This document shows positions 1 through 32,000 of a DNA stretch of 32,000 bases, in pieces; position 1 is the first letter of the stretch, and each line of letters starts with the position of its first letter. Position numbers and translations under genes: made by a program. Location: the NCBI RefSeq assembly GCF_900105015.1, contig NZ_FNLK01000008.1:60001-92000 (forward strand), given 5' to 3'. The stretch is from Schaalia meyeri. Its GTDB lineage: Bacteria; Actinomycetota; Actinomycetes; Actinomycetales; Actinomycetaceae. Under the pieces are notes generated by a model. That model saw only the letters and a program-made list of their open reading frames with translations. It had not been told where the DNA came from and did no database searches.

Positions 1-79
1 TGATCTGAGCGGCCAGGACAGCGAACCAGATGACATAGACCTTTGGGGTTCCAATCTCCCAGAGGAAGAGAGTCTCCAC
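1..79 (-). CDS. 5' end of a probable membrane protein gene running off the left edge (partial)
   Basis: The reverse strand reads AAGGAG, 6 nt, then GTG (complement of 77-79). It continues VETLFLWEIGTPKVYVIWFAVLAAQI with no stop before the window edge. The fragment is too short for the ORF track. Confidence 0.3.
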   Translation of the reverse strand, partial: METLFLWEIGTPKVYVIWFAVLAAQI

Positions 80-251
80 AGCATTCTCCTTCGAAACTGC
101 AACTGAGCTTATGGTTGTCGGCTATCATAGTGCCTTAATCAACCCAATGTACGAGGTCCGCCACGGAATCCGGGTCACGCCCGGGACGCTCTGCCCGACG
201 ACCCACATCTGCATCAAGCAGGCCTCGCCTGATCCTCAAGGAGGAGGACTC

Positions 252-1292
252 ATGACACGACACTCACGCATGCGCTCGCTATGCCGCATCAGCCTGGCGG
301 GAACGGCCGCACTCCTGGGTGGCATGTACGCGTTCAGCCAGCTCACCGGGAAAGCGACGCCGGAAGAACAGGCCTGGCGCTATCCGGGAGACGATCTCAT
401 CGACGCCAACTATGACAACGGCTACTCCTCGACCTACGCCATCACCATTGACGCCCCCGCCTATGCGGTATGGAGGCTCTTTAAACAGATCGGAGCGGAA
501 AAATCCGGGTCGTTCTCCTCGGAGTTCCTGGAAAGGACCTTCGCTCGTCTCCCCTTCTTCAACTCCTACGAGATACAGGAGGAGTTCCAGCAGCCTGATT
601 CCATGAAGCCCGGCGACATTGCTGCTTTCGACTTCCACGGGATGTCCATGGAGTGGGCTGACATCGTGCCCGGCAAGTACCTGGTTCAGTGGGTCGACAC
701 GAAGAACCCGCCGAAGGCTCCCGGGTCCTACGCTTTCCGTTTCCCGGGTATGCGGCATTTCGCGGCGGCCTGGTGCTTCTATATGGTGCCGCTGGCCGGA
801 GGCCGCACTCGCCTCATCAACCACTGGCGTATCGGCTACGAGCCGCCCAGCGCGGCAATGACCGCGCTCAATTGGGTCAACATCGAGTTCATCGGCGGGT
901 GTATGACGCACCTGCAGAATCTCTACGTGAAACGCGTCCTGGAGTTTAAGAAGAAGCAGCACCTGACAGGTCGCGTTATGCGCGGCATGCTCGGCGGGCG
1001 GTTCTTCGCCAGCCCCACCCCGGCCGGCCGACACGACGGCACGCCCCTTTTTGAGGACACCTTCACCCAGTGGTTCCGTTATGGGCGCTCAGCCCCGGCT
1101 GTCGCTGAAATACGCCCGCCCGTCACCGACGATCCATCGTGGCCGCCGACGGGTCCGGGCACCCCGTGGGAAAGCGAGGTTGATTCCTCCTACTTCGAGG
1201 GCTGGAGCGAACCGGCATTTTCTTGGGATGAGCAGATACGCCAAAAGATGGAGCGCACCTATCTGCCCGATTGGGGTAAGGAACAACGCTGA
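252..1292 (+). CDS. SRPBCC-like (START/Bet v1 fold) protein with N-terminal membrane anchor
   Basis: This is ORF 111..1292. I prefer the internal ATG at 252, which is preceded by AGGAGGA. The N-terminus MTRHSRMRSLCRISLAGTAALLGG looks like an anchor or signal. The core YAITIDAPAYAVWRLFKQIG...TRLINHWRIGYEP resembles actinobacterial SRPBCC family proteins. The family call is from memory. Confidence 0.65.
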   Translation: MTRHSRMRSLCRISLAGTAALLGGMYAFSQLTGKATPEEQAWRYPGDDLIDANYDNGYSSTYAITIDAPAYAVWRLFKQIGAEKSGSFSSEFLERTFARLPFFNSYEIQEEFQQPDSMKPGDIAAFDFHGMSMEWADIVPGKYLVQWVDTKNPPKAPGSYAFRFPGMRHFAAAWCFYMVPLAGGRTRLINHWRIGYEPPSAAMTALNWVNIEFIGGCMTHLQNLYVKRVLEFKKKQHLTGRVMRGMLGGRFFASPTPAGRHDGTPLFEDTFTQWFRYGRSAPAVAEIRPPVTDDPSWPPTGPGTPWESEVDSSYFEGWSEPAFSWDEQIRQKMERTYLPDWGKEQR

Positions 1293-2323
1293 TGGGTGCG
1301 ATCACTCCCCCGGAGTATCCGACTCTCTTTTTCTTCGAGGTCGGCCAGTGGTGGGACTACGCGATGCTCGCCTTCGTTATCGCCGCCCTCGCGTTCACCG
1401 CCTGGCTGGCCCAACGCAACATGTGGGTCGTCCTGGGCGTATTCGTCCTGATTCCCGTCGCGCTCACCATCTTCTGGTGGCCGACGTCCACGCAGGGGAC
1501 GGCCTCGGCGGGCTGGTTTCCGATCGTCAAACAGTATTCGGCGCTGGCCGGATCCCTGTGCCTGGTCGCCCTGCAGGTGTTCCCCAGGCTGCGACACAAC
1601 CGCTGGTACCTGCTGATCCCACCGGTCATCCTGGCGGTGAATATCGCCGAGGCGGTGGTCCGGGATTTTCAGTGCTACGGGATTCACGGGGTTGATCCGT
1701 CCCAGGGGATGGTCACCTGGGGAGGACCGTGGAACATCATGAACGGTATTGCGGGTATCCTCAACCTCCTGGCGATCTCGGGATGGATCGGGATCTTCGT
1801 GTCGAAAGGGAAGGAACGGGCCCTCGTGTGGGGTGACCTGACCATCGGCTGGATCATCGCCTACGACCTGTGGAACTTCGCCTACGTGTACAACTGCCTG
1901 GCGGACCGCGCGTGGTACTCGGGCGTGGCCCTGCTGGCCTCGTGCACGATCCCGGCCCTATTGAAGTTCGGTCGGGGGGCGTGGATCCAATACCGGGCGT
2001 ACACGCTCACCTTCTGGTCTGCCGTGGTGCTCACCTTCCCGCACTTCATGCAGGACTCGATGTTCGCCCACCGCAGCGCCCACAACCCCACGGCGATGTT
2101 CATCATCTCCGCGGCCGCCCTGGTTGCCAACCTGTGGGTGTTCGGCAAGCACGCGCACACGATCGTCGCGAAGAGGCGCAACCCCTTGACGCAGGAGGTC
2201 CACAGCGACGAGCCGACCTACGTGTCTTGGGTGCGCGATCTGGCATCCGACGAGGACAAGAAGATAATCGCCGCGCGCCTGGGAACGACACCGGAGAAAG
2301 CGGGTTTCATCTCGAACGCATAG
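1292..2323 (+). CDS. polytopic integral membrane protein of unknown function
   Basis: A 343-aa ORF whose start overlaps the upstream stop (TGATG), implying translational coupling. It has many hydrophobic helices (LAFVIAALAFTAWL, VVLGVFVLIPVALTIFWW, GILNLLAISGWIGIFV and others). Confidence 0.75.
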   Translation: MGAITPPEYPTLFFFEVGQWWDYAMLAFVIAALAFTAWLAQRNMWVVLGVFVLIPVALTIFWWPTSTQGTASAGWFPIVKQYSALAGSLCLVALQVFPRLRHNRWYLLIPPVILAVNIAEAVVRDFQCYGIHGVDPSQGMVTWGGPWNIMNGIAGILNLLAISGWIGIFVSKGKERALVWGDLTIGWIIAYDLWNFAYVYNCLADRAWYSGVALLASCTIPALLKFGRGAWIQYRAYTLTFWSAVVLTFPHFMQDSMFAHRSAHNPTAMFIISAAALVANLWVFGKHAHTIVAKRRNPLTQEVHSDEPTYVSWVRDLASDEDKKIIAARLGTTPEKAGFISNA

Positions 2324-2329
2324 GGCGTA

Positions 2330-2347
2330 CGCCGGTCGCATCCGGCG
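2330..2347 (+). terminator. weak stem-loop after the membrane protein gene
   Basis: CGCCGG-TCGCAT-CCGGCG lies 7 nt after the stop at 2323 and is followed by CTTGATGTG. The stem is short and there is no clean U tract. Confidence 0.3.
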
Positions 2348-2774
2348 CTTGATGTGATCGCGCCGAGGAGTCATTCGTCGAGGTCGCACGTGCTGCGCCG
2401 TCGCGGCGCCATGCCCGAGGCCACGCCTTGCCTCTCGGCCGCACGCGTCCTCCCCTCATTCCTTCCTTCGTGCCTTTCCCAGCTCGCTCCTTCCTGCGTT
2501 GAAGTGTCTGGGTTGTGGGTGTGGCGCTCGGGTTCGCGTGTTCTCGCGGCGCGCGCCGGGCGTACACGTCTTCATTTGGCCAGGTCAGGTGTGGGTTTTG
2601 GGTGTGGTGTGCACGTTTGTGCGGGGTTTGGGTGGTGGGTGGGAATTGTTGTGTGGTGATTGCGGGGGATTCTTGGTGTTTCGTGTTGGTTCTGCGCCTA
2701 CCATGGTTCCCAAGGGGCGTGCTCCCAGTGTCGGGGGCGCCCAGGAGTACACCTCAGTGTGGAGGGCACACACC

Positions 2775-3719
2775 ATGGAAATCCCACCATTGTCCCAGCG
2801 ACCCATCACCGATGAGGAGGAAGAAGCCTTCCTCCAATCCACGCAACCCAGGCGCGGCCTGTTCACCCGCCGGTCCTGGGGCCTGGGCACCACCCACCGT
2901 CCGCGCAGCAAAAACACTAAAGAAAACAAAACAGGCACGGGATTTACCACCTTTGATACCACCCACAACACGACGCGCACCGGTGGCGGGCTGGCCTCGT
3001 GGCTGCGAGCCGACCCCATTGACTGGGGAATCCGGGCACTCATTATCCTCCTCGCCATCGGCGCCCTTGTCGCAGTCTATATCCAGGGCGAAGCACGGGG
3101 CTGGTGGAACCAGGGCACAGCCCCCACGGCGGCGCCCACGCGGTCTGCCATGTCGGGCGGGGCTCCCACCCCCGCGCCGACCGGTTCGGGTGAGGCCGTG
3201 ATGTCGGGCGGGTACGAGATCGGACCCGACGGCATCCTAGTACGCCCAGCAGAGCACGCCGCATCCACCTACACCCTACCCACACTCCCCCAAACCGCCA
3301 CAGAAAACACCGAACGAGGAGCAGAAGCAGCCGCCGAACACTACCTCGCTGTTGCCACCTATGCCTGGAATACGGGAGACACTTCCGCTGTCAGAGCGTT
3401 ATCATCCGAAGATAGCGGATTTGCCGAGGACCTAATCAACAGGATTAATGAAGACTACTCTGATGGGTGGGTATTCGGTCACTCGCTAACAGTAAAGAAT
3501 ATCCTCCTGCTAGAACCTGTCCCCGCTAACGGAGCAGACGTCCCACCGAATACAATCGGCGTCAAGTTTAGTGTCATGGCGATCGATGGCACAAAATGCA
3601 AAAAGAAGCACATCACCGTCAGAAACAACGAGTATCACTCGACAATTTCTTTATTCATGACCTGGAATAATGGCCAGTGGATTGAAACACAAGGGAGAGC
3701 GGTTAGCGATGAAAACTAG
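2775..3719 (+). CDS. membrane-anchored extracytoplasmic protein with DUF6318-like C-terminal domain
   Basis: This is ORF 2499..3719. The first 92 codons translate a GT-rich low-complexity tract (CGCG/VWV), so I prefer the ATG at 2775 (MEIPPLSQRP). There is a single TM helix (IRALIILLAIGALVAVYIQG) and a Pro/Ala linker. The C-terminal AEHYLAVATYAWNTGDTSAVRALSSEDSGFAEDLINRIN resembles the actinobacterial DUF6318 pattern (from memory). The 3' half is visibly lower in GC. Confidence 0.6.
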   Translation: MEIPPLSQRPITDEEEEAFLQSTQPRRGLFTRRSWGLGTTHRPRSKNTKENKTGTGFTTFDTTHNTTRTGGGLASWLRADPIDWGIRALIILLAIGALVAVYIQGEARGWWNQGTAPTAAPTRSAMSGGAPTPAPTGSGEAVMSGGYEIGPDGILVRPAEHAASTYTLPTLPQTATENTERGAEAAAEHYLAVATYAWNTGDTSAVRALSSEDSGFAEDLINRINEDYSDGWVFGHSLTVKNILLLEPVPANGADVPPNTIGVKFSVMAIDGTKCKKKHITVRNNEYHSTISLFMTWNNGQWIETQGRAVSDEN

Positions 3720-4653
3720 ATACACCAGCTCGCACACCATAGTAGCGACAGTAGCATTTGTATTCTGCTCAATGAGCACAGTTACCGCCACCTATGCCGA
3801 CGATCGCGCGCGTCATCACGATTGGGATCAAGTCGTTGAGGGCGATGGAAGTAATATCAAGGTATCCCAGCAAGAAAAGTGGGGATACCAGTCTGATTCA
3901 GCCTCATCATCTTCCTCGTCTGCTGGGAGGACTGTGACTGATGACAGGAGTCGTTTAACGGCGGACTCTGTTGCTTCGTCTGAGGCTGGGGCGTATTTTG
4001 ATTGGGCGCATTGCGCTGTTGAGCAGCTGCCTCACGGGGACGATCCTTTCACGCAGGGCAGCTGGGTATGCGCCTACCCGCCCCCCGCACCGGGCGAAGA
4101 CCCCACACCAACACGCATCCCCACCACCCGTGAGATTCTGTTGGCGGCCGCGACCTTAATCCACGCCGACGGCGCAGGCCTACGCAAGCGCCCCGAGGGA
4201 GTGTCCTACACCAACAAATACATCCCCACCCTGGTCAACGCCACACACCCCACCCAAACACACACCATCACCCTCCTAGGCCGCACCATCACCATCACCC
4301 TCAACGCCGAGGAATACACCTGGAACTGGGGAGACAACACACCCAACACCACCACGACCTCACCAGGAGCACCCTGGCAAAAAGGCATGAACCCCAATAC
4401 CGACCCCACCCTCATCCACCACCACTACACCCCACCCCAAGGATGGCGATCCTCCCTAGATGGCCCCTACCCCACAGCCAGTCGCACCATCACCCTCACC
4501 ACCACATGGAGCGGAACAGCAACCAACCCCTTCACCGGACAAACCCAAACCATCAACGGCCTGGTCACCACCACCGAAACAACCGACCCCTTCCCCCTAG
4601 ACCACCTCATCATCAACAACACCGACACCTGGGAAGAAAAACAAGGACACTAA
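3709..4653 (+). CDS. secreted Thr/Pro/His-rich protein of unknown function
   Basis: This is ORF 3670..4653. The ATG at 3709 gives MKTRYTSSHTIVATVAFVFCSMSTVTATYADD, which looks like a signal peptide. The gene overlaps the upstream stop by 11 nt, suggesting coupling. The C-terminal half is rich in T, P, H and N. Confidence 0.6.
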   Translation: MKTRYTSSHTIVATVAFVFCSMSTVTATYADDRARHHDWDQVVEGDGSNIKVSQQEKWGYQSDSASSSSSSAGRTVTDDRSRLTADSVASSEAGAYFDWAHCAVEQLPHGDDPFTQGSWVCAYPPPAPGEDPTPTRIPTTREILLAAATLIHADGAGLRKRPEGVSYTNKYIPTLVNATHPTQTHTITLLGRTITITLNAEEYTWNWGDNTPNTTTTSPGAPWQKGMNPNTDPTLIHHHYTPPQGWRSSLDGPYPTASRTITLTTTWSGTATNPFTGQTQTINGLVTTTETTDPFPLDHLIINNTDTWEEKQGH

Positions 4654-4721
4654 ACAACCAAACACCCACACAACACACAACCCAACAGACACACCCCCAC
4701 GCCCCACACAAAACCCGACAG

Positions 4722-6131
4722 CTATGCGAGCCCCGCGTCCAACGCCAACAAGTGATCAACCGTCTGCGGACGCACGAACCAACGGGCCGCACCATCCTCA
4801 ACAGCCAGCACACCAGGCTTGGTCACCATATTGTAATTGGACGCCATCGAATACCCATAAGCACCCACAGCAGGCACCACCAGGAGATCGCCGCCCGCAA
4901 TGTCGCCCGGCAGGTCGACGTCGCGGATGATGATGTCCCCGCTCTCGCAATGCTTACCGACCACGCGGCAGCGTGCCAGGGCGCCGGGCTGGGCGGGGCA
5001 GTCGCGATTCGCCAGGGTCGCCGTGTAGGCGGCGTCGTAAAGGACGGGCCGGATGTTATCCGACATGCCCCCGTCGATCGCCACGTACCGGCGCACTCCC
5101 CCGCCTTCCAGCGAAACGTCTTTGATGGCGCCCACGCGGTAGAGCATCACCATCGACGCCCCCGCGATCGAACGCCCGGGTTCGACGGACACGTGCGGGA
5201 TCGGCAGGCCGTGGTGTGCGCAGCGCTCGCGAACCGCGTCGGCCAGCACGCGCGCGACCTCCACGGGAGAGGTCGGCACCGGGTCCTGGCCCGTGTAGGA
5301 GATGCCCACGCCGCCACCCAGGTCGATCGCGGGAACCCCCAGGGCCAGCTCGTCGCGCAGCCTGGCCGCAAAGTCGATGACGATGCGGGCAGCCTGCGAA
5401 AAGGCGCGGGTGCCGAAAATCTGGGAGCCGATGTGGCTGTGCAGGCCCCGAAAATCCAGGTGCGGGGCGCGGGCGATCGCCGCCATGGCCTCGAGCGCCT
5501 GGCCGGTGGCCAGGGACAGGCCGAACTTCTGGTCCTCGTGGGCGGTGGCAACGTACTCGTTTCCACCCGCGTGGATGCCGGACTTCAGGCGCACCATGAC
5601 GGGCGCGGCGACGCCCAGCTCCGCGGCGATCCGCTCGACCTGGCGAACCTCGTCCATCGAATCGATAAAGATCCGGTGAATGCCGGACTCGAGGGCCAGT
5701 CGGATCTCCTCGTCGGACTTATTGTTGCCGTGCAACCCGATGCGCTTTGGGTCAACCCCCGCGCGCAGCGCGAGCGTCAGCTCCCCCAGCGACGCGGTAT
5801 CGACCCCCAGCCCCTCACTGGCCACCAGGCGGGCGACATCGGCGCTCAGGAACGCCTTACCCGCGTAAAAGGCGTCGCCGCCCCTCATGCCGTAGCCGTC
5901 CCAGAACTCCTCGGCCATCGCCGACGCCCACACGCGGGCGCGCCCGCGCAGCCCCTCAACGTCCAGCACGAAAGTGGGGGTGCCGAACTCACAGGCGATC
6001 CTGGTCAGGTCGACGCCGCCCACACGCAAAACGCCGTCCACGCGCCGGGCGCTCCACGGCCACAGGTCGGGGCGCTCACCGGGGTTCGGACAGGTGAGGG
6101 ACCCAACGGGCGCACGATCCGCCTTCCTCAC
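4722..6131 (-). CDS. lysA: diaminopimelate decarboxylase
   Basis: A 469-aa protein with an alanine-racemase-like PLP fold. Signatures include YAGKAF, HSHIGSQ, LGGGVGISYTG and the CESGD motif. It sits immediately downstream of argS, which is conserved actinobacterial synteny. The start codon is GTG. Confidence 0.95.
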   Translation of the reverse strand: MRKADRAPVGSLTCPNPGERPDLWPWSARRVDGVLRVGGVDLTRIACEFGTPTFVLDVEGLRGRARVWASAMAEEFWDGYGMRGGDAFYAGKAFLSADVARLVASEGLGVDTASLGELTLALRAGVDPKRIGLHGNNKSDEEIRLALESGIHRIFIDSMDEVRQVERIAAELGVAAPVMVRLKSGIHAGGNEYVATAHEDQKFGLSLATGQALEAMAAIARAPHLDFRGLHSHIGSQIFGTRAFSQAARIVIDFAARLRDELALGVPAIDLGGGVGISYTGQDPVPTSPVEVARVLADAVRERCAHHGLPIPHVSVEPGRSIAGASMVMLYRVGAIKDVSLEGGGVRRYVAIDGGMSDNIRPVLYDAAYTATLANRDCPAQPGALARCRVVGKHCESGDIIIRDVDLPGDIAGGDLLVVPAVGAYGYSMASNYNMVTKPGVLAVEDGAARWFVRPQTVDHLLALDAGLA

Positions 6132-6134
6132 TGC

Positions 6135-7814
6135 TCACATCCTTTCCGGGGCGCTCACGCCGAGCAGACCGAGGCCGGAGCGCAGCACCTGGGTCACCGC
6201 GTCGTTGAGCCACAGGCGGGCGACGTGGCCGGGCTGGATCGGATCGAGGCTGCGGGGGGTGACGCGACACTGGCCGTACCAGGCGTGGTAGGTGGCGGCC
6301 AAGGACTCCAGGTAGCGGGCGATGCGGTGCGGCTCGCGCAGCTCGGTGGCCTGAGCGACCTGAGCGGGGAACTGGGCGAGCGCGCCCAGCAGGGCCGAGT
6401 CGGCCTCGGTATCCAGCTCGGCCGGGTCAAATCCCGCGTCGCGGCTCACGCCGTGAGTGGCGGCGTTGCGCGCGACGTTACAGGTGCGCACGTGCGCGTA
6501 CTGCACGTAATACACCGGGTTGTCGTTCGAGTGCTGCGAGAGCAGGTCCAGATCGATATCGACCTGCGTGTCCATCGAGACGCGAACGAGGGCGTAGCGG
6601 GCCGCGTCCACACCGACCGCATCGACCAGGTCGTCCAGCGTGACGATCGTGCCTGCGCGCTTCGACATGCGCACGGGCTCGCCATCCTTCACCAGGTTCA
6701 CGAGCTGGCCGATGAGGATCTGCAGGTTCACGCCGGGGGTGTCGCCGAAGGCGGCGCACATGGCCATCATGCGGCCGATGTAGCCGTGGTGGTCCGCGCC
6801 CAGCAGGTAAATGGCCGCATCCGCGCCGCGCTCACGCTTATTCAGGTAGTAGGCGACATCGCCCGCGAAGTAGGCGGCCTGGCCATCCGACTTGATGAGC
6901 ACGCGGTCCTTGTCGTCCCCGTTAGCGGTCGTGCGCAGCCACACTGCGCCGCCCTCGTCAAAGATCTGGCCGCGCTCACGCAGGTGCTTGATCGCCTCGT
7001 TCACCGCACCGGATGAGTGCAGCGAATCCTCGTGGAAAAACACATCGAAGTCCGCGCGGAAAGAGTGCAGGCGCTCCTTGATCTCGGCGAACATCAGCTC
7101 GACGCCGCGAGCGCGGAACACCTCGATGGCCTCCCCTTCGGGCAGGGTGATCGGGTCGGGTTCGCCCGCGGCGCGCGCGTCGGCACGCACCTGTTCGGCG
7201 ATGTCGGCGATGTATTGGCCGCCGTAGCCGTCCTCGGGCACCTCGCGGCCCATGGCGCGGGCGTAGAGGGAATGGGAGAAACGGTCGATCTGGGAGCCGT
7301 GGTCGTTGAAGTAATACTCGCGGGTCACGGCGGCGCCGGAAGCGGCCATGAGGCGCGACAGCGAATCGCCGACCGCCGCCCAGCGGGCGCCCCCCAGGTG
7401 CACGGGGCCGGTCGGGTTGGCCGACACATACTCGAGGTTGATGGAGCGGCCCGCCAGCGTCTGGTTGCGGCCGTAGGCGGCCCCCGCCTGAACGATGGTG
7501 CGGGCCAGCTCGCCCGCGGCGCCCGCGCCCAGGCGGATGTTGATAAATCCGGGACCCGCGACCTCAACGGAGTCGATGCCGGCGGCGCCGCTCAGGTCTC
7601 CAGCGAGGATCGATGCGAATTCGCGCGGGGCCATTCCGGCCTTCTTGCCCAGTTGCATGGCGACGTTGGTCGCCCAGTCGCCGTGCTCGCGCACGCGGGG
7701 GCGCTCCACGGTCACGGGGTCGGGGACCAGGGCGGGATCGATCGAAATGCGCCCGGCGGCGGCAGCGTCCAGCAGCGTCGAGCGGATGAGGCAAGCAAGT
7801 TCTTCAGGAGTCAC
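6135..7814 (-). CDS. argS: arginine--tRNA ligase
   Basis: A 559-aa class I aaRS. It carries [14 protein letters not shown] (HIGH-like), MSKRAG (KMSKS-like) and a C-terminal DALR anticodon-binding region. The start codon is GTG (MTPEELA). Confidence 0.97.
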
Positions 7815-8027
7815 CCCCCAAGCCTACGGGGTTTTCACGCCCCGCCGCGAGCTCTCTTCGCGCGCTCGGATGAATACCTGGCCACACGAGGGGTTGGAGG
7901 ACAAGGATGGGGCGCCCTGCGCCACGCGGATGCACGGGGGACGACGCGCGGCGCGGCACTCCACGACCCACGCGGACGCACGGGGGCATAGGGGCGGGGC
8001 GGCAAAGACGCGCGGTGCTTTGCACGC

Positions 8028-8070
8028 GAATCGGGGCCGACGGATCACTTCAATCCGCCGGCCCCGATTC
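8028..8070 (-). terminator. long stem-loop 12 nt downstream of rpiB
   Basis: GAATCGGGGCCGACGGAT-cacttca-ATCCGCCGGCCCCGATTC forms an 18-bp stem with one mismatch. There is no U tract, which is common for actinobacterial terminators. Confidence 0.5.
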
Positions 8071-8081
8071 ACCTCAACGAT

Positions 8082-8537
8082 TCAGGCGCGCACGGAGCGC
8101 TCATAGTCTTTCATGAGGTCGATGCGGCGCTGGTGGCGCTGGTCCCCGCTGAAGGGGGTCTCCAGGAACGCGTCAATGAGCGCGAGGGCCTCGGCCTCGG
8201 TGTGCTGGCGCGCGCCGACGGCCACGACGTTCGCGTCGTTATGCTCGCGAGCCAGGCGAGCGGTCGCATCCGACCACACCAGCGCGGCACGCACGCCCTC
8301 CACGCAGTTGGCGGCCATCTGCTCGCCGTTACCGGAGCCACCGATGACAATGCCGAGGCTGCCCGGCTCATCCACGACCGCCTGCGCTGCCTCGATGCAG
8401 AACGGCGGATAGTCATCCAACGCATCGAAAGTGCGTGCGCCATGATCCACGACAACGTGACCGGCCCCGCGCAGGTGTGCGACGACCTTTTCCTTGAGCT
8501 CAAAACCGGCATGATCGGTGCCGATATGAACGCGCAT
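8082..8537 (-). CDS. rpiB: ribose-5-phosphate isomerase B
   Basis: MRVHIGTDHAGFELKEKV...GIVIGGSGNGEQMAANC...ARLAREHNDANV is the typical RpiB/LacAB family pattern. The ATG at 8537 is preceded by GGAGGA. The track ORF 8082..8870 over-extends through the tRNA gene. Confidence 0.93.
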   Translation of the reverse strand: MRVHIGTDHAGFELKEKVVAHLRGAGHVVVDHGARTFDALDDYPPFCIEAAQAVVDEPGSLGIVIGGSGNGEQMAANCVEGVRAALVWSDATARLAREHNDANVVAVGARQHTEAEALALIDAFLETPFSGDQRHQRRIDLMKDYERSVRA

Positions 8538-8636
8538 AGAATCCTCCTGATGGTTTTTCAGATAAGGGACACCGACCAGTATGGCACACATCACCGTCAC
8601 GCGCGGGTGTGTGAACCCTGCTAGACTGGCCGGGTT

Positions 8637-8712
8637 GCCCCGATAGCTCAGCGGATAGAGCGCTTGCCTCCGGTGCAAGAGGTCGCAGGTTCGAGTCCTG
8701 TTCGGGGCGCCA
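8637..8712 (+). tRNA. tRNA-Arg (anticodon CCG), CCA encoded
   Basis: A manual cloverleaf fits. Acceptor stem GCCCCGA/TCGGGGC, D stem GCTC/GAGC, anticodon stem CTTGC/GCAAG with loop CT-CCG-GT, and T stem GCAGG/CCTGT with TTCGAGT. Discriminator G is followed by CCA. Confidence 0.93.
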
Positions 8713-8880
8713 CGGTCGCCCGCGTTTCCCGCTGCCCCGCCTCCCGCGGGTCCTCGCGAACCGGCCGACGCTCCACGGACCATCGGCGCTGCCTCTCCCG
8801 CCTCGCGGGAGATGCCGCGCCCCACGCCTCGCACCCCAATAAAATGGAGTGCGCCCCAATCGTCAAACAAGGACCGGCCG

Positions 8881-10299
8881 ATGACCTACCAGTGGTGGAG
8901 CCTGCTCCCCTTCGTCACCATGCTCGCCTGCATTGCCCTCCTGCCCATCATCCCGAAAACCTCGCACTGGTGGGAAAAGGAATCCTCCCGGCTCTTCGTC
9001 GCCCTGCTCCTGGGCGTGCCCACGACGATCTGGATGCTCGTTACGGCCGGCACTGGTCCACTGATCTCGACCGGCGTCGAATACGTGCAGTTCATCGCAC
9101 TGCTCTTCGCCCTCTTCGTCGTCTCCGGAGGCATCCACCTGGAGGGCGACATCAAGGCGACTCCACGCAACAACACGATCTTCCTGGCGGTCGGCGGCCT
9201 CCTCGCCTCCTTCATCGGGACCACGGGCGCGGCCATGCTGCTGATCCGCCCGCTGTTGGAAACCAACAAAGAACGCAAGCACCGCGTCCACACCGTGCTG
9301 TTCACGATTTTTATCGTCGCCAACTGCGGCGGCATACTGACCCCGCTCGGCGACCCGCCGCTCTTCCTGGGCTACCTGCACGGCGTTCCTTTCTCCTGGA
9401 CCTTCGCGCTGTGGAAGGAATGGCTGTTCGTCCTGGTGCTGCTGCTCCTGTCCTACTATTCGATCGACCGCGTACGTTACGCCTCGGAAGACACCTCTTC
9501 CATCGAGGCCGACGACCGCGACGTCCAGCCCCTGCGCCTGGTCGGCACGGTGAACCTGCTCTTCTTCGCGATCATCATCCTCTCCGTCGCCTTCGCGCCT
9601 TCCTGGGACGGCGAGGCGCTCGCTGAGGGGCACGTCGGGTCGTGGACAGAATTGGTGCCGTGGCGCGAACTCATCATGTTCACGGTCGCCGGATTGTCCT
9701 ACGCGTTCTCCGACAAAAAGGTGCGCTTCGAGGAGAATGCCTTCACGTGGACGCCCATCGCCGAGGTCGCGACCCTGTTTATCGGCATTTTCTCGACCAT
9801 GGCGCCCGCGCTGCGCTACCTGGAGCAGATCGCCCCGGACCTGCCCCTGACGCGCATGACCTACTTTGTGTTCACGGGTGGATTGTCCTCCGTGCTGGAT
9901 AACGCCCCCACGTACATGACGTTCTTTGAGCTGGCCAAGGCCTCCGGCGGCGACGGCACGCTCGTCGCGGGGGTGCCCGAATACTACCTGATCCCCATCT
10001 CGCTGGGCGCCGTGTTCTGCGGCGCGGCCACGTACATTGGAAACGGCCCGAACTTCATGGTCAAATCCGTCGCAGAATCCGACGGCGTGGCCATGCCGTC
10101 GTTTGGCCGCTACGTCGGCTACGCGTTCACGCTGCTGGTGCCGACTCTGGCCGCCATGGCCATGATTTTTATCGGCGAGTCTGCGCTGGTGCGTGGCCTG
10201 GGCATCGCCCTGGCCGCCGGGCTGGCCTTCCTGGCCCTCGTGCGCATCCGCCGTGCCGGGATCGACGAGGCCGTGGCGGACTTCAGCGGCGACGACTGA
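8881..10299 (+). CDS. ion transporter of the ArsB/NhaD (citrate-transporter-like) permease superfamily, putative Na+/H+ antiporter
   Basis: This is ORF 8812..10299. I prefer the ATG at 8881 (MTYQWWSLLPF). It has about 12 hydrophobic segments and motifs such as NCGGILTPLGDPPLFLGY and SSVLDNAPTYMTF, typical of this permease family. Confidence 0.8.
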   Translation: MTYQWWSLLPFVTMLACIALLPIIPKTSHWWEKESSRLFVALLLGVPTTIWMLVTAGTGPLISTGVEYVQFIALLFALFVVSGGIHLEGDIKATPRNNTIFLAVGGLLASFIGTTGAAMLLIRPLLETNKERKHRVHTVLFTIFIVANCGGILTPLGDPPLFLGYLHGVPFSWTFALWKEWLFVLVLLLLSYYSIDRVRYASEDTSSIEADDRDVQPLRLVGTVNLLFFAIIILSVAFAPSWDGEALAEGHVGSWTELVPWRELIMFTVAGLSYAFSDKKVRFEENAFTWTPIAEVATLFIGIFSTMAPALRYLEQIAPDLPLTRMTYFVFTGGLSSVLDNAPTYMTFFELAKASGGDGTLVAGVPEYYLIPISLGAVFCGAATYIGNGPNFMVKSVAESDGVAMPSFGRYVGYAFTLLVPTLAAMAMIFIGESALVRGLGIALAAGLAFLALVRIRRAGIDEAVADFSGDD

Positions 10300-10322
10300 C
10301 CGCGATCCTGAACGGATACGTC

Positions 10323-10350
10323 GGGGGCAGAACCGGCCGGTTGTGCCCCC
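10323..10350 (+). terminator. stem-loop after the permease gene
   Basis: GGGGGCAGAACCGG/CCGGTTGTGCCCCC is a near-perfect 14-bp palindromic hairpin 24 nt after the stop, followed by GCCTGTGTTG. Confidence 0.5.
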
Positions 10351-10487
10351 GCCTGTGTTGCATGGCGCCTTGTCGTGTTGCGTGGCGGGGCGTTTTGCTG
10401 CGCGGGGGGCCGCGGGTGTCCTGCTGCGCTGCGGCGTGGGCGTGTCTCACCGCCGGTTGAAACCCAGACCGCCCCCGCCCCGCCTCC

Positions 10488-10760
10488 CGCGGCTGCGCGT
10501 GAAACCCACACCGCCCCTGTACGCCCAAAACACCACGATTCAAGCCAATTCCGGCACGCAGGGGCGACCCCGGTTTCACCAAACCCCACGCAGCCCGAAG
10601 CAGGGGCGGCCGCGTTTGCCCGAACCCCCGCGACGCCGCGCGCCCTCACGCGGGCGCACGGTCGCCAGCTGCCGGCCTGAGCGCTACGCGCCAAGCACCC
10701 CCATCGCCATGGCCCAAATCGCCGCGCGAGGCGGAGCGTCCAGCGTCGGATCCGCTGACA
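10488..10760. repeat. dispersed repeat copy A (non-coding tail plus 3' end of cassette gene), paralogous to 18183..18470
   Basis: By-eye alignment with 18183..18470 gives roughly 65-75 percent identity. It contains the shared motif GTGAAACCCACACCGCCCCTG and its inverted partner 39 nt away. Confidence 0.75.
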
Positions 10761-11448
10761 ACCGGGAGAGAGCCTGCACGTCGAGGGGTGCATGAATGAG
10801 GGCGTGGAGATGATCGGTCACGAAGCACTCATAGTGCGCGCCGGGACGCCATTTTCCACGTCGCTTCTCCTCACGCACGCAGGTGACGACACTCCAGCGC
10901 CCCGAGGTGCAGTCACGCGCAAAGTGCGACTCGGCGGGGCCATACGTCACCAGGTCATTGAGGACGTCCTGTGCACCTCGGACATCAAGGGCACGAACCG
11001 CTGCTAGGAAGTCTGTAGGCATGTAGGGCGGGCCGTCGTGGATGGTGGGTCCGGCGTGCAGCAGGGAGGCGAAGGCCAGGATATGCGGGACTTCGCAGAA
11101 ATCAACCTGACTGAAGTGCACGCCGTCCACATCGGAACGCATGATGACGGAGCGCGGAACGGTGGGCCAGACCCTCCAGTCGCGCACGACATCCGGCATG
11201 GCGGGGGAGACAACACGGATAGCGGCCCTCGTTCGAGCATCACTCGCGGGCCCCAGGATTCGCTGTGCGTCACCAACGAGGCCATTCGCTCCTACAAGTC
11301 CACCGCTGACAAGTCCGCTGGTGAGGGCATCGCTCGAGACGCGCGTCGTCCCCTTGCTGGTAGACAGCATGTCGAGGAGAACATTCGCCTGCTCGACGGT
11401 GACGATCAGCTGATCCGCAGAACGCGAATCGGTGGCATCAACACTCAC
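10684..11448 (-). CDS. hypothetical protein, last gene of the cassette (weak EspG-like impression only)
   Basis: A 254-aa ORF whose GTG start overlaps the upstream stop (GTGA at 11445-11448). There are no TM segments. The N-terminal LIVTVEQANVLLDMLST loosely recalls EspG chaperone N-termini, but that is memory-level similarity and not verified. Confidence 0.65.
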   Translation of the reverse strand: MSVDATDSRSADQLIVTVEQANVLLDMLSTSKGTTRVSSDALTSGLVSGGLVGANGLVGDAQRILGPASDARTRAAIRVVSPAMPDVVRDWRVWPTVPRSVIMRSDVDGVHFSQVDFCEVPHILAFASLLHAGPTIHDGPPYMPTDFLAAVRALDVRGAQDVLNDLVTYGPAESHFARDCTSGRWSVVTCVREEKRRGKWRPGAHYECFVTDHLHALIHAPLDVQALSRLSADPTLDAPPRAAIWAMAMGVLGA

Positions 11449-11918
11449 GATGGCTCCTCCACAGTCTGAGCCATCTCCATGAAATCATCGATGACCATCG
11501 GGAAGACAATGCTGGGACACGTACACGTCGCGGTCCACAGGAAACGCTGCGGCGAGCGTGACCCAACGTGTGCAGTACGCGTGATCCATGCGAGTTGGCT
11601 GAGTGTCAGCGAGACATCGTCGAGGATGTAGACGCCTGTACGCCATCGGGCTCCTTGAGGAGTCATTGGCCACTCGAAATCATCGATGAGATGAAATCCA
11701 GGAAATGGTTTCTCCAGCTGCTGGACGCTGTCCGCGTAGACCGCTTCATCGCTGACATCGGTGGTCAGTTCCCCACCGGCGATCACCAGGGTCGGGACCT
11801 TTCCCTCGCCTTTCGCCTTTCCGACAGCGATAAGACGCACGCTGGCGTCACCGGCGAGCGCCCCCAGTTCTGCGCGTTCCTCTGGGGTAACGAGCCGCCA
11901 TCCCGACGCAAGACTCAC
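11445..11918 (-). CDS. hypothetical cytoplasmic protein (cassette gene 4)
   Basis: The track ORF is 11445..11960. The GTG at 11918 forms a GTGA overlap with the stop of the upstream membrane protein gene, so I prefer it as the start. I recognise no motifs. Confidence 0.6.
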   Translation of the reverse strand: MSLASGWRLVTPEERAELGALAGDASVRLIAVGKAKGEGKVPTLVIAGGELTTDVSDEAVYADSVQQLEKPFPGFHLIDDFEWPMTPQGARWRTGVYILDDVSLTLSQLAWITRTAHVGSRSPQRFLWTATCTCPSIVFPMVIDDFMEMAQTVEEPS

Positions 11919-12349
11919 CACCACGTATCCCCCCGCCTCTGAGCATGATGAAGCGCCCACGCCTCCTGATCAATGTTTCCGCTCTCATCCAACAGCCCGT
12001 GCCGCTTGGCATACTGCCAATCGGCATACACGAAATTAGGGAATCTGATCGGTAATAGCCCAATAAGAAAGAAGGCAAGAAAGATCAGAAGTGTCGCAGC
12101 AACACCTGTTAGCCAAATTGTAGGCAGCTTAAAATACTTAATAAATCCAGATATTCCAACGAGTAAGAAAATACAAGCGATTGAAGGCGCACCGATAGCA
12201 GCAAAGTTCCTACCGATTCTCCCCTTCCCATTCATCCGACGCCACAGGTTCGCGGCTCTTGAGTCTAAAAACATCTCCGCATACCATACCCCAACTCCAA
12301 GAATACCCATGCCGAACCCAGCAATAGCTAGTTTAAGATCCTCGTTCAT
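11915..12349 (-). CDS. small 3-TM membrane protein, candidate immunity protein
   Basis: The track ORF is 11915..12379. The ATG at 12349 (MNEDLKL) follows GAAGGG and lies 4 nt after the upstream stop at 12354-12356. The three hydrophobic helices are LAIAGFGMGILGVGVWY, AAIGAPSIACIFLLVGISGFI and IWLTGVAATLLIFLAFFLIGLL. The gene is conspicuously AT-rich relative to its neighbours. Confidence 0.7.
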   Translation of the reverse strand: MNEDLKLAIAGFGMGILGVGVWYAEMFLDSRAANLWRRMNGKGRIGRNFAAIGAPSIACIFLLVGISGFIKYFKLPTIWLTGVAATLLIFLAFFLIGLLPIRFPNFVYADWQYAKRHGLLDESGNIDQEAWALHHAQRRGDTWW

Positions 12350-12353
12350 ACGA

Positions 12354-13484
12354 TTACCCTTCATTGATTGGATCGACAATAGTATCGTTGGCTAGATCGC
12401 CTGCGCCTTCTCCTAGGTAGTGCCCGATCATCCCGCCGACGACGCCACCCACAAGGCCACCCACAACAGCACCAACCGGCGCAAAAGGTCCCGAACAAGC
12501 AGCACCAATGGCTGCGCCAGCTTTACCTCCCACAAATGCACCTCCCCAGGCACCACCCGCCGTTAAGGTCCCTTTCACGCTAGCACGCGCGACCTTATGT
12601 CCCTCACTCCACTCGGGGTGCTGAACCGTATCGGTTTGATACGTATCGTAGGCGGTGATACCACCATCAACAACAGCACCCGCCACGCCAGCAACCCTCC
12701 CGATTTTTCCGGCAACCGGAGCCACAACACGTGTCCCTGTTGGTTCCAGTCCGTGCGCTCCCGGCGACCGAAACTTCCACTTCGACAGATCACCCCTGGC
12801 GAAGAATCCCTCCGGAGCCTCGTATAACCCACTGAAGTGCTGCATCGTGAGCGCGACTGTCGACTGCCCGAGAAAATCTAACAGCCCCAATGCATAGGGG
12901 ACAGCGATGGCCAGTCGATGGTTCTCACTCGGAACAAAGTGTTCCTTCAGCCGGTCAAACACCGGCTTAATCCACTGCTCATACGTGCCAATTTTGAGAT
13001 CATCGAGCGTCAGCGAGAACACATACTCCGCGCGCTCGTAGTTCAGCCGTTGCTCCCGCGCCCTGACGCTGAGCTCGCCGAATAACTCGCTCAGCGCCGC
13101 GTCCTGCTCGTCCGGCAGGATCACCGTGTCCCCCTCGACGATCAGACCACCCGCGGCCGCAGCCTGAGCAATCCCCTGATACTCACCCCGCACCGACCGC
13201 ATCGACCACGCCAGGTCCGAAACGGCCAGCTTCAACGCCTTCAAATCTGCCGCCATCTCCTCGTATGTTTGCGATGTTGTCAGCAGATCCTCGTTGCACC
13301 GATGCACGAGCAAGGCCTCTTGCTGGGAGACAATAGCCGAGGCACGCGCCACGTCACCATCGGCCCGAGTCAACGCGCCGATCGATTCCTCACAGATCGT
13401 TTCAAAGGTAAACAGAGCATCGACATCGATGGGGAATTCCATCGAAAATGAGGAACCCTGAGAGACAGCACTTGCGTTTGTCAT
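12354..13484 (-). CDS. helical N-domain protein with C-terminal glycine-zipper region, candidate membrane-active toxin
   Basis: A 376-aa ORF whose ATG overlaps the stop of the upstream small gene (ATGA at 13481-13484). The N-terminal 180 aa or so look helical. The C-terminus has stacked GxxxG motifs (GGAWGGAFVGGKAGAAIGAACSG and GAVVGGLVGGVVGGMIG). Confidence 0.75.
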   Translation of the reverse strand: MTNASAVSQGSSFSMEFPIDVDALFTFETICEESIGALTRADGDVARASAIVSQQEALLVHRCNEDLLTTSQTYEEMAADLKALKLAVSDLAWSMRSVRGEYQGIAQAAAAGGLIVEGDTVILPDEQDAALSELFGELSVRAREQRLNYERAEYVFSLTLDDLKIGTYEQWIKPVFDRLKEHFVPSENHRLAIAVPYALGLLDFLGQSTVALTMQHFSGLYEAPEGFFARGDLSKWKFRSPGAHGLEPTGTRVVAPVAGKIGRVAGVAGAVVDGGITAYDTYQTDTVQHPEWSEGHKVARASVKGTLTAGGAWGGAFVGGKAGAAIGAACSGPFAPVGAVVGGLVGGVVGGMIGHYLGEGAGDLANDTIVDPINEG

Positions 13485-13783
13485 CGTGAGTCCAGACTGT
13501 CGAGGTATTCACGGACCGCCGCAATTTCTGCGGCGGCCTGATCATCGGCCTGAGCAAAGGCACTGGAGGCCGCATCGAGCCCCTGCGCTACAGCGAGCGA
13601 ACAGAAGGAGCCCATCGCAATTACCTCATTGATTTTCGCGATCCTCTCAGAAAGCCTCCCCTCGTTACTGCCGACCCCAGAAGGAGTATCCAGCACGTAC
13701 GCTGCAACATTTTCACCCGATGCCTCGAGAATGGAGGATGCTCGCGACACTTCATCGCTATCCCACACGACCTGACCCGACAC
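13481..13783 (-). CDS. small (~100 aa) helical protein, first gene of the cassette (WXG100/EspC-sized partner; no WXG motif seen)
   Basis: The track ORF 13481..13846 begins at a TTG inside the poly-G tract. I prefer the GTG at 13783, which is preceded by AAGGAG with a 6-nt spacer. The product is VSGQVVWDSDEVSRASSILEASGENVAAYV...AAEIAAVREYLDSLDSR. Confidence 0.65.
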   Translation of the reverse strand: MSGQVVWDSDEVSRASSILEASGENVAAYVLDTPSGVGSNEGRLSERIAKINEVIAMGSFCSLAVAQGLDAASSAFAQADDQAAAEIAAVREYLDSLDSR

Positions 13784-13818
13784 GCCACGCTCCTTACCGA
13801 TTGACAGGAACGAAGCTA

Positions 13819-13831
13819 CCCCCCCCCCCCC
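13819..13831. repeat. homopolymer C13 (G13 on the cassette coding strand)
   Basis: I counted 13 consecutive C at 13819-13831. The tract lies between the IS30 end (13852) and the RBS and start of the cassette (13795/13783). Confidence 0.95.
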
Positions 13832-13877
13832 GAAGGCGGCTGTCAAGGGCAGATTCTAGGGGTGGTTGCAACACATG

Positions 13878-15087
13878 TTATGCCCTGAGTAGCAGCTCAA
13901 GTCGCTGCTTGGGCGTGTCCCAGTTTAGCGTTTTGCGGGGGCGGTCGTTGAGCTGGTCGGCGATGGCGTCCAGGTCCGTTTCGGTCAGGAGTAACAGATC
14001 AGTTCCTTTGGGCATGTATTGGCGCAGGAGCCCGTTCGTGTTCTCGTTGGTGCCGCGTTGCCAGGGTGAGTGCGGGTCACAGAAGTACACGTCAAGGCCC
14101 AGCTGTCAACCGATCTTGCGATGTTGGGCCAGCTCGCTTCCCTGGTCCCAGGTCAGTGACAGGCGCAAGGAATGGGGCACGTCTGCGAGCTTGTCGATGA
14201 TGGCATCTTGAACTTCAGTAGCTGTATGTCCATTAGGCAAGTAGAGCAGCAGCGTGTACCGGGTCGAGCGTTCCACGAGTGTGCCGACCGCGGATCGCCC
14301 TTTGGCTCCGATGATCAAGTCACCTTCCCAGTGTCCAGGCAGCGCCCGGTCTTCCACACTGGCGGGCCGTTCGCTGATCATCACCATGGGGTCCTTGAAT
14401 CGTGGTCGTACCTGGCGAGAGTATGCGACCGGACGCCTACGGACGCGCCCTTGGCGCATGAGGGAAGCGATCTCTTTGCGGAGCGTGCCTTTGGCCTGGA
14501 TGAAGATGGACTGGTAGATCGTCTCCACGCACGGGTTCATGCTCTGACTTGTGCGGGAAACGCATGCGCAAGTATGCGCAAATCTGTTCTGGGCTCCATC
14601 TGAGCTGAAGCTTGTCCCAGATGATGCCCCACAAGCGAGGATCGGCGCATTTACGCACTTTAGGGCGTTTGAGACGCTTGCCTGCTCGCATGTGAGCGAT
14701 GTAGGGGTTGTAGCACGTGGCTGCAATCCCATTACGCTTCAGCTCCCGGCTCACAGTCGAGGGCGAACGTCCTAACTGTCGAGCAATGTCACGAATAGAG
14801 AGCCCCTCGACGCGCCATCCAAAGATAAGCATGCGTTCCTTGAGCGACAAGAACCGTTTACTGACCCGATGAGGTTAGCACTTCATATACAGACGGTACC
14901 AATGAGCCTGAGGAGCAATGCTTGCTCGCTCACACCGTCCACTTGAGCGAGTTCGACCATTACGCCAGACCTTGCCCGTCCGCTTCGAGACCCCGACAGC
15001 ATGAGCCGCCTGCGTGAAGTTCAAACCATCAGCAAGAGCCCGGACATACTCCCGATGCCGGCCGGATTCTAGGGGTGGTTGCAACAC
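13878..15087 (-). pseudogene. IS30-family DDE transposase, multiple frameshifts or stops
   Basis: The pieces are 14875..15087 (HTH), 14437..14850 (second HTH, RDIARQLGRSPSTVSRELKRN), 14106..14732 (HWEGDLI, TWDQGSE) and 13878..14090 ([17 protein letters not shown]). Together they make an IS30 DD(E) signature spread over different frames. Confidence 0.85.
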
Positions 15088-15113
15088 GTGTTATGCCCTC
15101 AGCAGCAGTTCGA
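15065..15113. repeat. extra copy of the IS30 right terminus (IR plus last 8 transposase codons) nested beside the left IR
   Basis: GATTCTAGGGGTGGTTGCAACACGTGTTATGCCCTCAGCAGCAGTTCGAGGCG is nearly identical to 13852-13900 and in the same orientation. Confidence 0.8.
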
Positions 15114-15137
15114 GGCGTTGCAACCGCCACCAGAACC

Positions 15138-15260
15138 TACAGGACCACGACCGCTGCGCGCGTCCGCTCCGCGAGCGCGTCGATGATCAGCCAGTGCGCC
15201 CGCTGATGGGTGAGACGCAGGCACCCCCGTGCAAGTAGACGATGACAGCCCCGGGGCCCG
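15138..15260 (-). pseudogene. fragment of an alpha/beta-hydrolase (HGG-type esterase) truncated at the IS end
   Basis: The reverse strand reads GAVIVYLHGGA and then, after a frameshift, IIDALAERTRAAVVVL, ending exactly at the IS30 left IR. The motif-level resemblance to the HGGG esterase N-terminus is from memory. Confidence 0.3.
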
Positions 15261-15440
15261 CGGCGCGCGGCCCACCTTATGCCGCCCGGGGCCGCGGAGT
15301 GCGGGCATACTGAAAAGAGAGGGTAAAGAGGGGTTCACTCGCACCCCATACACTGTTAATCTAAAGGGGAAGGATCAGACAATCGGCGGGCGAAGCGACG
15401 GAGCCCCGCCGTCGGCGAACAACTCGAGGAGGAGCACTTT

Positions 15441-15872
15441 ATGACACGTCCGAACACCGCTGATTCGCGTGACACCAACGTCAAGTACATCGCAGCGGTC
15501 GCGAAGATCCTGCACGCGAACGCCGAGGCGACCGCGGAGGGGTGGACCGAGGTGGGCCTGCTGGTCAACAAGGCCCCCGACAGCCAGAAGGTCTCCACCT
15601 ACGCCGTGCTCAAGCGCGGCTCCGAGCATTTCGATGACTGGCTGACCCCGTCGGCGTGGGACGAACTGAGCAAAGTGCTGGCCACCTGGCAGTTCGATCT
15701 CACCCAGCAGGGCCACCCCAAATGGACGGCGATGTTCCTGGGCGGCGTGCACGACGGAGGACTGGCGTGGCTGCCCGACTACTCACCCACCTTCGGCAAG
15801 TGGCGCATCCGCAGGAAGCACTCGAACCTGCCGGCGATCCAGGAGGGGCTGGAGAAGGCCGCCCGCCTTTGA
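15441..15872 (+). CDS. small cytoplasmic protein, immunity-protein-like (YezG/DUF600-like impression, unverified)
   Basis: A 143-aa ORF with a strong RBS (GAGGAGGAG, 6 nt, then ATG). It is intact amid pseudogenes. The pattern WTEVGLLVNK...STYAVLKRG...WQFDLTQQGHPKWTAMFLGGVHDGG recalls polymorphic-toxin immunity proteins. Confidence 0.7.
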   Translation: MTRPNTADSRDTNVKYIAAVAKILHANAEATAEGWTEVGLLVNKAPDSQKVSTYAVLKRGSEHFDDWLTPSAWDELSKVLATWQFDLTQQGHPKWTAMFLGGVHDGGLAWLPDYSPTFGKWRIRRKHSNLPAIQEGLEKAARL

Positions 15873-15964
15873 GGGCCCCTGCCCCAGGGCGCTAGTCGCA
15901 CTGCCCGCCGCGCCCGACCAGCAGCGCGCGACTTCCACCCTCCCGCCTACCACGGCAAGAGCGC

Positions 15965-16006
15965 TGATAAACTTATCAAACGCCCGAAGCGTTGATAAAC
16001 TTATCG
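15965..16006 (+). promoter_or_regulatory. two copies of a 14-bp palindromic box TGATAAACTTATC(A/G), candidate operator or promoter
   Basis: The boxes at 15965-15978 and 15993-16006 have centres 28 bp apart. They are AT-rich islands in GC-rich DNA, and the second ends 2 nt before the ATG at 16009. Confidence 0.5.
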
Positions 16007-16008
16007 CG

Positions 16009-17224
16009 ATGAGGACTCCACTGGACTCTCCCTTCAGCCCTGGATCCGACACCGTCCCCCACGTGTGGGCGGGGCGAGTCGAGCAACTCAGCGACTGGCG
16101 TGATGTCGTACGCCCGCGTCGGCGCGCGGGCATCCACGAGCGCGGGCGCACCATCCTCGGCGAAGCCGGGTCGGGCAAGTCCGCACTGGTGCGCAAGATC
16201 GCACGCTCAGCTGCGGCCGAAGGCGACTGGACAACACCCCAGCTCAGGACTCCGGTAGCGACCCCGTGAAACGGGTGGCGTCGGCGCTCCTGCGCCTGGC
16301 GTCCGACGCGGGCCTGCCGAGCGCCCGCGAGCGCCGCATCACCGACCTGCTCGGCCGGGTCGAATCGATTGCCGCCTCGGGATTCGGGCTCACGGTGCGG
16401 ACACGCTCAGGACCCGAGCCGTACACGGCGCTTACCGAGCTCCTCGTCGAGATATTGGCCGTGCCGCGATTCGCGCCGACGCGGTGATCGTCATCCACAT
16501 CGACGAGGTGCAGAACATCACCGACGAAGCGGTCCGCTCGCAACTGCTCATCGCCCTCGGCAACGCGCTGGCCCACGAGGAGGAGATCGTCCTGCCAGGT
16601 GGCCCACGCGCCTCGCGCGCCCTCCCGATCGCCGTGTACCTCACCGGCCTTCCTGAATTCGCCGACATGGCGGGGGCCAGGACGGGCGCGCCCTTCGCAC
16701 GGCGTTTCCGCACGACAATCCTTGAACCGATCAGCGATAACGACCTGCTGGTCGCGCTCCATCCGTTCGTGACCGAGGGGTGGCAGGTGCCCGGCGGCAA
16801 GCGCGTCTACATGGAGGCATCGGCGCAGCGGACCATTGTCGAGCTCTCGCGCGGCGAGCCATTCCTCTTCCAGTTGGCGGGTGAACGCGCCTGGTACGCG
16901 GGAACCGACGACCTCATCACCGCCGAGCAGGTCGCATCGGGGTGGCGCGGTGCCGTCCACGAGGCCGAGACCCATGTGCATCGCGTCCTGGAGCGCCTGC
17001 CCGCCCGGGAGCGGGCATTTCTCGAAGCGATGGCGCAGTTGCCGCCCCCGGAGCGGACCCTGACGAACATCGCACGCGCACTCGACTACCGTCGAGCCTC
17101 CGACGCGGGGCCGACCGCCCAGCGCCTCGATCTCATCCGGCGCGTCATCCGCAGGGGCCGCCCCCACTACACGTTCCGCAACAGGGCGGTGGGTGCCTAC
17201 TTGGAGTCCGACTGGCCGGAGTGA
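16009..17224 (+). pseudogene. AAA/ORC-like ATPase with C-terminal winged-helix region, two frameshifts
   Basis: Walker A (GEAGSGKS) lies in 16009..16269 and a middle part in 16266..16487. Walker B (VIVIHIDEVQN) and the remainder lie in 16484..17224. The three pieces are in three different frames but are collinear. Confidence 0.8.
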
Positions 17225-17229
17225 CCGCC

Positions 17230-17552
17230 GGCTGAGGCTCCTCATAGGACAGACCGGCCTGGGCGAGAACGCGGCCAACGCCATCGCCAATATCGGAGGC
17301 ATGGCATTGTCCTTCCTGGGCGGGACCTGGGTGCCCATCGAATGGCTGCCCGACGCCGTCGCCCGGGCCGCCAGGCTCACGCCCGGGTACTGGGTGAACC
17401 AGGCGCTCTCCGGGGTGTACTCCGCCACCTCGACATCCGCGCAAGCGCTCCTCCCCCTGCTGGCCGACTGCGGGATCTGCGCCCTCTTCGCATTGACGAT
17501 CCTCTCAGTCGCCATGGGCGTGCGCCGCACGCGGGCGCGCTCGGGGCTGTGA
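17230..17552 (+). pseudogene. C-terminal fragment of an ABC-2 type transporter permease
   Basis: The fragment reads ANAIANIGGMALSFLGGTWVPIEWLPDAVARAARLTPGYWVNQALSG followed by a final TM helix. There is no N-terminal part, and it abuts the ATPase pseudogene. Confidence 0.6.
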
Positions 17553-17809
17553 GGTGGGGCGGCCGCTCGTTGGAGCAGCCGCAGCGGGTGGCGGGTTGAA
17601 AGCTGCTTTTCATGGTGGTCGGGGCCGTTGTGGGTGCCCCGGGGGCGAAGTAGGCCAGTACGTCGTTGGCTCCTCGTTAATTAATGTTCGTCTACGTGTG
17701 ATGATCACGGTCAGGGGGGGTGGGACGTGGGCGCTGAATGCGGTAATCACGGCTTACATGAAGAGCTTTCCCTTGGTGTTGCCATGGCTCACGGTACGCG
17801 TCGATGACG

Positions 17810-17962
17810 GATTCTAGAGGTGGTTGCAACACGTTTTACGCCCTGAGCAGCAGATTCGAGGCGCTGCTTGGGTGTATCCCAGTTTTGCGTTTTGCGGGGG
17901 CGGTCGCCCTGCTGTTCGGCAATGGCGTCCAGGTCTGCTTCAGATAGGAGTGACAGACAAGA
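17810..17962 (-). mobile_element. solo IS30 right-end remnant (IR plus about 45 C-terminal transposase codons)
   Basis: GATTCTAGAGGTGGTTGCAACACGTTTTACGCCCTGAGCAGCAG... aligns with 13852 onward. ORF 17789..17995 reads [30 protein letters not shown], compared with [30 protein letters not shown] in the full copy. Confidence 0.85.
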
Positions 17963-18182
17963 ACCACCACACACGCCCAATGTCAGGCCGTGCAATCCTC
18001 ACAACGGGAGGGGTACCCAATCCCACAAAAATACGACCAAGACCAGCCACAACACACTCCTTCACCAAGACTCCGCAGCAGCCACCACGAGAACATAGAA
18101 AGAGCAGACCACGGCAGCCCTGCCTATCCCCACGACAGCACGCAACCAATTACGGCCCCCACACGGCCCCCGCTTTGCAGCC

Positions 18183-18470
18183 CCCGGCTCCGCGTGAAAC
18201 CCACACCGCCCCTGCTCATCCAAAAACGCCCACAACAGCCGATTCGCGCAAAGCAGGGGTGGTCCCGGTTTCATAAACCCCGATTCATCCGACAGGAGGG
18301 CAACCCTGGTTGCGCGAACCCCACGGCGCAGCGCGCCCTCACCTGGGCGCATGATCACCAGCTGCCGGTCTCCGCCGCTCTACGCGGCGAGGAGTTCCAT
18401 GAGGTTCTCCCACAGCGTCGTGCGTGGCGGCGCGTCCGATGGCCCCACCAACAACGGCGCCGGGAGGGCC
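18183..18470. repeat. dispersed repeat copy B, paralogous to 10488..10760
   Basis: It shares GTGAAACCCACACCGCCCCTG (18194-18214) and the inverted partner (18254-18274) with the same 39-nt spacing as copy A. It also carries a homologous gene tail: APPRTTLWENLMELLAA-stop, compared with APPRAAIWAMAMGVLGA-stop in copy A. Confidence 0.75.
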
Positions 18471-18665
18471 AGACACTTCAGTTCCGGCAGCAGCCCCCGC
18501 CACTGCCCCGGCATATCCACCAGCAAAAGGAACAAAACCCGTTGCCGGCCCCTTCACGCCGGCGCGCGCCAGCTTATGACCCACGCCCCAGTCGCGGCGT
18601 TTGACGCTATCGGTTTGATAGCTGTCGTAGGCAACGCCAACTCCACTCCCACCGGCAACCGCCCG
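18339..18665 (-). pseudogene. orphan C-terminal glycine-zipper fragment paralogous to the 376-aa cassette protein
   Basis: The reverse frame reads AYDSYQTDSVKRRDWGVGHKLARAGVKG...GAVVGGAIG, compared with AYDTYQTDTVQHPEWSEGHKVARASVKG...GAVVGGLVG in 12354..13484. An in-frame stop lies at 18666-18668 and there is no N-terminal domain. Confidence 0.75.
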
Positions 18666-18687
18666 TCATATCGCGCAATGATCCCCC

Positions 18688-19518
18688 TCAGTCCCGCGGG
18701 GAGGCCGCGACGGCACCCGGGGCCGGGGGCTGGGTCCACAGGCCGCGTGCCTCCAGGAAGTCGCGCAAGAACACGGGGCGGTCGGTGATGATGCCGTCGA
18801 CACCGACCTCGAGGAGGCGCAGCACGTCCGCCACCGTGTTGATGGTCCACACGTGCACGGCGAGGCCGAGCGTGTGGGCGGTCGCCACGAACCGCTCGTC
18901 GACCACGCGGATGGGGCCCTGGCGCATAGGCACCTGGGCGGCAATCGCGCCCTGCCGCGGCCCGGGCACGTGCCACCACGCGGGGTTCGTCGCGCTCTTC
19001 GCGGCACCCACCAGGCGCACCACGGCCTCGGTGCCCAGCGAGGTCGCCACCGCGCGCGCCGGATCGGAGGCGGCGCGATCGCGCACGGCACGCAGGCGCG
19101 ATTCGGAGAAAGAGGCGACTAGGACCCGATCGGCGCCGCCGTGGGCGGCGATGACGTCCAGTAGCGGACCCTCGACGCCCGTTTCCTTCGCGTCGATATT
19201 GAAATACATGTCGGGAAAGGCCTTAAGGACCTGCGCGAGCAGCGGCATCTGCTCGCCACTGTCGCGGTGGCGCAGCTTGGCCAGCTCACGCCACGTCATC
19301 TGGGAGATAGCTCCCGACCCGTCATAGCAGCGGTCCACGGTGTCGTCATGGGAAACCACGACCTGGCCGTCCGCGGTCACGTGCACATCCGTTTCGACGT
19401 GGCGGATCCCAGCCCGGTAGACGCGGGTAAAGGCGCTCACCGTGTTTTCGGGAGCCTCCTCACCACCTCCCCTGTGCGCAAAGATGACGGGGCCCCGACG
19501 CATCGTTACGGGCATCAT
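18688..19518 (-). CDS. glycerophosphodiester phosphodiesterase family protein
   Basis: GDPD motifs FAHRGG and ETDVHVTADGQVVVSHD are present. I prefer the ATG at 19518, which forms an ATGA overlap with the M23 peptidase stop. The track ORF extends to 19566. Confidence 0.88.
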   Translation of the reverse strand: MMPVTMRRGPVIFAHRGGGEEAPENTVSAFTRVYRAGIRHVETDVHVTADGQVVVSHDDTVDRCYDGSGAISQMTWRELAKLRHRDSGEQMPLLAQVLKAFPDMYFNIDAKETGVEGPLLDVIAAHGGADRVLVASFSESRLRAVRDRAASDPARAVATSLGTEAVVRLVGAAKSATNPAWWHVPGPRQGAIAAQVPMRQGPIRVVDERFVATAHTLGLAVHVWTINTVADVLRLLEVGVDGIITDRPVFLRDFLEARGLWTQPPAPGAVAASPRD

Positions 19519-20642
19519 GAGCAAGACTCCTGTCCGAGGTAAATCGCTTTGTTCTCCTTCATCCACGCCTCCGGGTCGATGGGGGTATCGGAGGAGTCAT
19601 GGATTTCAAAGTGCAGGTGGGGGCCCGTCGACCAGCCGTTGTTGCCGACCGCGCCGATGACCTGACCGGCGGTGACCGTGTCGCCGAGCTTCACGGTGAT
19701 TTTGTTCATGTACTGGTGCAGGTAGGCCGAATGGAAGACGGTTCCGTCCGCTTTCGTGTGCTTGATCTGCACGTATGCGCCGGAGCGGGAGTTCTCCGCC
19801 ACCTCCTCGACCACGCCCGCGTACACGGAGGTGACCGGCGTATCCATGCGGGCCGCCATGTCGATGCCCTCGTGCGCCAGCAGCTGGCCGGACACGGGCG
19901 AAATACGCGTCGTGAAGGGCGAGGTGATCACGAAGGATCCTTCCGGCAACGGCCAGTAGATTGCGTCCGCCACGACCTTGACGCTGCGGTTGCCGTCCGC
20001 CCCATTCCCGGCGGCGCAGCCCGTGATCGACACGGGCGCCTTCGCTTTGGCGCGCGAGTTCGCGGTCAGGGTCGCGTCCAGCTGTGTGGCCTGGGGCAGC
20101 GCCGAAGATGAGGCCCAGCTGGTGCCCCCCACCGACGCGCCAAAGGCTCGGGCAGGAACCGTCAGGGAAGAATCAGATCCGACGCGCCCCGTCATCGGGA
20201 CCGCGATGGTCGCTCCGGCCAGCCCGACCACCAGGAGGGCGCGCAGCACGTAGCCGACGGGGTGGACGTGGCCGCGTCGCCGCCCCGCCGACGAGGCCTC
20301 CTCCGCCCGGGTGCCGCCCGTGTCGTCGGCGGCGCGGGCGGATTCGGCGGGCGCGGAAGAGGAGGCGCGAGGACCGCCGGCATCGACAGGCTCAGCACTC
20401 CCGCTGGTCGAAACCGCGCCGGCGTCGCCCGTGCCCGCGCCGGGAGAGTCGGCAGCCGCCGGAGTGAGCGGCAACGGGGCGGTGGAGCCCTCTTCCTCCG
20501 GTTGCGTGTGCGCCTGGGAGCGTGCGGCGCGCAGCTGCGATCGCTTCGGCAGCGGGCACTCGATGTCGCTCACGCGCTCCCCCTCGTTTCTGTCGGTCGT
20601 TTGCCTCGCCCTAATGTACCCTGCTTGCCGCGGCCTCGTCAT
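19515..20642 (-). CDS. M23 family metallopeptidase with long disordered Ala/Ser/Gly-rich N-region
   Basis: HEGIDMAA (HxxxD) and GPHLHFEI (HxH) motifs lie in the C-terminal domain. There is one TM-like segment (LRALLVVGLAGATIAV). The ATG overlaps the upstream stop (ATGA at 20639-20642). Confidence 0.88.
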   Translation of the reverse strand: MTRPRQAGYIRARQTTDRNEGERVSDIECPLPKRSQLRAARSQAHTQPEEEGSTAPLPLTPAAADSPGAGTGDAGAVSTSGSAEPVDAGGPRASSSAPAESARAADDTGGTRAEEASSAGRRRGHVHPVGYVLRALLVVGLAGATIAVPMTGRVGSDSSLTVPARAFGASVGGTSWASSSALPQATQLDATLTANSRAKAKAPVSITGCAAGNGADGNRSVKVVADAIYWPLPEGSFVITSPFTTRISPVSGQLLAHEGIDMAARMDTPVTSVYAGVVEEVAENSRSGAYVQIKHTKADGTVFHSAYLHQYMNKITVKLGDTVTAGQVIGAVGNNGWSTGPHLHFEIHDSSDTPIDPEAWMKENKAIYLGQESCS

Positions 20643-21673
20643 GGGCGCTGGAGCACGTCACGTACTTCGCCGACCAAAAGCTCCAGGATGTCCTCCAGGA
20701 ACAGGATGCCGACGATGGCCCCCCCGTCGCGGACGAGGGCGCAGTGCACGCCGGTGCGCTGCATGTGGCGCAGCGCATCCTCAACCTGGTCGCCCGACGC
20801 GACGGACTCGAGGCGGCGGATGCGCCACGGCGTGATGGGTTCGTCGCGCTCACCCCCGCTGGCGTAAAGGACATCCTTGAGGTGAACGTAGCCGACGATC
20901 ACCTCGTGCTCGCCCATTACCGGGAAACGCGAATATCCGGTGCGCGCCACCAATTCCTCCACGTCGGCGGGGGTGGCCCCCTCGGGCAGAGCAATCAGGT
21001 CGCTCAGGGGCACCATCGCGGATCCCGCCGTCTCTTCAGAAAACTCCAGGGCGCCGCTCAGCAGCCCAAGCTCGTCGGTAATCATGCCCTCGGCCTGTGA
21101 GGCCTCGACGATCGAGGCCACCTCCTCAACCGTGTAAGTCGACGAAATCTCCGAACGCGGCTCGTATCCCGTCAGGCGCACGAACCAGTTCGCGAAGCGA
21201 TCCATGACCTCGATAATCGGGCGCAGCAGGTGCCCCAGGCGCACGAGCACCGGCGCCAGAAAGAGAAGCATACGCACGGGGGCGGCGATCGAAATGTTTT
21301 TCGGCACCATCTCGCCAAAGACGACGTGACAGAACAACACGATGATGAGGGCTGCCGAAAACCCCACGACGTGACTGGTCGCCTCGGGCGCACCCAGGCG
21401 CTGGAGGGGAGACTCCACGAGGCGAGCGATCGCGGGCTCAGCGATGACACCCAGCGTCGTGGAAGCGACCGTCACGCCCAACTGACAGATCGCCAGCATG
21501 AGCGACACGTGGCGCAGCGCGTACAGCGCACGCGCGGCTCCGCGCTTCCCCGCCTCGGCCAGCGGTTCGATCTGCGAGCGGCGCGTCGAAGTGACCGCAA
21601 ACTCGCCGGCGACAAAAAACGCGTTAACGGCCAACAACACCACGGTGACGGCCAGGCCCCATCCGGCGCTCAC
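20639..21673 (-). CDS. CNNM/DUF21 + CBS-pair membrane protein (hemolysin/CorC-related)
   Basis: A 344-aa protein with an N-terminal DUF21-type TM domain (FFVAGEFAVTS, FGEMVPKNI) followed by a CBS pair. The start overlaps the upstream stop. Confidence 0.88.
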   Translation of the reverse strand: MSAGWGLAVTVVLLAVNAFFVAGEFAVTSTRRSQIEPLAEAGKRGAARALYALRHVSLMLAICQLGVTVASTTLGVIAEPAIARLVESPLQRLGAPEATSHVVGFSAALIIVLFCHVVFGEMVPKNISIAAPVRMLLFLAPVLVRLGHLLRPIIEVMDRFANWFVRLTGYEPRSEISSTYTVEEVASIVEASQAEGMITDELGLLSGALEFSEETAGSAMVPLSDLIALPEGATPADVEELVARTGYSRFPVMGEHEVIVGYVHLKDVLYASGGERDEPITPWRIRRLESVASGDQVEDALRHMQRTGVHCALVRDGGAIVGILFLEDILELLVGEVRDVLQRP

Positions 21674-22995
21674 AGGGATGCCTCCCGCTCGTCGACAGGC
21701 GCGGGCGTAATCGCCACCTGCGCGACCCTCCTGCCCTGCATCTGCGTGACCTCAATGCCGACCCCGTCGACGCTCACGCGCGAGCCGACGGACGGGATCT
21801 CGCCCAGCCCGTTCATGACCAGGCCACCGATCGTGTCGTAGGGTCCGTCCCCCGGCAGGACGATGTTCGTGCGGCGTGCGAGCTCGTCGGGTCGCAACGT
21901 CCCCGGCACGAGGAACGTCCCGTCGGGGCGAGGACGGATACCCAGGCGCCGCTGGTCGTGTTCGTCAGACACCTCTCCGACGATCTCCTCAACGACATCC
22001 TCCAAGGTAACAATGCCGGACACTCCGCCGTACTCGTCAACGACGACGGCCATCTGCAGGCCCTCGTCGCGCAGCTGAACCATGAGCGGGCCGATGGGCG
22101 CGGTCTCGGGAACCGAGGGCGCTTGGGTCATGAGGGACGAGGAGACGACCGGTACCTCGCCGCGGCGATCGACGGGCACGGCGACCGCACGACGCAAGGA
22201 CACCAGGCCCAAGATGTCGTCAGAATCGTCACCGATGACGGGGAAACGCGAATGCCCGGTCTGCCCGGCGAGCTCCAACACGTCCTGCGCGCTGGCCTCC
22301 TCGCCCAGGGTGTACAGGCGACCGCGGTCCGTCATCACGTCGGCGGCGCTGAGCGTGGTCATGCGGATAGTGTTCGTGAACAGGTCGGCCGTGGACGTGT
22401 CGAAAGTGCCTTCCTCGGCGGAGTGCTCAACCAGGGCGGCCAGCTCCGACGCGGAGCGCGCGGAGGAAAGCTCCTCCTGGGGTTCGATACCCATGCGGGC
22501 CAGCACCCAGTTCGCTGTCCCACCCAACACCCAGATGATCGGGCGCGACACCGCGGTGAACGCCACCTGGAAGGGGACGACGCGCACGGCGGTGCTCATC
22601 GGGTGGGCCAGCGCGAGATTCTTGGGCACCAGTTCCCCAAAGAGCATCGAAAAAACGTTGATGAACACGGCGGCCGAAAAGGCCGCGATGCCGGTCGCCA
22701 GTCCCCACGCCAGCCCGGCGGCCCCCAGCAGGTCTTCCAGCAGGTCGGCCAGCGCGCTCTGCGTCGTGTAGCCCAGCAGGATCGTCGTCAGCGTGATGCC
22801 CACCTGGGCGCCAGACAGCTGGGTGGACAGGGAACGGGTCGCGCGCAGGACGCTGGCGGCTCCGCGGTCCCCCTGCTCGGCTCGCTTCTCCAGCACCGCC
22901 TGGTCGACGGCCACCAGGGAGAATTCGGCGGACACGAACGCGAAGGTACCGGCCGTGAGGAGAACACCGAGCAGCGCCATGAGGGCGGTCGTCAT
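21670..22995 (-). CDS. CNNM/DUF21 + CBS-pair + CorC_HlyC domain protein (hemolysin family)
   Basis: A 441-aa protein with FVSAEFSLVAV and FGELVPKNLA motifs, a CBS pair and a C-terminal transporter-associated domain (GGLVMNGLGEIPSVGSRVSVDGVGIEV). Confidence 0.9.
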   Translation of the reverse strand: MTTALMALLGVLLTAGTFAFVSAEFSLVAVDQAVLEKRAEQGDRGAASVLRATRSLSTQLSGAQVGITLTTILLGYTTQSALADLLEDLLGAAGLAWGLATGIAAFSAAVFINVFSMLFGELVPKNLALAHPMSTAVRVVPFQVAFTAVSRPIIWVLGGTANWVLARMGIEPQEELSSARSASELAALVEHSAEEGTFDTSTADLFTNTIRMTTLSAADVMTDRGRLYTLGEEASAQDVLELAGQTGHSRFPVIGDDSDDILGLVSLRRAVAVPVDRRGEVPVVSSSLMTQAPSVPETAPIGPLMVQLRDEGLQMAVVVDEYGGVSGIVTLEDVVEEIVGEVSDEHDQRRLGIRPRPDGTFLVPGTLRPDELARRTNIVLPGDGPYDTIGGLVMNGLGEIPSVGSRVSVDGVGIEVTQMQGRRVAQVAITPAPVDEREASL

Positions 22996-23315
22996 CGGTT
23001 GCCCCCATCGACGAGGCCGGGGCTACCCGGGCGCGGGTGCACGGTAATGTGACGGGAAAGGGCGGCGTCAAAGCCAGCAGTGTCGCAGTCCATGATGGTT
23101 ACAGTCTAGCGGCCTCGGGCCTCGCCCCCCACGCGCTTTTTCACACACCGGGCCGCTTCGCTCACGACCGTCCCATTGCGGACCACAGGCCCGTGAAGCC
23201 CGTGCCACATGTCGGCCAGGTTTCGTGAACGTCGTCACGCGGCGGTAGAATCGGGGCAATCTATCGCGCGGGATACAGCCCCTGTGCGCGCGGCGTGACC
23301 CAAACGGAGGAATAC

Positions 23316-26300
23316 GTGCCCACCCACACAGCTTCCCAACCTGACCCGCGGTGGTACATCGCAAAGATGCGGGACCTCTACGACCGCGACCCCCAGCTGC
23401 TTGACCCCTCGTGGCGCGCCTATTTCTCCACCGAATCAGCACCCCCACAGCTGCGCGCCGCGCGGCCCCCGATCCCCGGCGCCGCACCCGCGACACCCCG
23501 GGCGGCCACCGCCTTAGCCCGCGACGCATCCGTCCCCGCGCACCCCACCACCCCCGGCGGCCGCGACGCGCACCTGACCGCCACGCCCCCGACGCTCGAC
23601 ATCGAAGAGGACGCCGACGCGCCCGCCTACTTTGCGCCCATCATCTCCGTGACGCGCTCCGACCTGCCGCCCGCACCGCCCGTCGCGCTCGCCGAAGCAA
23701 CCAGCCCCTACACTCGCCAGCAGCACGGGCGCGCCGCCTTCACCCGCTCGCACGACGCGCCCTCCCAGGACGAGATCCGCGTCCTCAAATCCTCCGGCCG
23801 CGCCACCGCCAAGCACATGGAAGCCTCCCTGTCCATCCCCACGGCCACGTCGCAACGGCAAATCCCCGCCAAGCTCCTCATCGAAAACCGCGCCCTCATC
23901 AACGCGCACCTGGCGCGCACAGTCGGCGGCAAGGTCTCCTTCACGCACCTCATCGGCTACGCCCTGGTCGAAGCCCTGTGCGAGATGCCCGACCTGAACG
24001 TGCGCTACACCCTCGAGGCAGGCAAGCCGGCTGCCCAGAACCTGGCGCACATCGGCCTGGGCCTGGCCATCGACGTCGCCGACGCCTCGGGCAACCACTT
24101 CCTGAAGGTGCCCGTCATCCACGACGCCGACACCCTGACCTTCTCCGAATTCGTCGACGCCTACCAGGACCTGGTTTCCCGAGCGCGCGCCGCCACCTTG
24201 ACGACAGCTGACTTCCAGGGGGCCTCCGTCACCCTGACCAACCCCGGCACCCTGGGTACCACCACCTCCGTGCCGCGCCTCATGGCCGGGCAGGGGCTCA
24301 TCGTTGGCGTCGGCGCCACCGACTACCCGGCCGAGTTCCGCGGGGTCTCCCCCAAGAGGCTCGCTTCCCTGGGTATCGGTAAGACGATGTGTTTGTCCTC
24401 CACCTACGACCACCGCATCATTCAGGGCGCCGCGTCGGGAAGGCTGCTCGGCCTCGTGGATGCGAAGCTGTCGGGCCGCGACGGGTTCTACGAGCGCGTC
24501 TTCACCTCCCTGCACGTGCCCACCCGCCCCTACTCGTGGGAGGCGGACTACGAGTACGATCAGAGCCGCGACAAGGGCAAGCCCGCGCGCATCGCGGAAA
24601 TCATCCACGCCTACCGTTCCCGCGGTCACCTCGCAGCCGACACGGACCCCCTGGCCTACCGCGTCCGTCAGCACCCCGACCTGGACATCTCCTCCTACGG
24701 CCTGAGCGTGTGGGACCTGGACCGACCCTTCCCCACGGACGGCTTCGGCGGAGTGGACCAGATGCTGCTGCGCGACATCTTGACCAGGCTGCACGACACC
24801 TACACGCGCACCGTCGGCATCGAATACATGCACATCCAGGATCCCAGCCAGCGCGCGTGGGTGCAGAAACGCATCGAAGGGCCGTACGAGGCCCCCTCGC
24901 CCGCCGCCCAGCGACACATCCTGGACACCCTCATCCGCGCCGAGGCCTTCGAGGAGTTTTTGCAAACGAAGTTCGTGGGGCAAAAGCGTTTCTCCCTGGA
25001 AGGCGGCGAATCCCTGATCCCGCTGCTGGACCACATCCTGGCGGACTCGGCGCGCACCGGCATCCACGAGGTGGCCATCGGCATGGCGCACCGCGGGCGA
25101 CTCAACGTTTTGGCGAACATCGCCGGCAAGTCGTACGCGCAAATCTTCGACGAGTTCGAGGGCAACTACGTGCCCAACTCGGTCCAGGGATCCGGGGACG
25201 TCAAGTACCACCTGGGCACGTGGGGCGTGTATTCCCTGGATGACGGCCTGGCCACCAAAGTGTACATGGGCGCCAACCCCTCGCACCTGGAGGCGGCCGA
25301 CGGCGTGCTTGAGGGAATCGTGCGCGCCAAACAGGAGCACCTGGGCGACCCCGACCTGCCCATCATCCCGATCCTCATCCACGGCGACGCCGCCTTCGTC
25401 GGTCAGGGCGTCGTCCAGGAAACCCTCAACCTCTCCCAGCTCGAGGGCTACAAGACGGGCGGCACGATCCACGTCATCGTCAACAACCAGATCGGCTTCA
25501 CCACGGGACCCGCGCAGGGGCGGTCGACCGGCTACGCGACCGACCTGGCCAAAGGCCTGCAAATACCCATCCTGCACGTGAACGCCGACGACCCCGAGGC
25601 CGTCGTCCGCTGCGCGCACCTGGCCTTCGAGTACCGCAACGCCTTCCACAAGGACGTCATCATCGACATGCTGTGCTACCGCAGGCGCGGGCACAACGAG
25701 GGCGACGACCCATCGATGACCCAGCCCGTCATGTACTCCCTCATCAACCGCATCCCCTCCACGCGCGCCGTGTACATTCGCGGCCTGGTTGGGCGGGGCC
25801 AGCTCACCGAGGACGAGGCCCGCCAATCCATCGCGCGCTACGAGGCCGAACTGGGGCGCATCCTGGAGGAGATCCGGGCGGGCGGGGCGGGCGCGGCCTC
25901 CCGGGTGAATCCGGGCAGCCGCACGCACGACCCCGCGTTGACCGCCGGCGTCGGCCAGGCCGGGGAATCCCCCAACGAACAGTGGACCATGCCGGAATCC
26001 CAGCTGCCCGGCACCGGCATGATGATCGGCTGGACCTCGGCCGCACCCGAGGAACAGCTGCAGCGCATCGGGCGGGCCCACACCCGCTTCCCGGAGGGCT
26101 TCCATCCCCACCCGAAGCTGCGTCAGCTGTGCGAACGCCGCCACGACATGTCGCTGGGGCGTCGGCCTATCGATTGGGGTTTCGCGGAGCTCCTCGCGTT
26201 CGGCACGCTCCTCATGGAGGGTACGGGCGTGCGCCTGTCCGGCGAGGACGTGGGGCGCGCAACTTTCGTCCAGCGTCACGCGATCCTGCACGACGCCACC

Positions 26301-27188
26301 GACGGACGCGAGTTCACTCCCCTGCGTTTCCTGACGCAGTCCCAGGCGCGTTTCGACGTGTGGAACTCCCCCCTCAGTGAATGCGGCGTCCTCGCCTTCG
26401 ACTACGGTTACTCGCTCGAAAGCCCCGAAACCCTCACCGTCTGGGAGGCACAGTTCGGTGACTTCGCGAACGGGGCTCAAACCGTCATCGACGAGTTCGT
26501 GTGCTCCGCCGAACAAAAGTGGGGCCAGCGTTCCTCGCTGGTCATGCTGCTCCCCCACGGCCACGAGGGCCAAGGGCCCGACCATTCGAGCGCGCGCATT
26601 GAACGCTACCTGCAGCTGGCCGCCCAGGACAACATGTGGATCGTCCAGCCTTCCACTCCGGCGAACTACTTCCACATGCTGCGCACCCAGGCCTACAAGC
26701 GCCCGCGCAAGCCACTCATCGCCTTCACTCCCAAGCAGCTGCTGCGCCTGTCGGCCGCGGCCTCGCCCATCGACGAGTTCACCTCGGGCGCATTCCAGCC
26801 GGTCATCGGCGACGTCGCGAATCCAGATCCCGCGTCCGTCACGCGCCTCCTGATGTGCTCGGGACGTCTCTACTACGACCTGGCCCATGAGCGCGACCGC
26901 CTCGCCGATTCCTCGACCGCGATCATCCGCTTGGAACAGCTCTATCCCCTGCCCAAAACCGAGATCGCCTCGGTGTTGGGCCAGTACCCGCACGCTTGCC
27001 TCGCGTGGGTGCAGGACGAACCGTGCAACCAGGGCGCGTGGCCTCACCTCGCGCTCAACCTATTCCCCTCCCTGGAACGCCCCGTGCGACTGGTCTCGCG
27101 ACCCGAATCGGCCACGACGGCAGCCGGACGCGCGTCGCTCCACAAGCAACAGGCAGCTACTCTTATTGCCCAGGCATTCGAAGGCTAA
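23316..27188 (+). CDS. kgd: multifunctional 2-oxoglutarate dehydrogenase E1 component fused to an E2-like acyltransferase domain (Kgd/OdhA type)
   Basis: The ORF 23295..27188 encodes about 1290 aa. An N-terminal E2o-like catalytic domain (DHRIIQGA) is followed by an E1o ThDP domain (GDAAFVGQGVV, GHNEGDDPSMTQP). The in-frame GTG at 23316 follows GGAGG, but the GTG at 23295 is also possible. Confidence 0.93.
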   Translation: MPTHTASQPDPRWYIAKMRDLYDRDPQLLDPSWRAYFSTESAPPQLRAARPPIPGAAPATPRAATALARDASVPAHPTTPGGRDAHLTATPPTLDIEEDADAPAYFAPIISVTRSDLPPAPPVALAEATSPYTRQQHGRAAFTRSHDAPSQDEIRVLKSSGRATAKHMEASLSIPTATSQRQIPAKLLIENRALINAHLARTVGGKVSFTHLIGYALVEALCEMPDLNVRYTLEAGKPAAQNLAHIGLGLAIDVADASGNHFLKVPVIHDADTLTFSEFVDAYQDLVSRARAATLTTADFQGASVTLTNPGTLGTTTSVPRLMAGQGLIVGVGATDYPAEFRGVSPKRLASLGIGKTMCLSSTYDHRIIQGAASGRLLGLVDAKLSGRDGFYERVFTSLHVPTRPYSWEADYEYDQSRDKGKPARIAEIIHAYRSRGHLAADTDPLAYRVRQHPDLDISSYGLSVWDLDRPFPTDGFGGVDQMLLRDILTRLHDTYTRTVGIEYMHIQDPSQRAWVQKRIEGPYEAPSPAAQRHILDTLIRAEAFEEFLQTKFVGQKRFSLEGGESLIPLLDHILADSARTGIHEVAIGMAHRGRLNVLANIAGKSYAQIFDEFEGNYVPNSVQGSGDVKYHLGTWGVYSLDDGLATKVYMGANPSHLEAADGVLEGIVRAKQEHLGDPDLPIIPILIHGDAAFVGQGVVQETLNLSQLEGYKTGGTIHVIVNNQIGFTTGPAQGRSTGYATDLAKGLQIPILHVNADDPEAVVRCAHLAFEYRNAFHKDVIIDMLCYRRRGHNEGDDPSMTQPVMYSLINRIPSTRAVYIRGLVGRGQLTEDEARQSIARYEAELGRILEEIRAGGAGAASRVNPGSRTHDPALTAGVGQAGESPNEQWTMPESQLPGTGMMIGWTSAAPEEQLQRIGRAHTRFPEGFHPHPKLRQLCERRHDMSLGRRPIDWGFAELLAFGTLLMEGTGVRLSGEDVGRATFVQRHAILHDATDGREFTPLRFLTQSQARFDVWNSPLSECGVLAFDYGYSLESPETLTVWEAQFGDFANGAQTVIDEFVCSAEQKWGQRSSLVMLLPHGHEGQGPDHSSARIERYLQLAAQDNMWIVQPSTPANYFHMLRTQAYKRPRKPLIAFTPKQLLRLSAAASPIDEFTSGAFQPVIGDVANPDPASVTRLLMCSGRLYYDLAHERDRLADSSTAIIRLEQLYPLPKTEIASVLGQYPHACLAWVQDEPCNQGAWPHLALNLFPSLERPVRLVSRPESATTAAGRASLHKQQAATLIAQAFEG

Positions 27189-27245
27189 CCGGCGTCCTTG
27201 GCTCCCGGTGATCGCGGGCCAAGAACACACCCAGAAAGGACCACC

Positions 27246-27848
27246 ATGCGCATCTGCTTCATCGGCGACGAGCTCGTCGCGGGCGTCGGCGACCCACGAG
27301 GACTGGGATGGGTTGGCCGGGTCAACGCCCACTCGACCTTCGACCTGCCCGCAACATTCCTGACCCTCGCGGTTCCCTCCGAAACAACCAGGCAGATGTC
27401 CTCTCGCTGGGAGTCCGAGGTCCTGCCGCGCCTGGCGGAGGGGGAGCCACACGGCCTCGTCATCGGTGTCGGTCCCGGGGACATTCCGGCCGGTGTTTCC
27501 ACAGCGCGTTCGCGCCTGAACCTGGCGAACATCACCGACCGCGCGACCGCGCTCGGAATCCCCAGCTTCGTAGTCGGTCCCCCTCCCCTGGCGGGAGTCG
27601 ACGCCGGTTCCCTCAAAGCCCTGTCCTCCTCGTGCTCCGAGGTGTGCGCCCGCCGGGGCATTCCCTTCGTCGACTGCTACACGCCGCTGGTCAGCCACGA
27701 CCAGTGGTTCGAGGATATGGCGGCCTCCCTGGCGCGCGGCCAGGACGGCCAGACCCTGCCCGGGCAGGCCGGCTACGCGCTGATGGCGTGGATCGTGCAA
27801 CACCAGGGCTGGTACGAGTGGACGGGAGCAACCCCGGCGGACGCCTAG
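27246..27848 (+). CDS. SGNH/GDSL-fold hydrolase-like protein (canonical Ser and His apparently absent)
   Basis: MRICFIGDELVAGVGDPRGLGWVGRV matches the block-I context of actinobacterial GDSL-type proteins, but it reads GDE rather than GDS. The C-terminal DGQTLPGQAGYALMA sits where DxxH is expected. The ATG at 27246 follows GAAAGGA. Confidence 0.7.
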   Translation: MRICFIGDELVAGVGDPRGLGWVGRVNAHSTFDLPATFLTLAVPSETTRQMSSRWESEVLPRLAEGEPHGLVIGVGPGDIPAGVSTARSRLNLANITDRATALGIPSFVVGPPPLAGVDAGSLKALSSSCSEVCARRGIPFVDCYTPLVSHDQWFEDMAASLARGQDGQTLPGQAGYALMAWIVQHQGWYEWTGATPADA

Positions 27849-28032
27849 GACGGCACACACGCTTCGGAACCCACCTGTACATCCACTCGTCAGAACGCGG
27901 ATCCCAGACACAGATCTTCGCAATAATCGGGATCTCTCGCACACGCATCTGCTTCGTCGCGTTCTTTCCCGCCCCACCCGCGAAGCACCTCAACGCGCCC
28001 GCCCGCGCGCATGCACGCACGGACGCCCGTAC

Positions 28033-28079
28033 GGACGGGTGGACGGGTGGACGGGTGGACGGGTGGACGGGTGGACGGG
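28033..28079 (+). repeat. microsatellite (GGACGGGT) x about 6, G-quadruplex-capable
   Basis: There are five full 8-bp units plus a 7-nt partial unit. This gives six GGG runs separated by 5 nt on the plus strand. Confidence 0.95.
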
Positions 28080-28221
28080 CCATGATACGCCGGAGATTCA
28101 TCCTCGCAGGCGATTTGTAGCGACCTGCAACCGTCCCCAACCCCGCAGACTCCCACAAGGTGCACGCCCCGCGCATAGAGGTGTTCGGCTTGAGCAACCG
28201 CATCGGCCCTGTCGGCGATTC

Positions 28222-28342
28222 CTGGATAGGTTGCGCCGTTCTGGATAGGTTGCGCCGTTCTGGATAGGTTGCGCCGTTCTGGATAGGTTATTTTCCTATC
28301 CAGGAAGCACCGTTCCTATCCAGAACAGCGTTTCCTATCCAG
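28222..28342. repeat. iteron-like array 1: 4 forward CTGGATAGG boxes then 3 reverse CCTATCCAG boxes
   Basis: The forward boxes at 28222, 28241, 28260 and 28279 form a 19-bp tandem unit (CTGGATAGGTTGCGCCGTT). The reverse boxes lie at 28295, 28315 and 28334. The central palindrome is CTGGATAGGttattttCCTATCCAG. Confidence 0.9.
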
Positions 28343-28577
28343 GAGACGCACCGGATGGGAGCTCCGTCCCGTCACAACCACTCATCTCCTCTGCGACCAC
28401 AGTTACACAACCAGTACCCGCAAGATGATGCCAGGCACGTTCACCCTTCACCATCGACATGCGAATACAGAACATATCTTCGGAGTCTTCTCCACAGGGA
28501 ACGGCCACGATTTCCGATATCCACAGGGGTTCAGTTCTAGCTATTGGCCGGGCACACGCCGATATCAAGCTAGAGGT

Positions 28578-29597
28578 ATGAACCGCACTCCTATCGTCAT
28601 CACAGAGACACTATCGACGCCACAGCACCGAGAAGCCGCTCCGGTTATGGTGCGAATCATGCGCGGCATCTTTGCGGCGCTCCCACTCACCTCTGCGGAA
28701 TCATCTCCCTGGGACATCTGGGATGCAGTGAACCGGGCCCGAATGCATGCGGTCAACGTGTCACATCAACAGCCAGTCCTCTATGTTGGCCCCAGTTGCC
28801 TACGACTCAACGGCATCCATGGATGGGTCACGAACCCGCGCATTACCATCTACCGGCCCAGCCGACGGTGCACGTCGCATCTTCCCTCCTGTACTGTCGG
28901 CACAACGACGGTTCCCGGAACAGTCGTCTCATGTTCAAGCATTCCTCCGATTACGAGCGATCGTGAACGTATCAACGGGTTGGAGACAGAACACCCATTC
29001 GATGCACTCATCCGCTGCGCACTCCAGGAGGACCCGCTCGAAGCCTTCACCCTGGGCTGCATGGCGCTACACAAGTGGAGCCATTTCTCCATGTTCGACC
29101 AACCTGTTTGTCGCGAGCAAGCGGAACAGATCCGGTCCCAGCTATTGGAGCGGCTCACCCACGCGACCACTCGACGGGGTTTACAGCGTGCACGCGCAAT
29201 CCTTCGCACCATCGACCCCGGCTGCGAGAACCCAGCCGAGGCAGCGTTACTCTGGCTCGTCCGATCTCTATGCCCATTCCCGGTGCACACACAGGTGCGT
29301 ATCGATGTACGTGGACGACACTATTTCGCAGACATCGTCATTAGAGATCTTCGAATCATCATCGAGTTCGATGGAATCGGAAAAATGGGCGAAACACGCA
29401 GCGGCCTCATGCAGGCAAAACGCGACTGGATCAGACGCGATCAGGACCTCAGGGACGCGGGGTGGAACGTCATCCGAGTCAGTTGGCCGGACTACGCCGA
29501 TTGGGATAGCTTGCGTTTGAGACTGATCCGCACCATCGGGCACACAGGTGCATCTCCAGAGTTTCGCATCCTGTGGAGTCCGCCAGCAGCGCGATGA
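28578..29597 (+). CDS. DUF559 (Vsr-like PD-(D/E)xK endonuclease fold) domain protein with AbiEi-like N-terminal region
   Basis: This is ORF 28425..29597. I prefer the ATG at 28578 (MNRTPIVI), but the start is uncertain. The N-terminal VRIMRGIFAALP resembles the RGVY motif of AbiEi_4-like domains. The C-terminal GRHYFADIVIRDLRIIIEFDGIGKMG...RDQDLRDAGWNVIRVSW is the DUF559 pattern. Confidence 0.75.
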   Translation: MNRTPIVITETLSTPQHREAAPVMVRIMRGIFAALPLTSAESSPWDIWDAVNRARMHAVNVSHQQPVLYVGPSCLRLNGIHGWVTNPRITIYRPSRRCTSHLPSCTVGTTTVPGTVVSCSSIPPITSDRERINGLETEHPFDALIRCALQEDPLEAFTLGCMALHKWSHFSMFDQPVCREQAEQIRSQLLERLTHATTRRGLQRARAILRTIDPGCENPAEAALLWLVRSLCPFPVHTQVRIDVRGRHYFADIVIRDLRIIIEFDGIGKMGETRSGLMQAKRDWIRRDQDLRDAGWNVIRVSWPDYADWDSLRLRLIRTIGHTGASPEFRILWSPPAAR

Positions 29598-29790
29598 GAA
29601 GCTCCACAGCTGACCGATGATGCCGGGCCAGGCCCCACGGAGTCCACCAGCAGAACGACGAGGAGAACCGCAGCTGGCCAGCGATACCGGGCCAGGCCCC
29701 ACGGAGTCCACCAGCAGGGCGATAATGCCGAGCCAGGCCCCATGGACTCCGCCAGCAGCGCGATGAGAAGCTCCAGGTCGCCGCTTCCAC
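29575..29790. repeat. tandem repeat, 64-bp unit, about 3.5 copies
   Basis: The units start with GGAGTCC at 29575, 29639 and 29703. A shortened copy is followed by GGACTCC at 29744. The first unit overlaps the last 7 codons and the stop of the DUF559 gene. The unit length is not a multiple of 3. Confidence 0.85.
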
Positions 29791-29817
29791 GGCAGGAGCA
29801 CCGCAACGGTGTGACTT

Positions 29818-29919
29818 CTGGATAGGAAACGTTCTCCGGGATAGGTTATGACGTTCTGGATAGGTTATTTTCCTATCCAGGAAGCACCGTTCCTATCCAG
29901 AACAGCGTTTCCTATCCAG
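29818..29919. repeat. iteron-like array 2: 3 forward boxes (one degenerate) then 3 reverse boxes
   Basis: The forward boxes lie at 29818, 29837 (CGGGATAGG) and 29856. The reverse boxes lie at 29872, 29892 and 29911. Positions 29852-29919 are identical to 28275-28342, a 68-bp perfect direct repeat. Confidence 0.9.
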
Positions 29920-30503
29920 AAACACCGCCCTGAGGCGAGGCGGCAGCAGGGTAGGCCCCGGCGTAACCACAACACGCCACACAGTCTGCGACGCAGCGAT
30001 TCGACAGCCCGCGGCCTAACGCCGATAGAACAACCAGAACCCACGACAAGCCTCACGAGGCCCGGAAGCCGGGCATCGCCATGCGTGGGGGGCAGCCGAC
30101 GGAGGAGCAGATATATTCGGGTGCGGAAGCCGGGCGTTGCCACGCGTGGGAGCCACGCCCACCACACAGCGGGTTTACTTACCCTCAGCGAGGCGGGCAA
30201 TCACCTATACACAGGTACCCGGAGCCAGGCCTGCCACACGGCGGCTTTGCTGACACCCTGCGTACCCGTACTGCTGGCGAACATATCCAGCATCGGTTCC
30301 TCCTGCACGGGCAGCTTGACCATGGACGCGCGCACCTGCGCGCTAAGATGCGCCGAGGGGCCACCGATGTCCCCCACACGGGCAGCTTGACCATCGCCCC
30401 TGTTGCCATCAGGGGCTATCCACGCAGGCAGATCATCAGGAAGTGAGCGCGCTCGGGGCCCGCGCCGATCCCTGCGGGCCGCGCGGCGGTTCTGCATGGC
30501 GGG

Positions 30504-30540
30504 CAGACAAAACGCGCCCGAACCAACCGGTCCGGGCGCG
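30504..30540 (-). terminator. intrinsic-terminator-like hairpin after bL37
   Basis: CGCGCCCG...CGGGCGCG forms an 8-bp GC stem with an extendable inner stem. On the minus strand it is followed by GTTTTGTC. It lies 15 nt downstream of the bL37 stop. Confidence 0.55.
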
Positions 30541-30554
30541 CGACGTGTAACGGC

Positions 30555-30629
30555 TCAGGCGTTGGGACGCTTGCCGTGGTTCGCGCCGTTCTTACGACGA
30601 TCGCGACGCTTACGACCCCGCTTCGACAT
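30555..30629 (-). CDS. 50S ribosomal protein bL37 (24 aa)
   Basis: MSKRGRKRRDRRKNGANHGKRPNA is embedded in track ORF 30555..30794. The ATG at 30629 is preceded by AAGGAG. The peptide matches my recollection of actinobacterial bL37, but that is from memory only. Confidence 0.7.
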   Translation of the reverse strand: MSKRGRKRRDRRKNGANHGKRPNA

Positions 30630-30869
30630 GTCATTCTCCTTGGGTTTGTTGTCCAGACTGAAGCATTTTTGCACATCTTGATGCAAACCACCATGGCACC
30701 CTCGGGCCCGGCGACGAAGGTCACCGAAAAAATCGGGCGCCGCGAGTCTGGCCGATGGGGCAGATAGCGGCCACGACGAAAACGGCACCCACACGGAAAG
30801 ATGTCCCCGCGATGGAAAACGCCTGCGGCGCGCTAGAAATGCCGCCCATGCCTGGGGAGGGACGCTACG

Positions 30870-31169
30870 TTAACGCCACGTGACGGACACGCTGGTGAGG
30901 GAGGCGACGATGCGGGCGCGCAGGTGAGGGGGCGCTTCCTCAGCCTCGATACAGTCGCGCAGGAGGACGCGCAGGTGGCGTTCGGCGTCCAGCGCGTCGG
31001 CGCAGTGCGGGCATGCGGCGATGTGTTCGCGCATGAGTGCGCGGACGCGGGCGTCGGGTCCGGGGACGGCGCCTTGGTCGATGAGGTCGCTGCGTTGGTC
31101 GCACTCTTCGCAGTCGATGAGCGCGAACAGCGCGTCGAGGACCTGTTGGCAGGTGATGTTCGCGCTCAC
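30870..31169 (-). CDS. rshA: zinc-binding anti-sigma factor (ZAS family, RsrA/RshA type)
   Basis: A 99-aa protein with an HxxxCxxC motif (HIAACPHC) and upstream Cys residues. Its GTG start overlaps the sigma factor stop (GTGA at 31166-31169). Confidence 0.88.
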
Positions 31170-31798
31170 TTGGCCCCTCCGATTCCGTATTCCGCGGCGA
31201 CGTCGGCCAACGATACGCGCAGGTTCTTGCGCGCCCGGTTGAGGCGGCTCATGACGGTCCCCATGGGAACTCCTAGTTCTTCGGCAATTTCCTTGTAGCT
31301 CATTCCCTCAACGTCAGCCATGAGGACGACCATCCGATGCTCCTCGCTGAGCGAATTGAGAGCGTCGCGCAGCTGCGTGGAGGGCAGTGCTTCCAGGGCT
31401 TCGACTTCGGCTGATTTGAGGCCGGATTCCGCGTGGGAGGCTGCTGCGGCCAGCTGCCAGTCTTCGACGGTGTCGGTGGAGGCTCGCTTGGGGGAGCGCT
31501 GGGCTTTGCGGTAACCGGTGATATAGGTGTTGGTGAGGATCCGGTACAGCCATGCCTTGATGTTGGTGCCTGGCTTGTACTGGTGGAACTTCTGGTAGGC
31601 CTTCAGGTAGGTTTCCTGGACCAGGTCTTCCGCGTCGGCCCGGTTGCGTGTCATGCCCAGGGCCGCTCCGAAGAGCTGGTTCATGAGGGGCATGGCTTCG
31701 TCCATGAAGCGCGCCTGGAGCTGCGCGTCTTCCTCGGTTGACGAGGCCGGGGCGGGGCTGGTGTCCGCTGGCGTCGGTAAGGGGGTCGTCGTGTCCAT
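31166..31798 (-). CDS. sigH: ECF RNA polymerase sigma factor, SigH/SigR type
   Basis: Region 2 ([44 protein letters not shown]) and region 4 ([27 protein letters not shown]) are present. It is co-transcribed with a ZAS anti-sigma factor. Confidence 0.92.
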
Positions 31799-31868
31799 CG
31801 CCTCCCAGCGTAGCCGCGCGCGCGGGCGTCGGGTGTAGCGGGGGCGGACGAGTGATCATACTGAGGGG

Positions 31869-31893
31869 AACGCCTCACGAGCCGCTTTATTCC
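31869..31893 (-). promoter_or_regulatory. SigH/SigR-type autoregulatory promoter candidate (GGAAT-N17-GTT)
   Basis: The minus strand reads GGAATaaagcggctcgtgaggcGTT about 70 nt upstream of the sigH start. This matches the published GGAA(T)-N17/18-GTT consensus form. Confidence 0.55.
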
Positions 31894-32000
31894 ACAACCC
31901 CTCAGAGTGTGCGTTGCAACACTTTTTGCCTGTTGTTTGGGGGCAGCATGGCCATTCGGCTTCCGGATGGGACCGACGTGTCGAACAATAGGGGTATGAA

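Follow-up and report, generated by a model that had tools for sequence, protein, structure and literature searches.

Does the minus-strand operon at positions 10684–13783 of our window (the whole stretch of 32,000 nucleotides of Schaalia meyeri DNA analyzed here) encode an exported toxin together with the proteins that neutralize it? The cassette is probably an Esx/T7SS antibacterial toxin locus of this oral bacterium, with secretion, toxicity, and neutralization as the roles that we infer for its products. An earlier note on the sequence had read it as a T7SS toxin/immunity system. That reading is favored by the homologies of g1 and the g2 N-domain, by the covariation of the g2 tip with g3, and by the Esx system of the species (PMC13622651), but its EspG-like assignment of the last gene, g5, finds no support.

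Gene structure and composition of the cassette

The operon is composed of five ORFs (g1–g5; Table 1), every one of which is confirmed. Read from the sequence, the junctions are ATGA 13484–13481 (g1/g2), a tcgt gap between the TAA of g2 and the ATG of g3, GTGA 11918–11915 (g3/g4), and GTGA 11448–11445 (g4/g5), in agreement with the coupling by 4-nt overlaps and one 4-nt gap claimed before. Orthologous loci show the same couplings, indicating that they are not due to chance. A longer g1 (121 aa, TTG start) is discarded because the orthologues are 99–101 aa long (10/10). The N-termini of the g4 orthologues read M-x-L-A-S-G-W-R in all cases. The site is fixed on the chromosome and flanked by housekeeping genes in all relatives, and the five-part layout is also found in distant Actinobacteria.

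The GC3 of the cassette is 0.47–0.71, compared with 0.83–0.88 for flanking and housekeeping genes, and is lowest in g3 and in the C-terminal part and tip of g2. The AT-richness noticed earlier for g3 is real (GC 0.483, the lowest in the cassette, against 0.645 for the window; GC3 0.49). The C-terminal third of g2 (GC3 0.465) is as atypical as g3, and the entire cassette lies under the genomic norm. None of the five proteins matches a Pfam or NCBIfam family, the sole exception being a sub-threshold Gly-zipper_Omp match in g2 (E 7.5e-4).

A candidate promoter of g1 consists of a -35-like TTGACA (13846–13841) and a -10-like TAGCTT (13818–13813). The 22-nt spacer holds a G13 run (13831–13819), the single such run in the window. 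TTGAC is invariant across six aligned upstream regions, in which the relatives have spacers of 16–18 nt. The right end of an IS30 element abuts the promoter-like region at 13847.

Table 1 Features of the cassette and a related fragment, in window positions
Feature	Positions	Strand	Description
Promoter-like region upstream of g1	13813–13846	−	consensus match
g1	13481–13783	−	100 aa; start GTG 13783; RBS AAGGAG 13795–13790
g2	12354–13484	−	376 aa
g2 N-terminal targeting domain (predicted)	12990–13436	−	aa 17–165; three helices, WXG100/T7SS_signal-like
g2 C-terminal payload	12357–12737	−	aa 250–376; conserved module, ends in two-helix glycine-zipper hairpin
g2 polymorphic tip	12357–12491	−	last ~45 aa; type A tail ...GDLANDTIVDPINEG
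g3	11915–12349	−	144 aa; start ATG 12349
g4	11445–11918	−	157 aa; start GTG 11918
g5	10684–11448	−	254 aa
Decayed orphan g2 C-terminal fragment	18339–18632	−	tblastn 61% identity, E 3e-7

Targeting and payload regions of g1 and g2

The AF2 model of the g2 N-domain contains helices at residues 21–54, 59–111, and 129–162 and a hairpin at residues 115–122 (pLDDT 75–90 at residues 80–150), as expected from the helical N-domain proposed before. The earlier note saw no WXG or LXG motif, and our motif and Pfam scans of the five proteins agree: g2 has neither, and g1 and g2 are both below every Pfam threshold. The family motif AAGGLIVEGDTVILP is kept at residues 110–125, and the WxG is lost. The domain aligns with the WxG-bearing N-domains of relatives over 148 columns (hhalign 98.4%, E 5e-15; reversed control 2.4%), and the relatives' N-domains match Pfam WXG100, WXG100_2, or T7SS_signal (14, 5, and 3, respectively, in a Pfam scan of 99 proteins with the g2 C-terminal module). 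By profile comparison, then, the N-domain is a WxG-less homologue of WXG100/T7SS_signal domains.

G1 itself gives zero Pfam matches. It aligns with the partners of remote relatives (hhalign 84.6%, E 6.8e-6; reversed control 2.8%), and the partner in L020 is a significant member of Pfam T7SS_ESX_EspC (26.8 bits; cutoff 23.5). On its second arm, F76-x-x-x-D80 is invariant in 10/10 aligned orthologues, aligns with Y/FxxxD of the remote partners, and recurs in a separately extracted partner of g1 type (L014). The small helical partner of the earlier note is thus, as judged from these alignments, an EspC/WXG100-like helical hairpin and a predicted Tap/Lap-type targeting factor with an FxxxD export arm. 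G1 would bind the three-helix N-domain of g2, and the two would form a rod-shaped composite signal recognized by an EccC machine whose genes lie elsewhere in the genome.

Both glycine zippers described earlier at the C-terminus of g2 are present, as the runs G311...G327 and G338...G362 with AACSGPFAPV between them. Glycine makes up 23% of residues 251–376 and 7% of residues 1–250. The zipper module is the best conserved part of g2 (21 aligned homologues). It is matched by 828 representative proteins at E<=1e-3, and in most proteins among the matches listed it is the C-terminal module alone that matches, at the C-terminus. AF2 confidence is low over this part, and the model lends no support to a pore structure. 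The payload is predicted to be the membrane-inserting, depolarizing part: the exported hairpin would insert into the cytoplasmic membrane of neighbors, causing depolarization or permeabilization.

The g2 tip, g3, and the soluble proteins g4 and g5

The last ~45 residues of g2 fall into five discrete tail types, shuffled relative to the N-domain phylogeny. In L004, L005, and L007, for example, N-domains that are 94–98% identical carry tails A, E, and B, respectively. The variable C-terminal toxin of the earlier note is therefore correct for the tip and incorrect for the zipper domain overall, the most conserved part of g2.

G3 has hydrophobic segments at residues ~7–24, 49–70, and 77–99, as expected for the three-helix membrane protein proposed before, and the positive-inside pattern places its C-tail in the cytoplasm (N-out, C-in). 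The type of g3 tracks the tail type of the preceding tip, each of the five tip types having its own g3 type. Identity of g3 is 74% within tail types and 56% between them (permutation p=1.5e-4), and 11/14 nearest neighbors are of the same type. The copy number of g3 is variable, with an orphan g2 tip preceding every extra copy, and orphan tip+g3 cassettes are common; linkage of g3 with relatives of g2 holds in L011, L013, and L020. A downstream membrane gene whose type co-varies with that of the g2 tip, a point that the earlier note proposed to check, is thus found. G3 is a predicted cognate membrane immunity protein, which would recognize the final ~45 toxin residues specifically. Such specificity would explain the joint diversification of tip and g3, their recombination, and the build-up of orphan cassettes.

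An unlikely alternative is that g1 and g2 are exported together as Esx substrates but g2 is not an interbacterial toxin, but an EsxE/EsxF-like part of a self-membrane or export pore or an AesA/AesB-like anti-Saccharibacteria effector, with g3–g5 in assembly or regulation. The Esx system of S. odontolytica restricts epibiont growth, and the epibiont induces predicted distal substrate clusters (PMC13622651); the high conservation of the zipper domain and a second module that keeps g4 and g5 without a toxin are also consistent with this alternative. However, covariation of tip and g3 types, common orphan arrays, and tips swapped on near-identical N-domains are the signature of kin-directed diversification of toxins and immunity proteins and are unexpected for a housekeeping pore, and an anti-epibiont target does not require a polymorphic self-immunity gene.

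G4, which the earlier note left as an unplaceable soluble protein, can be placed by its structure. The AF2 model is confident (pLDDT 85.3, pTM 0.82), and Foldseek matches it in the PDB to 3lyd (E 1.3e-6), LpqN (4.8e-6), 1tu1, and DcrB, as well as to the EagT6–Tse6 TMD complex (6xrf; E 5e-5, TM 0.66/0.73) and the SciW–Rhs1 TMD complex (6xrr). The protein is below the Pfam DcrB/DUF1795 threshold. It aligns with the DcrB-like genes that hold the position of g4 in remote cassettes (hhalign 95%, E 4e-8; reversed control 0.4%). As modeled, g4 has the DcrB/DUF1795/LpqN/PsbP fold, i.e. the Eag-chaperone fold. Against a chaperone reading, the DcrB/LpqN fold occurs also in secreted lipoproteins of unrelated function. 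A g4-like domain is naturally fused to a g3-like TM domain in L002, L004, L005, L007, L014, and L015, and again in an independent second lineage (L018).

In the cytoplasm of the producer, the hydrophobic zipper of g2 would have to stay soluble and harmless. G4 is a predicted cytoplasmic chaperone or neutralizer that, with its obligate neighbor g5, would shield the zipper helices, much as ExiAB does for EsxX and Eag proteins do for T6SS effectors. We propose g4 for this role because of its Eag fold and because g3-like proteins of paralogous modules carry a g4 domain fused to their cytoplasmic C-end.

Searches of Pfam, NCBIfam, PADLOC, and PHROG place g5 in no family, and a profile search retrieves no PDB sequence at E<=10; the EspG-like reading likewise lacks a Pfam EspG match. 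BLAST connects g5 to L020_267 (E 1e-8) and thence to ~170–270-aa genes of remote cassettes, a link that profile–profile comparison does not confirm. All modules, the toxin-less g3'::g4'-g5' among them, couple g5 to g4 or g4' by a 4-nt overlap, and g5 is a predicted soluble partner of g4 on the basis of linkage only. As the toxin-less module indicates, g4 and g5 do not need a neighboring toxin gene to persist, which favors a role in immunity over one purely as export chaperones.

That same persistence could also mean that g4 and g5 are unrelated passengers rather than partners of g2 and g3, such as orphan immunity proteins directed at other toxins or a small regulatory protein. Unrelated immunity genes often pile up in polymorphic-toxin loci, and NCBI annotates g5 as an XRE family transcriptional regulator. 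But Pfam and NCBIfam scans detect no HTH in g5, remote cassettes have a g4 homologue in the corresponding place, and membrane fusions of g4-like and g3-like domains arose in two independent lineages. Moreover, wherever the contig reaches far enough, g4 and g5 follow g2 and show translational coupling to g3. We consider passengers quite improbable.

Secretion context and related systems

The window contains no EccC/EssC or other T7SS core gene, as the earlier note stated, and the related loci that we examined have none within 10 kb either. A long ORF pair at 23.3–27.2 kb is that of 2-oxoglutarate dehydrogenase. S. meyeri has an Esx system that is activated on epibiont contact, and the Esx system of S. 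odontolytica is functional and eccC-dependent; the predicted distal Esx substrates of the latter each adjoin a WXG100-like hairpin gene, and the only substrates detected in its secretome come from genes of the Esx cluster, the distal candidates going undetected (PMC13622651). The cassette may be among the distal clusters predicted there, its putative Esx link being drawn from homology and the literature.

A T7SS-independent membrane-active system (a bacteriocin- or holin-like peptide, or a phage-derived or defense module) is highly improbable. In its favor, no secretion gene adjoins the cassette, an IS30 remnant flanks it, and the zipper region matches PHROG tape-measure and tail-lysin segments (E 2e-7). 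Against it, these matches sit mainly on the Gly-rich hydrophobic C-terminal region, no PADLOC anti-phage defense family or true phage family matches, and signal peptides and leaders are absent. In addition, both the N-domain and g1 show homology to domains of T7SS substrates, with clean controls, and the chromosomal site is fixed between housekeeping genes.

By analogy, we call the putative T7SS toxin cassette an actinobacterial relative in kind of the EsxX/TelE and Eat/Tap systems. EsxX of Staphylococcus aureus ST398, with LapX3/LapX4, ExiAB, and ExiCD (PMC12744356), and TelE/TipE of Streptococcus gallolyticus (PMC10434224) share the helical N-terminal targeting domain with its small helical FxxxD partners, which bind it in those systems, the extended C-terminal glycine zipper, the polytopic membrane immunity protein, found also as orphans, and a soluble cytoplasmic pair just downstream, which in EsxX sequesters the zipper (PMC12744356). 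TelE and EsxX are depolarizing T7SS toxins (PMC10434224, PMC12744356); depolarization by g2 is predicted. Unlike the hosts of those systems, the host here is actinobacterial (T7SSa), and the cassette lacks an LXG domain and Lap proteins of the DUF5344, DUF5082, or DUF3130 families. The predicted membrane immunity protein is one small three-TM protein in place of two six-TM proteins, and the soluble proteins differ from DUF5085 (GyrI-like SHS2 fold), g4 having the modeled DcrB/DUF1795 fold and being no paralogue of g5. No sequence similarity of g1–g5 to the EsxX/TelE-system proteins is detectable.

Among actinobacterial Esx effectors, EatA–TapA1/A2–EatI of Mycobacteriales (PMC13444075) and the AlphaFold-predicted distal substrates of S. 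odontolytica, of the same genus (PMC13622651), have the same layout. The N-domain is a helical bundle and the C-terminal payloads are diverse; one or two small genes of Tap/WXG100-like type precede the effector gene, and immunity genes follow it. The suggestion that the module may be uncharacterized stands as to named families and falls as to the kind of locus, as both sets were published in 2026. EatA, unlike g2, the predicted membrane toxin, is an arabinanase that acts on the cell wall and has a lipoprotein as its inhibitor (PMC13444075), and AesB has a Gly-rich disordered region and a GYNVP motif that g2 lacks (PMC13622651). Glycine-zipper payloads, joint polymorphism of tip and immunity gene, and partners with a DcrB fold are described in neither paper.

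The T6SS Eag chaperones EagT6, EagR1, and SciW (DUF1795; PMC7773334, PMC12881460) resemble g4 in fold (Foldseek E 5e-5 to 2e-3, TM 0.6–0.73), in being small and cytoplasmic, and in being encoded beside an effector with hydrophobic Gly-rich helices. The clients of Eag proteins are N-terminal TMDs of prePAAR effectors in Gram-negative bacteria, whereas the helices that g4 is predicted to bind are C-terminal, in a putative T7SS substrate of a Gram-positive; unlike Eag proteins, g4 is paired with g5 and its homologues are sometimes fused to the immunity protein. The fold of g4 would thus belong to chaperones known until now from type VI secretion only. TspA/TsaI of S. aureus and the T6SS/CDI toxins Tse4, Tse5-CT, and Ssp6 are likewise glycine-zipper or ionophoric, with small polytopic, often multicopy membrane immunity proteins, but have other delivery domains and machines, and no homology was found.

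Elsewhere in the window, beside GDPD, the decayed fragment of Table 1 matches residues 278–308 of g2 and a degenerate zipper. Joined to it, positions 18383–18436 weakly resemble the C-end of g5' (E 1.4), a match that rests on context. The fragment is a remnant of a second module.

Gene layout, predicted payload and probable cognate membrane protein

The cassette consists of five minus-strand genes (g1 to g5 in transcription order), coupled as the earlier note described. Successive genes meet at ATGA, across a 4-nt gap, at GTGA, and at GTGA, and these junctions recur at orthologous loci. None of the five proteins matches a Pfam or NCBIfam family above threshold, the sole family hint being Gly-zipper_Omp (Pfam) in g2 (E 7.5e-4), and the exact g1–g4 proteins are recorded from Schaalia meyeri under the label 'hypothetical protein'. 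Promoter and terminator scans give site counts no higher than shuffled controls.

Positions of the cassette genes and of other features; entries with a locus prefix (L) lie in related loci of other genomes, all others in the window.
Feature	Position	Strand	Length	Remark
g1	13481-13783	minus	100 aa	GTG start, RBS AAGGAG at 13795-13790
g2	12354-13484	minus	376 aa	ATG start
g3	11915-12349	minus	144 aa	ATG start
g4	11445-11918	minus	157 aa	GTG start
g5	10684-11448	minus	254 aa	GTG start
PHROG-matching part of g2	12354-12960			aa 175-372
G13 run	13819-13831	cassette coding strand		within 13813-13846, upstream of g1
IS30 right-end repeat	13847-13908		62 nt	
IS30 right-end repeat	15060-15121		62 nt	
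IS30 right-end repeat	17805-17866		62 nt	
IS30 transposase	13878-14850			broken into HTH and rve ORFs
ORF	15441-15872	plus	143 aa	within 13847-17995
P-loop ATPase	16009-17224	plus		frameshifted; within 13847-17995
Decayed g2 C-terminal fragment	18339-18632	minus		
2-oxoglutarate dehydrogenase ORF	23295-27188	plus		
ORF opposite the dehydrogenase	23514-27047	minus	1177 aa	
Long ORFs opposite LysA and ArgS	4443-7991	plus		
g3-like::g4-like fusion	L002:4240-5151			
g3-like::g4-like fusion	L004:14224-15147			
g3-like::g4-like fusion	L005:13626-14549			
g3-like::g4-like fusion	L007:13641-14555			
g3-like::g4-like fusion	L014:7835-8758			
g3-like::g4-like fusion	L018:11129-11971			
Split g2, S. odontolytica UMB0018	L008:9995-11114			two tblastn pieces, different frames
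Split g4, A. bouchesdurhonensis	L006:12174-12636			two tblastn pieces, different frames
TY-Chap3 gene	L016:12739-13170			after the g5-like gene

The two glycine zippers reported at the C-terminus of g2 are present, as the runs G311-G315-G319-G323-G327 and G338-G342-G346-G350-G354-G358-G362. The zipper domain is the most conserved stretch of g2, indicating that the payload as a whole is not variable; of the variable C-terminal toxin proposed earlier, only the last ~45 aa (the tip) are polymorphic. The next gene product, g3, has three hydrophobic segments, and the positive-inside pattern puts its C-tail in the cytoplasm. The foreign composition ascribed to g3 stands in that g3 is AT-rich, but the trough spans the toxin tip and g3 rather than g3 alone: GC3 is 0.58 in g1, 0.70 in the N-part and 0.465 in the C-part of g2, 0.49 in g3, 0.65 in g4, and 0.71 in g5, compared with 0.83-0.88 in the housekeeping genes of the window.

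Five discrete tip types (A to E) can be told apart, and they are shuffled relative to the N-domain. In L004, L005, and L007, the N-domains are 94-98% identical, whereas tip identity is 64-69% and the tips belong to types A, E, and B, respectively. Between L002 and L007, the N-domains share 74% identity, the tips 91-94%, and g3 92%. Every extra g3 copy (L001, L004, L005, L006, and L014) is preceded by an orphan g2 tip. The identity of g3 is 74% within and 56% between tip types (14 tip/g3 pairs; permutation p=1.5e-4), and the nearest g3 neighbour has the same tip type in 11/14. Raw tail and g3 identities, with the frameshifted L008 g2 included, are not significantly correlated (rho 0.07), but tip and g3 identities are when orphan tips are added (rho 0.45, p 0.002). 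Our conclusion on covariation rests on the orphan-tip test and the typed permutation test in place of the raw-identity correlation.

Tip/g3 typing and the orphan cassettes support, at the level of layout, the earlier assignment of the downstream membrane gene as the immunity partner. A conserved N-part with a variable tip, a co-varying predicted immunity gene downstream, and orphan cassettes are the features of polymorphic toxins. The g2–g3 linkage is kept in remote relatives (L011, E 1e-18; L013; L020, E 5e-11). We infer that g2 is toxic and g3 protective. TelE and EsxX, glycine-zipper toxins of type VII secretion systems (T7SS, also Esx), act by depolarising membranes, and polytopic membrane proteins counteract them (PMC10434224, PMC12744356).

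PHROG tape-measure and tail-associated lysin families match g2 aa 175-372 (best E 2.4e-7), mainly on the Gly-rich hydrophobic C-terminal region, and the likeness is probably compositional; tape-measure segments of this kind are also thought to enter membranes. With the PHROG matches lying mainly in that region and no PADLOC match, we rejected an anti-phage defence or phage origin. The AF2 model of full-length g2 is uninformative (mean pLDDT 54.5), and Foldseek retrieves only generic BAR-like helices (E>0.26). Against PDB sequences, g1, g4, g5, and g2 (as a single sequence and as a profile) return nothing meaningful; g2 matches just PTS IIA (E 0.4) and coiled coils of designed proteins.

Predicted targeting of g1 and g2 to the Esx pathway

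A profile built from 21 g2 homologues retrieves 828 representative proteins at E<=1e-3 (clusters at 50% identity), so that the payload module represents a large family, for which Pfam has no dedicated model. Most of the matches are 300-450 aa long and align only to g2 ~250-370, at their own C-terminus. Among 99 scanned relatives, the N-terminal Pfam domains are WXG100 (14/99), WXG100_2 (5/99), and T7SS_signal (3/99); the relative P0175 has both T7SS_signal (E 1.5e-5) and WXG100 (E 2.7e-5). Many relatives carry WxG at ~45 and GLxVxGD at ~103. The second motif is retained in g2 as GGLIVEGD. A W-x-G is absent from g2 aa 1-150, where the position aligned to the WxG of the relatives reads SQQEA, and neither g1 nor g2 has a Pfam match to WXG100 or LXG, in accordance with the earlier remark that the cassette lacks both motifs. 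The g2 N-domain aligns to the WxG-bearing N-domains with an hhalign probability of 98.4% (E 5e-15, 148 columns), versus 2.4% for the reversed-profile control. AF2 models it as helical and reaches pLDDT 75-90 between aa 80 and 150. It is an elongated helical N-domain homologous to WXG100-type substrate domains.

The g1 gene overlaps the start of g2. On the second arm of its product, F76-x-x-x-D80 is invariant in 10/10 aligned orthologues and also found in the L014 partner. The g1 family aligns to the partners of remote relatives (hhalign 84.6%, E 6.8e-6; reversed control 2.8%), and the alignment places the FxxxD of g1 on the Y/FxxxD of the remote partners, of which that of L020 is above the Pfam T7SS_ESX_EspC cutoff. 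These features make g1 a small adjacent partner, a helical hairpin that carries an export motif of the Y/FxxxD/E type. The link to T7SS, a conjecture in the earlier note, is now supported by the homology of both N-domain and partner, with clean controls.

No T7SS core gene is present across the 32 kb of the window, as had been noted. The one EccC candidate, a 1177-aa minus-strand ORF without Pfam match, overlaps the ORF of 2-oxoglutarate dehydrogenase and is for this reason probably an antisense shadow. The Esx system of S. odontolytica depends on eccC, which is functional there, and each of the AlphaFold-predicted distal substrates of this species adjoins a WXG100-like hairpin gene; Esx is reported in S. 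meyeri W712, and S. meyeri activates Esx upon epibiont contact (PMC13622651). Eat/Tap toxin loci with a layout like that of the cassette are widespread in Actinomycetota (PMC13444075).

The cassette belongs to the Esx toxin loci of actinobacteria, a class recognised only recently; within it, the accessory pair g4/g5 is novel, and the payload module is widespread. The core of the earlier interpretation is supported, with three details corrected: the polymorphism is confined to the tip, g4 has a predicted Eag-like fold, and g5 is not shown to be EspG-like. We consider it likely that the whole works as an Esx toxin/immunity cassette. The identity of g2 as an Esx substrate and the cognacy of g3 are held with greater confidence, and the roles of g4 and g5 with less.

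Schaalia and Actinomyces are abundant in the human oral microbiota and are hosts of Saccharibacteria. If the model is right, Schaalia has in this locus a membrane toxin that discriminates between strains, and its tip/immunity code can be read as five types in ~10 loci. The payload module also ties actinobacterial T7SSa to the glycine-zipper toxins, whose study has until now been confined to Firmicutes. A 2026 preprint states that, prior to its own work, experiments had identified no Esx effector in the Actinomycetaceae (PMC13622651).

The cassette shares with the LXG/TelE/EsxX family the extended glycine zipper near the C-terminus of g2. However, LXG, Lap, and DUF5085 features are absent, which places the cassette outside that family; Pfam gives no match to LXG (PF04740), DUF3130, DUF3958, DUF5344, DUF5082, or DUF5085 in the five proteins at E<=1. 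The cassette probably works like the family. The zipper of EsxX is sequestered on the cytoplasmic side by a soluble pair, ExiAB, and protection from outside is provided by ExiCD, which are membrane proteins (PMC12744356).

The accessory proteins g4 and g5

The earlier note placed neither trailing gene in a family, which holds for g5 but not for g4. The AF2 model of g4 (pLDDT 85.3, pTM 0.82) has the DcrB/DUF1795/LpqN/PsbP fold. Foldseek matches it with probability 1.00 and TM 0.5-0.73 to 6xrf, 1tu1, 6xrr, 6e8a, LpqN, MTC28, and PsbP; the EagT6–Tse6 chaperone–TMD complex (6xrf) is matched at E 5e-5 and TM 0.66/0.73, and 6xrr is the SciW–Rhs1 chaperone–TMD complex. The modelled g4 thus has the DcrB/DUF1795 fold of Eag chaperones, which shield TM helices of effectors (PMC7773334). 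In sequence, g4 has no match to PF08786 (DcrB/DUF1795) at E<=1, and the matches of its remote homologues L010_162 (E 0.05) and L018_162 (E 0.018) are under the cutoff. No signal peptide is found in g4. Its family is small, with 132 matches, and limited to Schaalia and Actinomyces. Whereas Eag chaperones serve T6SS/prePAAR effectors, g4 has no such context, its host being a Gram-positive actinobacterium. Therefore, we regard g4, on the strength of the model, as Eag-like in fold only and do not file it as a member of the Eag family.

Remote cassettes have the same order: a small partner, a ~370-400-aa zipper protein, a small polytopic membrane protein, a g4 homologue, and a ~170-270-aa protein. 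The remote g4 homologues (~150-190 aa; hhalign 95%, E 4e-8) have weak Pfam DcrB/LpqN matches. In L016, the g5-like gene is followed by a TY-Chap3 gene (T3SS/YbjN-type peptide-binding chaperone, E 1e-10), a further sign that such loci invest in chaperoning.

Many related genomes carry a second, toxin-less paralogous module, g3'::g4'-g5'. In L002, L004, L005, L007, L014, and L015, its g3'-like TM domain and g4'-like domain form one ORF of 303-307 aa, which puts the g4 domain on the cytoplasmic side. A separate fusion of the same kind, of 280 aa, is found in L018, from a distant actinobacterium, and the two fusions arose independently. Gene callers often split or truncate the Schaalia fusion into products of 156-277 aa.

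On the analogy of ExiAB and of the Eag chaperones, shielding of the zipper within the producing cell's cytoplasm would fall to g4, probably together with g5. We tentatively propose, as a possibility short of a probable one, that the small three-TM immunity protein, the Eag-fold protein, and the ~250-aa partner form a conserved neutralisation set for glycine-zipper T7SS toxins of Actinobacteria, in which Eag-type chaperoning has been recruited to T7SS. The Eag-like protein would act at the inner membrane face while physically joined to the immunity protein, an arrangement suggested by the two independent natural fusions, so that a single complex would serve the cytoplasmic and membrane compartments alike. 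Chaperoning of hydrophobic toxin helices by Eag-type proteins is so far described only for T6SS, and our literature search found no paper linking DUF1795-fold proteins to T7SS. It is chiefly the Eag-fold protein, the natural joining of this protein to the predicted immunity protein, and g5 that make the locus interesting. With them comes a concrete, testable answer to the question of how a toxin active from both membrane sides is kept harmless in its producer before export, and one chaperone fold may serve both T6SS and T7SS.

The g5 gene is always translationally coupled to g4. Its product has no family in Pfam or NCBIfam at E<=1 and no sequence relative in the PDB. The proposed EspG-like reading is unsupported at the sequence level: neither g5 nor its homologues have a Pfam match, to PF14011 (EspG) or otherwise, a 17-sequence profile retrieves no PDB sequence at E<=10, and there are no PE/PPE genes nearby. 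A solved EspG5 structure is cited (PMC13444075), so that EspG entries should be in the PDB. NCBI labels g5 (WP_074632908.1) and several homologues 'XRE family transcriptional regulator', probably a misannotation; no HTH is detectable by Pfam or NCBIfam at E<=1. We also rejected g4 and g5 as paralogues in the manner of ExiA/ExiB (hhalign probability <1%) and a metal site in g5 (invariant H205/C208/H213/H215/H219), a cluster that the L020 homologue lacks and that is thus not a family feature. A chain of BLAST matches links g5 to the remote ~170-270-aa genes, and profile–profile comparison gives 0.7%; by sequence, kinship with the remote ~250-aa genes is unconfirmed.

Surroundings and history of the locus

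Housekeeping genes make up the remainder of the window: LysA, ArgS, a CitMHS transporter, GDPD, an M23 peptidase, two CNNM/CBS proteins, 2-oxoglutarate dehydrogenase, and an ECF sigma factor. Long plus-strand ORFs overlapped by the minus-strand LysA and ArgS genes have no Pfam match, and for both reasons are probably shadows too. The cassette site between CitMHS and GDPD is common to nine Schaalia/Actinomyces/Pauljensenia genomes and to a more distant species (L014/L015). Relative to the fixed flanks, the cassette points away from GDPD in the window and in L014/L015 and away from CitMHS in L001-L009, indicating that the locus has inverted at least once.

The split g2 of L008 and the split g4 of L006 are pseudogenes or assembly errors. 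Schaalia-type versions of the locus also occur in records labelled Xylanimonas cellulosilytica 352_XCEL and Kytococcus sedentarius (L004, NZ_JVKM01000025.1; cluster members WP_048724792.1 and WP_048724774.1). In the Xylanimonas record the flanking genes are Schaalia-type as well. Both are probably mislabelled or contaminated assemblies.

Upstream of g1, the G13 run sits between an invariant -35-like TTGACA and a -10-like TAGCTT. The spacer of this promoter-like region is 22 nt here versus 16-18 nt in relatives, which carry just G3-G6 in it. The run may act as a switch by which the toxin operon undergoes slipped-strand phase variation; alternatively, it may be a sequencing error in a homopolymer.

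In place of the second module, the window has IS30 remnants (three copies of the right-end repeat and a broken transposase) and decayed fragments. None of the material at 13847-17995 was found in related loci. The decayed g2 fragment shows 61% identity to aa 278-308, followed by a degenerate zipper, and overlaps a stretch similar to the final 18 aa of g5'. The remnant has the look of a deletion relic from a second toxin module adjoining GDPD.
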